Below, piece after piece: positions 1-64,000 of a stretch of 64,000 bases of DNA (position 1 is the stretch's first letter; each line of letters starts with the position of its first letter). The position numbers and the translations under genes are program-made. The DNA is taken from positions 78,953 to 142,952 of the forward strand of contig WREW01000002.1 in the NCBI GenBank assembly GCA_009779135.1, in the 5' to 3' direction. The stretch comes from Alphaproteobacteria bacterium. GTDB taxonomy: Bacteria > Pseudomonadota > Alphaproteobacteria > UBA9219. A model generated the notes under the pieces. The model had not been told where the DNA came from. It worked only from the letters and a program-made list of their open reading frames with translations, and made no database searches.

Positions 1-151
1 CAATTCTCGCGCGTTCCCCTTACCGACTTTCTCACGCGATTTGGCCGCAAAGACTGTGACTTGTTCTGCCATGACTTGCTTCCCTCTTGTTTTAATAAAC
101 CGGCCTCCAGGGGTGCCGGACGGGACACTATGCCCCTTTTTCACGCCTGCT

Positions 152-1111
152 TTAGGTAAACAGGCTTGAAACCGAACGTTCCTGACTGATGCGCGCAATG
201 GCCTCGGCCAAAAGCGGCGCGATCGTCAGTTTTCTGATTTTTTCACATGAGGCCACAGCCTCAGTCGCCGCGATGGTGTCCGTGCATGTGACGGACGTCA
301 GCGCCGAGCTTTCAATCCGCTCCACCGCCTTGCCTGAAAACACGCCATGCGTGCAATAAGCGGCGACCGAAGCCGCTCCATCATCCATCATCGCCCGCGC
401 GGCATTGCATAAAGTGCCTGCGCTATCGACCATGTCGTCAATGATAAGACAATGGCGGCCTTTGATGTCGCCGATGATGTTCATGACTTCGCTGTCACCG
501 GCGCGGGCGCGGCGCTTGTCGATAATGGCCAGATCCGCGTCAATGCGCCGCGCAAGATGGCGCGCGCGCACCACACCACCGACATCAGGCGAAACCACTG
601 TAATATCCTCCGGCATTTTGCCGTGCACCGACAGTCTTTCGCGCAGATCATTAACCAAAACGGGCGCGGCAAAAAGATTGTCCACCGGAATATCGAAAAA
701 GCCCTGAATCTGCATGGCGTGCAGATCCATTGTCAAAACGCGATCCGCACCGGCCACTGTAATCAGATTGGCCACAAGCTTGGCCGTGATGGGCGAGCGC
801 GGCGCTGATTTGCGATCCTGCCGCGCATAGCCGTAATAGGGGATAACAGCCGTGATCCGGCGCGCCGAGCTTCGCTTGAGCGTGTCGATCGTAACCAAAA
901 GCTCCACCAAAGTATCATTGGTGGGAAAGGATGTGGGCTGAATGACAAAAGTGTCTTCGCCACGGACATTTTCAAGAATCTCAACGCCCACTTCGCCATC
1001 CGCAAAACGCCTTATATTGGTCTGCGCCAAGCGAAGACCAAGATATTCGGCAATAGCATCAGCTAAAGGCGGGTTGCTGGTTCCCGCGATCAGTTTTATA
1101 TTTGAACTCAT
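152..1111 (-). CDS. prs: ribose-phosphate pyrophosphokinase
   Basis: 319 aa; PRPP synthetase motifs ([16 protein letters not shown], divalent-cation and ribose-5-P binding loops); full length. Confidence 0.9.
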
Positions 1112-1194
1112 GGTTAAAGTCCCTTTGTGATCCGCTTTCGAGGCGTTCTATAGCAGGGGCAGGCGCCTCTGTAAATCATTACGGGTGGTTTTGG

Positions 1195-1977
1195 TTATTC
1201 TTTCTTTTTGCCCTCGGCTGCCCCAAGGTCTTTTGGCCTAAGTTCCATAGATTGTCTATGGTGTTGAAGACCCTGATTATAGCGCAAACGACCGATCTCT
1301 TCAGGGGTCAGGGTTTTTTTCGTGGGCGCGGAGCTTGTCTGGGGCATAATGTCACTCATCACTTGGGCCGCCTGAGTTTTCAACCCCCCGCGATTAGGCC
1401 TCATATTCTTGATATCATCTATAACTTTCAAACTTTTAGACGCTATTATTCCCACAAGCTTGCTGTTAGGCTCCCACCCACCCGCTTGCACACTATAGCC
1501 TATGACGGCTCCGGCAGCTTCAAGTGAGAAGATTGACCCAATCGTTCTGGGCTTGCTGGCGGGTAAGGGGGGACGGATAAAGTTTACAACCTCCTGAAAT
1601 AGGGGATTGGTTCTTTTCATGCCAGCAATTTCAAGGTTTGTTTCAAGCCTGTGGCCCAAACGGATCAAAAAAGTTTTGGCGGCCTGAGACCATTTAGGAC
1701 TCTTTTTATTCTTATCAACTTCCAAAGAAGCAAGGGCGGCTCTCTCTTCCTTTGAAAGTTTGAGATTTTTGTTGCTATTCATCCCGTTGGCAAGGCAGGA
1801 AATGGCTGTTTTTAAAAGCGCCAATGGGTTTTTGACGGCTACTGGATTTCGAACCGGCGCTGTGTTTGCCCCCTCATAAACGGCTTTATCACCGGTAATT
1901 TTCAGCGAACCCTCGCCGCTCGCTGCCGGAACTTGAGCCAGACCTTGAAGGTGAGGGTTTTTTATGTCGATAACCAT
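1195..1977 (-). CDS. hypothetical protein (orphan, Lys/Asn rich)
   Basis: 260 aa ORF between prs and rpsT; no recognisable domain; lower GC than neighbours. Confidence 0.4.
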   Translation of the reverse strand: MVIDIKNPHLQGLAQVPAASGEGSLKITGDKAVYEGANTAPVRNPVAVKNPLALLKTAISCLANGMNSNKNLKLSKEERAALASLEVDKNKKSPKWSQAAKTFLIRLGHRLETNLEIAGMKRTNPLFQEVVNFIRPPLPASKPRTIGSIFSLEAAGAVIGYSVQAGGWEPNSKLVGIIASKSLKVIDDIKNMRPNRGGLKTQAAQVMSDIMPQTSSAPTKKTLTPEEIGRLRYNQGLQHHRQSMELRPKDLGAAEGKKKE

Positions 1978-2139
1978 AGGCGTTTCCTTTCGTTCTTATT
2001 CTACACTTTTTTTAATAAAATCGCAAGTTTTTTATAGGGTTAATCCCTTCCGCCGCGTTAACTGTTGAAATCCCTTGACGGCAAGGGTGCTTATGCGTAT
2101 GAGTTTGGTTTTTCCGGATCAGGATAGGAACAAGACATC

Positions 2140-2421
2140 ATGGCAAACCATAAATCCGCTGCCAAACGCGCCCGTCAAAGCGTCAAGCGCAACAAGCTTA
2201 ATCGCGCGCACCGCTCCACGGCACATACATCGGCGAGGAAAGTCGAAAAAGCTCTGGCTATTAAGGATCTGACATCTGCCAAGGAAACGCTGCAACAGGC
2301 TGAATCTGTTCTTGCGCGCGCGGCAAGTCGCGGCACACTTCACCGTAAAACAGCGGCGCGCAAAACTTCGCGTCTTGCAAAGGCTGTAAAAAAGCTTGCT
2401 TTGGAGCAAAAAGCTTCTTAA
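2140..2421 (+). CDS. rpsT: 30S ribosomal protein S20
   Basis: 93 aa, MANHKSAAKRARQS... typical S20 N-terminus; conserved rpsT-dnaA synteny. Confidence 0.9.
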   Translation: MANHKSAAKRARQSVKRNKLNRAHRSTAHTSARKVEKALAIKDLTSAKETLQQAESVLARAASRGTLHRKTAARKTSRLAKAVKKLALEQKAS

Positions 2422-2442
2422 AATCAGTTTTACTTTATTTTA

Positions 2443-2480
2443 AAACGCGCGATCGGTGTTTCATCCGACTGCGCGTTTTT
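2443..2480 (+). terminator. putative rho-independent terminator of rpsT
   Basis: imperfect GC hairpin (acgcgcgatcgg...ccgactgcgcgt) followed by TTTTT. Confidence 0.4.
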
Positions 2481-2658
2481 GCATCTCTAAAGTGTGTAAC
2501 ATTTTCGGTTCAGAGATAAATAAAAAGTGCAAGCGAATCTTTTTTCATGTTCTTGCTTCAACCCCATTGAAAAACGAATCAGTTTTGGTCTATAGATGTG
2601 AGCACAGCACAAGGCTGATGTTTTTTCCGAACATTGCGCACTCTATGCGAGGACTCTT

Positions 2659-4122
2659 ATGACGTCAAAATCAATCATCCAGTCGGACAGTGACGACATA
2701 CAGAATCCTGAGATGATTGACTCTCCTTCTTTAAACGAAAAACCGATCAGCCTGTGGGGCGATCTGCGCGAAAAACTCCGCGACCGTCTTGGTGAGACTG
2801 TTTATCGCCGCTGGATCGAACCGGTTGAAGGAAAAGTCAGCAAAGAAGAAGGCGGACAGCTTTCCCTTTCCATTATTGTACCGACACCTTTTATGTGCGA
2901 CTGGATTAAAGCGCATTACGGCGATGTGATCCGCATGTTCTGGCATAAGCTCGGCGGACAGGGTGATGTGGGTTTTGTGATTGACTCGCCTCTGGCCCGC
3001 GCGGCGCGTACCGTTGTCGTGCAGCAAAAGACTCCGGTGCCGGTGGCCGCGCCAAAAGATGAGGCTGAAGCTTTTCCCGCCAATGTTAATGCGAATATTT
3101 TTGAAGCCGCGCTTGATCCGCGTTTCACTTTTGACAATTTCGTTGTCGGCAAAACCAATGAGCTTGCTTACGCCGCAGCGCGCCGCGTGGCGGATACGGA
3201 AACGCCGACTTTCAATCCTTTGTTTCTGTATGGCAAATCAGGGCTCGGCAAAACGCATTTAATGCATGCCATTGCTTGGCAGATCCGCCAGAACTTTCCC
3301 CATCGCCGCGTTATCTATATGTCGGCGGAGCGCTTTATGTACCAGTTTGTGCGCGCGCTGCGTTACAAAGATACGGTTTCGTTCAAGGAGCAATTCCGTT
3401 CGGTCGATGTGCTGATGATTGATGATGTCCAGTTTATCGGCGGCAAGGATACAACGCAGGAAGAGTTTTTCCATACCTTCAACGCGCTTGTGGATCGCAA
3501 CCGTCAGGTTATTGTCTCAGCCGACAAGTCGCCGCAGGATCTTGACCGCGTGGAAGAAAGACTCCGCTCGCGTCTGGGCTGGGGCTTGGTTGCGGATCTT
3601 CATCCCGCCAATTACGAGCTTCGTTTGGGCATTTTGCAAGCCAAGGCCGCCAAGCTCGGCTGCGTGGTGCCAGACAAGGTGATTGAGTTTCTGGGCCACA
3701 AGATCACCTCGAATGTGCGCGAGCTTGAAGGCGCGCTCAACAGGATTGTCGCCCATGCGCAGCTTGTGGGGCGGACGATCTCGCTTGAAATGACGCAGGA
3801 GGTTTTGACGGATGTCCTGCGCTCGACAGAGCGGCGCATCACGATTGATGAAATCCAAAAGAAAGTGGCGGAGCATTATAATATCCGCGTGGCCGACATG
3901 CATTCGGCAAGACGCTCCCGCGCGGTGGCAAGGCCTCGGCAGGTGGCGATGTATCTGGCCAAACAGCTTACGCCCCGCAGCCTTCCTGAAATAGGCCGCA
4001 AGTTCGGCGGGCGCGATCATACGACCGTTATTCATGCTGTTAGGAAAATTGAAGAGCTTGCCTCTTACGACACCAACTTCCGTGAGGATGTGGATTTGTT
4101 GCGCCGGTTGTTGCAGGGTTAA
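2659..4122 (+). CDS. dnaA: chromosomal replication initiator DnaA
   Basis: 487 aa; AAA+ Walker A GKSGLGKTHL, box VII, C-terminal DNA-binding domain. Confidence 0.95.
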   Translation: MTSKSIIQSDSDDIQNPEMIDSPSLNEKPISLWGDLREKLRDRLGETVYRRWIEPVEGKVSKEEGGQLSLSIIVPTPFMCDWIKAHYGDVIRMFWHKLGGQGDVGFVIDSPLARAARTVVVQQKTPVPVAAPKDEAEAFPANVNANIFEAALDPRFTFDNFVVGKTNELAYAAARRVADTETPTFNPLFLYGKSGLGKTHLMHAIAWQIRQNFPHRRVIYMSAERFMYQFVRALRYKDTVSFKEQFRSVDVLMIDDVQFIGGKDTTQEEFFHTFNALVDRNRQVIVSADKSPQDLDRVEERLRSRLGWGLVADLHPANYELRLGILQAKAAKLGCVVPDKVIEFLGHKITSNVRELEGALNRIVAHAQLVGRTISLEMTQEVLTDVLRSTERRITIDEIQKKVAEHYNIRVADMHSARRSRAVARPRQVAMYLAKQLTPRSLPEIGRKFGGRDHTTVIHAVRKIEELASYDTNFREDVDLLRRLLQG

Positions 4123-4130
4123 ATCATAAT

Positions 4131-4232
4131 TGTCATTGCGAGGAAAGCCGCCGCAGGCGGCTTGACGCGGCAATCTCGGCGATGTTGCAGAGATTGCCAC
4201 GTCAGGCCTAAAGGCCTTCCTCGCAATGACAA
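4131..4232. repeat. family-1 palindromic miniature repeat (gtcattgcgagg ... cctcgcaatgac), copy 1
   Basis: ~100 bp nested palindrome in the dnaA/HAD intergenic region; same element recurs at 6332, 21978, 46461, 52067 and 55196. Confidence 0.75.
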
Positions 4233-4239
4233 TGTGATC

Positions 4240-4911
4240 TCAGAATACAAATCCAAGATCGCGCACGGCTTCCCTGATTTCGCTAAAATCATTGACCGTC
4301 CGCATGGTGCCGGAGGCTTCGAAAGGCAAAGGCTGGCCGTGCGTTATTAAAATATAGGGCATGCCGGCGCGGAAAGCAGCGGTGGCGTCGCGCGGGCCGT
4401 CGCCGATGAAAAGGCTTCCCTCAACGCTTTCCCCCAAAGCCGCAAGCGCGCCGAGCAAATGGCCCGGGTTGGGTTTATGAACCTGAAAGGTATCGCCGCC
4501 CGCAATAAAGTCAAAATAACGCGCAAGGCCGAGCTTTTCCAAAAGATCTTTGGCCTGAACCTCGCTGTTGTTGGTGCATAGGCCGATTTTAATGCCTTGA
4601 TCCTTCAGCGCGCGCAGGATTTCGACCACGCCTGCGACAATCTGCGCCGGATCCGGCAGCGTATGGCGGTGGAAGAGGATAAACTTTTTGACATAAGGAA
4701 AAATGTCTTCGGAAGGCATGCCTCCTGTCGCCTTGAGCGCTTTTTCGACAAAGCTCATAAGCCCGTCATCATAGATGGCTCTGGCCTGAGGCTCAGGCAA
4801 GGGCGGGCGGCCCAGATCAGCCAGCAAAAGCGTAAGGCTTTGCTGCATATCATAAAACGAATCCACCAAAGTGCCCTCAAGATCAAAAAGGACAGCTTTT
4901 AAAGGTTGCAT
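4240..4911 (-). CDS. HAD-superfamily hydrolase (phosphoglycolate phosphatase-like)
   Basis: 223 aa; DxD motif (VLFDLEGTL) at the N-terminus; HAD motifs II-IV. Confidence 0.7.
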   Translation of the reverse strand: MQPLKAVLFDLEGTLVDSFYDMQQSLTLLLADLGRPPLPEPQARAIYDDGLMSFVEKALKATGGMPSEDIFPYVKKFILFHRHTLPDPAQIVAGVVEILRALKDQGIKIGLCTNNSEVQAKDLLEKLGLARYFDFIAGGDTFQVHKPNPGHLLGALAALGESVEGSLFIGDGPRDATAAFRAGMPYILITHGQPLPFEASGTMRTVNDFSEIREAVRDLGFVF

Positions 4912-4981
4912 GACCTAACCTCGCGCCTTAAAAAGATATAGTCCTCTTAGGATGAAACAGAAGATGAAGGGAATCAAGCAA

Positions 4982-6325
4982 ATGAATCTGGCCTGCCTTA
5001 TTCTTGCCGCCGGTAAGGGCGAGCGGATGCGCTCGGAAACGCCGAAGGTCATGCATCCTGTTGCGGGGCTGCCTATGATGACGCATGTGCTCAAGGCCTG
5101 CGAGGGCCTTAAAGCTGATAAAATCATTGTTGTTATCGGGCCGGATCAAGACCAGATCGCGCGCGCCGCCGCCCCTTATCCCTGCGCGATACAAAAAGAG
5201 CGGCTGGGAACCGGCGATGCCGTGCGGGCGGCGCGTGATATGCTGGCCGGTTTTGAAGGGCTTGTTCTGGTTGTTTTCGGCGATGCGCCTCTTTTAAGAC
5301 CGGAAACTTTGGAAAGCCTTGTTCAGCGCCAGCGTGAGTCCGGCGCCGCTCTGGTGGTCGGCGGGTTTACGCCGGAGGATCCTGCCTCTTATGGCCGTCT
5401 TGTTGTGGACGAAATGGGGCAGCTTTTGGCTATTGTCGAGGCCGCAGACGCAGGCGAGGCCCAGCGCGCCATCGGTTTGTGCAATGGCGGGGGAATGTTG
5501 TTTGAAGCGCGGCATATGTGGACTTTGCTTGACAAGGTCGGAAACAACAACAGCAAACAGGAATATTACCTGACCGACTGCGTGAAGATCGCCAATCAGG
5601 AAGGGCTTAAAGTCTCTGTGGCCCTGCTTGAAGCCGAGGATCTGGAGGGCGCCAATACGCGCCTCCAACTGGCCGGCCTTGAGCAGCTGATGCAAAAGCG
5701 TTTGCGCGCGCGGCATATGATGGCGGGCGTCACGATGATTGATCCTGAAAGCGTGACATTGGCGGCAGATACGGTGCTTGGCTATGATGTGACGATTGAG
5801 CCTTGCGTCTTTTTCGGCACTGGCGTTGTTGTCGGCGATCATGTTCATATTCGCGCTTTTTCACATCTTGAGCAGGCTGTGATCGAGCCGCGCGCGGTGA
5901 TCGGCCCCTTTGCGCGCATAAGACCCGGAAGCGTGATCGGCACAGCGGCACGGATCGGCAATTTTGTTGAAATCAAAAACAGCGCCATCGGCGCAGGCGC
6001 GAAAGTCAATCATCTTTCTTATATCGGCGATGCCTCGGTCGGGATGCAAAGCAATATCGGGGCAGGGACTATTACCTGCAATTATGACGGCTTCAACAAA
6101 ATGCGCACGGATATCGGCGCCGGCACGTTTGTGGGATCGAACAGCACTTTGGTTGCACCTCTTTCTTTGGGTGACGGCGTTTATATCGCCGCAGGCAGTA
6201 CCATCACGCAGGATGTGCCGACAGATTCTTTGGCCGTGGCGCGGGAAAGACAGACCAACAATGCCGGATGGGCCGGTCGTTTCCGTGAATCGCAAAGCAA
6301 GATTAAGCCGGTCGGTCGGGCTTAA
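4982..6325 (+). CDS. glmU: bifunctional UDP-GlcNAc pyrophosphorylase / GlcN-1-P N-acetyltransferase
   Basis: LILAAGKGERM nucleotidyltransferase motif; C-terminal left-handed beta-helix hexapeptide repeats. Confidence 0.9.
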   Translation: MNLACLILAAGKGERMRSETPKVMHPVAGLPMMTHVLKACEGLKADKIIVVIGPDQDQIARAAAPYPCAIQKERLGTGDAVRAARDMLAGFEGLVLVVFGDAPLLRPETLESLVQRQRESGAALVVGGFTPEDPASYGRLVVDEMGQLLAIVEAADAGEAQRAIGLCNGGGMLFEARHMWTLLDKVGNNNSKQEYYLTDCVKIANQEGLKVSVALLEAEDLEGANTRLQLAGLEQLMQKRLRARHMMAGVTMIDPESVTLAADTVLGYDVTIEPCVFFGTGVVVGDHVHIRAFSHLEQAVIEPRAVIGPFARIRPGSVIGTAARIGNFVEIKNSAIGAGAKVNHLSYIGDASVGMQSNIGAGTITCNYDGFNKMRTDIGAGTFVGSNSTLVAPLSLGDGVYIAAGSTITQDVPTDSLAVARERQTNNAGWAGRFRESQSKIKPVGRA

Positions 6326-6331
6326 ATAAAT

Positions 6332-6428
6332 TGTCATTGCGAGGCGGGCCGCAAGGCCCAACGAAGCAATCTCGGCAATATCGCAGGGATTGCCGCGTCA
6401 GGCCTAAAGGCCTTCCTCGCAATGACAG
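6332..6428. repeat. family-1 palindromic miniature repeat, copy 2
   Basis: gtcattgcgagg...cctcgcaatgacag between glmU and carD. Confidence 0.75.
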
Positions 6429-6478
6429 TGGGGGGCGGGCTTCGCCGGCTTTTCTGTCAATGACAATGATGGCGCTTT

Positions 6479-6988
6479 CTAAGCGGCTTTCTTTTCCTTG
6501 GCCAGAACGCCTTCCAGTTTGGCGGTGGCTTTGGTTTGGTCGATTTTTTCGACAGCGGCGAGTTCGCGGGCGAGGCGTTCAAGCGCAGCTTGATAAATCT
6601 GACGTTCGCTGTAGGAATGTTCGGGCTGGTCAACGCCGCGATGCAAATCGCGCACGACTTCCGCAATCGAAACCGGATCGCCCGAGTTGATTTTGGATTC
6701 ATATTCCTGCGCCCGACGGCTCCACATCACGCGGCGAACTTTGGATTTTCCCTGCAGGGTTGATAAAGCTTCCTTGATGCGATCGCGCGAGCTGAGACGC
6801 CGCAGGCCCGAGGTCTTTGCCTTGACCACAGGAACTTTAAGACGCATGCGGTCATGCTCGAACATGATCGCGTAAAGCAGGACTTCCTGTCCGCCTACAT
6901 CAAAACTATCAATGCCTTCAACGCGGCCTACCCCATGGGCGGGGTAAACGACAAAATCACCCTTTTTAAACTCTAATTTCTCGGCCAT
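6479..6988 (-). CDS. carD: CarD-family transcriptional regulator
   Basis: 169 aa; FKKGDFVVYPAHGVGRVEGI RNA-polymerase-interacting domain typical of CarD/CdnL. Confidence 0.8.
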   Translation of the reverse strand: MAEKLEFKKGDFVVYPAHGVGRVEGIDSFDVGGQEVLLYAIMFEHDRMRLKVPVVKAKTSGLRRLSSRDRIKEALSTLQGKSKVRRVMWSRRAQEYESKINSGDPVSIAEVVRDLHRGVDQPEHSYSERQIYQAALERLARELAAVEKIDQTKATAKLEGVLAKEKKAA

Positions 6989-7205
6989 GTCCGTATCGCT
7001 CCTTTTATAACGCGGGTTTGGATATCAAAGAGGCAAGAATGCCACTCCCATCAAAACTTCTATTCTTGTATACCATTTTTTAGGGAATATTACAAAGCTT
7101 TCGTAGGAGTATCGTTAAGATTGTTATAAATCAATACGTTAAAAAGCGCTATGGTTAACGCTGAACATACCGGATCGTTAACATATGGAAACTTTCGGGG
7201 TAGAA

Positions 7206-8171
7206 TCAGGCTTGGGCAGCCGGAATCAGGGCTGGGGCCTCCTGCCAGACCCAGGCCGTTTCATCGGCAAAGAGCGCACGCAAAAGCTTGTTATGCATGG
7301 TGTGGCCGCCGCAAGAGCCTTTGAAAAGGCCCCGTATAGGCGCGCCGGCCAAAAACAGGTCGCCGATGGCATCCAGAAGTTTATGCCGGACAAACTCATC
7401 CGCAAAGCGCAGGCCGCCTTCATTAACCACAGTTTCATCACGCACAACAATCGCGTTGTCGAGCGAGCCGCCGCGCATAAAGCCCAGAGCGCGCATTTTT
7501 TCTACATCATCATAAAAGCCGAACGTGCGCGCGCGGCTGATCTCATTCTTAAATCCGTTTTGCGAGAGTGTAAAAGCGTAGCGCTGCGTTTGAATCAAAG
7601 CGCTTGCAAAGCTGATCGAAACATCAAACTGACTTTCTTCCGCAGGTAAAAGCGCAACATGCTTGCCGTCCGCTTTCACCTCAACAGGTTTAAGCACAAC
7701 AAGCTCACGACGCGGCGCGTCCTGCACCATCACGCCGGCCATATCAATCAGGAAAACAAAGGAATCCGCGCTGCCGTCCATAATGGGGACTTCGGGGCCA
7801 TCGACTTCGACAATGACATTGTCAACATCCGCTGCGCGCAGCGCCGCCATAAGATGTTCAATCGTTGCAACCTTGCTGCCATATCGGTTGCCGATGACGG
7901 TGCAAAGTCGTGTTTCGACAACATTGTCCCACTGCGCTTTGATACTGCGCGCGCCGTTTTTGAGATCCGTGCGGACAAAGACAATGCCTGTATCCGGTTC
8001 AGCCGGTAAAAGGCGCAGCGTGGCGCTTTCGCCCGCATGCACGCCGATTCCGGTGCACTGCACCGTACCGCGCAGAGTTTTTTGCCGCGCGGGTGTTAAC
8101 AATGCGCTTGCATGCAGCCCTTGGGGCGCCGTAGAACATGAAGCGGTAACGGGGGTATTTTGTATAAGCAT
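7206..8171 (-). CDS. lpxC: UDP-3-O-acyl-N-acetylglucosamine deacetylase
   Basis: 321 aa; LpxC two-domain architecture; conserved HxxxD-type motif (HKLLDAIGDL) near the C-terminus. Confidence 0.85.
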   Translation of the reverse strand: MLIQNTPVTASCSTAPQGLHASALLTPARQKTLRGTVQCTGIGVHAGESATLRLLPAEPDTGIVFVRTDLKNGARSIKAQWDNVVETRLCTVIGNRYGSKVATIEHLMAALRAADVDNVIVEVDGPEVPIMDGSADSFVFLIDMAGVMVQDAPRRELVVLKPVEVKADGKHVALLPAEESQFDVSISFASALIQTQRYAFTLSQNGFKNEISRARTFGFYDDVEKMRALGFMRGGSLDNAIVVRDETVVNEGGLRFADEFVRHKLLDAIGDLFLAGAPIRGLFKGSCGGHTMHNKLLRALFADETAWVWQEAPALIPAAQA

Positions 8172-8382
8172 AGGACTTTCTTTATTTATGAACCACGCCT
8201 ACTGATACCCGCAAGCCGCCCAAAGGGGAAATCAAGACTTATTACATTTTGTTACAGTCTCCTGAAAACACGGAAATAAGCTGGACAAGGCATCGTATAT
8301 TCTTTAACTTTTGCTTAGTAAACTAGGCTTACAAAAGTTTTTAGCCTTTATTTGCTTATTCAACCGGCGTAGAGGGATGGGG

Positions 8383-8961
8383 ATGATTTCAAAGCCTTTT
8401 TACCGCAGAATGCGCGGTTTTACACTGACCGAAGCGGCTATTGTCCTTGGTGTTGTCGGTGTTCTTTTGGCTGCCATATGGGTGGCCGCGGCGGCTTTGT
8501 ACAGCAGCTCGCGCATATCCACCTCAGGAAAACAGATTTTGCAGATTGCGCAGGCAACACGCGTTATGCATGCTCTGACTCAGTCCGTAGATCCGGCGCT
8601 TACGGCTGCGGATCTGGCCAAGGCCGGCGCTATCCCGAGGGATCTGGTTCAGACCTCCACAGATCCGATCCAGATCATCAATATCTGGGATGGCGCGGTG
8701 GAGGTGGTCGCCGCCAATCACCAGAGCGGCCCCAATCGCGCTTTTACCGTGACTTTCAAGAAGGTTCCGCGTGAGGCGTGCTCCCAGCTTCTTATGTGGC
8801 AAACGGGCAGGGACCGCGATCCGGGCCTTTTTGAGGCCGGCGCCAATGGCGTGCTTTTGGCGGAGATGCCCACTTCGTTGACTGAGGTCAATTCCATCTG
8901 CAACAAGCTCCCCACTGAGGGGTATAATGAGGTATTTTTTACTTTTTCTTTGAAGGTTTGA
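8383..8961 (+). CDS. type IV pilin / pseudopilin-like protein
   Basis: short basic leader ending in G followed by FTLTEAAIVLGVVGVLLAAIW (prepilin peptidase cleavage/methylation motif); no pilus assembly genes nearby. Confidence 0.6.
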   Translation: MISKPFYRRMRGFTLTEAAIVLGVVGVLLAAIWVAAAALYSSSRISTSGKQILQIAQATRVMHALTQSVDPALTAADLAKAGAIPRDLVQTSTDPIQIINIWDGAVEVVAANHQSGPNRAFTVTFKKVPREACSQLLMWQTGRDRDPGLFEAGANGVLLAEMPTSLTEVNSICNKLPTEGYNEVFFTFSLKV

Positions 8962-8967
8962 TGGGGC

Positions 8968-9010
8968 TACCCTTCTACCCAACCCTCCCCCGCAAGGGGG
9001 GAGGGCTAGA
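8968..9010. terminator. GC-rich hairpin (family-3 element) placed as a bidirectional terminator between the pilin gene and rnpB
   Basis: ccctcccccgcaagggggggagggc palindrome immediately 3' of both convergent genes. Confidence 0.45.
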
Positions 9011-9014
9011 GGTA

Positions 9015-9397
9015 GGCCAGATGGTCTGTAAGCCGGATTTTGTCTCTTTTCAGAGGACGGCCATTCATCTAGGCGGGATGTTGCCATCGCCGCTCATGCG
9101 ACCTACCCGAACCTGCCTGCCGTGACGAAAGCGGCTTTTGGTCTAGCCAAAAATGCGGTTCCTGTTTGGTCTTGCTCCCGATGGGGTTTTCCAGCCCTTT
9201 ATGTTGCCATAAAGGCGGTGCGCTCTTACCGCACCTTTTCACCCTTGCCGTGCCTGAAAGCGCGGCGGTTTTACTTTTCTGTGGCACTTTCCCTGGGGTC
9301 GCCCCCGCCGGCCATTAACCGGCATCGTTTCGTCTGGAGTCCGGACTTTCCTCTCCCTTAGCCAAAGGCAAGGCAGCGGCCATCCGACCATCTGGTT
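9015..9397 (-). ncRNA. rnpB: RNase P RNA, bacterial type A
   Basis: read on the minus strand: P1 helix ccagatggtc/gaccatctgg; P4 signature GGAAAGUCCGGACUCCA; AGGGAAAGUGCCACAGAAA; GGUAAGAGCGCACCGC; ACAGAACCCGGCUUA-like 3' region. Confidence 0.8.
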
Positions 9398-9588
9398 TCT
9401 TTCTTTTAGCATGGTTTTCGCAAAAGTTAACTATATATTACGGGGCCAAGGCTTCAGGCATGGTGTATTTTATGTTACAGTTCGGGTTCCATAGCCCCCT
9501 CAAGCCAAAAAAATGCTTACGATTTTGCGGAATAGCTGGTATAATTTCCCCTCGTTAAGCCCATTTTTTCAAGTCACAGGAGAGTTTC

Positions 9589-10674
9589 ATGACATCCTTA
9601 CGCACACTCCGCCTTGCTGCGGCTACGATCGCGCTTTTGGCGCCTCTTTCCGCGCATGCGGCTGTTCCCGATGGCTGGTATCTCGGCGCCAACGGGAATC
9701 TTGGTTTTCAAAACACGGCTGACAGCAAGCTGGATGGCGAAACCAACAAGGTCGGCTTTAGAACAGGCTGGGGTGTCGGCGGTTATGGCGGCTACGGTCT
9801 GGGCAACGGCATCCGCGTAGAGGGTGAAGTCGCTTACCGCAATTCGCAAGTTAACAAGGTTACGGGCGTAGGTGCCGGTACAGCCGGTGGCGGTATCCGC
9901 AACACAGCCCTGATGGGCAATGCGCTGTATGAGTATGATACGCGCACACGCATTACGCCCTATATCGGCGCCGGTGCTGGTGTTTCCTTTGTGAAGGCGA
10001 ACAACATGCGCACCATCAATACGGCTGAGATTCGCAGCAAAAAAACAGCTTTTGCCTATCAAGGGATTGCCGGTTTTGCTCTCAATCTTGAAGGCGGATG
10101 GGACTTTACGGCTGATTACCGCTATTTCGCCACGCCTGACGTGAAGTTCAAGGCCGACACGGGCGGACGGGCGACAACGGAGAACTCATCGCACAATTTG
10201 ATGCTCGGCATTCGCTATGTCTTTGACCGGCCCAGAGCGCCTGAGCCACGGGTGGAGGAACCTGTTCCTATGCCACCGCCGCCTCCGGCTGTGACTATGC
10301 CTGTGCCTCAACCGGTGATGGCACCGGCTGTTGCGCCGATTCCGCAGAATTACATGGTCTTTTTTGACTTTGACAAATCCGTTATCACGGCTGAGGCCGA
10401 GCGGATTATCGCCTCTGCGGCTGAAAGCTTCCGTGCCGGTAACTATGTCCGCCTGATTGTAACGGGGCACACGGATACGATGGGCACGGCCAGATATAAC
10501 CAAGCTCTTTCCGAGCGCCGTGCTGCTGCCGTCAAGGCCGCTTTCATACGCCACGGCATTCCGGCGAGCGATATTACACCCAGAGGTGTCGGAAAGAACG
10601 AACTTATGATCCCGACAGCCGATCAAGTGCGTGAAGCTCAAAACCGCCGCGCTGAAATCGTGATGCAAAGGTAG
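9589..10674 (+). CDS. OmpA-family outer membrane protein (beta-barrel plus Pro-rich linker plus OmpA C-terminal domain)
   Basis: signal peptide; Gly-rich beta-barrel N-terminal half; PPPP linker; OmpA peptidoglycan-binding motif NQALSERRA...RRAEIV. Confidence 0.8.
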   Translation: MTSLRTLRLAAATIALLAPLSAHAAVPDGWYLGANGNLGFQNTADSKLDGETNKVGFRTGWGVGGYGGYGLGNGIRVEGEVAYRNSQVNKVTGVGAGTAGGGIRNTALMGNALYEYDTRTRITPYIGAGAGVSFVKANNMRTINTAEIRSKKTAFAYQGIAGFALNLEGGWDFTADYRYFATPDVKFKADTGGRATTENSSHNLMLGIRYVFDRPRAPEPRVEEPVPMPPPPPAVTMPVPQPVMAPAVAPIPQNYMVFFDFDKSVITAEAERIIASAAESFRAGNYVRLIVTGHTDTMGTARYNQALSERRAAAVKAAFIRHGIPASDITPRGVGKNELMIPTADQVREAQNRRAEIVMQR

Positions 10675-10689
10675 ATTTTCGCAAAACGA

Positions 10690-10727
10690 AAAACGCCGCT
10701 CTGTCAAAAGAGCGGCGTTTTTTTTTG
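10690..10727 (+). terminator. rho-independent terminator
   Basis: aaaacgccgctct-gtcaaa-agagcggcg followed by a T9 run. Confidence 0.65.
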
Positions 10728-10825
10728 CCTTTTTACGGTAGAGCTTCTTGATTTTTCTTTAAAAATGAACAAACATAAAAGGAAGAAGGTTTGATTTAAA
10801 AGCCAATTTAAAGAAAGGAAATCTT

Positions 10826-11905
10826 ATGACCGACAAAACATGGGAAACGTTGTTTTTAGAAATGCGGGAAATTGCTGAACGGGGAAATGCCAAAGCGCAA
10901 TTTAATTTAGGTATCATGTATGCTACGGGTCAGGGCGTGAAACAGGATGATGCTCTGAACGTGAAATGGAATCGCAAGGCCGCCACGCAGGGATATTCCG
11001 ATGCGCAATTTAATTTAGGCTGCATGTATTTTGAAGGCCTTGGCGTAAAGCAAAACTCTGTTCAGGCCATGAAATGGTGGAATCGGGCGGCCAAGCAGGG
11101 ACATGCTGAAGCGCAGCACAATTTAGGAAATGCGTATGCCGAGGGCAAAGATGTAGCGCAAGATTACGGCAAGGCCGCAAAATTGTGGCTCAAAGCGGCT
11201 GAACAGGGCGTTGCTAACGCACAGGTCTCTTTAGGCGGGTGCTATGCCAGTGGTCAGGGTGTAGAGCAAAATTATGCGCATGCGGCAGCATGGTGGAGTC
11301 TGGCGGCTGAGCGAGGACATCCTGCCGCTCAATATCATTTCGGCATTTTGTATGCCAGCGGCCAAGGCGTGCCGCAAGACCAGCACAAGGCGATAAAATG
11401 GATGATTCGCGCTGCCGAGCAGGGGCATGCTGAAGCACAGGCTGTTTTGTTTTTGGAAACGCAAAAAGATGCCCTGCAAGGGATTGACGACGCACAATGT
11501 GCGGTAGGCATGATGTATGCTCAAGGCCAAGGCGTGGCGAAAGACGAAGCGCAGGCCATAGCGTGGTGGCTCAAGGCCGCCGCGCAGGGAAATGCCGAAG
11601 CGCAATTTAATTTAGGCGGCAGCTATGCCAAAGGCTTTGGCGTGGAGCAAGACGACATCGAGGCAAAGAAATGGTTCCTTCAAGCTGCCGAGCAGGGACA
11701 TGGTGACGCGCAAGTTAATTTGGGTTTGATGTATATTCATGGTCGCGGCGGCCCGCAAGACGTACCTCAAGCCATGGATTGGTGGATCAAGGCTGCCGCG
11801 CAAGACCATCCTGTCGCGCTGAGCCTTATAAACAACCTTTTACATGCGCAACGTCCCGACTACGAACCCGATCAAAGCAAAGAATCTGATCTGCGCTACA
11901 ATTAA
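10826..11905 (+). CDS. Sel1-repeat (TPR-like) protein
   Basis: ~9 tandem 36-aa Sel1 repeats (AxxWxxKAAEQGxAxAQxNLGxMY); C-terminal tail RPDYEPDQSKESDLRYN. Confidence 0.8.
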   Translation: MTDKTWETLFLEMREIAERGNAKAQFNLGIMYATGQGVKQDDALNVKWNRKAATQGYSDAQFNLGCMYFEGLGVKQNSVQAMKWWNRAAKQGHAEAQHNLGNAYAEGKDVAQDYGKAAKLWLKAAEQGVANAQVSLGGCYASGQGVEQNYAHAAAWWSLAAERGHPAAQYHFGILYASGQGVPQDQHKAIKWMIRAAEQGHAEAQAVLFLETQKDALQGIDDAQCAVGMMYAQGQGVAKDEAQAIAWWLKAAAQGNAEAQFNLGGSYAKGFGVEQDDIEAKKWFLQAAEQGHGDAQVNLGLMYIHGRGGPQDVPQAMDWWIKAAAQDHPVALSLINNLLHAQRPDYEPDQSKESDLRYN

Positions 11906-12004
11906 GTCCTTCTTTAGAATAGGGGATTGTGGGGGTTTTCGGTTCTTTTGCTATCGTAAGGCGTGTGGTAGTCTAGTACAGACAATTTAAAGAAAGGAAA
12001 TCTT

Positions 12005-13303
12005 ATGACCGACAAAACAGAGAAAGAGCTGTTTTTAGAAACACAGAAAGCTGCCAAGCAGGGCGATGTTGAGGCGAAGTACAATTTAGGATACATGTAT
12101 TTTGCGGGTTATGGTGTGGAGCAAAACAGACCGACGGCTGTGAAATGGTGGCTTGAAGCGGCTGAACATGGAAATCATGCGATTGCACAACACAGCTTAG
12201 GTGTTGCCTATGATCGGGGCTATGGAGTACCGCAAGATCAAGAGCGGGCGCTGAAATGGTGGCTTTCGTCTGCTGAACAGGGATATGCGGATGCGCAATA
12301 TGCTGTTGGCTACGCATATATAAATGGGCTTGGCGTGAAACAGGATGATACTTTGGCTGTGAAATGGTATAGCAAGGCTGCTGAACAAGGATTTGCGGCG
12401 GCGCAATATGGTTTAGGCCGTATGTATTTTGAAGGCCGCGGCGTAAAGCAAGACGCTGCTCAGGCTGTGAAATTGTGGAGTCTGGCGGCCGAGCAAGGAT
12501 ATGATGATGCGCAAGTCACTTTAGGAAATGCATATGTCAAGGGCAGCGGCGTGAAAATAGATTACGACAAGGCCGTAAAATGGTGGCTTAAGTCTGCTGA
12601 GCAGGGAAACGTGAAATCACAGTTTTTGGTAGGCACTAGCTTTGTCACTGGTATGGGGGTGGAGCAAAATTATGCGCAGGCGGCAGTATGGTGGAGTTTG
12701 GCGGCTGAGCAGGGACATCCTTCTGCGCAATATGGTTTGGGTACTTTGTATGCCGATGGCCTTGGCGTACCGCAAGATAATCAGAAGGCGAGAAACTGGT
12801 GGGTTGCCGCTGCCGAGCAAGGGCATGTCGAAGCTCAGGAAGCTTTATTTTTGGAAGCACAAGATGACGCCATGAAGGGGATTGATGGCGCACAACATAC
12901 TTTGGGCTTGATGTACTACAGAGGCCAAGGCGTAGAAAAAGACGATGTTCAGGCCGTAGCGTGGTGGCACAAGGCTGCCGCGCAGGGACATGTCGAAGCG
13001 CAGCTTTGTTTAGGCGGCTGCTATGCCATGGGTCAGGGCGTGGCACAAGATAATGTCGAGGCCGCAAAATGGTTTCGCAAGGCGGCGGAACAGGGACATG
13101 ATCAAGGGCAGTATAATCTAGGCTTGATGTATATAAGTGGTCTGGGCGTGCCGCAAGATCCAAGCCAAGCCTTGGCTTGGCTGAACAAGGCTGCCGCGCA
13201 AAATAATGTTGACGCGCGGTTTTTTGTAAACAAGCTTTCAAATCCGTCACGGCCTGATTACGAGCCCGATCAAGGCAAAGAATCTGATCTGCGCTACAAT
13301 TAA
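12005..13303 (+). CDS. Sel1-repeat protein (tandem paralog of 10826..11905)
   Basis: same repeat architecture; identical 5' leader and near-identical C-terminal tail RPDYEPDQGKESDLRYN; conserved 3' flank. Confidence 0.8.
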   Translation: MTDKTEKELFLETQKAAKQGDVEAKYNLGYMYFAGYGVEQNRPTAVKWWLEAAEHGNHAIAQHSLGVAYDRGYGVPQDQERALKWWLSSAEQGYADAQYAVGYAYINGLGVKQDDTLAVKWYSKAAEQGFAAAQYGLGRMYFEGRGVKQDAAQAVKLWSLAAEQGYDDAQVTLGNAYVKGSGVKIDYDKAVKWWLKSAEQGNVKSQFLVGTSFVTGMGVEQNYAQAAVWWSLAAEQGHPSAQYGLGTLYADGLGVPQDNQKARNWWVAAAEQGHVEAQEALFLEAQDDAMKGIDGAQHTLGLMYYRGQGVEKDDVQAVAWWHKAAAQGHVEAQLCLGGCYAMGQGVAQDNVEAAKWFRKAAEQGHDQGQYNLGLMYISGLGVPQDPSQALAWLNKAAAQNNVDARFFVNKLSNPSRPDYEPDQGKESDLRYN

Positions 13304-13407
13304 GTCCTTCTTTAGAATAGGGACTTGCGGGGTTTTTCGGCTCTTTTGCTATCGCAAGGCGTGTGGTAGCTTTTATTTGTGAGATTCTTTTTTTGCTGCG
13401 GTCGCTT

Positions 13408-14094
13408 ATGTCCTTGTCTTATCGCCTGCATCATCATCCTCTTGATCCTGCTTCGCGGCGGGTGCGGTTGGCGATGGCCGAAAAGAAAATCCCCTTTGAA
13501 GCCATCGTTGAAAAACCATGGGATCCTCGGCCTGCTTTTTTGCAGCTTTCGCCGGACGGTGATGTGCCGGTTTTGGTTATCGAGGGCGCTCAGGACTCTT
13601 TCGTGCTGGCAAGCTCCAACGCTATTTGTGAATATTTTGAGGAAACAAGTGAAGCTCCCTCTTTGCTTGGCTCTGATGCGGCCACGCATGCCGAAGTGCG
13701 GCGGCTTGTTCACTGGTTTGAAGTTAAAATGTATCTGCAATGCACTGCGCTTATTCTCGGGGAAAAAGCCTATAAGCGCCTTGAGGGGCGCGGCGAGCCT
13801 GACAGTCATATTCTGCGCGCGGGTCACCACAATATTCACGGCCATCTTGAATATATCACATGGCTGACAGAGCAGCGCAACTGGCTTGCGGGGGATGCGA
13901 TAACTCTGGCTGATCTCGCCGCTGCCGCGCAGCTTTCTTGCATTGACTATGTCAATGACGTGCCTTGGGATCGCCATGTTCAGGCCAAGGAATGGTATGC
14001 GCGCATTAAATCGCGGCCTTGCTTCCGGTCTCTTCTCGGCGACCATGTTGCGGGGCTTATGCCACCCAAAAGTTACGCTGATCTTGACTTTTAA
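13408..14094 (+). CDS. glutathione S-transferase
   Basis: thioredoxin-like N-terminal domain (LHHHPLDPASRRVRLAMAEKKIPFE) and alpha-helical GST C-terminal domain. Confidence 0.75.
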   Translation: MSLSYRLHHHPLDPASRRVRLAMAEKKIPFEAIVEKPWDPRPAFLQLSPDGDVPVLVIEGAQDSFVLASSNAICEYFEETSEAPSLLGSDAATHAEVRRLVHWFEVKMYLQCTALILGEKAYKRLEGRGEPDSHILRAGHHNIHGHLEYITWLTEQRNWLAGDAITLADLAAAAQLSCIDYVNDVPWDRHVQAKEWYARIKSRPCFRSLLGDHVAGLMPPKSYADLDF

Positions 14095-14110
14095 CGAAAG
14101 GACTCTTGTC

Positions 14111-14833
14111 ATGACTTGTCGTCTTGTTCCTGCTTTGCTTTTTGTCTTCAGCCTTGTTTGCGTTTCTGCGCAGGCGCGGGATATCAGGCCCGATGATATT
14201 GTTTCTTTCGAACTTACCAAGGAAAGCTGGGTTTCAACCAAATCCGCGCTTGTGACTTTGGCTGTCAATGCTGCTGTCAGCGGCAATGATGCCGGTTCGA
14301 TGCGCAAAAACATGACGACGGCGATCAATAATGTCGTCAAGGCTGACTGGCGCTTGATCTCGTTTAACCGCAATCAGGATAATACGGGTCTGGAAAGATG
14401 GTTTGTCACTTATGAAGCGCGGCTTGAGGAAAGCGCTTTGAACTCTCTTGGCGAAAAGGCGCGCGGGGCCAGCAAGGCGGGCATGCAGATCACGGTGCAA
14501 AACATAGATTTCAGCCCTACTTTGGAAGAGCGTGAAGCTGCCAAGGCTGCCTTGCGTACCGCGATTTACAAAAGCGCCAAAGAACAGCTGGAGTTGTTAA
14601 ACTCTACTATTCCAGGACGCAATTATCGTATCTCCGCGATTAATTTTTCAGGCAGCGCAATGCCTATGATTGCCAACAAGATGATGATGGCGCGCGGGCC
14701 TATGGCCGTGATGGCTGCCGACAGCGGAAACTTTGCAGACCGCGCGCAGGCTCAGGAATCTATGGAGCGTTCAGAAAAGCTTGTCCTGCAAGCACAGATT
14801 CTTTTTGCCGCTTTGCCGCCTGAGTCAAAATAA
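14111..14833 (+). CDS. hypothetical periplasmic protein
   Basis: signal peptide MTCRLVPALLFVFSLVCVSAQA; no confidently recognised domain. Confidence 0.5.
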   Translation: MTCRLVPALLFVFSLVCVSAQARDIRPDDIVSFELTKESWVSTKSALVTLAVNAAVSGNDAGSMRKNMTTAINNVVKADWRLISFNRNQDNTGLERWFVTYEARLEESALNSLGEKARGASKAGMQITVQNIDFSPTLEEREAAKAALRTAIYKSAKEQLELLNSTIPGRNYRISAINFSGSAMPMIANKMMMARGPMAVMAADSGNFADRAQAQESMERSEKLVLQAQILFAALPPESK

Positions 14834-14846
14834 GAAAGGGTTGTCC

Positions 14847-15491
14847 ATGCTGACTGATGTTGTTTTAGAGCCTCTTGGCGGGCAAGAGGCCACGCGCGCT
14901 GTTATTATCCTTCATGGTCTTGGCGATAATGGTCAGGGCATTATGGGGCTTGGCGAGATGATGCGGATGGCCATGCCCAATACGGTTTTTCTTGCGCCGA
15001 ATGCGCCTTTTCCGTGCCCTTATGTGCCGGGCGGGTATCAGTGGTTTTCATCTGAGGATTGGACGCCGCATATCATATTGCAAGGCGCGCAAAAGGCAGC
15101 CGCGCCTTTGAATGAATATATCGATCATATTCTTGAGACGCGTAAACTTGCGCCCTCGCAAGTGGCGCTGGTCGGATTTTCTCAAGGCACGATGATGAGT
15201 CTTTACGTCGCCCCGCGCCGCGCAGAGGCTTTGGCGGGTGTGCTTGGCTATTCCGGTGCTTTAATCGGCGGGACTTCGCTGGCGCAGGAGAAAAAATCCG
15301 CGCCGCCTGTTCTTTTGATTCACGGCACAAGTGATGAAGTCGTTCCTTTCAAGGCTATGAACAACGCGCTCGAAGGGCTGAAAGCCGCAGGAATCGAAGC
15401 CAGCGCAATGGCATGTCCGGGCCTTGGGCATACGGTTGACAATGATGGGCTGCGGCAGGGGGTGGCGTTTTTGAAGAGGGTTTTGGGGTAG
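14847..15491 (+). CDS. alpha/beta hydrolase, phospholipase/carboxylesterase family
   Basis: ILHGLGDNG ... GFSQGTMMS (GxSxG nucleophile elbow) ... IHGTSDEVVP ... GHTV catalytic His. Confidence 0.7.
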   Translation: MLTDVVLEPLGGQEATRAVIILHGLGDNGQGIMGLGEMMRMAMPNTVFLAPNAPFPCPYVPGGYQWFSSEDWTPHIILQGAQKAAAPLNEYIDHILETRKLAPSQVALVGFSQGTMMSLYVAPRRAEALAGVLGYSGALIGGTSLAQEKKSAPPVLLIHGTSDEVVPFKAMNNALEGLKAAGIEASAMACPGLGHTVDNDGLRQGVAFLKRVLG

Positions 15492-15495
15492 GGGG

Positions 15496-17364
15496 ATGAC
15501 AAACAAAAAAATTATTGCGCTCTGCGACAAGTTTTTCTCGTTCGTGGCCGAGGTTTTTACACCCGTGGGCTATTTTTGCTTTCTCGTGGTTTATCTTTTT
15601 GTGCTCGCGGTTATGATTCTTTTGCTCGGGATTGTGCTTTCGAGTTTGGCGCTTGACCTCAACAACAAGGTGCCATTCCTGCCTGTTAAAATACAAAAAA
15701 CTCTTGAGGAAGGACGTACTGCCGTACCTGTCATTTTCGGCAATATGTATCTGGAAGGTTCTATCGTACCGCAAGACGATGCCATGGCGGTGAAACTGTT
15801 TCATATGGCGGCTAAGCTGGGGCATGTTGATTCACAAATCTTTTTAGGCATAAGGTATTATAACGGCGAAGGCGTGCCGCAAGACTACGCTCAGGCGGCA
15901 GAATGGTATCTCAAAGCGGCTGAACAGGAATGTGCTGACAAGCATAATATATGCGCTAGTTTGCCGATCAAGTTAGGCGAGATGTATTATGACGGCAAAG
16001 GCGTGCCGCAAGATTACGGTCAGGCGGCAAAATGGTATCTCAAAGCGGCTGAACAGGAATGTACTGACAATCATGACGAGGAATGTACTAATCTGCTGAC
16101 CAGATTAGGCGATATGTATGCCAAGGGCCTCGGCGTGCCGCAAGATGATGCTCAGGCTGCAGCATGGGTGCGCAAGGCGACTGAGCCGGCGGAACGGTTG
16201 CGCAAGGCGGCTGAAGAGGAGGCGGAACGATTGCGCAAGAAGGCTGAGGAGGGAAATGCTGACGCGCAGTACCGTTTAGGCAGTATGTATGCGGAAGGGC
16301 GCGGCGTGCCGAAAGACGAAGTTCAGGCGGCGGCATGGTATCACAAGGCCGCTGAGGGGGGACATGCTCTTGCACAGATCACCTTAGGCGAGATGTATCT
16401 AAAAGGTTTTATCGTACCGAAAGACGAAGCCATGGCGGTAGAGATGTTTCGCAAGGCAGCTGAGCAGGGGAGGACGCATATACAAATCAGATTAGGCAAG
16501 ATGTATTATTATGGCAAAGGCGTGCCGCAAGACTACGTTCAGGCGGCAGCATGGTATCGCAAGGCGGCTGAGCAGGGGAAGGAGGAGGCACAAATCAGAT
16601 TAGGCGATATGTATGCTGAGGGCCTCGGCGTGCCGCAAGATTACGAGCAGGCGGAAGAATGGTATAGCAAGGCAGCTGAGCAGGAGGAGGATGGGTGGGT
16701 ACAAATCAGGATAGGCGATATGTATGCTACTAAGGGCCGCAACGTGCCGCCAGACTATGTTCGGGCGGTGGCATGGTATCGCAAAGCGGCTGAGCAGGGA
16801 GAAGATCTGGCACAAATCAGGCTAGGCGATATGTATGCTAAGGGCCTCGGTGTGCCGCAAGACTACGAGCAGGCGTCAGCATGGTATCGCAAGGCGGCTG
16901 AGGCGGGAGATTCTTATGGAAAGTACAAGCTAGCCGTTATGTATGTTACAGGCCGTGGTATGCCGCAAGACAAAGCTCAGGCGGCAGTGTTCTATTACAA
17001 AATAGCTGAAGAGTGGGTGCATGAGGAAAACTTCTCTCAAGGCGATCGGTATTATTATGGCCACCGCGATATGCCGCCAGATCACGTTCAGGCGGCGGTA
17101 TGGTATCGCAAGGCTGCTGAGGCGGGACATGCTCTTGCGCAGATCATGTTAGGCAACATGTATGCTGAAGGCCTCGGCGTTCCACAAGATGAAGCTCAGG
17201 CGGAGGCATGGCGCAGCAAGGGTTGCGAGGGATTGCGTAAGGGTGACGACTCGCCGGATAAACTCTTTGTACTTGGTTACAAATCTCGTGTCGTTCGAGA
17301 TCCTGACCTTCGCACCATTATAATTCCTTCTTTTGAAATGCGCGAGAAGTACTGTAGCCCGTAG
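15496..17364 (+). CDS. membrane-anchored Sel1-repeat protein
   Basis: N-terminal transmembrane helix; more than 12 Sel1 repeats; central charged coiled coil ERLRKAAEEEAERLRKKAEE. Confidence 0.75.
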   Translation: MTNKKIIALCDKFFSFVAEVFTPVGYFCFLVVYLFVLAVMILLLGIVLSSLALDLNNKVPFLPVKIQKTLEEGRTAVPVIFGNMYLEGSIVPQDDAMAVKLFHMAAKLGHVDSQIFLGIRYYNGEGVPQDYAQAAEWYLKAAEQECADKHNICASLPIKLGEMYYDGKGVPQDYGQAAKWYLKAAEQECTDNHDEECTNLLTRLGDMYAKGLGVPQDDAQAAAWVRKATEPAERLRKAAEEEAERLRKKAEEGNADAQYRLGSMYAEGRGVPKDEVQAAAWYHKAAEGGHALAQITLGEMYLKGFIVPKDEAMAVEMFRKAAEQGRTHIQIRLGKMYYYGKGVPQDYVQAAAWYRKAAEQGKEEAQIRLGDMYAEGLGVPQDYEQAEEWYSKAAEQEEDGWVQIRIGDMYATKGRNVPPDYVRAVAWYRKAAEQGEDLAQIRLGDMYAKGLGVPQDYEQASAWYRKAAEAGDSYGKYKLAVMYVTGRGMPQDKAQAAVFYYKIAEEWVHEENFSQGDRYYYGHRDMPPDHVQAAVWYRKAAEAGHALAQIMLGNMYAEGLGVPQDEAQAEAWRSKGCEGLRKGDDSPDKLFVLGYKSRVVRDPDLRTIIIPSFEMREKYCSP

Positions 17365-17402
17365 GGTTTTAGGTTAGACACATGACACAGGAAGGGAATC
17401 TT

Positions 17403-18305
17403 ATGCGTTACGTCTCACGCTTTATGCTTATGGTTGTGACTTTGTGTTTGCTGCCCGGGTATGCTGTTGCAGTGGAATCATCTTATTTGGAATCACAAAA
17501 AAAAGCTGCTGAGCAGGGCGATGCCATGGCACAGTTCAAGCTAGCAGATACATATTTTTCTGGTCGTGGCGGTGTGCCGGCAGACGAATCTCAAGCGGCG
17601 GTATGGTATCACAAAGCTGCCGATCAGGGGCTTGCTCTAGCACAATTCAAGTTAGGCTTTATGTATTTTGAGGGCCGCGGCGTGCCAAAAGACGAAGTTC
17701 AGGCGGCGAAATGGTATCGCAAAGCGGCTGAGCAGGGGTATCGGAAGGCACAGAACGAGTTAGGTCATATGTATTATTATGGCCGTGGCGTAGCGCAAGA
17801 CTACGTCAAGGCGGTGGAATGGTATCGCAAAGCAGCGGAGCAGGGATATAATCATACCAGATTAGGCCATATGTATGCTGAGGGCCTCGGCGTGCCGCAA
17901 GATGATGACCAGGCGGTGGCGTGGTATCTCAAAGGGCTTGAGAAGGCGAATGAAGACTCGATGTATGTTTTAGGAACTATGTATTATCATGGTACGCCTT
18001 CTAATGCTATGCATAATTATATTAACGGCAAAAATGCGCATACTGACAACGATGTGCGGAAAGACTATGCTAAAGCGGCAATATGGACTCGCAAGGCTGC
18101 TGAGCGGGGATATGCTCCTGCGCAGTTTAGATTAGCCCATATGTATGCTGATGGTCTTGGCGTTCCACAAGATGAAGCTCAGGCGGAAGCATGGCATAAC
18201 AAGGGCTGCGCCTTGTCGCGTGAATCCAGCGACCGTACAATTGTCAATAGTGGACGCGCTCACCAATGTGACAGGAATACACCTTGTTTGAAGCACCTGA
18301 GGTAA
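17403..18305 (+). CDS. secreted Sel1-repeat protein
   Basis: signal peptide; Sel1 repeats. Confidence 0.75.
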   Translation: MRYVSRFMLMVVTLCLLPGYAVAVESSYLESQKKAAEQGDAMAQFKLADTYFSGRGGVPADESQAAVWYHKAADQGLALAQFKLGFMYFEGRGVPKDEVQAAKWYRKAAEQGYRKAQNELGHMYYYGRGVAQDYVKAVEWYRKAAEQGYNHTRLGHMYAEGLGVPQDDDQAVAWYLKGLEKANEDSMYVLGTMYYHGTPSNAMHNYINGKNAHTDNDVRKDYAKAAIWTRKAAERGYAPAQFRLAHMYADGLGVPQDEAQAEAWHNKGCALSRESSDRTIVNSGRAHQCDRNTPCLKHLR

Positions 18306-18327
18306 ATGACACAGAGAAGGGAATCTT

Positions 18328-18840
18328 ATGCGTTACGTTTTCCTCCTTATGCTTGTAACTATGTGTTTTCTGTCTGGACGCGCTATTGCGCATCTTCCAT
18401 CCGGAGCGCAAGATTTTGATTTGAGTTTTGGGGTGCCGCAGGATGATGCTCAGGCGATGGAGTGGTGGCATAGATCTGCGGCGCGGAATGCTGGGGTGGA
18501 GAATCTTTTTGGGTGGGGAGCGTTGCCGGAAGATGATGTTCGGGCGGTGGCACGGTTGCGTAAGGCGGCTGATGAGGGGCAGGCCAGTGCGCAATTTCTT
18601 TTAGGCACGATGTATGCGGATGGTCGCGGAGTGCCGCAGGATGATGAGCTGGCGATTGTGTGGTGGAGCAAGGCTGCTGCCAAGGGCGATGCCGGCGCGC
18701 AGACTAATTTAGGTATAAGTTATTTTAATGGTCTCGGCATGCCGCAGGATCAGCAGAAGGGTTGCGACTTGTTGCGGGAAGCTGGTGAGCAGGGGTTTGC
18801 TCCTGCTGTTGGGATTTATGGGAGGCTTTGTAATCCATAG
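18328..18840 (+). CDS. small secreted Sel1-repeat protein
   Basis: signal peptide; 3-4 Sel1 repeats. Confidence 0.65.
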   Translation: MRYVFLLMLVTMCFLSGRAIAHLPSGAQDFDLSFGVPQDDAQAMEWWHRSAARNAGVENLFGWGALPEDDVRAVARLRKAADEGQASAQFLLGTMYADGRGVPQDDELAIVWWSKAAAKGDAGAQTNLGISYFNGLGMPQDQQKGCDLLREAGEQGFAPAVGIYGRLCNP

Positions 18841-18863
18841 AACATGGCGTTTTTCCCCTTTAT

Positions 18864-18966
18864 GTCATCCTCGGGCAACCGCAAAGCGGTTGAACCGGGG
18901 ATCTGACGTTAGCACCTAGCTTCAGATCCCCGGGCTCTTGCTTCGCAAGCCCCGAGGATGACAAGA
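18864..18966. repeat. family-2 palindromic miniature repeat (gtcatcctcgg ... ccgaggatgac), copy a
   Basis: ~100 bp imperfect palindrome; further copies at 38405 and 39394, plus a fragment at 55156. Confidence 0.7.
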
Positions 18967-18972
18967 GGAAGC

Positions 18973-19542
18973 TTAATGCAAAATCCTCCGCGCTGGCGGG
19001 AAGAAGGCCGTCCAGAAGGCGAAGATGCTTAGGGCAAGTGATAAGAAAATATTTCCGTTGGCGATGGTCATGCCGAAAAAGAGGGGCTCGCGGACATCGC
19101 AGGGGACAACTGGCGTGTTCATGATGGCGTTGCGGATGGATTCAACGCTTGCGTCCTGCGATGCGAAAAGATTTGGGTTAACGCCGCACAGGTCGGTTTG
19201 CGCCCACCAGTGGAACTCGACACCCGTGTGGTAGATAGCGATTCCGGTGTTAATCAAAAAAGCAGCCGCGCACAAAGCCAGAAAGAAGCGCCCGATTTTA
19301 TGGCGGCGATCCACACCGCTGTATGACGTCACTACATGCGCGACTATGGCAAGCGCCGTCAAAATAACCGCTACGGCAAAGGGAACACGCTGGTAAAGGC
19401 ACAGAGCGCAAGGCTGGACGGAAAAGAAAAATTGCAGGATATAGGCCGAAGCCATAGAAAGCGCGCTGGCCGTAAAGATCACCAGAGCGGCCCAAGGCAT
19501 CGAAAAGATTTTCCGGTAAAGATTAAGTATGATCCTGACCAT
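18973..19542 (-). CDS. dsbB: disulfide bond formation protein B-like
   Basis: 4-TM protein with the PCALCLYQR periplasmic-loop Cys pair motif. Confidence 0.65.
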   Translation of the reverse strand: MVRIILNLYRKIFSMPWAALVIFTASALSMASAYILQFFFSVQPCALCLYQRVPFAVAVILTALAIVAHVVTSYSGVDRRHKIGRFFLALCAAAFLINTGIAIYHTGVEFHWWAQTDLCGVNPNLFASQDASVESIRNAIMNTPVVPCDVREPLFFGMTIANGNIFLSLALSIFAFWTAFFPPARRILH

Positions 19543-19563
19543 CCTTTTCCCCCGACGCTGCCT

Positions 19564-19983
19564 TTATCCCATGTTGTAGGGCGAGCCGGAAGTGGAGGAC
19601 TCCGTGTCCTTGACCGTGAAAGGCTCACCACCCGACATGCTTTTCAGGCCGCAGGCCGCGCCGCCCGAGGCCGGTTTTGTGCCGCCGCAAGCGTGATCCT
19701 TATTCGGGAAAGTGGCAAAGGGGAAGGGCTTTTCGTCCGAGGCAAAGGTTAAAAAGCTCGTCACCTGCGCCTGATAGGTTGCCAGATTGGCGCCGAACGT
19801 GGCCAGACCGTCAAAGGATTTGCCGCTGAAAAGCTTGGCCAGAAACTGGAAAATAGAGACGGCAAAGGTCAGGATAATGGACAGGTAAAAGGCGAATCCG
19901 AAGACCACCAGATACACAAAACGGAGCCATGTATCTTTATCTTTTACGTTTTTTTTGATCTCTTCCTCGTTTAGCTCGCTCAT
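19564..19983 (-). CDS. hypothetical membrane protein
   Basis: 139 aa; two predicted TM helices; Gly/Cys-rich C-terminus. Confidence 0.45.
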   Translation of the reverse strand: MSELNEEEIKKNVKDKDTWLRFVYLVVFGFAFYLSIILTFAVSIFQFLAKLFSGKSFDGLATFGANLATYQAQVTSFLTFASDEKPFPFATFPNKDHACGGTKPASGGAACGLKSMSGGEPFTVKDTESSTSGSPYNMG

Positions 19984-20164
19984 GCTGAACCTCGCTCAAA
20001 AATCGGGTTTTTAATGCTGGGGGTTAATTTAACGCCTTACAGGGCAAAAAGCAAAACTTCTTCTTGTCAAAAGCAAAGTTTTTGCCTGATGGTGGGAAGA
20101 ATATCGCAGTTTTTTCATGACAAAGGCTTGTCTTTTCCTCGGTTTTCTGGTCTTTGTCTTGGTC

Positions 20165-21967
20165 ATGAACGATCTTGAAAACATACGCAACTTTGCCATT
20201 ATTGCGCATATCGACCACGGCAAGTCCACCTTGGCCGACAGGCTTATTCAGGCCTGCGGCGGGCTTGAGGCGCGGGAGATGCGCGATCAGATCCTCGATA
20301 ATATGGATATTGAGCGCGAGCGCGGCATCACCATCAAATCGCAGACGGTGCGTCTTCACTACACGGCCAAAAACGGTCAGACCTATCAGCTGAACCTGAT
20401 GGACACGCCCGGGCATGTCGATTTTTCTTATGAAGTCAGCCGCTCGCTTGCGGCGTGCGAGGGATCTATTTTGATCGTGGATGCCTCGCAGGGGGTTGAG
20501 GCACAGACTCTGGCCAATGTCTATCAGGCGCTTGAGAATGACCATGAGATTATTCCTGTCCTCAACAAAATCGATCTTCCTGCGGCTGAACCTGATCGCG
20601 TCAAGCGCCAGATCGAAGATGTGATCGGCCTTGACACGTCTGAGGCTGTTTTGATCTCGGCCAAAACAGGTCTTGGTATTGAGGATGTTCTTGAAGCGAT
20701 TGTTCATCGTCTGCCGCCGCCCAAGGGCGTTGAACCCACGCCACTTAAAGCTTTGCTGGTGGATAGCTGGTATGATTCTTATCTGGGTGTTGTGATTTTG
20801 GTGCGCGTTGTCGATGGGCGTTTGCGCAAAGGACAAAAAATCCGCTTTATGGCCACAGGGGCTATGCGCGAGATTGACCGCGTTGGTATTTTTACGCCTA
20901 AAAAAGTTGAAATTGAATCGCTCGGCCCGGGCGAGGTTGGCTTTATCACCGCTGGAATCAAACAAATCAGCGACACCAAAGTCGGCGATACGATTACGGA
21001 AGAAAAACGCCCTGCCGCGCAGGCTTTGGCTGGATTTAAGCCTTCCATTCCTGTTGTGTTTTGCGGTTTGTTTCCTGTCGATGCGGCGGATTTTGAGCAT
21101 CTTAAAGACTCGCTCGGCAAGCTTGCCTTGAATGATGCGAGTTTTCAATTTGAGGCGGAAAGTTCGGTGGCGCTGGGCTTTGGTTTTCGCTGCGGATTTT
21201 TGGGGCTTCTTCATCTTGAGATTATTCAGGAGAGGCTTGAGCGGGAGTTTAACCTCAACCTCATCACAACGGCGCCTTCGGTGATTTATCATGTTTATAA
21301 GACAGACGGCAGCGTGATCCATCTTCACAATCCCGTGGATATGCCTGATCCGGTGCGCATCGACCATATTGAAGAGCCTTGGATTAAGGCTACTATTATG
21401 ACTCCTGATGAATATCTCGGCAGTATTTTGACTCTGTGCAATGAGCGGCGCGGCGAGCAGATTGAGCTTACTTATGTCGGCGCGCGTGCGATGGCTGTTT
21501 ACAGACTTCCTTTGAATGAAGTTGTGTTTGATTTTTATGATCGGTTGAAGTCTATCTCGCGCGGCTATGCAAGTTTTGATTATGTTCTGGATTCCTACCG
21601 CGAGGGCGATCTTGTTTTGATGAATATTCTCGTCAATGCCGAGGCCGTGGATGCTCTGGCGTGCGTGGTCAATCGCGGCAGCGCTGAAAAGCGCGGGCGT
21701 ATGCTGTGCGAGCGGCTTAAAAGTCTTATTCCACGGCAGCTGTTCAAAATCGCCATTCAGGCCGCCATCGGCGGGCGCGTGATTGCGCGCGAAACCATCT
21801 CAGCCCTGCGCAAGGATGTTACGGCCAAATGTTATGGCGGCGACATTTCGCGCAAACGCAAGCTTCTTGATAAGCAAAAAGAAGGCAAGAAGCGCATGCG
21901 CCAATTCGGGCAGGTGGAGATTCCCCAGTCCGCTTTTATTGCGGCGTTGAAAATGGATGATCGTTAG
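20165..21967 (+). CDS. lepA: elongation factor 4
   Basis: [17 protein letters not shown]-domain; full LepA length; C-terminal LepA-specific domain. Confidence 0.95.
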
Positions 21968-21977
21968 GATTCTGATG

Positions 21978-22124
21978 CTGCCGAGATTGCCGCGTCAGTC
22001 CGCCTGCGGCGGCTTTCCTGCCAATGACAGTTTTTTCTTGTCATTGCGAGGAAGGCCGTAAGGCCTGACGCGGCAATCTCTGTATTGATGTTGCGGGAAT
22101 TACTTCGTTCCTCACAATGACAAG
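21978..22124. repeat. family-1 repeat, rearranged/composite copy 3
   Basis: partial inverted half (gagattgccgcgtcag ... ccaatgacag) followed by a full gtcattgcgagg...cctcacaatgacaag unit. Confidence 0.65.
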
Positions 22125-22244
22125 AGAGGAGGGCGAGTTATTGCGGCGCGGGATGGGTTATATATTGAAACTATTAATATGGTTAATCTTATTGACATGT
22201 TCGGGCAAAAAGGCAAAATGGGCGGGGAAAGGGGGATTCCTTAG

Positions 22245-22559
22245 ATGTCAAAAGTAACGTTATCAGCAAAAGAATACAAAGAAGCTTGCTTTCACATAGT
22301 TGCTATCTCTGCGTATGTGACAATATTAAAACATGGATTTGGTGTGCAGGTACCGGAAGCCCTCAATTCTGTCGCTGTTTGGGGCGGGGCTGTTGCTCTG
22401 GGCGCAGGAATTATTGCGGAAATTATACACCAAAATCAGCGCAAAAAGGAAGAGGCCACACCGAAACCGCCCAGACTAACTTTTAAGCAACTAGCTTATG
22501 ATGAGGAACGAAAGAATAGAGGGCTTCCCCCCATTCAGCGTTCTAACAGAAGCCCGTAA
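22245..22559 (+). CDS. small membrane protein (paralog of 63455..63739)
   Basis: 104 aa, 2 TM; ~70-bp upstream region identical to that of 63455..63739. Confidence 0.5.
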   Translation: MSKVTLSAKEYKEACFHIVAISAYVTILKHGFGVQVPEALNSVAVWGGAVALGAGIIAEIIHQNQRKKEEATPKPPRLTFKQLAYDEERKNRGLPPIQRSNRSP

Positions 22560-22560
22560 A

Positions 22561-23247
22561 TCATCCGTTTTTAGGCGTTTTGGGTTTGTCTTTTTTGCTC
22601 TGATCTTTTTCTCGTTTTGGCGTTGATGATGTTTCTTCTTTCAAATTGCTTGCGCTTAGTTCTTGCCATACCGTTTTCAAAGTCTTTTTCCATGGGTCAC
22701 GAAAATTATAAGCCGTACATGTTGCAAAGGTACCCCCAGCCGCAATAAAAGGAAGTTCCTTATTTGCAGGGAACATCTTCACACATAAGCTAAAAACCGC
22801 TGTAGCAGGAAGCATGCAGTAATGCCAGAGTTTGAAAAGAGAAAACTTTTTCTTTTTCTCTTCTTGCTCAAGCTTTTCTATGTCTTGTGTCAACATATTT
22901 CCTAAAGTTTGAAAACCAACTGTCAGGGCTTTAAGGCTTACTTTATGTTCTGGAAGCTTTCTATATAAAACAGAATAATGCCAAGCAGGATTCTTCAAAA
23001 GCCGATTCCAATTTTTATATAGTTGAAAGTTGCGTTGTATTTCTCTGAAAGAGTCATCACGAAGTGTTTTTGCTTCATCGGCTGTATGGGTTTTTTGAAG
23101 AAAATTGTGAATCTCTTCTTTTGCCTTCCACAGGGAATGCTCTTTCTTCTTCAGCACAAGGGGGATTGCTTTATCATGAAGCCGCATAAGCTTTTTATGA
23201 TAAGCAAGACGCTGTTTGAAATGGCGAAAGGGTAAGGTGGTATTCAT
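22561..23247 (-). CDS. hypothetical basic membrane protein (paralog of the partial ORF at 63785..64000)
   Basis: 228 aa; AT-rich; Lys-rich; C-terminal TM segment; tail ...KTPKNG. Confidence 0.5.
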   Translation of the reverse strand: MNTTLPFRHFKQRLAYHKKLMRLHDKAIPLVLKKKEHSLWKAKEEIHNFLQKTHTADEAKTLRDDSFREIQRNFQLYKNWNRLLKNPAWHYSVLYRKLPEHKVSLKALTVGFQTLGNMLTQDIEKLEQEEKKKKFSLFKLWHYCMLPATAVFSLCVKMFPANKELPFIAAGGTFATCTAYNFRDPWKKTLKTVWQELSASNLKEETSSTPKREKDQSKKDKPKTPKNG

Positions 23248-23343
23248 GGGCTTATTGTACTCCCTTAATGTAAATATTTGATTACTTACAATGGTTTCAT
23301 GCTTAAATGTTGTTGTATTTCACTGGGTTAGGTTGGGCCTGGC

Positions 23344-24912
23344 CTAGATATGCACGCCCATGGGGGGGGCGGGTTCTTGCCAGTTTAGCCAGTTTTGGCG
23401 GCCTTTTTGAAAAATCAAAACGCCTGTCAGGCCGAGGGCTTTGAGCATGTCGGTTGTGACCGCTTGAAGTTCCTGAACCAGATCATCGGGAAGGGGGTTT
23501 TCGCTGCGCAGGACGAGATCTAGTTTTTTTGTTTGTGAGAGGCCGTCGAGTTGTAGCGCGCCCAGATGTGACAGGTTCATGGTGACGACAAAACGTGTTC
23601 TTACGATTTTTCCTTTTTCATTGTCGTGGTGGCTGTCTTGTCTTACGCATAGTTCCAAAAGCTCGTAATGGCCTTCGTGCCAGAGGGGGACGGGGTAGGC
23701 CTGCCATTCGCCTACGCGCCCGTCAAATCGCGTGACGCCGCGCAGGCTTTCAAAAGAGTCTATCAAAGTTTTACGAATCTGCATCTGGCCGCTTTCCTGA
23801 AGCTGGCGCATCACGGGCGGGCCGAGCCAGTCATCCAGATTGCCGCCTTTAAGCGCCGCAAGCAGAAAAAGAAGCGTACCCGCAAGACGGGCTTGCGGCG
23901 CGGGAATGTGCGTTTGCGTGAAAGTCGATGTTGCCGGCGCCAGCGTTTGCGTTAACTGCTCCAGCGTTTCCAAAAGCGGGTGTCTTTGGCGCGGCTGCGC
24001 GGTCGGAAACAAGGTGGGTTGTAAAACAGGTTCTTCATCAGGCACAAAACTGCCGACAATTTTTGTGCCGACAGGCAGGTTGCTGTCGGTTTTGGCGACA
24101 AAGAACTTTCCGTCCGATTTAATCAAAGGCTGCTGATCGGGACTGCGCGCTACAATCATGGCGCGGACATGCGTGGAGCTTGTCACGCGCGGCCAGTCTT
24201 CCTGAGGTTTGAGAATCTTGATGATGTGAAACCGCATGGGCGGTTCTTGCACCGGCAAAGGTGGTTTCTCAGCTTGTTTGGCTGGGGCGGCTGTAAGTTT
24301 GTTGTCAAACAACTCGATCTTAACGCTCTGGCCTTCGCGTAAAATGCTTGGTTCGGATGAAGGGAGCGGCGTGGCGGGCGCAGGCGCGGAAGGCATGGGC
24401 GCTTGCGTTTGTGTTTGCGCCTGCGGCGAAAGTGAGATCCATGCTGAATCCGAAGCCTCCCAAGCGGAGGTCGGTGTGTTGATTGTGGTCGGGAAAGGCT
24501 GCGGCAACGGCTTTGCGTCCGGCTGCACGGCTTTGTCAGGGGCGGGGATAAACAAGATTGATTTTTGCGGCGCGTGTCCTTCCTGAATAAGAACCTCGAT
24601 AAGGGGGCCTGTGTTTTTTTGGGTTGTAAAAAGAGTCTCCAAGGCCTGCAAGGCTTCTTCCTGCGCCTGCACCGCCACAAACTTGAGCGTGCCGAGCGCC
24701 GTGCGCATCAAAAGCATATCGCGGGAAAGAAGATCAATCAGACGACCGCTTACCGACAAAGAGCGCGACAATGTCACAAGATTGTCAGGCGCGTCTATCA
24801 GCAAAGCGGGGATCGTATAAGGGGCGGACGCGCGGGAAGGGGATGATATTTGTATTGTGCGCTGCACGTCTCTTAAAATATCGGGCTGCCCTGTGGTTGC
24901 GCTGTCTTTCAT
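23344..24912 (-). CDS. proline/glutamine-rich flagellar protein, FliK-like (hook-length control)
   Basis: last gene of the flagellar class II cluster; P/Q/T-rich central region; C-terminal region resembles the Flg_hook domain (LSHLGALQLDGL...LDLVLRSENP...LQELQ). Confidence 0.4.
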   Translation of the reverse strand: MKDSATTGQPDILRDVQRTIQISSPSRASAPYTIPALLIDAPDNLVTLSRSLSVSGRLIDLLSRDMLLMRTALGTLKFVAVQAQEEALQALETLFTTQKNTGPLIEVLIQEGHAPQKSILFIPAPDKAVQPDAKPLPQPFPTTINTPTSAWEASDSAWISLSPQAQTQTQAPMPSAPAPATPLPSSEPSILREGQSVKIELFDNKLTAAPAKQAEKPPLPVQEPPMRFHIIKILKPQEDWPRVTSSTHVRAMIVARSPDQQPLIKSDGKFFVAKTDSNLPVGTKIVGSFVPDEEPVLQPTLFPTAQPRQRHPLLETLEQLTQTLAPATSTFTQTHIPAPQARLAGTLLFLLAALKGGNLDDWLGPPVMRQLQESGQMQIRKTLIDSFESLRGVTRFDGRVGEWQAYPVPLWHEGHYELLELCVRQDSHHDNEKGKIVRTRFVVTMNLSHLGALQLDGLSQTKKLDLVLRSENPLPDDLVQELQAVTTDMLKALGLTGVLIFQKGRQNWLNWQEPAPPMGVHI

Positions 24913-24919
24913 CGTCAGA

Positions 24920-25690
24920 TTATTCCAAAAAGGTCTGCGCCATTTGCGTGATGTCAAGGGACGCCTGCGCACTGGGAAAACGTGTTAAAAGCGAGGTTTG
25001 CGCGCGGATTGTTTCGCGTACATAGCGGTCTCTGTGGATAATGCCGCCCAGTTTCGGCGTGTAACCGAGAAAGGTTTCGCAGACTTTTTTCAAAGTCTCG
25101 TAAGTTTTGGAGCCTTCCATCAGAGACGTTGCCATATTCACCACAATGCGTAAATCCGCTTTGGGATTGCCGGCCAGCATCAGTTTGATAAAAGCATAAG
25201 AGTCCGTTAGCGCCGTCGGTTCATCCGTCACAACGACAAAGGTTGCTTTGGCCGCACCGGCCATCTGGCGCGTGGCTTTTTCAACGCCTGCGCCGAGATC
25301 GACAAACACATAATCATAACGCGGCGCGATCCCAAGCAGGCTGCTGCGCATATTCACAAGCTTGTCCGTCGGAAGACTCGCAAGATTACCCGAGCCTGAG
25401 CGTCCGGCGACAATGTCAAAAGCGCCTTTGGCGTAGGGGACAATGATTTCCTCAATTTTAAGATTGCCTTCTGTAAAATGCGCAAGATCTTTTTCAGGCG
25501 TCAGCCCAAGTTGAATATCCACATTGGCAAGACCGAAATCGCCGTCAAACAGAAGAACTCTTTTACCAAGCTGCGCCAGAGCATGGCAAAAGGTGATCGA
25601 AAACCACGTTTTTCCAACGCCGCCTTTGCCCGAAGCCACAGCGTAGAGGTTCTGGCTCTGCAAAGCGGGGGGGGCAACGGGATCGATCAT
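24920..25690 (-). CDS. fleN: flagellar number regulator, MinD-like ATPase FleN/FlhG
   Basis: deviant Walker A AVASGKGGVGKTW; ParA/MinD fold; located after flhF. Confidence 0.8.
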   Translation of the reverse strand: MIDPVAPPALQSQNLYAVASGKGGVGKTWFSITFCHALAQLGKRVLLFDGDFGLANVDIQLGLTPEKDLAHFTEGNLKIEEIIVPYAKGAFDIVAGRSGSGNLASLPTDKLVNMRSSLLGIAPRYDYVFVDLGAGVEKATRQMAGAAKATFVVVTDEPTALTDSYAFIKLMLAGNPKADLRIVVNMATSLMEGSKTYETLKKVCETFLGYTPKLGGIIHRDRYVRETIRAQTSLLTRFPSAQASLDITQMAQTFLE

Positions 25691-25702
25691 GATATACTCC
25701 TT

Positions 25703-26653
25703 CTACGCGCTTTTTTTGGATGGTAAAATCAAACGCGCCAAAGACACAGGGTTCAGCGCTTCCAAAGCCTGACTGGCTTTTGTCGAGGCGCTGAAATTAC
25801 ATAAAGGCAGTTTCGTTTCATAAGCCACGCGCAAAAGACCGCCCAGACGCTGCGTGATGTCAAGGCGCGTGGGCAACAGACAGGACGCGCCCAAAGCGAC
25901 AAAGGCGCGCGCGGTATCCACGGCCTCAGAACTTTCCAGATTGGCGGGCAGCACAAGAACGGCCAAAGATTTTGACGCCTTGATGATGGCTTTAAGTTCC
26001 GAGGCTTCTTTTTCATCCAAGGGATTACATCCTGCCGTATCAACAATCACATAAGTTTGCGATTTTTGCATCAAAACAGCTGTTTCAAGCGCACCTGTAT
26101 CTTCAATTTCAAGAATGTTTGTCTGCAAAACGCGCGCATAGGCATCAAGCTGCGCCATGGCGCCGGCGCGCTGCGTATCCGTGCTTATCAGTTGCACGGC
26201 TTGCGTGGCCATAATGGCTTTAGTTGCCATCTTGGCTGCGCATAATGTTTTGCCTGCACCTGCGGGGCCTACAAGAATAATATGCACCGGTGGCTGGTCG
26301 GGCAGAGGATGAAACTTAAAATGCGTATCAAGCGCCGCGCCCAAGGAAAGAAAAGGATCATCGCTGGCATATTGCGTGGCTGCTGCCAAAAGCTTTTCTG
26401 ACAAAATACTGGCAAGGCCATGACCCACCAAAGCCTGCGCGATCACATCAAGCGCGCCCGGGCCGCTATTGTCCTGCAGAACTTTTGTCAGCGGTCTTGT
26501 CACGGAAGGATCATCAATCGCTGCCGTGACGCGCACGCCGCCGCCTTCTTCGTTATCATGCGTGGCTATGATGATGGCATCATCGCCCAGCGCCTGGCGA
26601 ACCTTCTGCATCGCTTCTGTCGCGTTGGTGGCGTAAAAGGATTTCAAGCGCAT
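25703..26653 (-). CDS. flhF: flagellar biosynthesis GTPase FlhF (short form)
   Basis: SRP-type GTPase motifs GPAGAGKT and DTAG; follows flhA. Confidence 0.75.
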   Translation of the reverse strand: MRLKSFYATNATEAMQKVRQALGDDAIIIATHDNEEGGGVRVTAAIDDPSVTRPLTKVLQDNSGPGALDVIAQALVGHGLASILSEKLLAAATQYASDDPFLSLGAALDTHFKFHPLPDQPPVHIILVGPAGAGKTLCAAKMATKAIMATQAVQLISTDTQRAGAMAQLDAYARVLQTNILEIEDTGALETAVLMQKSQTYVIVDTAGCNPLDEKEASELKAIIKASKSLAVLVLPANLESSEAVDTARAFVALGASCLLPTRLDITQRLGGLLRVAYETKLPLCNFSASTKASQALEALNPVSLARLILPSKKSA

Positions 26654-26654
26654 C

Positions 26655-28760
26655 TTAGATCTGCCCCATCGTTTTGATCTTGGCTTTCACATAAATCTCA
26701 TTCTGCGACAAGACGACTGTTGAAGACCTGAAACGCTCTACAATTGAGCGCACAAAAGGCCGGATCGCCGGACTTGTCAAAAGAACCGGAAGCTCCTGAC
26801 TTGCCGCCTGTTCATCATAGGACTTTTTCACAGACTGGATAAACTGATGCAGCTTTGTCGGCGGCATGGCCAGATGACGTTCTTCACCTTCACCGACCAG
26901 CGATTCCAAAAAGGCCTGCTCCCAGTCCGGTGAAAGAGTCAGGAGGGGAATATAGCCCATCTCATTCACATTCGCACTGGAAATCTGCCGCGCTAGGCGT
27001 GAACGGACATGCTCGGTAATCAGCGTTAAGTTGCGCGTGACGCCTGCCGCTTCGGCGATTCCTTCCAAAATCGAGGGAAGATCGCGGATGGATACGCGCT
27101 CGGACAAAAGATTTTGCAGGACTCTCTGCAGACCATTGAGTGTAATCTGGCTTGGAATAACGTCTGCCACAAGCTTTTGCTGGTCGCTTCCCATCTCATC
27201 AAGAAGTTTCTGCGTTTCAGAAAATGACAACAGCTCGGACATGTTGTCTTTAACAAGCTCGGTCAAATGCGTGGTAATCACGGTCGGCGGGTCAACAACC
27301 GTGTAGCCTTTGAAAAGAGCTTCCTCACGATAAGCGGCATCAACCCACATGGCCGGCAGGCCAAAGGTCGGCTCATGCGTGTTTTCGCCCGGCAGCGCTA
27401 TGGTGCCGCCGCGCGGATCCATAACCAAAAGCATGCCCGGGCGCAGCTCACCCCGTCCGGCTTCAATTTCCTTGATGCGGATGACATAGGTGTTGGCTGG
27501 AAGCTGCAGATTATCCTGTATGCGCACAGCCGGCATGATAAAGCCCATATCCGAGGCCAGCTGGCGGCGCAATCCTTTGATCTGGTCGGTCAGGCGCTGG
27601 CCTGCTTCGCTGTTGATAATCGGCAAAAGCGCATAGCCCAGCTCCAGCCGGACAAGGTCGATGGACAGAGCGCGCCCGATAGGATCTTCGGCGACAGGCG
27701 GGGGCTTGGCAGCTTGCTGCTGCGCCATGACCCGCGCCTGTTCATTGACTTTGACGGTCTGCAAGGTGGCGTAGGCGGTAAAGCCGGTTATGCCGCTCAA
27801 CACCGCAAAGGGCAAGAACGGCATGCCCGGGACAAGCGCCAAAATCGCCATCAAGGCCGAAGTCATTCCCAAAGCCGCCGGATAGCCGCCCAGCTGTTTA
27901 AAGAGCGCCTTGTCCGTTGTGCCCACGGAAGAGGATTTGGAAACCAAAAGCCCCGCCGCCACCGACACCAGCAAGGCCGGAACCTGCGTGACAAGACCGT
28001 CACCCACCGTCAGGCGCATATAGCTGTCTGCCGCATCCATAATCGTCATGCCGTGGCGGAAAGAGCCGATGATAATCCCGCCTATGGCGTTCACAAAAGT
28101 AATCACGATGCCCGCAATCGCATCGCCGCGCACAAACTTGGCCGCGCCGTCCATCGAGCCGAAAAAGCTTGATTCATTTTCAAGCTCTTTGCGCCGCCGC
28201 CGCGCTTCATCTTCATCAATCAAGCCCGAGGACAGATCCGCGTCAATCGCCATTTGCTTGCCCGGCATAGCATCCAATGTGAAACGCGCCGCCACCTCGG
28301 CAATGCGTACCGCGCCTTTTGTAATCACGACAAAATTCACGACCGTCAAAATGGCAAAGATGATAATACCGATGATAAAATCGCCGCCCATCACAAGGCT
28401 TGCAAAAGATTCGACAACATGGCCCGCTGCTGCGGTGCCTTCGTGGCCGTGGCTTAGCACAAGGCGCGTTGTGCCGAGGTTAAGCGATAGCCTCAGCAAC
28501 GTTGCCACCAAGAGCACGGTCGGAAAAGCGCTGAAATCAAGAGGCTTGGCGATAAACAAAACCGTCATCAGCACCATGACGGAAAAAGTGATCGAGACGG
28601 AAAGACCTATATCAATAAAAAACGGCGGCACCGGCAAAATCAACGCCGCCAAAACAATAATCAAGCCGCCCGCAAACCATATTTCACCGCGCCGGAACAA
28701 CCGGTTTAAAGTGTCAGCCGGCGCGGCAGCGGCGGCGGCGGTGGTTTGCGTTTCGGCCAT
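26655..28760 (-). CDS. flhA: flagellar export apparatus protein FlhA
   Basis: 701 aa; 8-TM N-terminal domain and cytoplasmic FlhA_C domain. Confidence 0.95.
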   Translation of the reverse strand: MAETQTTAAAAAAPADTLNRLFRRGEIWFAGGLIIVLAALILPVPPFFIDIGLSVSITFSVMVLMTVLFIAKPLDFSAFPTVLLVATLLRLSLNLGTTRLVLSHGHEGTAAAGHVVESFASLVMGGDFIIGIIIFAILTVVNFVVITKGAVRIAEVAARFTLDAMPGKQMAIDADLSSGLIDEDEARRRRKELENESSFFGSMDGAAKFVRGDAIAGIVITFVNAIGGIIIGSFRHGMTIMDAADSYMRLTVGDGLVTQVPALLVSVAAGLLVSKSSSVGTTDKALFKQLGGYPAALGMTSALMAILALVPGMPFLPFAVLSGITGFTAYATLQTVKVNEQARVMAQQQAAKPPPVAEDPIGRALSIDLVRLELGYALLPIINSEAGQRLTDQIKGLRRQLASDMGFIMPAVRIQDNLQLPANTYVIRIKEIEAGRGELRPGMLLVMDPRGGTIALPGENTHEPTFGLPAMWVDAAYREEALFKGYTVVDPPTVITTHLTELVKDNMSELLSFSETQKLLDEMGSDQQKLVADVIPSQITLNGLQRVLQNLLSERVSIRDLPSILEGIAEAAGVTRNLTLITEHVRSRLARQISSANVNEMGYIPLLTLSPDWEQAFLESLVGEGEERHLAMPPTKLHQFIQSVKKSYDEQAASQELPVLLTSPAIRPFVRSIVERFRSSTVVLSQNEIYVKAKIKTMGQI

Positions 28761-28766
28761 CGTTCT

Positions 28767-30161
28767 TTACTGTGTCCTGTGTTCAACTTCACCGGCAGGC
28801 GCGGGGATCAGAACGCCTGACTCACTGTACTGTTTGAGTTTGTTGCGCAAGGTGCGGATGGAGATTCCTAGGATATTGGCCGCATGCGTTCTGTTGCCAA
28901 GGCAATGCTGGAGCGTGTCGATGATAAGGTCGCGCTCGACATCCGCCACGGTGCGGCCTACAAGCGAAGAAGATCCATCCGGCACCGTCAAGGGCGGCGC
29001 AAGCTCACCGGCGCTGCTCATGGCGGCTTGGGCAGCCAGTGATGCGGGCGAGACGATCTCGGGCGCGCCGGTTAGGATAACGGCTTCAGGTTCGATCTTG
29101 TCCGCGCGCGCCATCAGCACGGCGCGGTGCATGGCGTTTTCAAGCTCACGCACATTGCCGCGCCATAGATGCGCCATCAGGCGCCCCATGGCATCATCGG
29201 AAAGAGCGCGGCGGGGAAGGTCGTTTACTTCCGCATATTTCTCGGCAAAATAAGAGGCCAGCGGTATAATATCCGCCGGACGGTCGCGCAGAGGCGGCAT
29301 GTTCAACGTGACGACATTCAAGCGGTAATAAAGATCTTCGCGGAAACGCTTGGCCGCCACTTCCGCCTCCAGATCGCGGTTTGAGGTGGCGATCAGGCGG
29401 ATGTCCACCTTGATAGGTGTTGATCCGCCGACGCGGTCGATTTCACGCTCCTGAATGGCGCGCAGCAATTTGGCTTGCAGACGCATGTCCATCTCGCTGA
29501 TCTCGTCCAAAAGAAGTGTACCGCCGTGGGCTTCTTCAAACTTGCCGATGCGGCGCGCCACCGCGCCGGTAAAGGCGCCTTTTTCATGACCGAAAAGTTC
29601 GGATTCAAGAAGATTTTCCGGTATCGCCGCGCAGTTGACGGACACAAGCTGGGCACCGCCGCGTTTGCTTTTGCGGTGAATAAAACGGGCCATGACTTCC
29701 TTGCCCGTTCCCGACTCGCCCGTGATAAGGATCGAGGCGTCACTGGCCGCCACGCGCTGCGCCATATCAAGAAGGGGCTTCATCACAGGATCATGCGCGA
29801 TAAAAGTCTGGTCTTCCTGCGCGACAGCCTGCAATACAGCCGCGATCAATTCAGAGTCGGGGGGAAGGGGAACATATTCTTTTGCGCCCGCGCGGATTGC
29901 CCTTACCGCCGCGCCTGCGTCCGTGCCGATGCCGCAGGCGACAACGGGGACATTGATACGTTCGGATTTCAAGCTTTCGATAAGGCGGCCAATTTCAAGT
30001 TCGACATCGCACATGATAAGATCCGCGCCGCGCCCTTCGCGCAAAGCATTCAGCGCGCCGTCAATGCTTTCTATATGCGCGACCTTAGCGCCGCGCAGCG
30101 CGGCGATCTGGCCGGCACTTGCAATATGTCCTTGGAGATAGCCTACAATTAAAAGTCTCAT
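28767..30161 (-). CDS. flbD: sigma-54-dependent flagellar transcriptional activator (FlbD/FleQ-like)
   Basis: receiver-like N-terminal domain; AAA+ GESGTGKE; GAFTGA sigma54-contact motif; C-terminal Fis-type HTH. Confidence 0.8.
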   Translation of the reverse strand: MRLLIVGYLQGHIASAGQIAALRGAKVAHIESIDGALNALREGRGADLIMCDVELEIGRLIESLKSERINVPVVACGIGTDAGAAVRAIRAGAKEYVPLPPDSELIAAVLQAVAQEDQTFIAHDPVMKPLLDMAQRVAASDASILITGESGTGKEVMARFIHRKSKRGGAQLVSVNCAAIPENLLESELFGHEKGAFTGAVARRIGKFEEAHGGTLLLDEISEMDMRLQAKLLRAIQEREIDRVGGSTPIKVDIRLIATSNRDLEAEVAAKRFREDLYYRLNVVTLNMPPLRDRPADIIPLASYFAEKYAEVNDLPRRALSDDAMGRLMAHLWRGNVRELENAMHRAVLMARADKIEPEAVILTGAPEIVSPASLAAQAAMSSAGELAPPLTVPDGSSSLVGRTVADVERDLIIDTLQHCLGNRTHAANILGISIRTLRNKLKQYSESGVLIPAPAGEVEHRTQ

Positions 30162-30193
30162 GGTTCTTTATCCTTTTTTGAAAAGATGGCCGT

Positions 30194-30517
30194 TCAAGTC
30201 CTTTCCGCTTTGATGATTTCCGTCATGGTGATGCCAAGACGGTCTTCAACAACCACCACTTCGCCGCGTGCGACAAGGCGGTTATTGACATAAATGTCGA
30301 TCGATTCACCGACCTTGCGGTCAAGCTCAATCACGGCACCGCGCCCAAGTTTTAAAAGGCTGCTCACCGGCATGGTGGCTTTACCGAGCACAGCCGTCAC
30401 ATCCACCGGCACGCCATAAAAAGCCTCAAGGTCGTTGATGGTGGGGTTTTCCGTTTCTTTTGTGCCTTCGTCGCTTGACTTATCAAGCTCCGAGAATGTT
30501 AAACTTTCATCGGCCAT
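30194..30517 (-). CDS. fliN: flagellar motor switch protein FliN
   Basis: 107 aa SpoA/FliN domain. Confidence 0.8.
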   Translation of the reverse strand: MADESLTFSELDKSSDEGTKETENPTINDLEAFYGVPVDVTAVLGKATMPVSSLLKLGRGAVIELDRKVGESIDIYVNNRLVARGEVVVVEDRLGITMTEIIKAERT

Positions 30518-31263
30518 TATGCGTCTCCTTTATTAGAATCCTCATCGGAGGGGTCGGGTGGGGTGCTTTCCTGTGCCTGTAAAAGCTCTTCCTGATCGGC
30601 TTGTTCCAGCAGGGCTGCGGATTCCGCGCCGCCGATCAAGCGCCCTACATCTTGCCAGATTTTTTTGACATCGCGCTCCATGCCGCCGTCAGCCCATTCA
30701 ACGCGGCATTCGGACATGCCGAGCGCCGGATCGCCCAGAATAACGACTTTTCCGGCATAGGCCGCCTGCGAGACAAGCGCGTTGATGCGCGTGCGCGCTT
30801 CGTCAAACTGCGGTTCGGGAACGCGGAAAACAAGGCGCGGTTCGCGGCCCATTTCACTGATTGCGCGGCTGACAAGCGATTCAATCTCATCCATTCCATG
30901 CCGCGCGATATAAGTGGGCATAATTTTGCGCGCGATTACCAAGGCCAAAGACTGAAGCTGCCCAAGCTGGCTTTGCCAGCGCGCAACCACTTCCTGCGAG
31001 GCGCGCATAAGATTCTCATCAAGACGGATAAGAAGCTTGTTCATCGCGTTCATTTCGTCTTCTTTGAGAATCTTTTTTCCTTCTTCAAGACCGGCTTCAT
31101 AGGCCTGTTTCTGGGCCGCTGTAAAATCTTCTTCGCTGTAGGTTACAGGCGCCTGCTGCGCGGCTTCTTCCGCAGCCATGCCCTTGTCGAAAGACACGTC
31201 AAAAAGAAACTTCCGCGCCTGACGGTTTTCATCGTTGCACATGGTATCAGGTTGCGTGGCCAT
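30517..31263 (-). CDS. FliH/FlbE-like flagellar assembly protein
   Basis: 248 aa acidic coiled-coil protein sitting between fliG and fliN, as in the Caulobacter fliF-fliG-flbE-fliN-flbD operon. Confidence 0.5.
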   Translation of the reverse strand: MATQPDTMCNDENRQARKFLFDVSFDKGMAAEEAAQQAPVTYSEEDFTAAQKQAYEAGLEEGKKILKEDEMNAMNKLLIRLDENLMRASQEVVARWQSQLGQLQSLALVIARKIMPTYIARHGMDEIESLVSRAISEMGREPRLVFRVPEPQFDEARTRINALVSQAAYAGKVVILGDPALGMSECRVEWADGGMERDVKKIWQDVGRLIGGAESAALLEQADQEELLQAQESTPPDPSDEDSNKGDA

Positions 31264-31292
31264 GCCTGCTTCTTACGCCTTTCTTTTTATTC

Positions 31293-32318
31293 TCAGTAAA
31301 CAAGTTCATCTTCGCCATTGTCTTTGGCAATCGTGATCTCACCGCGTCCCGCGAGATCTTTGGCTTCATTCACAATGGTTGTCTGCGCTTCTTCAACGTC
31401 ACGGAGCCTTGTGGGGCCGAGTGCTTCAATGTCTTCCCTTATCAGCTTGCCCGCGCGTTCGGACATGTTGGAAAGGAACAGCTCTTTAAGCGCATCCGAA
31501 GATCCTTTAAGCGCCACAGCAAGTTTTGACTTGTCGATCGAGCGCAGCAAAGTCTGCACCGAGCGCGCGTCAAGCTTGACAAGATCTTCAAAGGTGAACA
31601 TCAGGCCTTTTATTTTTTCGGCTGACTCACGGTTGCGTTCTTCAAGAGCCGTCAAAAACTTTGATTCATTGCTGCGGTCAAGATTGTTGAAAATCTCGGC
31701 CATCGCTTCGTGCGGGTCGCGGCGGTTGGTGCGGGCGAGGTTGCTCATAAACTCATTGCGCAGAGTCCGTTCAATATCGTCCAGAATATCTTTTTGGATC
31801 GATTCCATGCGCAGCATGCGCATCACCACTTCCATGGCAAAACTTTCGGGCAGTTGCGAAAGGACGCGCGCGGCATGGTCGGGTTTGATCTTTGAGATCA
31901 CAACAGCCACCGTCTGGGGATATTCGTTTTTCAGAAAGTTCGCCAAAACGCCTTCATTGACGTTGGCCAGCTTGTCCCACATGGTGCGGCCTGCGGGGCC
32001 GCGAATGTCTTCCATGATGCTGTCAACGCGGCCACGATCCAGAATCTTGGACAAAAGACGCTCAGTCGATTCAAGTGTGCCGACAAGAGAGCCTGTTGAA
32101 GATATTTGTTCGACAAACTCGACAAAAAGTTTTTCGACGAGGCTTGAGCTGACATTGCCGAGATTGGCCATCACTTGGGAAATCTCACGGATCTCATCGT
32201 CATTCATGTGCGCGAAAACGCGCGAGGCGTATTCTTCGCCCAAAGACAAAATAATGATAGCGGCTTTTTCCGCACCGGAAAGGCTTCTTACATCTTCTCT
32301 TACACGAACGCCGGCCAT
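31293..32318 (-). CDS. fliG: flagellar motor switch protein FliG
   Basis: 341 aa; FliG N/M/C domains. Confidence 0.9.
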
Positions 32319-32333
32319 AAGCTGTTTCCTATC

Positions 32334-33993
32334 CTAACGGCTTTCCTGATAAATCCAATTACGCAAGATTGAGACCGCTTCCTCAGGATGCTTGTCCACA
32401 ACCTCACCCACCTTGCGCAGGGACGAGGCTTTGACCTGACCCTCAACGCGCGAGATGTCGATCATTTTCTCAATCTCGCTTTCCCCTTCCTGAGCCTGCT
32501 GTTCGCTGCTGAACGCCGTCAAGCCAGGCGCCGGAAGCTGCGCTGCGCCGGCTGCAGGCGCCTGCGTTGTCAAACGCTGGCTTGAGGCCAAAGTCGCCGC
32601 CGATGTTTCAAGCAGCCTTTTGATAACAGGCCGCACAATCAAAAGCACAACCATCAAGCCGATAAAGGCCAGCATCAATGTTTCAGCCACACGCATCAGA
32701 TCCGTTGAGGGAAGTCCCATCAACAGCGAGTCACTGCCTGATCCCAAACTTTCATCGTCCGGCGCAAAGGGCATGTTCACCACTTCAAGCACATCGCCGC
32801 GATGCGCATCAAAATTAACGGCTGAGCGGACAATGGCTTTGATTTGGTCAAGCTCCTCCGGCGAACGCGGCGTATAGGTTTTGGTTCCATCCTCGGCAAT
32901 GGTTGTTGTGCCGTCAACCACAACGGCCACAGACAAGCGTGTCACCTGACCTGTTTCGCGGATCTGGTTGCGGACGGTTTTGTTGATCTCATAATTAACT
33001 GTTTCTTCGGCCCGATTGGAGCGGTTTGAGCTTGCCATATTGTCAGCCTGCGCCTGACCGCCGGGGAGGTTGTTGCCCATCGTGATCGTGCCGAGATTAC
33101 CGTCCGCGCTTGATGTATCCTCGGTCGTGCTTTGCTGCGAGCGGACGACCTGACTGTCGGGATCAAAAATCTCGGAGCTTGTTGTCACGCGGTCGAAATC
33201 CATATCCGCAGACACTTTGGCGCGCACTTTGCCGAAACCGAGCGTGCGCGCAAGAAGGTCTTCAATCTTACGCGCCTGAGTCTGTTCGTACTGCTGGCGC
33301 ATTTCATCTTGCGAGCCGCTGAAAATACCGCTTGGGTTGTTCTCATCCGTCGGACGCGCCAAAAGATTGCCTTTGTCATCCACCACCGAAATGCGGTTGG
33401 GTTGAAGCTGCGGCACAGCGGCGGCGATCAGATTCTGGATGGCGGCGATCTGCTCCCGCGTTAAAACCGTGCCGCCGCGCGTTTTGATAAATACACTCGC
33501 TGTGGCTGTCTGCGTGTTTAGGGTAAATAATTCGCGCTGCGGCAAAACAAGATGTACGCGCGCGGACTGCACCACGCTCATGGTCGAGATTGTCCGCGCA
33601 AGCTCGCCTTCCAAAGCGCGCAGATGGTTGATGTTCTGGACAAAGCTTGTGGTGCCGAAGCCTTCTTTCTGGTCAAAAATCTCATACCCGATCGAGCCGC
33701 CTTTGGGCAGGCCTTCCGAGGCCATGGTCATACGAAGACGCCCGACCTGATTGCCCGGGACGCGAATAGCGTTGCCGCCAGCCGTAATATCATAAGGTAG
33801 GCCCAGCGTATCTAGCTTTTGGATAATCGCGCCGGCATCCTGCGGATCAAGATCACTATATAAAAGCGCCATGGGCGGGTTTGAGATTCGTATCATCAAA
33901 AAGCCGAAAAAGGTCAACAGCGCAAAAGCCACAAAGGCTATGGCACCCAGACGCGCCGGCCCAAGATTTCTTAGCGTTTGTATTAAGCTGTTC
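32334..33993 (-). CDS. fliF: flagellar MS-ring protein FliF
   Basis: probable GTG start (VNSLIQTLRNLGPARL...); two TM segments; conserved periplasmic ring domains. Confidence 0.85.
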
Positions 33994-34217
33994 ACGAGGC
34001 TTTTATCTCCGCTGGACGGCCATTTGCGTGCAAAGTCGCCGAAAAAGGGGGGGAAACGACTCGGCACAAGACGCAAAAGGTAAACCCTGCCTACTTGGTT
34101 TCCCAAGCACTCACAAGAATTATATGCGGTATGTAAAAAAAGTGTTAAGAAAGTGGGCAAATATTGCCTATTTGTGACAGTTTATTTTGCTGTCGTCATG
34201 AGCGATAGATTCGCTTT

Positions 34218-35138
34218 TTAGCGCGGCTGGAAATCATGGGCTATCGCGATAGCCAGCGCCCGAACATGCCTCTTGGCCACTTTTAGCATATCCGGTTTCG
34301 ACAAGGTTTTGGTGGTCGCTTTCTCCCACGGATTTTCAAGTCCGGGGTCTTGCGCAATCAAGCCTTGTTTAAGCATTTTAGACCGGACGGCAAGCGTAGC
34401 AAAATCTCGCTTGCTCCCCTTTTTTGCGGCGTTCGGGCCGTATCTAAAAATATAACGCGCTTTGCCGGGGCACATGCGGTCGCTGCTCATGTCCGCGCAG
34501 GTGTCCTTTATGTAGAGAAGGGCAAAGAAGGAGTCCAGAAACTCGTGCTTTTTGACGATCTCGTACATTCTTTTGTAAGGCGCTTTTTCAGTATTAAGGG
34601 GCCTACCGGCTTTATCAGCCACCGCGCGTTCTTTTTTAAGCTGCTTGGATATGGCTTTCATCTCCGCAAGCGTCCGCGCGTCTATAAGATTAGAATTACC
34701 CTTGGCCAGATGCTTTTCCAGATCATCAACGTAATTTTCAAAATAATGGTTTATAGTCACTTTTGTCGCCTGAGATACAGTTCCTTGTTTCTTGTCCGTG
34801 CCAAGTTTTGACTCTGTCCATAATTGCGGCAGAAGCATATCATAATCCCTTTTCCGCAACCGCATCGTGTTTTCATCATTTCCCGGGTGTAAAAGTTCTA
34901 TGGCTGTGGTCAGGTCGCGGATGGTTTTCTGCGCACGCGGATCTTTAAGGATATCGCCCATCCAGCCGATTTCTTTTTGTAGAGATCTTTCGATTTTTTT
35001 ATGATCCGCGTCCGAAACCAAAGCTTGGGCGGGTTGGGGGAGCATGGTGCAGAGGGTCAGAGCCGCAGCAGTAAAAAGAGTGCGCGCGTTTGATACGCGG
35101 CAAATGCAGACGGCAGCTTTTTTCCAATCAAAAATCAT
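34218..35138 (-). CDS. hypothetical secreted protein
   Basis: 306 aa; N-terminal signal peptide; no recognised domain. Confidence 0.45.
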   Translation of the reverse strand: MIFDWKKAAVCICRVSNARTLFTAAALTLCTMLPQPAQALVSDADHKKIERSLQKEIGWMGDILKDPRAQKTIRDLTTAIELLHPGNDENTMRLRKRDYDMLLPQLWTESKLGTDKKQGTVSQATKVTINHYFENYVDDLEKHLAKGNSNLIDARTLAEMKAISKQLKKERAVADKAGRPLNTEKAPYKRMYEIVKKHEFLDSFFALLYIKDTCADMSSDRMCPGKARYIFRYGPNAAKKGSKRDFATLAVRSKMLKQGLIAQDPGLENPWEKATTKTLSKPDMLKVAKRHVRALAIAIAHDFQPR

Positions 35139-35290
35139 CGTATAACCCCTTGCTTTAAATCGGTTTTACGGTGAAACTGTTTCCTCTTTAAGTGTGGCTC
35201 AGCTCTAAGAGTATTTTATATGTAAAATGCGGAAAAATCAAGATTTCCATTACTTTCATGGGGGGTTATTTGCGTAAAGCTTTAATATCC

Positions 35291-36169
35291 CTATGCCCAC
35301 CCGTTTTGCATCTTGGTCGCTTTCAGGGTGTTTTGCATTAGGCAGGCGATGGTCATGGGGCCTACGCCGCCCGGGACGGGGGTGATGGCGCCGACATGGG
35401 GGAGGGCTTCGTCAAAGGCTACGTCGCCTACCAGCTGGCTTTTGCCGGTTTCCTCGTTGGTGACTCGGTTGATGCCTACATCGATGACGATGGCGCCTTC
35501 CTTAATCCAAGCGCCGCGCAGGAAGGCGGGGCGGCCAAGGGCGGCGATGATGATGTCGGCTTGGGCGCATTCCTCGGGCAGGTTGCGGGTGCGGGAGTGG
35601 GCCATTGTCACCGTGCAGTTGGCTTTTAAAAGCATGGAAGCCATTGGTTTGCCTACGATGTTTGAGCGGCCTACGACCAAGGCTTTTTTGCCGCTCAGAT
35701 CCTTTTCGACTTCCTCGATCAAAATCATGCAGCCCGAGGGGGTGCAGGGTGCCAGACTCGCTAGCCCTATGGACTGGCAGCCGATATTTACGGGGTGAAA
35801 GCCGTCCACATCTTTAAGCGGGTCTATGGCGTTGATGACCATTTGTTCGTTGATTGCGGAAGGCAGGGGCAGTTGAACCAGTATTCCGTTCACCATGGGG
35901 TCTGCGTTCAGCTGCGCGATAAGCGCCAGAAGTTCGTCCTGCGTGGTCGCGGCGGGCAGGGTGTGGCTGGTGGAACGAAATCCCACTGATTCGCAGGCAA
36001 GCTTTTTGTTGCGCACATAAACCTGACTGGCCGGATCTTCGCCTACCAGTACAACCGCAAGGCCCGGCGTCAGGCCGTCATGGCGCTGCTTCATTTCGCA
36101 GACCTGCGCAGCCAATTCCTGCTTCATCCGCGCTGCTACGGCACGGCCATCAATAATCTGGGCTGTCAC
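35291..36169 (-). CDS. folD: bifunctional methylene-THF dehydrogenase/cyclohydrolase
   Basis: (V)[11 protein letters not shown] start typical of FolD; NAD(P)-binding GRSNIVGKP; alternative start upstream in the ORF track is less likely. Confidence 0.85.
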
Positions 36170-36182
36170 GGGAAAGAACCTC

Positions 36183-36479
36183 TTAAAAAAGACGCCATAC
36201 AAAGGCGCGTAAAAACATGATAGCGACAACAAGGACAACAGGCGACAGATCCATGCCCCCTATCAACGGCATGACGCGCCGGATCGGATTCAAGATAGGG
36301 TCGGTCAGTTTCTTATAGACCTCATTCACCGCGCGAATCACGCGGTTGTCCGCGCTTACCATGTCAAAAACAACCAGCCAGCTTAACAATGCGCCGACAA
36401 CCAGAAGGCCGATATAAAGACCCAAAAGGAAATAGAGAATCTCCAAGGCGGCGGCTGTGAGAGATGAAAAAATGCCCAT
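36183..36479 (-). CDS. YggT-family membrane protein
   Basis: ~98 aa, 2 TM; YggT signature ([17 protein letters not shown]). Confidence 0.6.
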
Positions 36480-36608
36480 GATATTTGCTCCTTCAGGCTG
36501 GTTTTTGGTTAACTTATGCGTTTTGCGCACAGATGGCAAGGGAAGCTTGACAGACAAGGCGCGGCGGATCATAAACTTCCCACCTACCGCCCGTTTTTCG
36601 GGCATAAA

Positions 36609-36684
36609 GGGCCTGTAGCTCAGCTGGGAGAGCGCATCGTTCGCAATGATGAGGTCGTCGGTTCGATCCCGATCAGGTCCACCA
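36609..36684 (+). tRNA. tRNA-Ala (anticodon CGC)
   Basis: cloverleaf folds by eye; G3:U70 alanine identity pair; anticodon loop TTCGCAA; encoded 3' CCA. Confidence 0.85.
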
Positions 36685-36796
36685 TCCGTTTTTTCGTTTC
36701 ACTGTGTCGCGCTTGCTTTCGAGATAGCAATATGGTTAATATAAAATTAGGAAAGTTGCGCCGAATATGGTTACTGTTTGATTTTGGGAGGGGTAT

Positions 36797-38395
36797 ATGA
36801 TCGATGATCTCGTCCGCGAGCTGTTTGCCGGAGATTCCAAGTATTTAGAGCTGGAAAGCTTGTATGTGAAATATCTTGATTCCAGCGACTCAGGCAGTAA
36901 AGAACATGACTCTCTGATTGAAAGCATGATCGTTGAGCATCTTAAAGTTGGGGTACCTCCCTCTGAAATCTTCGGAAAGCTTATGACGATTTTGTTTCAC
37001 AAAGCGCTCACGACATCGCGCTTTCAAAAGAAGAATATGGAGCCGCAGTTAAGCGCCATCGTAAAACCCTTTTTGACCGATTTCCCGAGGCTGGAACATC
37101 TCTATGCTTTACGTCACAGCACCAACATCACGCTCAGATTCAACAGTGGTGAGTCGCTGTACAGGGTGATCTCCGACAAGAATTATGCGTCTTCTGAGTT
37201 CAGGAGTCTGCGCATTCTGGCAAACACGGCCAAGGAAATCAATGATACGACTGAACCTCTGATCGCGTTGTTCCTGTCTTCGAAAGACATTAAAAACCGA
37301 GGCAATGCCATGGCCTCAGCCGTGCATGAGCTGGATGCTTCGGTGAAGGAAATTACCAACAATATTGAAGGCGTCAACCACAACACCGATCAGGCAGTTG
37401 CCAGTATGGAAAAGGGGATTCAGGCTTCAAACCGCGCGATCTCGGCGATCACCAAGATCTCTGAAACAACACAGGATGTGTCGGGCCGTATTGAAAGCCT
37501 GTCCAAGGCGTCCGAGAAAATCGGTGAGATTTTGCAGACGATCGACGGCATTTCCAAACAGACCAATCTTCTTGCCCTTAACGCCACGATCGAGGCGGCG
37601 CGGGCGGGCGAAGCCGGTAAAGGCTTTGTGGTGGTGGCCAATGAAGTCAAGCTGCTGGCGGGGCAGACCTCCAAGGCGACTGATGATATCAAGCAGCGGG
37701 TGACCAATCTTAAAGAGGAAATGTCCAGCATCACAGCCGCGATTGCCGGCAGCAGCGAGGCGGTTGTGGAAGGCGAGACCGTTATCAAGGAATCCTCGGC
37801 GCAGATGAGCAGCGTGTCCACCCAGATTGAAAACATCCACACCAAGATGCAGGAAGCCTTGACCGTGCTGACCCAGCAAAGTCAGGCGACCTCCGAGATA
37901 TCAACATCCATTACCAGCATTTCGGAAAGCTTGACTCATAATGACACTCTGGTTTCCGATATTGTTAAGGCCATCAACACCGCAAACGAGGACATCGTCA
38001 AGAGCACCGGTTCAATCACCAACCGCAAGACTCCTGAGTTCATGGGCGAGCTTACCCGTCTTGACCATATGCTGTTTAGAAAACGGGTCACCGACACCCT
38101 TATGGGCTTCGCTGACAATCATGACCATGATCTTCCGGATCACCATAGCTGTCGTCTCGGACAATGGTATGACGGCGTGACCGACACCGACCTTAAAAAC
38201 GCGGATGCATTCAAGAGTCTGTATTCGCCGCATGAAAAGGTTCATACGCTGGCTAAAGAGGCCTTGCGTCTGCATCAAAGCAAGCAAAGCACAGATACCG
38301 TCCTGCAGAAACTTCATGAACTGACGGTCGAATACAACAAGGTTCTCACGGACTTGTCGCGCATGTCGGATTACCTTATCGCAAAGGATAAATAA
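36797..38395 (+). CDS. cytoplasmic methyl-accepting chemotaxis protein with C-terminal CZB (zinc-binding) domain
   Basis: no TM; MCP signalling domain ([31 protein letters not shown]); C-terminal H-x3-C-x-GQW ... H motif of chemoreceptor zinc-binding domains. Confidence 0.8.
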
Positions 38396-38404
38396 AACTT
38401 CTCT

Positions 38405-38516
38405 CTTGTCATCCTCGAGGCTTGCGAAGCAAGCTCTCGGGGATCTGACACTTGGAATGATGCTCTGGCGTCAAATCCCCGGGTCAATCGCTGCGCGATT
38501 GCCCGAGGATGACAAT
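38405..38516. repeat. family-2 palindromic repeat, copy b
   Basis: cttgtcatcctcgagg ... gcccgaggatgacaat. Confidence 0.7.
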
Positions 38517-38528
38517 AAGGAATGACTT

Positions 38529-39233
38529 TTAAGACTTGCGTCCGGCAAAGATCTTTTTATAGGTCAGAGCGCCAAGGACAGCGCCGAGGATGGGCGCTAC
38601 CCAAAACATCCAGAGCTGCTGGAAGTAGGCTTCTGTTTCAAAAAGAGTGACAAGGGCGACTGCCGTTGAGCGGGCCGGATTCACAGACGTGTTGGTCACC
38701 GGAATGGAAATCAGGTGAATCAAGGTCAGTGCCAGACCAATCGCAATCGGCGCAAAGCCGGGTACAGCGCGGGCTGACGTTGCGCCGAGAATTACGATCA
38801 GGAAGAACCCCGTCAAAATCGTTTCCGTGAGAAACGCGGCGAGCATGGAATAATTCCCGGGCGACAAATCACCATAGCCGTTTGAAGCAAAACCGCCGAA
38901 AGTGGAGAAATCGGCCCGACCGCTTACGATCGCCGCCAAGACACATGCCGCCACAGCGCCGCCGATCACCTGCGTGATGACGTAGGGGCCAACATCTTTC
39001 CAGTCAAAACGGCCTGCTGTTGCCAATCCTATAGAGACAGCCGGATTGAAATGCCCGCCGGAAATGGCGCCGACAGCATAAGCCATCGTCAACACGGTCA
39101 GACCAAAAGCAAGGGCCACACCGACAAACCCGATCCCCAGATCAGGAAAGCCGGCTGCGATAAGGGCGCTTCCGCACCCGCCAAAGACAAGGACAAACGT
39201 CCCCAAGAACTCAGCCGCCAGCTTGGTTCTCAT
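38529..39233 (-). CDS. aqpZ: aquaporin Z
   Basis: MIP family; two NPA/NPARS motifs; 6 TM. Confidence 0.85.
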
Positions 39234-39329
39234 GGTTAACTCTTTGTTTTTCATGGTTAACTCTCCTTATGTGAGAAAAAGATAGATTCGCTTCAGGATT
39301 ATCATAAGGAAAAATAGGGGGGCTGGGAA

Positions 39330-39390
39330 GGTGGGAGGGGGAGGGTGGCCCCCCTCCCAACCCTCCCCCGCGAGGGGAGAGGGTTAGATG
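39330..39390. repeat. family-3 GC-rich hairpin element
   Basis: ggtgggagggggagggtggcccccctcccaaccctcccccgcgaggggagaggg; related hairpins at 8968 and 46572. Confidence 0.5.
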
Positions 39391-39393
39391 CTT

Positions 39394-39512
39394 CTTGTCA
39401 TCCTCGGGGCTTGCGAAGCAAGAGCCCGGGGATCTGACATCAGAGCATCGTTTTACCGTCAGATCCCCGTGCTCTTGTCTGCCTACCAGCAGACAAGCCA
39501 CGAGGATGACAA
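39394..39512. repeat. family-2 palindromic repeat, copy c
   Basis: cttgtcatcctcgggg ... cacgaggatgacaag. Confidence 0.7.
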
Positions 39513-39523
39513 GTGGGATGCTT

Positions 39524-41176
39524 TCAAAAAAGCAGCGCTTTGGTGCGGCAGGTTTTGAATAGGTCGAGGGTTGGGTTATAGACTTTTGTTTTGATCTCAA
39601 ACAAGCTTACGATGGAATGAAAGAGGTTATCGTGCGTATAGGCGTGTTTTTCGGCTTCTTGCTTTAAACAATCTTCATCAATATGGTCGTTTTCTTTCAT
39701 AGTGTCAGACATCCATAAAATCATGGGGATTTTTATTTGCTCCTGCGGCGCGATTTTGTAGGGGAGGCCGTGAAGATAGATATTATTTTCGCCCAACGAC
39801 TCGCCATGATCCGAAACATAGAGCAAACCGGTTTCATAATCGGGGTGCTTCTTTAAAATATCTATGATCGAAGAAAGAACAAAGTCCGTGTATAAAATCG
39901 TATTGTCATAGGTGTTGATGATGGCGTTGCGCGTACAGTTCTGCAAATTACCCGTATCGCAGGTCGGCTGAAAAACCTTAAAGCGGTCAGGATAGCGATT
40001 GTAATAGGTCGGGCCGTGACTTCCCATCATGTGAAGGACAATAAGCGTGTCGGTTTTAATGTTGTTTAAAATATCTTCAAGCCTGTCAAGCAGCGCTTCG
40101 TCATGGCAATAGGAGCCTTTGCAATATCTCGGGTCATTCACTTTGACCATGTCTTCCGTATAAACCCGCGCGCATACGCCTTTACAGCCATCGTCATTTT
40201 CAAGCCATATAATGTCATTGCCCGCTGTCTTGAGAATATCCAGAAGGTTTTCGGTATAACGCGCATCATCAACATCAAAATCTTTACGCGGTTTATGCGA
40301 AAAAATGCACGGCACGGAAATAGCCGTCGTTGTGCCGCACGCGCTGACATCACGGAAACGGATAATATCCTGCTGCGCAAGCAACGGGTTTGTATCTCTT
40401 TTATAACCATATAATGAAAAATTATGCGGCCTTGCCGCTTCGCCCAAAGCAAGAACCAGCACGGTTTTATGCTGGTCTTCAAAAGAAACCACAACAGCGG
40501 TTTGATCTATGGTTTCAAAAGTTTTTGGAACCTGCGTTTTGGCGCGGATATAACGTGTCGTAGCATGAATATAATTGGCCGTGTTGATAAGCGCGCGCGC
40601 GTGTTTGTGATGTCTTCCGAAGGCGGCGTATTCCTTATAGAAGACTCCGGCCAGCGCGCCGAAAACAACCAGGCTTATCACAATAAGAACAAAGCGCTTT
40701 TTCAGCTCCTTTCCGAAAGACTGGTAGGTGATGTCCGCCAAAACCACGAGCAGGGCAGGGATCACGCCCGTTAAACCAAACCAGAATAAAAAAGACCATG
40801 TAATGAGATCCAGAGCTTCCCTTCGATTGGTTTCAAAAACATTGCGCACCATATCGGGATCGATAAAAATACCATAATGCACCATCCAATAATTGGCTGC
40901 GCTTGAAATCAGCAACAAAATGACGGTCAAAGTTTTGGCGAAAAAAGGAACAACGACAAGATTAAAAAAGACATATAAAGGGATCAAAATAAAAAACACC
41001 AAAGACACGGCAAACAAGGCTGTCTGCGTGTTGGTTACAGCAAGATTTTCATGGATATAACGCCAAAAAGCCAGATTCAAACAAAAGCCAAAATAAAAGG
41101 TCATCAGTATGATAAACAGATGACTTTTTATAGCGGGTTTTTTCATAAGAACCTTGTGATGAGGATGGTGCCCCAT
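39524..41176 (-). CDS. eptA: phosphoethanolamine transferase (EptA family)
   Basis: 5 N-terminal TM helices plus periplasmic sulfatase-like domain (HMMGSHGPTYYNRYP; DHGE). Confidence 0.8.
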   Translation of the reverse strand: MGHHPHHKVLMKKPAIKSHLFIILMTFYFGFCLNLAFWRYIHENLAVTNTQTALFAVSLVFFILIPLYVFFNLVVVPFFAKTLTVILLLISSAANYWMVHYGIFIDPDMVRNVFETNRREALDLITWSFLFWFGLTGVIPALLVVLADITYQSFGKELKKRFVLIVISLVVFGALAGVFYKEYAAFGRHHKHARALINTANYIHATTRYIRAKTQVPKTFETIDQTAVVVSFEDQHKTVLVLALGEAARPHNFSLYGYKRDTNPLLAQQDIIRFRDVSACGTTTAISVPCIFSHKPRKDFDVDDARYTENLLDILKTAGNDIIWLENDDGCKGVCARVYTEDMVKVNDPRYCKGSYCHDEALLDRLEDILNNIKTDTLIVLHMMGSHGPTYYNRYPDRFKVFQPTCDTGNLQNCTRNAIINTYDNTILYTDFVLSSIIDILKKHPDYETGLLYVSDHGESLGENNIYLHGLPYKIAPQEQIKIPMILWMSDTMKENDHIDEDCLKQEAEKHAYTHDNLFHSIVSLFEIKTKVYNPTLDLFKTCRTKALLF

Positions 41177-41511
41177 ACAAGGGCGACATTGAGAAAGGAT
41201 ATTAAAACCAGTAGGCTGCCTATATCCTTCGCTTTCTTTGAAAGATCGTGATAGTCCGGCGAGATTCTGTCAATGATCGCTTCAATCGCCGTGTTGACCA
41301 GCTCCATCAACAAAACAAGAAACAGCGCGGCGATCATCAAAAGCTTTTCCACGATACTCAAAGGAAGCAGCAGTGCAACAACAAAAAGGACGAGACAGAA
41401 TAAAAGATCTTGGCGAAATGCCGCTTCGCTTTGAAAGGCCTGTTTAAACCCGCTTGCGGAATAAACAAAAGCTTTAAGAATCCTGCCGACGCCTTTATGA
41501 GGGGATTTCAT
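41143..41511 (-). CDS. dgkA: diacylglycerol kinase
   Basis: ~123 aa 3-TM protein with the prokaryotic DgkA signature (ASGFKQAFQSEAAFRQ ... VNTAIEAIIDRI); the upstream in-frame extension in the ORF track overlaps the next gene and is unlikely to be real. Confidence 0.75.
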   Translation of the reverse strand: MKSPHKGVGRILKAFVYSASGFKQAFQSEAAFRQDLLFCLVLFVVALLLPLSIVEKLLMIAALFLVLLMELVNTAIEAIIDRISPDYHDLSKKAKDIGSLLVLISFLNVALVWGTILITRFL

Positions 41512-42214
41512 CGTCTTTCTTATCCTCAAGCAGTTCGTCAAAAGATACGTCCGGTTGCTCTTCACCCTTGGAAAAATTGATGATGGTAGCGCTTGCTGTT
41601 GTCGCGGGCTCATCAAAGTTTCCGAAAAGCGCGGCGCTGTCCGGCTTGGGTTGCGCGTCTTGCGCTTTTTGCGCGGCTTTTTCTTCACGCGCGATGCGGC
41701 GGCGGGCTCTTTGCAGCGCGGCATCAAGATCAGCCTGTTTGACAAGGCCCAGAAGGACAGGATTACGCGGCTTTAAATTGTTCATATTCCAGTGCGTCTT
41801 GTCTTTGACCTTCTTGATCGTGTCTTTTGTCGTGCCTAAAAGACGCGCAACCTGCGCATCCAAAAGCTCGGGATGGGTTTTGAGCAGATAGAGAATCGCA
41901 TCCGGCTTGTCGGCGCGCTTGGAGACAGGCGTATAACGCGGCCCCTTTGTCCGCGCGTCCGGCTGAGGAAGGGACGAGCGCTGCATTTTAAGATGCCCGC
42001 GCGGCTCTTCTTCGCAACGCTTGATTTCTTCAGCCGTCAGCTGGCCGTTCATCACAGGATCCAGACCCATGATGCCGGAGGCCACTTCGCCGTCCGCTAT
42101 GGCCTGAACTTCCAGTTTATGAAGACCGCAAAAAGCGCCGATCTGCTCAAACGTCAGCGTTGTGTTTTCAACAAGCCAGACCGCTGTGGCTTTGGGCATT
42201 AAGGGAAGCGGCAT
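41495..42214 (-). CDS. DUF1013-family protein (alphaproteobacterial conserved)
   Basis: N-terminus MPLPLMPKATAVWLVENTTLTFEQIGAFCGLH matches the family I recall as DUF1013; basic/acidic C-terminal tail. Confidence 0.55.
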   Translation of the reverse strand: MPLPLMPKATAVWLVENTTLTFEQIGAFCGLHKLEVQAIADGEVASGIMGLDPVMNGQLTAEEIKRCEEEPRGHLKMQRSSLPQPDARTKGPRYTPVSKRADKPDAILYLLKTHPELLDAQVARLLGTTKDTIKKVKDKTHWNMNNLKPRNPVLLGLVKQADLDAALQRARRRIAREEKAAQKAQDAQPKPDSAALFGNFDEPATTASATIINFSKGEEQPDVSFDELLEDKKDDEIPS

Positions 42215-42577
42215 TGATATCTCCTTTGTTTTCTCTCTTGGGCAAAATGCTTTGGCATCCGAACGCCTTTTTGGGGCCTTCGGACGATCCAGAGCTTTTC
42301 ACTTGTTCTTGGATCGTACAAGGTTTGCGCCTGATCGGTTTTTCGCAAACACATGATAGGGCGCAGTTTAGCAGCTTTTGCCGCAGATTTCATCTTAAAA
42401 AGATCGCCAAATATATTGTTTAATATCAACTTGTTATAGGGCCATCTCTTTGTATTTGGCCTTTATTGCGCTGCGAGATAAGCGGAATCAAAATGGGCTT
42501 CACTCTTGCAGGTAAATGGGGCAAACTTGCATTGGTTTTGTGATTCTTTCGACTTCTGACCTTTGTCCGTGATCCTC

Positions 42578-43729
42578 ATGAAAATAGCTGTTTTAAAAGA
42601 ACGCCGTCCTTTTGAAAAACGTGTGGCCGCAACGCCTGATACCGTGAAAAAATATATTGCGGATGGCTTTGATGTTTCTGTAGAGGCGCAGGCTGGTGAG
42701 CAGGCGGGATACCCTGACAGCGCCTATCAGGCCGCCGGTGCTTTTGTTGCACCTGACGCGCAGGCTGCGATGCAGGCCGCGCAGATCGTCTTGAAAGTTC
42801 AGCGCCCCATGCTGGCATCTGAAGGAAATGATGAGTTTTCTTCCATAAAACCGGGGACGGTTCTTATCGGCATGCTCAACCCTTACGCCGCGCCGGAAGT
42901 TTTGGATCTTTACGCAGGCAAGCAGCTCACGGCCATGTCGATGGAGCTCATGCCGCGCATCACACGGGCGCAGTCGATGGATGTTCTTTCCAGCCAATCC
43001 AATCTGGTGGGTTACAAGGCTGTTTTGGATGCCGCAGACCAGTTCGGGCGCGCTTTTCCCATGATGATGACGGCGGCAGGAACCATTGCGCCCGCTCGCG
43101 TTTTTGTGATGGGGGCAGGTGTTGCAGGCTTGCAGGCGATTGCGACAGCGCGGCGGCTTGGTGCTATTGTCTCGGCCACAGATGTCCGCGCGGCGGCTAA
43201 GGAGCAAGTGCAAAGCCTCGGCGCTTCCTTCGTGATGGTGGAGAATGAGGAAAGCAAGCAAGCCGAAACCGCCGGTGGCTATGCCAAGGAGATGAGCGAA
43301 GATTACAAACGCCAGCAAGCCGCTTTGGTGGCCGAGACCATCAAAAAGCAGGACATCGTGATTACAACAGCGCTTATTCCGGGCCGCGCGGCGCCCAAGC
43401 TTATCACGGAAGAGATGCTGGCCAGCATGAAACCGGGCTCTGTTGTGGTTGATCTTGCGGTGGAGCAGGGCGGTAACTGCGCCATGAGCGAAGCGGGCAA
43501 GGTTGTGGCTTACAAAGGCGTGCGCATTGTCGGCTATCGCAATGTGCCAAGCCGTATTGCAACGGACGCTTCGGCTCTTTATGCGCGCAATATTTACAAT
43601 TTTGTTGCTCTTTTGATGGCGGAGAATGGTGCGTCTCTGTCCATTGACTGGGATGATGAGATCGTCCGCGCGGTGACGTTAAGCCATGATGGTGAGCTTG
43701 TTCACAATCAGTTTCAAAAGGCAGGTTAA
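42578..43729 (+). CDS. pntAA: NAD(P) transhydrogenase subunit alpha part 1
   Basis: alanine-dehydrogenase-like dI domain; GAGVAGLQA Rossmann motif. Confidence 0.85.
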   Translation: MKIAVLKERRPFEKRVAATPDTVKKYIADGFDVSVEAQAGEQAGYPDSAYQAAGAFVAPDAQAAMQAAQIVLKVQRPMLASEGNDEFSSIKPGTVLIGMLNPYAAPEVLDLYAGKQLTAMSMELMPRITRAQSMDVLSSQSNLVGYKAVLDAADQFGRAFPMMMTAAGTIAPARVFVMGAGVAGLQAIATARRLGAIVSATDVRAAAKEQVQSLGASFVMVENEESKQAETAGGYAKEMSEDYKRQQAALVAETIKKQDIVITTALIPGRAAPKLITEEMLASMKPGSVVVDLAVEQGGNCAMSEAGKVVAYKGVRIVGYRNVPSRIATDASALYARNIYNFVALLMAENGASLSIDWDDEIVRAVTLSHDGELVHNQFQKAG

Positions 43730-43736
43730 GGTTCCC

Positions 43737-44261
43737 ATGGATGTGACGGACGAAAAAATCTCTGAGAAAACACCCGCGCCACGCGCGCGCATCGGCGAGG
43801 TGAGCATGCCGCTTATCGCGCAATGGATTGTCAGTCTTGCGGTATGCGTGGTGTGCTGCGCCATTCTCTTTGTCGTTTTTGCCGTGTATATCGTCAATAT
43901 TCATGAGAAAATTACTGTTCTAACCCTCAAAGCCGATCTTGTGTCGGAGCGTAATATTCTGCTTCAAAACAGGCTCGCGATGATTGAGGCGGAGAAAATG
44001 ACTCTGCGGCACAAGGGCGCAGCCATGCCGACGCCGCATGCCGCGCCGCCACAGGCACCCCTTATCACGCCGCCATCTTTGGAAATGCCGCCGCCGCCTG
44101 TTGCGCCTGCGCCTTCGCTGCAGGATTCACTGCCCGGATCACTATCCGAGCCGCAGGCTCTTGATTTTTCCATTCCCATTCCGCCGCCGAGTGACGGGAT
44201 TAAAGTTCCAAGCGATCTTCCCATGATCGACGCTATTGAAACACCGCCGACCTCGGACTAA
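43737..44261 (+). CDS. hypothetical single-pass membrane protein, coiled-coil plus Pro-rich tail
   Basis: inserted between pntAA and pntAB; TM helix, predicted coiled coil, PPPPVAPAP tail. Confidence 0.45.
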
Positions 44262-44286
44262 TAAGCCAGAAAAGCGAAGGATTCTT

Positions 44287-44700
44287 ATGGATACAACCTC
44301 TTTTGCCGCCAGCCTTGCCGCGATCGCCGCCACGCAGGAAGACATCTCTCGCCAACTATCCAAACTTGCGGAGCAGACTCAGGATCTCGCGCCCCAAACC
44401 ATTTCTATGGCTTCGGGCGGTTTTTTTATAACGGGCCTGACGATTTTCGTGCTGGCCTGCTTTGTAGGCTATTATGTCGTGTGGCGCGTGACGCCGGCTT
44501 TGCATTCGCCCTTGATGGCGGTGACCAATGCTATTTCCTCGGTGATTATTGTCGGCGCTTTGGTGGCAGCGGGGCTTAAAACGCTCTGTTTTGCTTCGTG
44601 GCTGGGGCTGGTGGCCGTCTTTTTAGCTTCGATCAATATCTTCGGCGGGTTTATCGTGACCGCGCGCATGCTTCATATGTACAAGAAAAAGGCCAAGTAA
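44287..44700 (+). CDS. pntAB: NAD(P) transhydrogenase subunit alpha part 2
   Basis: ~137 aa 4-TM dII fragment. Confidence 0.8.
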
Positions 44701-44704
44701 TCCC

Positions 44705-46102
44705 ATGACAGCTTCTTTCATCGCTATCTCTTATCTTGTTTGCGCCGTACTGTTTATTCTGGCTTTGCGCGGGCTGTCTTCGCCTGAAAGCGCGGTACAA
44801 GGCAACCGCCTTGGCATTCTTGGGATGACGCTTGCGATTATGACAACGCTGTGTCTTCCTCAGGTGGCCTCTTACGGGCTGATTGTGGCGGCGCTTTTTG
44901 CGGGTGGTGTGGTCGGCGCTTTGATTGCCAAACTCATCCGCATGACTGCGCTGCCGCAGCTTGTGGCAGGGTTTCATTCGCTTGTCGGTCTGGCGGCTGT
45001 TTTGGTTGCGGGGGCCGCGTTTTTTGAGCCTGAGGCTTTCGGCCTTGTGCATGAAGGGCGCATATCCTACGGCTCGTTGATTGAAATCAGCCTTGGCGTG
45101 GCGATCGGCGCGATTACATTTACAGGCTCCATCATTGCGTTTGGAAAGTTACAGGGGCTTATCAGCGGCTCGCCTTTGGTTTTCAAGTTTCAGCATCATG
45201 TCAATCTGCTGCTTGGCGCGTTAAGTCTTGTGATTGTTGTTGTGCTGGTGTTCAATCCTTCGCCTGCTCTCTTCTGGGGGCTTGTGTTTTTGACGGGGCT
45301 TTTGGGATTTCTTTTGATCCTTCCTATCGGCGGGGCGGATATGCCGGTTGTGATCTCGATGCTCAACAGCTATTCGGGATGGGCGGCGGCGGCGACAGGC
45401 TTTACGCTTGAAAATCCTTTGCTGATCGTTACGGGCGCTTTGGTGGGATCTTCGGGCGCTATCCTCAGCTATATTATGTGCAAGGGGATGAACCGCTCGA
45501 TCATCAATGTTATTCTCGGCGGCTTCGGCGGTGAACAAAGCGCGGGCGCGAGCAAGGCGCATGGCGACAAGCCCGTCAAGGCCGGTTCGGCTGAGGATGC
45601 GGCTTTCATCATGAAAAACGCTTCAAGCGTGATTATTGTGCCGGGCTACGGCATGGCTGTTGCACAAGCGCAGCATGCTTTGCGCGAGATGTCGGATATT
45701 CTCAAAAAACACGGCGTGCAGGTGCGTTATGCCATCCATCCTGTGGCAGGACGCATGCCGGGCCATATGAATGTGCTGCTGGCGGAAGCGAATGTTCCTT
45801 ATGATGAGGTTTTGGAGCTTGACGAAATCAACCGCGATTTCAGCAGCACGGATGTTGCTTTTGTGATCGGCGCAAATGACGTGACCAATCCTGCCGCCAA
45901 GACCGACCCTCTGTCGCCGATTTACGGCATGCCGATCTTGGATGTGGAGAAGGCGAAAACGGTTTTGTTCATCAAGCGCTCGATGGCGGCAGGCTATGCC
46001 GGAGTCGATAACGAGCTTTTCTTCCGCTCCAACACCATGATGCTTTTCGGCGATGCCAAGAAGATGTGCGAAGATATTATTAAAGCACTGGAGAATGCGT
46101 AA
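44705..46102 (+). CDS. pntB: NAD(P) transhydrogenase subunit beta
   Basis: 465 aa; membrane dII plus NADP(H)-binding dIII domain. Confidence 0.9.
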   Translation: MTASFIAISYLVCAVLFILALRGLSSPESAVQGNRLGILGMTLAIMTTLCLPQVASYGLIVAALFAGGVVGALIAKLIRMTALPQLVAGFHSLVGLAAVLVAGAAFFEPEAFGLVHEGRISYGSLIEISLGVAIGAITFTGSIIAFGKLQGLISGSPLVFKFQHHVNLLLGALSLVIVVVLVFNPSPALFWGLVFLTGLLGFLLILPIGGADMPVVISMLNSYSGWAAAATGFTLENPLLIVTGALVGSSGAILSYIMCKGMNRSIINVILGGFGGEQSAGASKAHGDKPVKAGSAEDAAFIMKNASSVIIVPGYGMAVAQAQHALREMSDILKKHGVQVRYAIHPVAGRMPGHMNVLLAEANVPYDEVLELDEINRDFSSTDVAFVIGANDVTNPAAKTDPLSPIYGMPILDVEKAKTVLFIKRSMAAGYAGVDNELFFRSNTMMLFGDAKKMCEDIIKALENA

Positions 46103-46436
46103 GAGTAGGGGCCGTTGAAGGGCGGACAGGAACGGGGATTCCTTTGTCCGTAAAGATTTTATCCCTCAGCATCACGCCGAAAATGGAATAGATGTCTTCA
46201 AGCAATAACCCTTTTCTATAGGCTTCGTCCTTAAAGTCCAGAAGTTCGTATTTTTCCAATAAAGTGCCCATGTTTTCTTTAGCAACCTTGAAAGCGGTTT
46301 GCTGAAGATCATAGGGGTGCGTTTGATTTTCTTTTTCAACCAGACGCACCAGCGCGGGGCCGTATGCTTTGAAAATAGTTTCTGCGCCTATGTTTTCGGC
46401 GATTTCTTTTCCGATGTTGGTGATGTGCATGGACAT
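46080..46436 (-). CDS. hypothetical protein
   Basis: ~118 aa; no recognised domain. Confidence 0.35.
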   Translation of the reverse strand: MSMHITNIGKEIAENIGAETIFKAYGPALVRLVEKENQTHPYDLQQTAFKVAKENMGTLLEKYELLDFKDEAYRKGLLLEDIYSIFGVMLRDKIFTDKGIPVPVRPSTAPTLTHSPVL

Positions 46437-46460
46437 GTCGCCTCCCCATCTAGCCCCTCT

Positions 46461-46561
46461 TGTCATTGCGAGGAAGGCCGCCGCAGGCGGATTGACGCGG
46501 CAATCTCTTCAACATCGCCGAGATTGCCGCGTCAGGCCTAAAGGTCTTCCTCGCAATGACA
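46461..46561. repeat. family-1 palindromic repeat, copy 4
   Basis: followed by a family-3 hairpin agctctccccctcgcgggggagggctttg at 46572..46600. Confidence 0.75.
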
Positions 46562-46605
46562 GGGTTTTTAAGCTCTCCCCCTCGCGGGGGAGGGCTTTGT
46601 TCAAA

Positions 46606-47259
46606 TTACTCTTCTACCTCTTCAGCCTTTGCCGTTTTTTTGGCGCGGGTTTTTTTTGCTTTTTTGGTTGTTTCGTCTGCGGCGGGCGGTTCAGATTCAG
46701 CTTCGCTGGGGCCAATGGCTTCGACCATGGCTTTTTCAGCTTCCGCTGTGGCTGCAACTTCGGCCTGACGGATCAGGGCTTCGCCTTTTTCGGCCTGCAA
46801 AACCGCTTCCTCGGGTGAGCGGGCGACATTGACGGTCAGTTTGATCGCCACTTCAGGATGAAGCTTGATCTTTACCGGAAAGAGCCCGAGCATTTTAATG
46901 GGCTGATCGATCTGCACCATCAGGCGCTCGATCGGGAAGCCGGCTTCTTTGGCCACTTCCGCCACATCGCGCGCGCTGACCGAGCCGTAGAGCATGCCCG
47001 TTTCACTGGCCTGACGGATGACAACCACTTTGGCCCCATCTATGGTCTGGGCGGTTTTTTCCGCTTCGGTACGCAGCGTAGCGTTCTTCGCTTCAAGCGC
47101 TTCGCGTTGTTTTTCGAAAGCTTCAAGATTGGCCTTGGTGGCGCGCAGGGCTTTTTTCTGCGGCAACAGATAATTGCGCGCAAAACCCGGGCGAACTTTC
47201 ACGGTCTGTCCCATCAGGCCCAGTTTCTCGATGCGTTCGAGCAAAATAACTTCAATCAT
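46606..47259 (-). CDS. rplI: 50S ribosomal protein L9 with Ala/Glu/Lys-rich C-terminal extension
   Basis: [14 protein letters not shown]... Confidence 0.85.
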
Positions 47260-47270
47260 GTTTTTCCTCC

Positions 47271-47600
47271 TCAAGCTCCGGCACGATCATTGACATAGGG
47301 CAAGAGCGCCAGAAAACGCGCGCGCTTGATCGCCTGTTTAAGTTCGCGCTGCTTTTTGTTGTTGGCGGCTGTGATGCGCGCAGGGACGATTTTGCCCCGC
47401 TCGGAAATAAAACGCATCAAAAGGCGGACATCCTTATAGTCAATTTTCGGTGCGCCCGCGCCGCTGAAAGGGCAGGTCTTACGCCGGCCAAAGAAGTGGC
47501 CGGCGCCACCGCCGCCGGAAAACGCGCCCGGTTGGGAAGATTTGCCGGTACGACGCTTTTTGCTGTCTGCGGCATCATTTTCGATTTCGTCCATGCTCAT
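47271..47600 (-). CDS. rpsR: 30S ribosomal protein S18
   Basis: CPF...[10 protein letters not shown]... Confidence 0.9.
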
Positions 47601-47613
47601 AAGTCAACTCCTT

Positions 47614-48027
47614 TTATTCTGCTTCATCTGTTAAAGGCGCATCCATGCGGGGGCCACGGCCACGCGAGGGACGCTCGCTGCGGCCTTCGCGCTCGCTGTC
47701 GCGTTCTTCACGGCGCATCATGATGGAAGGGCCTTCTTCAAGAGCCTCAACCGCGACCGTCATGTAGCGCAGGATGTCTTCATTCAGGCGCATGTTGCGC
47801 TCAAGCTCCACCACCGCTGCGGGCGGGGCATCAAGATTCATCAGGACATAATGGCCCTTTTTGTTTTTCCTGATCCGGTAGGCAAGGGCGCGAAGGCCCC
47901 ATTGCTCGGTCTTGGTGACCGTGCCGCCATTTTGGCTGACGATGTCGGAAAAAGAAGCTGCGAGAGCTTCAACTTGCGTGGCCGGAATATCCTGCCTCGC
48001 AATAAAGACAGACTCATAGTATGGCAT
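47614..48027 (-). CDS. rpsF: 30S ribosomal protein S6
   Basis: MPYYESVFIARQD...; acidic C-terminal tail. Confidence 0.9.
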   Translation of the reverse strand: MPYYESVFIARQDIPATQVEALAASFSDIVSQNGGTVTKTEQWGLRALAYRIRKNKKGHYVLMNLDAPPAAVVELERNMRLNEDILRYMTVAVEALEEGPSIMMRREERDSEREGRSERPSRGRGPRMDAPLTDEAE

Positions 48028-48292
48028 AAATCCACACTCCTTTCGGGTCTATGCGACCAGCCGCTGGTTTGAGACCGTCTCAAAAACATCAGCCGCACCG
48101 GTCAAGCCGAACGTCAAGGCGTCCGGCAAGGAGGTTTACAGGCGCTTTCTTAGCTCTAAAAGGCGGGGTATGCAAGAGAAAGCTTTTATAACCCCCCTTG
48201 CAGGGGCGGGCCTATAGGAAAGCCACTTGTCCGAGGCGGCTAAAGCGGTTAAGTTGCCCGCAATTCTTGATCCTTTAACGGGAGGGGTGCCC

Positions 48293-50992
48293 ATGTCCAC
48301 ACAAACAAAATGGGTTTATTCGTTCGGAGACGGCCATGCTGAAGGGCGCGCGGATATGCGCAATCTGCTGGGCGGCAAAGGGGCCGGTCTTGCGGAAATG
48401 TGTATGCTGGGGCTGCCTGTTCCCTCGGGCTTTACTATCACAACGGACGTCTGCACCTATTTCTACGCGCATGACCGCCTTTATCCCGAAAGCTTGAAGG
48501 GTGAAGTAAATAACGCTCTTGCGGAGGTGGAAAAAGCGGTCGGCTGCGGCTTTGGCGATCCGGCCAATCCTTTGCTGCTTTCGGTGCGCTCCGGCGCGCG
48601 GGCGTCCATGCCCGGGATGATGGATACCATCCTTAATCTCGGCCTGAATAACGCGACCGTGGAAGGTCTTGCCAAAATCAGTCAGGATGCGCGTTTTGCT
48701 TATGACAGCTATCGCCGCTTTATTCAAATGTACAGCGCGGTGGTGCTTGATATTTCTCTGCACAAGTTCGAAGACATTATCGAAGACGTCAAGCGCGCGC
48801 GCGGGTTTGCGCTTGATACCGAGATGACGGCTCATGACTGGCGCGAGGTTGTCACGGCCTATCTTCAGATCGTGCAAAAAGAACGCGGCAAAGCCTTCCC
48901 GCAGGATGTTCATGAGCAGCTCTGGGGCGCCATCGGCGCGGTGTTTGGTTCTTGGATGAACCAGCGCGCGATTACTTACCGCCGCTTGAATGATATTCCT
49001 GCGGACTGGGGCACGGCTGTTAATGTTCAGGCGATGGTGTTCGGCAATAAGGGCGAGGATTGCTGCACGGGCGTTGCCTTTACGCGCAACCCTTCCACGG
49101 GTGAGAACTCTTTTTACGGCGAATATCTTGTCAATGCTCAAGGTGAAGATGTTGTTGCCGGTATTCGCACGCCCCAGCATCTGACGATCAAGGGCAAAGA
49201 GGAAAATGACTCGGATCTTCTGGCCATGGAAGAGGTGATGCCGGATGTCTTTAAACAGCTTAATGATGTGCGCTTGAAACTGGAGTCACATTACCGCGAC
49301 ATGCAGGATATTGAGTTCACCGTCCAGCACGGCAAGCTTTATATGCTGCAAACCCGCACCGGAAAACGCACGGCGATGGCGGCTTTGCGGATTGCGGTTG
49401 AAATGGTGAAAGAAGGCACAATCGGCAAGGAAGAGGCTATTAAGCGTATCGAGCCTTCTTCATTGGATCAGCTTTTGCACCCGACACTTGATCCCAAAGC
49501 TGAGCGGCAGGTGATTGCCAAGGGTCTGCCTGCTTCCCCGGGCGCGGCTTCAGGCATTGTTGTCTTTACGGCTGACGAGGCCGAGGATATGGCGGGCAAA
49601 GGCAGAAAAGTTATTCTCTGCCGCGTTGAAACAAGCCCCGAAGATATTCACGGCATGCATGCCGCGCAGGGTATCGTGACAAGTCGCGGCGGTATGACAA
49701 GTCATGCTGCTGTTGTGGCGCGCGGCATGGGGCGCGCCTGTGTCGCGGGCGCGGGCGAGCTTTCCATGGACTATGCCAAGGGCGAGATGCGCGTGAAGGA
49801 CATCATTGTTAAAGCGGGCGAGGCCATCACGATTGACGGCGCGACGGGCGAGATCATGCTGGGCGAAGTTCCTTCGGTACAGCCCGAGCTTTCCGGCGAT
49901 TTTGCGACTTTGATGCAGTGGGCCGACAGCGTGCGCACATTGAAAGTCCGCACCAATGCCGAAACGCCTTTGGATGCGCGCACAGCCGTCAAGTTCGGCG
50001 CCGAGGGCATCGGCCTTTGCCGCACGGAACACATGTTTTTTGATACAAGTCGCATCATTGCGATGCGCGAGATGATTTTGGCGGAAAACACGCAAGGGCG
50101 GCGCAAGGCTTTGGACAAGCTTTTGCCGATGCAACAAAAGGATTTTGAGGATCTCTTCACCATTATGGACGGGCTTCCTGTGACGATCCGCCTTCTGGAC
50201 CCGCCTTTGCATGAGTTCCTGCCCAAAACAAAAGCGGAAATCGAAGATGTCGCCAAATATGCCGGTGTCGATGTGGCGCAGGTTGAACGGCGCGCGGCGA
50301 TGCTGCATGAAACCAATCCCATGCTGGGGCATCGCGGATGTAGGCTCGGCATTTCTTATCCCGAGATTTCCGAGATGCAGGCGCACGCTATTTTCGGTGC
50401 CGTGATTGCCATGAAGAAACAGGGGAAAACTGTGCTTCCTGAAGTGATGATTCCTCTTGTCGCGCTGAAAAAGGAATTGGATATTCTGGCAAAAGTCGTC
50501 CACGATGCGGCGGATGCAATGATGAAGGAGTCCGGCATAAAGTTTGACTATATGGTCGGCACGATGATCGAGCTGCCGCGCGCGGCGCTGCGCGCCGGCG
50601 GGATTGCGCAGACGGCGGAGTTCTTCAGCTTCGGCACAAATGATCTGACTCAAACGACTTTCGGTTTAAGCCGCGATGACAGCGCGTCTTTCCTTCCTGA
50701 TTATTATAGAACGGGGATTATGGCGCTGGATCCGTTTGTCACCATCGACCAAGACGGCGTGGGCGAGCTTATCAAAATCGCCTCCGAACGGGGCCGCGCG
50801 ACACGCGAGGATCTCAAGCTCGGCATATGCGGCGAGCATGGCGGCGATCCGGCCTCTATCCGCTTTTGCCACAAGCTTGGTTTGAATTATGTGTCATGCT
50901 CGCCTTACCGCGTTCCTATTGCGCGTCTGGCGGCAGCGCAGGCCGCGATCGAAAATGACCGCGACGTTCAGGCGCGGCTTAACGCGGCGTAA
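48293..50992 (+). CDS. ppdK: pyruvate, phosphate dikinase
   Basis: KWVYSFGDG N-terminus; phosphohistidine domain (GGMTSHAAVVARGMG); PEP-utilising C-terminal domain. Confidence 0.9.
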   Translation: MSTQTKWVYSFGDGHAEGRADMRNLLGGKGAGLAEMCMLGLPVPSGFTITTDVCTYFYAHDRLYPESLKGEVNNALAEVEKAVGCGFGDPANPLLLSVRSGARASMPGMMDTILNLGLNNATVEGLAKISQDARFAYDSYRRFIQMYSAVVLDISLHKFEDIIEDVKRARGFALDTEMTAHDWREVVTAYLQIVQKERGKAFPQDVHEQLWGAIGAVFGSWMNQRAITYRRLNDIPADWGTAVNVQAMVFGNKGEDCCTGVAFTRNPSTGENSFYGEYLVNAQGEDVVAGIRTPQHLTIKGKEENDSDLLAMEEVMPDVFKQLNDVRLKLESHYRDMQDIEFTVQHGKLYMLQTRTGKRTAMAALRIAVEMVKEGTIGKEEAIKRIEPSSLDQLLHPTLDPKAERQVIAKGLPASPGAASGIVVFTADEAEDMAGKGRKVILCRVETSPEDIHGMHAAQGIVTSRGGMTSHAAVVARGMGRACVAGAGELSMDYAKGEMRVKDIIVKAGEAITIDGATGEIMLGEVPSVQPELSGDFATLMQWADSVRTLKVRTNAETPLDARTAVKFGAEGIGLCRTEHMFFDTSRIIAMREMILAENTQGRRKALDKLLPMQQKDFEDLFTIMDGLPVTIRLLDPPLHEFLPKTKAEIEDVAKYAGVDVAQVERRAAMLHETNPMLGHRGCRLGISYPEISEMQAHAIFGAVIAMKKQGKTVLPEVMIPLVALKKELDILAKVVHDAADAMMKESGIKFDYMVGTMIELPRAALRAGGIAQTAEFFSFGTNDLTQTTFGLSRDDSASFLPDYYRTGIMALDPFVTIDQDGVGELIKIASERGRATREDLKLGICGEHGGDPASIRFCHKLGLNYVSCSPYRVPIARLAAAQAAIENDRDVQARLNAA

Positions 50993-51985
50993 AGGCGGTT
51001 CGATAAAAATCGGGGTCTTTTATTCTTGTCTTGATTTGCTCTGGCGTCAGGCTATGTTTAAGTGCTATGGCGGTGGCCAAGCGACGGCAATCTTGATCTG
51101 AAAGGTTATTTAGGCCGCCTTTTTGAAGTTTTTTCAATATCGCTATCCCGTTGAAGATAGGGTTGTCGGCATGGATGATGGTGTTTACGTCATCGTAATT
51201 TTCCTGAAGCTTATAAAGCGTTCGCGCAACATGGGGCCAATTTTGACGTTTAATATGGGATAGAAGACTATTTGCCTCTTTCATGCTTTCATAAGTGTCG
51301 TGTTCGACAATGAATCTGCGGGGTACGCCATCATTCAGATCCGTTAAGAACGCAAGGACGTCTTCTACCAGCCTATCCGTGTTTTTGCCTAACTTCGCCA
51401 CTTTAATCATGGCATAAACATCGGCTATGTTTTCATTGAGATGTTTGCCGGCTTTTTCATTTTGATCTGTGTAGAAAAACTCATGAAACAACATATGGGG
51501 GGAGGTAGAATCGAGCAAGACAATAACATTGCTTTGATCAGCGGAAGCGTTGGGCATTTTCAATATAAGCGGGGTTTTAAAAATGCGGATAGGAAACTCG
51601 TTTCCGATTGAAGCTTGAAAAGCGCTTAAGCCCATGGACTTTGCTAGAAGTATCATGGACGCAAGTGTAGAAATCTTGTTGCGTGACATGGAAAGTTGTG
51701 CATCTTCCAAAATCCCACAAAGAAGAAAATGCTGGTCACCTGAAAGATTTGGCATTTTGCTGCCGTCAATAATGATGATCTTTTGTCTAGACGCTTTTCT
51801 ATCTCGGGTATATTCCGAAAGACTTCATTGACAGCCTTGTGCCAGTCGGATGTCGGGTTTTTCTCAGGGGACAGCGTGACATCATGAAAAGGCAGCCCCC
51901 TTCCCATAAGCGAAGGCAACCCAAATGTTACCGCCGCAGCCGCAATAACCGACCAATTTATTATCTTTTTAACGGAAGCTTTCAT
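50979..51985 (-). pseudogene. family-X paralog A, frameshifted and motif-degenerate
   Basis: signal-peptide exon (51985..~51770) and body (51755..50979) lie in different frames; 1-nt loss inside an A5 run; the HExxH equivalent is HEFFY. Confidence 0.6.
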
Positions 51986-52066
51986 GCCCGCATTGTACTT
52001 TTTTCTGCGAAGATTTCATTAGTTTTAATAGTTTCATTGTGAGTATGGTTATTTTTCCCTCTCTCT
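51986..52066 (-). promoter_or_regulatory. conserved family-X promoter module (copy for paralog A)
   Basis: GAAAAATAACCATA...GAAACTATTAAAA(C/G)TAATGAAA...; -10-like TACAAT. Confidence 0.5.
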
Positions 52067-52170
52067 TGTCATTGCGAGGAGGGCCGCCGCAGGCGGATTG
52101 ACGCGGCAATCTCGGCAACATCAAGAGCGCGATTGCCGCGTCAGGCCTTATGGCCTTCCTCGCAATGACA
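52067..52170. repeat. family-1 palindromic repeat, copy 5
   Basis: directly upstream of the paralog A promoter module. Confidence 0.75.
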
Positions 52171-52187
52171 AGTGGGGGGGGGCCGCG

Positions 52188-53507
52188 TTATTCCGGTGTG
52201 AGCTTGGGGATGGGGACTGTGACTGTGCTCTTGCTGGGCCTTTGTGCTTCTTCTTCTTTTATGCTTTCATTGGCGCGTATAGCCGGTTTAAATGCGGGAT
52301 TATTCGCTTCCGGATCGTCCTTATACCAATAGTAAGTCTTATTCCATGAATCTCTGGCATCCCCTTTTGGCACGTCGTCGCCAAGCGCGGCGTCTTTTAA
52401 ATCTTTGATCTGTTCCGGCGTCAGACTATGTGTGCTTGCTATAAGACCGGCTATGCGATGGCACGTTTTATCCGGAAGTTTTTCAAAACCGTTGTCTTTG
52501 AGTTCTTTCAATATCGCTTGCTTTTCCTGATCGTCGAAGGTAGGCTTATCGGCCTCGATTATGTTATAGCCCTTCTTGTTATTGTATTCTTCTTGAAGTC
52601 CAGAAAGGATTTTATCAACCCTGTCCCATTTTTTATGTTTAGCTTGTATACAAAAATCTTTCGTTACCGACAGGCTTTTATAGGCGTTGTAAGCTATAAA
52701 GTTGTCAGCCTTATCGGCAGCATTCGGATCGCTGTAGAGCTTGTTTCTAAAATTGTAAGTTGAACGCAGGATTCCATCTTCTGCTACTCCTAAGGTACTT
52801 ACGCCTAATTGCTCCATTTTAATCATGGCGTAAGATTCTGCCATATTTTCCTTGTGATTTGTTCGGAGGGACTGGAGCATTGCAGGCGTATTTTTATCGA
52901 TGTCGCCTGTAGGAGCATAAAAAACATTTAAGAAAGGATTGATCGTCTTATCCTGTCCGTCTATTTGTGTTGGAACCGACTGGGTTAAATGGCCAACCTC
53001 GTGAAACAGCGTCTGAATATTTTTCTTATCTACGACAACAACGCTGGTTCGATCTGAAAAGGGATTATCCTCAACCGAAGTTCCTAAAAAAGGTGTGGAA
53101 CGATAGTTTCCAATTGAAGTGCAAAAACCGCCCAAGTTTTTTTCTTCGACTTCAAGCAACGCGGCTGAAAGGCGGTTAATCTTGCCTTCCGCTATGGGAG
53201 CATTTGAGTTTTTTAGAACCTTGCTAAATCCATCATGTGACGGTTTTTCACCCTTCAAAGCTTCTTTTATTTTGCCATAGTCAAGAAAGACAACTTCTTG
53301 CCCTATCATCTTTTCCGTTTCGCCTTTATTCCGAAAGACTTCATTGACAGCTCTGCTCCATTCGGGGTTTTTATCAGGGAAGATCAGGATATCGTGAAGG
53401 GGGGCTTTTTCTGCAAGGGAAGGCGTTGCCAACAGCGTTGCCGAGGCCACCGCAAGGGCTGCCGATTTGATGCTTTTGGTTGCCATAGGTTTATCGTCGT
53501 TTTCCAT
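52188..53507 (-). CDS. family-X secreted HExxH protein, paralog B
   Basis: signal peptide; FHEVGHL; ENMAESYAMIKMEQLG; C-terminal ...STVTVPIPKLTPE; begins 8 bp after the paralog C stop. Confidence 0.7.
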   Translation of the reverse strand: MENDDKPMATKSIKSAALAVASATLLATPSLAEKAPLHDILIFPDKNPEWSRAVNEVFRNKGETEKMIGQEVVFLDYGKIKEALKGEKPSHDGFSKVLKNSNAPIAEGKINRLSAALLEVEEKNLGGFCTSIGNYRSTPFLGTSVEDNPFSDRTSVVVVDKKNIQTLFHEVGHLTQSVPTQIDGQDKTINPFLNVFYAPTGDIDKNTPAMLQSLRTNHKENMAESYAMIKMEQLGVSTLGVAEDGILRSTYNFRNKLYSDPNAADKADNFIAYNAYKSLSVTKDFCIQAKHKKWDRVDKILSGLQEEYNNKKGYNIIEADKPTFDDQEKQAILKELKDNGFEKLPDKTCHRIAGLIASTHSLTPEQIKDLKDAALGDDVPKGDARDSWNKTYYWYKDDPEANNPAFKPAIRANESIKEEEAQRPSKSTVTVPIPKLTPE

Positions 53508-53515
53508 GGCCTAGG

Positions 53516-55063
53516 CTATTGCGGTGTGAGTTTGGGGGTGGGAGCCGTGACTGTGCTCCTGCCGGCGGGTCTTTGCGGTTCGTCAAAGCTCGCCACCTTC
53601 AAAGGCTCCGCCGCCACGCCCAAAGGCTCCGCCGCTTTTTTTGCCGGTTCAAAAGCGGTGTTGTTGTCTTTATCCGCTACAGCGGCTTCTTGCGCTTCTT
53701 TTTTTATGCTTTCATGGGCAAGTATGGCCGGTTTAAATGCGGTGTTATTGTCTTTATCCACCACAGCGTCTCCTTGTTTAAGAAGGTCGTACGTGTCACT
53801 CCATGCTTTGGTGGCGGCCTTTCCTTGCGGCACCTTTCCCAAGGTTGCGTTGTCAAAATCGTTCATATCAGACAAAGACGGGCTATGCTTTGTTGCCAAA
53901 GCTGACGCAAGAGAAAGGCTGTCTTTGTCTGTAAGAGCATTCAGTCCACCTGTTTCTAACTTGGCAAAAATAGCTTGTCCATTGAAGGGATGTTTAACCT
54001 CGGATCGTGATTCCGTGTTGTCATAAGTTTCTTGAAGACCATCAAGCTTTGACTTAACATTATCCATTTTCCCGTTCTTAATATCGTCCAGAAGAGAGAT
54101 TGTCGCAAACAGAGTTTCATGGGTGTTATGCCCTTGGTACGACATCGGGAGTTCTTGACTCGTTGAGAGGTAAGTTGAGTCAAAAAGACGGGCTTGCGCT
54201 TGTTTAGTGGCAGCTGTGTAATTTCCTTTTTGCGCCATTTTAATCGCGGCGTAAGAATCTGACATATTTTCCTGGCGATTTTCCCGCAGCTTCCAAGCTT
54301 CACCTTTATTATCTGTTTTAGGGACTTTCATGAAAAACGCGGGTTCCTCTACTTCAGTATTGTAAAGATGCGCTTTTTCGTGAAATGCTGTAAAAGCGGC
54401 CGCTTCATCATATGGCTGTTTTACAAAATTAGAATCTGTTTTTGAAAAATCAACGCCTGTACCTTCGGGACAAGACAACCTCTCACGCCAAACAGTATTT
54501 CCGTCTTTGTTATTTTCACCGAACGCGACAAAAACTTTTATGTTGTTACCATCTCTGTCTTTTGTTGAAATAACACCAGAGTTGACCTGATCGAAAGAAG
54601 GGTCACATACTGGTTCGTATCCTATATCCTGTCTTAAATGTCTTCCTATACTAGCCGCGAGTATGGCACTCTCTCCCTTTTCCGCAGAAACGCCTGAATC
54701 CTCCAGAATGCCCTTTACGGCAGAGTCGTCGTTTTCCCTTTCACTTAAAATCTTTAAAATCTCATCTACGTCATGTTTTCCTGATTCCCCTTTGCCATGC
54801 GCCAGCGCGGCAGATCTTTTTTTCACTTCTCGCCCATCAATAAAATAAATCTTTTGTCCTATCGCCTGTTCTATTTCTTCTTTTTGAGAAACAATTTCTT
54901 TTTTAGCCTCATCCACCAAGGATATGGGCTTTACTGCGACAGGATTGTCGGGAATCTTTGCTGCTCCGGCAGGCAGCGGTAATAAGCTACATGCCGCTAC
55001 GGCTGTAGCGGCTGTCAGGTTTACTACCCTTTTGAGCAGGGGTTTTTTATCGTCGTTTTCCAT
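53516..55063 (-). CDS. family-X secreted HExxH protein, paralog C
   Basis: signal peptide; FHEKAHL; ENMSDSYAAIKMAQ; C-terminal ...STVTAPTPKLTPQ. Confidence 0.7.
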   Translation of the reverse strand: MENDDKKPLLKRVVNLTAATAVAACSLLPLPAGAAKIPDNPVAVKPISLVDEAKKEIVSQKEEIEQAIGQKIYFIDGREVKKRSAALAHGKGESGKHDVDEILKILSERENDDSAVKGILEDSGVSAEKGESAILAASIGRHLRQDIGYEPVCDPSFDQVNSGVISTKDRDGNNIKVFVAFGENNKDGNTVWRERLSCPEGTGVDFSKTDSNFVKQPYDEAAAFTAFHEKAHLYNTEVEEPAFFMKVPKTDNKGEAWKLRENRQENMSDSYAAIKMAQKGNYTAATKQAQARLFDSTYLSTSQELPMSYQGHNTHETLFATISLLDDIKNGKMDNVKSKLDGLQETYDNTESRSEVKHPFNGQAIFAKLETGGLNALTDKDSLSLASALATKHSPSLSDMNDFDNATLGKVPQGKAATKAWSDTYDLLKQGDAVVDKDNNTAFKPAILAHESIKKEAQEAAVADKDNNTAFEPAKKAAEPLGVAAEPLKVASFDEPQRPAGRSTVTAPTPKLTPQ

Positions 55064-55150
55064 GACCTTATTATACTATTTTTTTGTGAATCTTTTATTA
55101 CTTTTAATAGTTTCGCTTTAAATATGGTTATTTTTCATTAACTTATGTGA
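55064..55150 (-). promoter_or_regulatory. conserved family-X promoter module (copy for the C-B operon)
   Basis: TTAATGAAAAATAACCATATTTAAAGCGAAACTATTAAAAGTAATAAAAGATTCAC...AGTATAATAAGGTC then ATG. Confidence 0.55.
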
Positions 55151-55155
55151 TTTTC

Positions 55156-55293
55156 CTTGTCATTCTCGGGGCTTGCGGATGACGAGAGGGGAGATTGTCA
55201 TTGCGAGGAAGGCCTTCAGGCCTGACGCGGTAATCTCTGCAACATCGCCGAGATGGCGCCCGTTGGGCCTTGCGGCCCGCCTCGCAATGACAG
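55156..55293. repeat. composite repeat: family-2 fragment plus family-1 copy 6
   Basis: gtcattctcggggcttgcggatgacgag followed by gtcattgcgagg ... cctcgcaatgacag. Confidence 0.7.
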
Positions 55294-55311
55294 TTAGGGG
55301 GGGCTTGGGGC

Positions 55312-56481
<1,170 letters not shown>

Positions 56482-56487
56482 TTACGG

Positions 56488-59387
<2,900 letters not shown>

Positions 59388-59486
59388 TTAAGCATCTTCT
59401 TTCGCTTTAAAAACTTGCCGAAAACAAAAGGTTAAAGAGTTTAGCGCATGGCCGCAAGCCAGTCCAAAGGAAAGAGGGGTCGTCCT

Positions 59487-59569
59487 ATAAGTTAATGAAA
59501 AATAACCACGTTTAGAGTGAAATTATTAAAAGTAATAAAAGATTTATCAAAAAGAGGTATAATAGGGCC
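59487..59569 (+). promoter_or_regulatory. conserved family-X promoter module (copy for paralog D)
   Basis: TTAATGAAAAATAACCACGTTTAGAGTGAAATTATTAAAAGTAATAAAAGATTTATC...GGTATAATAGGGCC then GTG. Confidence 0.55.
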
Positions 59570-60859
59570 GTGAAAGACGACGTTAAAAAATCCTCGCCGC
59601 TCGTTAGATTTACGGCGGCTACGATGGCTGCGCTCACGGTTGGGCTTTTGCCTGCTGATGCAAAAGGCGGGTATGATATTATGTACTCCCCTGACCCGAA
59701 ATCTGAAGCGGGGAAAGTTGTAAAGCAGCTCGCTCCGCATATGGCTGCGGTGGAGGAAGTGACAGGACAAGAGTTTCTTCCTATTATCGACGGCAGCAAA
59801 ATCGATAACATCTTTAACCAAAAGCAAATGCCTTTCAATCTATCTAATCTCCGCGATGTTTTAGAAAACGCGGACTTCCCTACACCCTTAACGCCCAACA
59901 AAATAGGAAATATTGCATTCCATATACTTCAGGCAAAGGCGCTTGAGTATAGAGCTTTGCATGTTTCAGTCGGGAAATCGCACTTGGTTGTCTTATTTGA
60001 TCCTTCTGATCCCAAAATACTGGGTCACGAGATCGTAGGACATGGGAATCAAGAATATGCAAAGGACGGTAACTTACACTCTTCTGTTTTAAAAGTCCCT
60101 GATGTTTCGAAACCCCAGATTTCTTTAAAAGCTTTTGACAAGATCTCGGATCCTGACCAGCTTTTCCTTTTAACAAACTACCGCGAAAATATGGCGGATG
60201 TTGCCGACATGCTTACAAGGGCGCAAAGGGGCGAAGGGATAAAAGGCATGGCGGCTGAAAATCTTTTGCAATCTACGATCCTTTTTAGAAAAGTGCTTTA
60301 TAACAATCCGCAGGCTTTGGATTACCAAGTCACAGAACATAATACTTACAGAAGTCTGGCGGCGACAGAAACTTTTCTGTCCCATGTTAAAGAGAAAGAC
60401 TGGCCAAAGGTTGCGCGAGCTCTTTATACAATCCAAGAAAAATACAACGAGATGACGGCTTTGGATGTTTTGATTCCTGTTGATAATCCCATCTTCCCCG
60501 GGCGGGTGATTATGGACAAGCTCCAAGAAGAAGGCGACATAAAAAATCTTTCACCGCAAGAAACCGCTCATCTGGCTGCCGGTTTTGCGTGCATGTATAG
60601 TCTTAATCCGCAAGAGGGCAAGGATTTTAACGCCGCCGCGCTTGGCGATGAAGCACCCGTAGGAGCCGCCCGCGGCGCGTGGCTTCAGGTAGGCCGTATG
60701 CTGAACAATCCGGTATTAAAGAATGATCCTGAGATGCAGGAACTCCGGAATGATCCCGCCTATCAACAGGTCACGAGCGCGCGTGAAAGCATAGAACCGC
60801 CTGCCAGAAAACCGCGTGGCCATAAGGTTTCCTCTTCTTCCAAATATACGCCGCAATAA
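59570..60859 (+). CDS. family-X secreted HExxH-like protein, paralog D (GTG start)
   Basis: signal peptide; GHEIVGHG (HExxxH variant); ENMADVADM; C-terminal ...KYTPQ. Confidence 0.65.
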   Translation: MKDDVKKSSPLVRFTAATMAALTVGLLPADAKGGYDIMYSPDPKSEAGKVVKQLAPHMAAVEEVTGQEFLPIIDGSKIDNIFNQKQMPFNLSNLRDVLENADFPTPLTPNKIGNIAFHILQAKALEYRALHVSVGKSHLVVLFDPSDPKILGHEIVGHGNQEYAKDGNLHSSVLKVPDVSKPQISLKAFDKISDPDQLFLLTNYRENMADVADMLTRAQRGEGIKGMAAENLLQSTILFRKVLYNNPQALDYQVTEHNTYRSLAATETFLSHVKEKDWPKVARALYTIQEKYNEMTALDVLIPVDNPIFPGRVIMDKLQEEGDIKNLSPQETAHLAAGFACMYSLNPQEGKDFNAAALGDEAPVGAARGAWLQVGRMLNNPVLKNDPEMQELRNDPAYQQVTSARESIEPPARKPRGHKVSSSSKYTPQ

Positions 60860-60865
60860 ACAGAC

Positions 60866-61648
60866 TTAATCAATCAGGCCGTTCTTCCTAAGAAGATCGT
60901 AGCTGTCCTGATACCAGCGGCTGCCGGGGAAGTTGTGGCCCAAAACGGCGGCGGTTTTTTTGGCTTCATCCAAAATGCCCAGAGCGAGATAGGATTCAAC
61001 AAGCCGGTGCAAGGCTTCGGGAACGTGGCTGGTGGATTGGTAGCGCTCGACCACCGTGCGGAAACGGCCTACGGCTGCTGTGAAAAGTTTTTGTGTCATG
61101 TAATTGCGGCCGACTTCCATCTCGGCGCCGGCAAGGTGATCGTTGACGAGGTCAATTTTAAGTCTGGCATCACGCGCATAGGCCGTGTCAGGAAAACGAC
61201 GGATGATGGTCTGCAGCTCGGACAGCGCAAGATGCGCATAAGTCTGGTCACGCCGGACATCGGCGATGCGCTCATAATCGCTTAACGCCCGCAGATAGTA
61301 GGCATAGGCGATATATTCGCTCCCCGGGTGAAGGCGGATAAAGCTCTCCAGCGCTTTGATGGCCGCGTCATAATCGAGCGCCTCATACATGGCGTAAGCG
61401 CTCATCAACTGGCCGCGCGGGGCCCATTGCGAATATGGGTGCTGGCGCTCAATTTCCTCGAACTGCGTCGCAGCCTCCCGAAACAGGCGCTTTTCCATAA
61501 GGTTGAGGCCGTCATTGTAAAGAGCCTCGGCGGTTTTTTCGGACGGCTCCTCGGGCTTTTGGGAAGCGCATCCAACAAGAAGCCCCAAAGCCAGAAAAGC
61601 TACGGCCAAACGCGAAAAAGAGAAGGGTGGGAACATGCGCAGCATCAA
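60866..61648 (-). CDS. bamD: outer membrane protein assembly factor BamD
   Basis: lipoprotein signal (LLVGC); TPR-like YfiO/ComL domain. Confidence 0.8.
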   Translation of the reverse strand: MMLRMFPPFSFSRLAVAFLALGLLVGCASQKPEEPSEKTAEALYNDGLNLMEKRLFREAATQFEEIERQHPYSQWAPRGQLMSAYAMYEALDYDAAIKALESFIRLHPGSEYIAYAYYLRALSDYERIADVRRDQTYAHLALSELQTIIRRFPDTAYARDARLKIDLVNDHLAGAEMEVGRNYMTQKLFTAAVGRFRTVVERYQSTSHVPEALHRLVESYLALGILDEAKKTAAVLGHNFPGSRWYQDSYDLLRKNGLID

Positions 61649-61764
61649 CCTTTGAATCAGTTAGGTTCTTCTTTTACAACAGACCTTAGGCCGCTGCAAG
61701 ATTCTTGACTTTTTCGGTGTTTTTCCAGCATTATAAAAGGCATGTTTTCAAAGGGTAACCCTGT

Positions 61765-61998
61765 ATGCAGGTTCGTATTTTTCGCCCCGCCGCAAGCTTG
61801 ACGCAAGGCTCGCCTTGGGCCGATGCGTGGCGGCTTGAGGTTGTCAGCGCGATCCAGAAAAGGCCCGAGCCTTTCATGGGCTGGCTTGCGGCTGAGGACG
61901 GGCAAAGCACCATGAAAGGGCGCCTTGCTTTTGATACGCAGCAAGCGGCCATAGCCTTTGCGCAAAAGCAGGGCTGGTTGTTTGAGGTTGAGGAATAA
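61765..61998 (+). CDS. ETC complex I NDUFS4-like (AQDQ-family) small protein
   Basis: 77 aa; RIFRPAASLTQGS...WRLEV...PFMGW...RLAFDTQQAAIAFAQKQGW-FEV matches the bacterial NDUFS4-homolog pattern. Confidence 0.65.
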   Translation: MQVRIFRPAASLTQGSPWADAWRLEVVSAIQKRPEPFMGWLAAEDGQSTMKGRLAFDTQQAAIAFAQKQGWLFEVEE

Positions 61999-62005
61999 GG
62001 CCGGT

Positions 62006-63106
62006 TTATTGTAGCGTGTGGGCAGGGAAAGAAGTCGCAATTTTTGTACCTCTAACAGGTTCCTGCGATGCTTTCATGGTGCTTTCATAAGCGCGCACAG
62101 CCGGTTGAAATGCGGGATCATCCTTTGCCACATGGTCTTTCAGTAAATAATAAGTATGGCACCATTTTTTTTCGGCAGCGTCTTTTGGCGTTTCATCTCC
62201 AACTACAGCATCCATACAATCCTGTATATCTTTTTGCGTCTTGCCATTTCTGGCGGCCATAGCGGCAGCCAAAAGACAGCACTGTTTGTTGGTAAGCTTT
62301 TTTATGTCGCCGTCTTCAAGAACTTGCTCTATCTCCTGCCAGTTGACGGTGGAAATGTCGGACATAATAACGGTATTCTCGCGGTTCAAGGCATCGTAGC
62401 TTTCTTGAAGATCCAAAAAGATTGACCGGCTTACATTTTCATCCCTTCGGGATAAAAGGACGTTCATGCTCCCTATGCTTTCATGCGTGTCATGTTCTAT
62501 TCTGGACAATATTTCGTCCGGATTGTTTTTGTGCAAGGCTCTGGCAAAATAAGTTGCGGCCAGAAGATTTTGTTTTGCTATTCCCCGTGTATCGCCTTCG
62601 CATTGCGCCATTTTAATGACGGCCAAGCCATCGGACATATGTTCTTTATAATTTGTTTCTTTGGAAGCAATGAAATCTTGCGAGGTAGGATCATCTGCAG
62701 GAATCCGCAAGAAATGGTTGATGAGTTTGGCGCGTCCGTCCACTGATGTCCGAGTCAATATAACAGCGTGGCAAAGTTCGTGAAACATTGTAAAAGGATC
62801 TTTATCATTAATAACAACAAAGGTCGTCAGATCCTCTAACTTGCCAAGCGTGGCGCAAAAACCTGCCTCGTTCCTGTGTTTAAATATTCTGGCTTCAAGC
62901 GCATCAATTTTGTGCTGCGTCATATGAGGCAGTGAATCTTTCAGAACTCCGTGAGGATTATTTTGCAGTTTTGTGCCGTCAATGATGACAATCTCGCGCC
63001 CCAGCCATGTTTCCATCTCGCTCTTTAAAAGCAAGACTTCATTGATAGCCCTATCCGAAACGGATGTTGGGTTTTCTACAGTGGAGAATGTGATGTCATG
63101 TTTCAT
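62006..63106 (-). CDS. family-X HExxH protein, paralog E (no obvious signal peptide)
   Basis: FHELCHAVIL; EHMSDGLAVIKMAQ; C-terminal ...AHTLQ. Confidence 0.65.
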   Translation of the reverse strand: MKHDITFSTVENPTSVSDRAINEVLLLKSEMETWLGREIVIIDGTKLQNNPHGVLKDSLPHMTQHKIDALEARIFKHRNEAGFCATLGKLEDLTTFVVINDKDPFTMFHELCHAVILTRTSVDGRAKLINHFLRIPADDPTSQDFIASKETNYKEHMSDGLAVIKMAQCEGDTRGIAKQNLLAATYFARALHKNNPDEILSRIEHDTHESIGSMNVLLSRRDENVSRSIFLDLQESYDALNRENTVIMSDISTVNWQEIEQVLEDGDIKKLTNKQCCLLAAAMAARNGKTQKDIQDCMDAVVGDETPKDAAEKKWCHTYYLLKDHVAKDDPAFQPAVRAYESTMKASQEPVRGTKIATSFPAHTLQ

Positions 63107-63220
63107 AGCTCATTCCTTAGAATTATGGCCTTATTATACCTCATTTTCATGAATATTTCATTACTTTCAATAGTTTCTAGCCTGAATATGCTTATATTTC
63201 ATTGACTTACGATTCTTTTG
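63107..63220 (-). promoter_or_regulatory. conserved family-X promoter module (copy for paralog E)
   Basis: TCAATGAAATATAAGCATATTCAGGCTAGAAACTATTGAAAGTAATGAAATATTCATG...GGTATAATAAGGCC. Confidence 0.5.
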
Positions 63221-63342
63221 GGCTGGCTTGCGGTGGGGGGCGGGTAAAGCACTATGAGGGGACTCCTTGCTTTTGGTCTGCTCGCCGCCGCCATCAAGTT
63301 CGCGCAAAAATAGGGGTGGTTGTTTGAGGTTGGGGAATAAAG
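63221..63342 (+). pseudogene. degenerate duplicate of the NDUFS4-like gene 3' end (duplication footprint)
   Basis: ~80% identical to 61879..62000, including the stop context gttgtttgaggttg(a/g)ggaataa. Confidence 0.65.
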
Positions 63343-63454
63343 TTGGGTTATTTAGGTTTGGGATGGGCTATATATTGAAACTATTAATATGGTTAATCTC
63401 ATTGACATGTTTGGGGTAGAAAAGCAAAGTAGTTGGGGAAAGGAGGATTCCTTG

Positions 63455-63739
63455 ATGTCAAAATCATCAGAGATCTTAATCGATTTGTTTAAAACGGCTG
63501 CTAAAATTACGGGTACAATGGCTGTAATTATGAGCGTGCCGGCTTTATTCAATTATACGGGTGTAGAGGTGACAAAGCTTCCTTTTCCTGCTCAACTTGT
63601 TATATTTGGTGCCCATGTCGGCTTGTGTATGTGGGGAGTAAGTAATTTGCTAAAAATTGATTCAGATGTACAGCGCCGTTACAAGCAAAAGAAACCTGAA
63701 TCTTCAGGGGGGAAGTTTTCAGTATTGACTTTAAAATAA
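63455..63739 (+). CDS. small membrane protein (paralog of 22245..22559)
   Basis: ~94 aa, 2 TM; shared upstream module gggatgggytatatattgaaactattaatatggttaatctyattgacatgtt. Confidence 0.5.
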   Translation: MSKSSEILIDLFKTAAKITGTMAVIMSVPALFNYTGVEVTKLPFPAQLVIFGAHVGLCMWGVSNLLKIDSDVQRRYKQKKPESSGGKFSVLTLK

Positions 63740-63784
63740 TAATCTTATCGTGAACAAAAAGGGTTGCTTTTGTAATTTGTAACC

Positions 63785-64000
63785 TTATCCGTTTTTAAGT
63801 TTGCTGGAAACGTTTTTCTTGCCCAGCGGTTTTTCTTTTCGTTCTGAGGCTGCTGGATTTTCTTTTGGTGTAGAGAAGGGTGACAGAAAGCTGTTTTTTC
63901 TTTTTTTCTGGCTAAGCTCTTTCATCGTTTTTTTCCACAAATCTTTCAAGTGATGGCGATAAATGGTTGCGCCCATCACCGCACTGGCTGCAATAAGGAC
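63785..64000 (-). CDS. partial (runs off the window) paralog of the 22561..23247 protein
   Basis: VLIAASAVMGATIYRHHLKDLWKKTMKELS aligns with LPFIAAGGTFATCTAYNFRDPWKKTLKTVWQELS; both end in KNG. Confidence 0.5.
   Translation of the reverse strand, partial: VLIAASAVMGATIYRHHLKDLWKKTMKELSQKKRKNSFLSPFSTPKENPAASERKEKPLGKKNVSSKLKNG

Follow-up and report, generated by a model that had tools for sequence, protein, structure and literature searches.

A duplicated NDUFS4-like gene end beside a family-X gene in an alphaproteobacterial cassette array

How did a gene of family X come to lie between two copies of the 3' end of an NDUFS4-like gene, one functional and one decayed? The locus stands near the right end of a stretch of 64,000 nucleotides (the window) of an uncultured alphaproteobacterium. 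The first-pass annotation read the duplicated end as the footprint of an insertion, in which the NDUFS4-like gene was originally followed by a cassette for a small membrane protein and the family-X gene entered between them, either with a long target duplication or by recombination between repeats.

The two copies and their age

In a repeat search, positions 61877-62010 aligned with 63219-63352 as a direct repeat of 134 nt, ungapped, at a spacing of 1342 nt and with 102 of 134 nucleotides identical (76%). When the left 134-mer was slid over every offset on both strands of 72 kb, these 102 matches at 63219 were the top score; the second-best offset reached 58/134 and the background was 33.6 +/- 5.3, which places the repeat at z ~13. 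The duplication seen in the first-pass annotation is thus real, and the coordinates given there (61879-62000 and 63221-63342) fall inside the two copies, while the identity of about 80% was slightly high, as the copies are identical at 95 of 125 positions (76%) over 61877-62001. The longest exact run common to both is at most 15-18 nt. The similarity may begin about 10 nt farther left if a 2-nt gap is allowed (CGAnnCTTT..TGGG); beyond the stop codon it is weaker and takes in the 7-nt spacer, the antisense stop and some 20 nt of an antisense family-X 3' tail, with its outer right limit roughly at 62026 and 63369. The copies bracket paralog E of family X and its upstream promoter module, as had been claimed. 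The features are as follows.

61765..61998, + strand: intact NDUFS4-like gene (ETC complex I subunit), 77 aa, PF04800
61877..62010, + strand: left, functional copy, with codons 38-77, the stop, the 7-nt spacer and the antisense stop of E
62006..63106, - strand: family-X paralog E, 366 aa, with an HExxH motif
63107..63218, - strand: promoter module of E, with a predicted sigma-70-like promoter (ATGAAA-17-TATAAT) and the GAAACTATTGAAAGTAAT motif
63219..63352, + strand: right, decayed copy, a pseudogene fragment with two in-frame stops

The left copy is part of an intact 77-aa ORF, residues 2-77 of which match the PF04800 NDUS4 profile (E 6.6e-16, 58.8 bits vs a cut-off of 31.9), and the MGW motif of the protein aligns with that of distant homologues. 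An identical protein is present in NCBI, ENA and Logan, and NCBI holds the same proteins of this DNA under locus tags FWF24_…; a single orthologue, P0002, is 76% identical. Protein searches with the NDUFS4-like protein, E and orf239, a family-Y gene farther right, returned the queries themselves, P0002 and the in-genome paralog orf228, and nothing else. In the corresponding frame of the right copy there are two stops, TAA at 63245-63247 (formerly CAA) and TAG at 63311-63313 (formerly CAG), both of which arose by C>T changes, and this copy is a pseudogene fragment of the 3' end of the NDUFS4-like gene.

Only one close relative of the locus was found, the 606-bp contig L085 from ERZ27257305, which carries 78 nt of downstream sequence and is 81% identical over the 5' end of bamD, the intergenic region and the NDUFS4-like gene. 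Raw divergence amounts to 24% between the left and right copies, 23% between the right copy and L085, and 23% between our intergenic region and that of L085; the left copy and L085, both of which are constrained, differ by 15%. Over 125 aligned nucleotides L085 sides with the left copy at 19 sites and with the right copy at 10, among them the clusters 61940-43 and 61955-56, and it stands apart from both copies at 9 sites; the 30 differences between the copies comprise 19 that are derived in the right copy and 10 that are derived in the left. Because the divergence of the copies equals the neutral divergence from L085, the event is old. Dated in this manner, by the divergence that the first-pass annotation had suggested as a clock, the duplication goes back to roughly the time at which the two lineages separated, and since then neither copy has stayed unchanged.

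The polarity of the event is less straightforward. At three amino-acid positions (61940-43, 61955-56) the right copy and L085 share states against the left copy, and distant outgroups (FDTKEEAIAYA) are closer to the left copy (FDTQQAAIAFA) than to the right copy or L085 (…LAAA.(K/E)FA). These alignments hint at orthology between the right copy and the gene end of L085. The shared states would fit a right copy that is the original resident end and a left copy that is the newcomer; they would also fit a duplication that preceded the species split and was later lost in L085. Import of the left copy from a distant donor was considered and rejected, as its silent divergence from L085 is not elevated (7/35 codons in the 3' half against 9/24 in the 5' half).

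The first-pass annotation had called for a related genome with an empty site, and L085 supplies it in part. Paralog E is absent behind its NDUFS4-like gene, but the flank is of the right-copy type: the 7-nt spacer is followed by a remnant of the family-X tail, cut short where the remnants of the right copy and of a second cassette at 22 kb are cut short as well, then by a family-Y-type module fragment (ATTACTTACAATGGTTT) and the contig end. The site has probably undergone cassette turnover of the same kind and is not a clean empty site. A bamD-anchored scan for an empty site in 185,579 species genomes gave 80 loci (best BamD identity 66%), none of which has NDUFS4, uvrC or X beside bamD, and an NDUFS4-alignment scan of the JGI metagenomes gave only relatives of at most 45% identity, usable as protein outgroups.

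Family X, the antisense tail and the array

Five paralogs of family X are present in the window. Paralog E is without the N-terminal signal-like segment that paralogs B, C and D have; it matched no Pfam family, and its AF2 model, which is moderately confident, had no match in the PDB. A family-X profile run against 1.84 billion representatives recovered only the five paralogs and one distant protein (P0008), and no promoter module was found at the P0008 locus. Searches with the family-Y protein orf239 likewise found only itself and orf228. Families X and Y are orphans, and no viral or defence-system matches were found.

The 3' ends of the family-X paralogs read …PIPKLTPE, …TPKLTPQ, …KYTPQ and …PAHTLQ, each followed by the stop, the last being that of E, which thus ends in a tail typical of the family. 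In the left copy, the right copy and L085 alike, the NDUFS4-like stop is followed after 7 nt by an antisense stop and then by some 20 nt homologous to family-X 3' ends. In the left copy this antisense tail is the real C-terminus of E, and in the right copy and L085 it is a truncated remnant. Since the repeat includes the 7-nt spacer and the antisense tail, an X gene was already present at the time of duplication, and the duplicated segment would already have spanned a convergent NDUFS4/X junction. The original order proposed in the first-pass annotation, with the NDUFS4-like gene followed by the cassette and X inserted later, is thereby left half standing: L085 does lack E, but the segment that was copied already held an X tail.

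The right copy does continue into the promoter of the small membrane protein, as the annotation had it, and this promoter has a paralogous copy at 22139-22245. For the part to the right of the window we used the same contig extended 8 kb past the window end (L001; ENA ERZ27257295 k141_1655050, a 172-kb contig of a metagenome assembly). The remaining features are the following.

61878..61891, + strand: core GGGCTGGCTTGCGG, encoding M-G-W-L-A-A, the first of the array's three exact copies
63192..63235, + strand: 44-nt stretch across the junction of module and NDUFS4 fragment, repeated exactly beside uvrC
63348..63369, - strand: antisense family-X tail remnant, also the left end of a small-ORF/family-Y cassette, with a paralogous copy at 22139-22160
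63370..63739, + strand: small-membrane-protein promoter and gene (94 aa, 63455..63739)
63785..64000, - strand: orf239 (family Y), 3' part, running off the window end
59422..59569, + strand: region upstream of paralog D, with a 22-nt block (59422-59443), the core relic CCGCAAGCCAGTCC (59452-59465) and module D
22139..23375, unstranded: second small-ORF and family-Y cassette, with tail remnant, promoter, orf104, orf228 and a module with a degenerate core

From the NDUFS4-like gene to uvrC the locus consists of two units in head-to-tail order, which have the same ends but differ in cargo. Besides the repeat of the gene end, the search detected a second family of direct repeats in L001, in which the module of E plus core aligns with the module of orf239 plus core over 114 nt (82%, spacing 1378), and the two families overlap by 20 nt. 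The units are accordingly 1342 and 1378 nt long, and three cores delimit both of them. Each unit has at one end the NDUFS4-like 3' piece, the 7-nt spacer and the antisense X tail, and at the other a promoter module of about 110 nt that finishes in the 14-nt core; a novel joint between module and codon 38 lies at 63218/63219. The cargo of unit 1 is E, that of unit 2 the small membrane ORF and orf239, and apart from tail and module the two units show no similarity. Head-to-tail units, homologous ends and a single novel joint are what a segmental tandem duplication leaves behind, but the two units do not hold the same genes.

The cassette at 22 kb adds to this picture. The tail remnant and the small-ORF promoter, 5' leader and start codon recur at 22139-22262, where they head orf104 and orf228, the latter being 47-49% identical to orf239. 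As the same tail and promoter stand at the second cassette, the tail is the left end of small-ORF/family-Y cassettes, and its recurrence at cassette heads means that tail and module are conserved cassette ends, which could act as homology arms. A sequence resembling the right copy, TGGGGGGCGGGT, was also noticed at this cassette; it occurs only twice in 72 kb (shuffle p ~0.005), is G-rich and lies near poly-G MITE ends, and it is a hint, to be read with this composition in mind, of a relic of the right-copy type.

The core GGGCTGGCTTGCGG makes up the first 14 nt of the repeat, and the first 14-20 nt of the right copy are at the same time the distal end of a promoter module. Exact copies in the array start at 61878, 63220 and, outside the window, at the window-equivalent position 64598 (L001 12834). 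Read in the orientation of their genes, the E, D and orf239 modules start with CCGCAAGCCAG(C/T)CCAAA…, the reverse complement of GGGCTGGCTTGCGG, and the module of orf228 starts with a degenerate version; at the module ends the core is preserved in 13/14 positions beside D and in 14/14, with TGAGG, beside orf239. A chance 14-mer at precisely that position is implausible. The core is ordinary coding sequence and is conserved in L085 with one synonymous change, so the cores in the modules most likely derive from the NDUFS4 gene through the joint and not the reverse, and the copies at the module ends of D and orf239 would be best explained by descent from the NDUFS4 joint.

The modules themselves appear to have exchanged sequence. 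The GAAACTATTGAAAGTAAT motif of the E module is common to A, C, D, orf228 and orf239. The 44-nt stretch at 63192-63235 recurs exactly 1378 nt downstream, beside uvrC (window-equivalent 64570-64613, L001 12806-12849), where L001 reads orf239, its module, the third core with TGAGG, a 22-nt block (TAAACTCTTTAACCTTTTGTTT) and the start of uvrC. The 22-nt block, together with the 13/14 core, also sits between module D and ligA. The module of orf239 is chimeric, its proximal part being of family-Y type and nearly identical to that of orf228, its distal 44 nt identical to the module of E, which points to recombination or gene conversion within modules; the 44 nt shared exactly by the E and orf239 junctions look like a conversion tract. 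The idea that the 22-nt block and the distal module are more decayed NDUFS4 sequence was rejected, as their local alignment is no better than that of shuffled sequences.

Origin of the repeat

No Pfam domain of an integrase, transposase or recombinase was found among the called genes of the 64-kb window and the 9 kb beyond it, which include housekeeping dnaA, flagellar genes, ribosomal proteins, ligA, uvrC, alaS and glmS, and no tRNA or Rfam family was found at the locus. The short identical target duplication, inverted repeats and transposase of a transposon or IS are missing at the locus, where the repeat is 134 nt long and 76% identical; attC, intI and attI were not found either, and there is no integrase and no structured boundary element of the integron kind. 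About 9 kb beyond the window lies a DUF736 gene, of a kind typical of alphaproteobacterial conjugative elements.

An artefact of assembly, with a chimeric or duplicated contig end, or a chance similarity would be one explanation. The contig does come from a metagenome assembly, and in a second assembly the sequence ends at 63221, where the right copy starts. That second assembly, an independent Logan contig (L002, SRR10512950), is however 100% identical over 55263-63221 and so confirms the left junction, E and its module. Its end is predicted by the 44-nt repeat, since a k=31 unitig must stop on entering it (63192+30-1 = 63221), so that both copies of the 44 nt exist in the SRR10512950 sample, and strain variation as the reason for the break was rejected in favour of this graph break. 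Copies that are 76% identical, with exact runs of at most 15-18 nt, cannot mislead an assembler working at k=141 or k=31, and z ~13 speaks against chance. The artefact that the first-pass annotation had named as its own refutation is thus not borne out, and we consider this explanation hardly credible. Scarcely better placed is the view that the E cassette was inserted in the manner of a transposon and that a staggered cut left a long duplication of the target site, one of the two mechanisms offered earlier. The direct repeats do immediately flank E and its module, but known bacterial target duplications are 2-14 bp long, and 134-150 nt is far above this range. The insert has no terminal inverted repeats in the repeat search and no transposase or integrase, the supposed target already held the tail of an X gene, the core is present three times in the array and not twice, at other loci, too, the module is accompanied by the initial 14-20 nt of the right copy, and no duplications of local target sequence longer than 100 nt were seen around paralogs A-D. 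This makes it highly improbable, and leaves recombination between repeats as the better of the two mechanisms.

Two further explanations deserve more weight. The units may be decayed CIME-like elements that were integrated by a site-specific integrase, acting in trans or since lost, at GGGCTGGCTTGCGG in the 3' part of the NDUFS4-like gene and accreted in tandem, each newcomer bringing its own gene 3' end and displacing the resident one. In CIME/IME accretion at gene 3' ends of the ICESt1 type, direct cores delimit tandem units and the target gene remains intact (PMC5704250), and the array has the same anatomy, with three direct cores around two units, direct repeats on either side of the element and the 3' end of an intact gene as one of them. 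The right copy and L085 share derived-looking states against the left copy, as if the right copy were the displaced resident end, and the DUF736 gene would also suit such an origin. Against it, no recombinase lies in the element or beside a putative att site within the window and the 9 kb beyond, and the units measure only about 1.35 kb. The 14-15-nt core is exact at three junctions, yet the similarity of the copies runs on for about 120 nt at 73-76% instead of marking a sharp att site; the third core is without the rest of the gene end, the silent divergence of the left copy from L085 is not elevated, and the core relics with the 22-nt block beside D resemble copied flanking DNA more than secondary att sites. 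We regard such integration as possible but unlikely. Alternatively, the right copy may be the remnant of a complete second NDUFS4-like gene, left by an older duplication of the whole gene, whose 5' half was overwritten by E and its module. It corresponds, in register, to precisely the last 40 codons with their stop and the flank beyond, and the three-way divergence among left copy, right copy and L085 allows for a duplication older than the species split; on the other hand, no trace of a 5' half exists anywhere in 72 kb, the left boundary of the right copy is the module end and recurs as the same joint elsewhere, so that spread of the joint would still be required, and the equal unit lengths and homologous unit ends would be left unexplained. 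A whole-gene origin therefore seems rather doubtful.

The reading that we favour, at about even confidence, is a tandem duplication or accretion assisted by homology, after which cargo was swapped and sequence decayed within the cassette array between the NDUFS4-like gene and uvrC. With the same even confidence, the right copy would be a non-functional, neutrally decaying relic that marks the joint between two array units. At the outset, a family-X gene would already have stood convergent to the NDUFS4-like gene. One illegitimate event would then have fused codon 38 of the NDUFS4-like gene with the distal end of the X promoter module. This may have been a tandem duplication through unequal sister-chromosome exchange or, equivalently, a circle may have looped out and been re-inserted by homologous recombination of the Campbell type. 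Unit 2 would later have exchanged its cargo through the shared tail and module sequences. Thereafter the gene fragment, being redundant, would have degenerated, and gene conversion would have preserved the likeness of the module ends and carried the joint to further loci. The data show the repeat, how the array is built, the joint that its units share, the age, and a lack of mobility genes among the called genes; we infer both this order of events and a RecA-type mechanism independent of a dedicated recombinase. The homology-assisted reading carries costs of its own: it has to add a replacement of cargo to a plain tandem duplication, since the genes of one unit are unrelated to those of the other, and it has to posit a deletion, or a conversion tract ending in non-homology, to account for the third core, behind which NDUFS4-like sequence extends for only about 5 nt.

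A more far-reaching version, which we think quite unlikely, takes the orphan low-GC genes (X, Y and the small ORFs) as a true cassette system, with modules of about 110-165 nt and tails of about 22 nt as cassette ends, accretion at codon 38 of the NDUFS4-like gene via the 14-nt core (through a trans-acting or unrecognised recombinase, or through RecA and circles) and seeding elsewhere with NDUFS4 relics.

Known systems and the meaning of the relic

The array resembles CIME accretion in its intact target gene, in direct repeats derived from a 3' end with three copies for two units, and in units without recombination genes. It differs in that its repeat is about 134 nt long and diverged where an att site is short and sharp, in that no integrase was found in 73 kb, in that its units of about 1.35 kb hold one or two genes, and in that its joint also stands at unrelated loci with other copied flanking DNA. 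With segmental tandem duplication and concerted evolution of repeats it has in common the near-equal units, the homologous ends, the one joint, the decayed gene fragment and an identical tract of 44 nt that indicates gene conversion, but the cargo is unrelated and the joint has been propagated to other chromosomal sites.

In Neisseria, minimal mobile elements are cassettes between conserved housekeeping genes that are swapped by flanking homology, without mobility genes. Here, too, low-GC lineage-specific genes lie between housekeeping genes (the pairs NDUFS4-like/uvrC, bamD/ligA and ppdK/ccrM) without mobility genes, and exchange by homology is plausible; the homology arms, however, appear to be borne by the cassettes, as module and 3' tail, and not by the flanking housekeeping genes. 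Integron cassettes are comparable as small one-gene units set head to tail with a conserved boundary element. Each unit of the array, by contrast, has its own predicted promoter, no attC-like site or intI was found, and the boundary element derives from the coding sequence of a housekeeping gene.

For the biology of this bacterium, the relic is a datable marker of the rearrangement of lineage-specific, promoter-equipped genes in a place where no mobility genes were seen. The NDUFS4-derived joint occurs at the array and beside D, and a degenerate version of it stands at a family-Y cassette at a distance of 40 kb, so that modules or whole cassettes have been copied together with flanking DNA, and this distribution argues for homology-driven shuffling over transposition. 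The first-pass proposal of a mechanism for the spread of family X keeps its core, as the junction was found at other loci and fits the record of cassette movement; a simple insertion into an X-free site is the part that fell. In practical terms, annotators should treat 63219-63352 as a pseudogene fragment and not as a gene, and assemblies built from short reads will be interrupted at the 44-nt repeat of the module. Outside this organism the lesson is an ordinary one, since direct repeats of a gene end beside an insert are a known signature of recombination, and its significance would rise only if the reading as a true cassette system were confirmed. The kind of event is thus already known, and the duplicated gene end is a modest clue to the shuffling of lineage-specific genes in this uncultured bacterium.

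Family X and its paralogs

The five paralogs of family X (A to E) share 26-38% identity with each other, and the HE of the HExxH motif is conserved in them (window 50979-55063, 59570-60859 and 62006-63106). When a profile HMM of the family was run against 1.84 billion representatives, the matches were the five paralogs and a single distant protein, P0008 (E 6e-10), and family X is essentially an orphan family. The AF2 model of paralog E (pLDDT 76) gave no significant PDB match.

Paralog A (window 50979-51985) is composed of two overlapping ORFs, 50979..51755 and 51653..51985, has a degenerate HExxH motif (HEFFY), and is probably a frameshifted pseudogene. A signal-peptide-like N-terminal segment of ~35 aa is present in B, C and D (52188-53507, 53516-55063 and 59570-60859) and absent from E (62006-63106). 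In E, an additional leader of 20 nt, which includes a Shine-Dalgarno sequence of its own, separates the ATG from the ~110-nt promoter module common to the cassette genes. Paralog E looks like a 5'-truncated copy that has been re-fused to the module.

Surroundings of paralogs D and E

The bamD-ligA slot (window 59382-60865) holds paralog D. In the nearest relatives, the corresponding slot (comparison locus L005, 10795-12489) holds a RecN-type gene of 564 aa (SMC_N) in the opposite orientation, and the family-X cassette seems to have taken the place of recN. An exact repeat of 22 nt, TAAACTCTTTAACCTTTTGTTT, is positioned immediately upstream of both ligA and uvrC, the latter in L001, the same contig extended 8 kb past the window end:

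window 59422-59443, minus strand, 22-nt repeat
L001 12856-12877, 22-nt repeat

At both sites, the repeat lies 8 nt from a relic of the module core, the 14-nt, most likely NDUFS4-derived sequence at the distal end of the module. It may be copied flanking DNA, or it may serve as a shared regulatory or terminal element.

A rough mirror symmetry extends over window 59382-64000 and on into L001 to 12880, centred on the divergent bamD/NDUFS4 pair. Reading outward, each side begins with a convergent family-X gene (stop-to-stop gap of 6-7 nt). The module of that gene comes next, followed by the core and then the 22-nt block, and the last element is a DNA-repair gene that faces outward, ligA on the left and uvrC on the right.

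Family-Y cassettes and other repeats

Two paralogous two-gene cassettes were found, in each of which a plus-strand small ORF is convergent with a gene of the orphan family Y (orf228 or orf239, 47-49% identical):

window 22139-23375, family-Y cassette
window 63348-64000, on into L001 to 12850, family-Y cassette

The two cassettes are nearly identical in their promoter regions, but their small ORFs, of 104 and 94 aa, have no sequence relationship. The window also contains six copies of a MITE-like palindromic element of ~90-100 nt, GTCATTGCGAGG … CCTCGCAATGAC, often adjoined by poly-C/G runs:

4132-4230, MITE-like element
6333-6426, MITE-like element
22040-22121, MITE-like element
46462-46560, MITE-like element
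52068-52169, MITE-like element
55197-55291, MITE-like element

Half of these copies (3/6) adjoin cassette modules, at 22 kb, upstream of A and upstream of C, and the independent Logan contig L002 starts within one of the six copies (55263). Five paralogous repeat-rich proteins, with extensive internal repeats common to one another and Sel1 repeats in two, are clustered at window 10826-18840. The dnaA gene is located at window 2659-4122, and therefore the cassette-rich region is no more than about 60 kb from the probable replication origin.

Motifs of the promoter module

The modules, including that at window 63125-63218, contain two related motifs of ~19 nt, ATTTCATTACTTTCAATAG and ATTTCATTGACTTACGATT, ~41 nt apart and followed downstream by a TATAAT/TACAAT box. 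This pairing of motifs upstream of the box suggests that the orphan genes form one common regulon under the control of a putative transcription factor.
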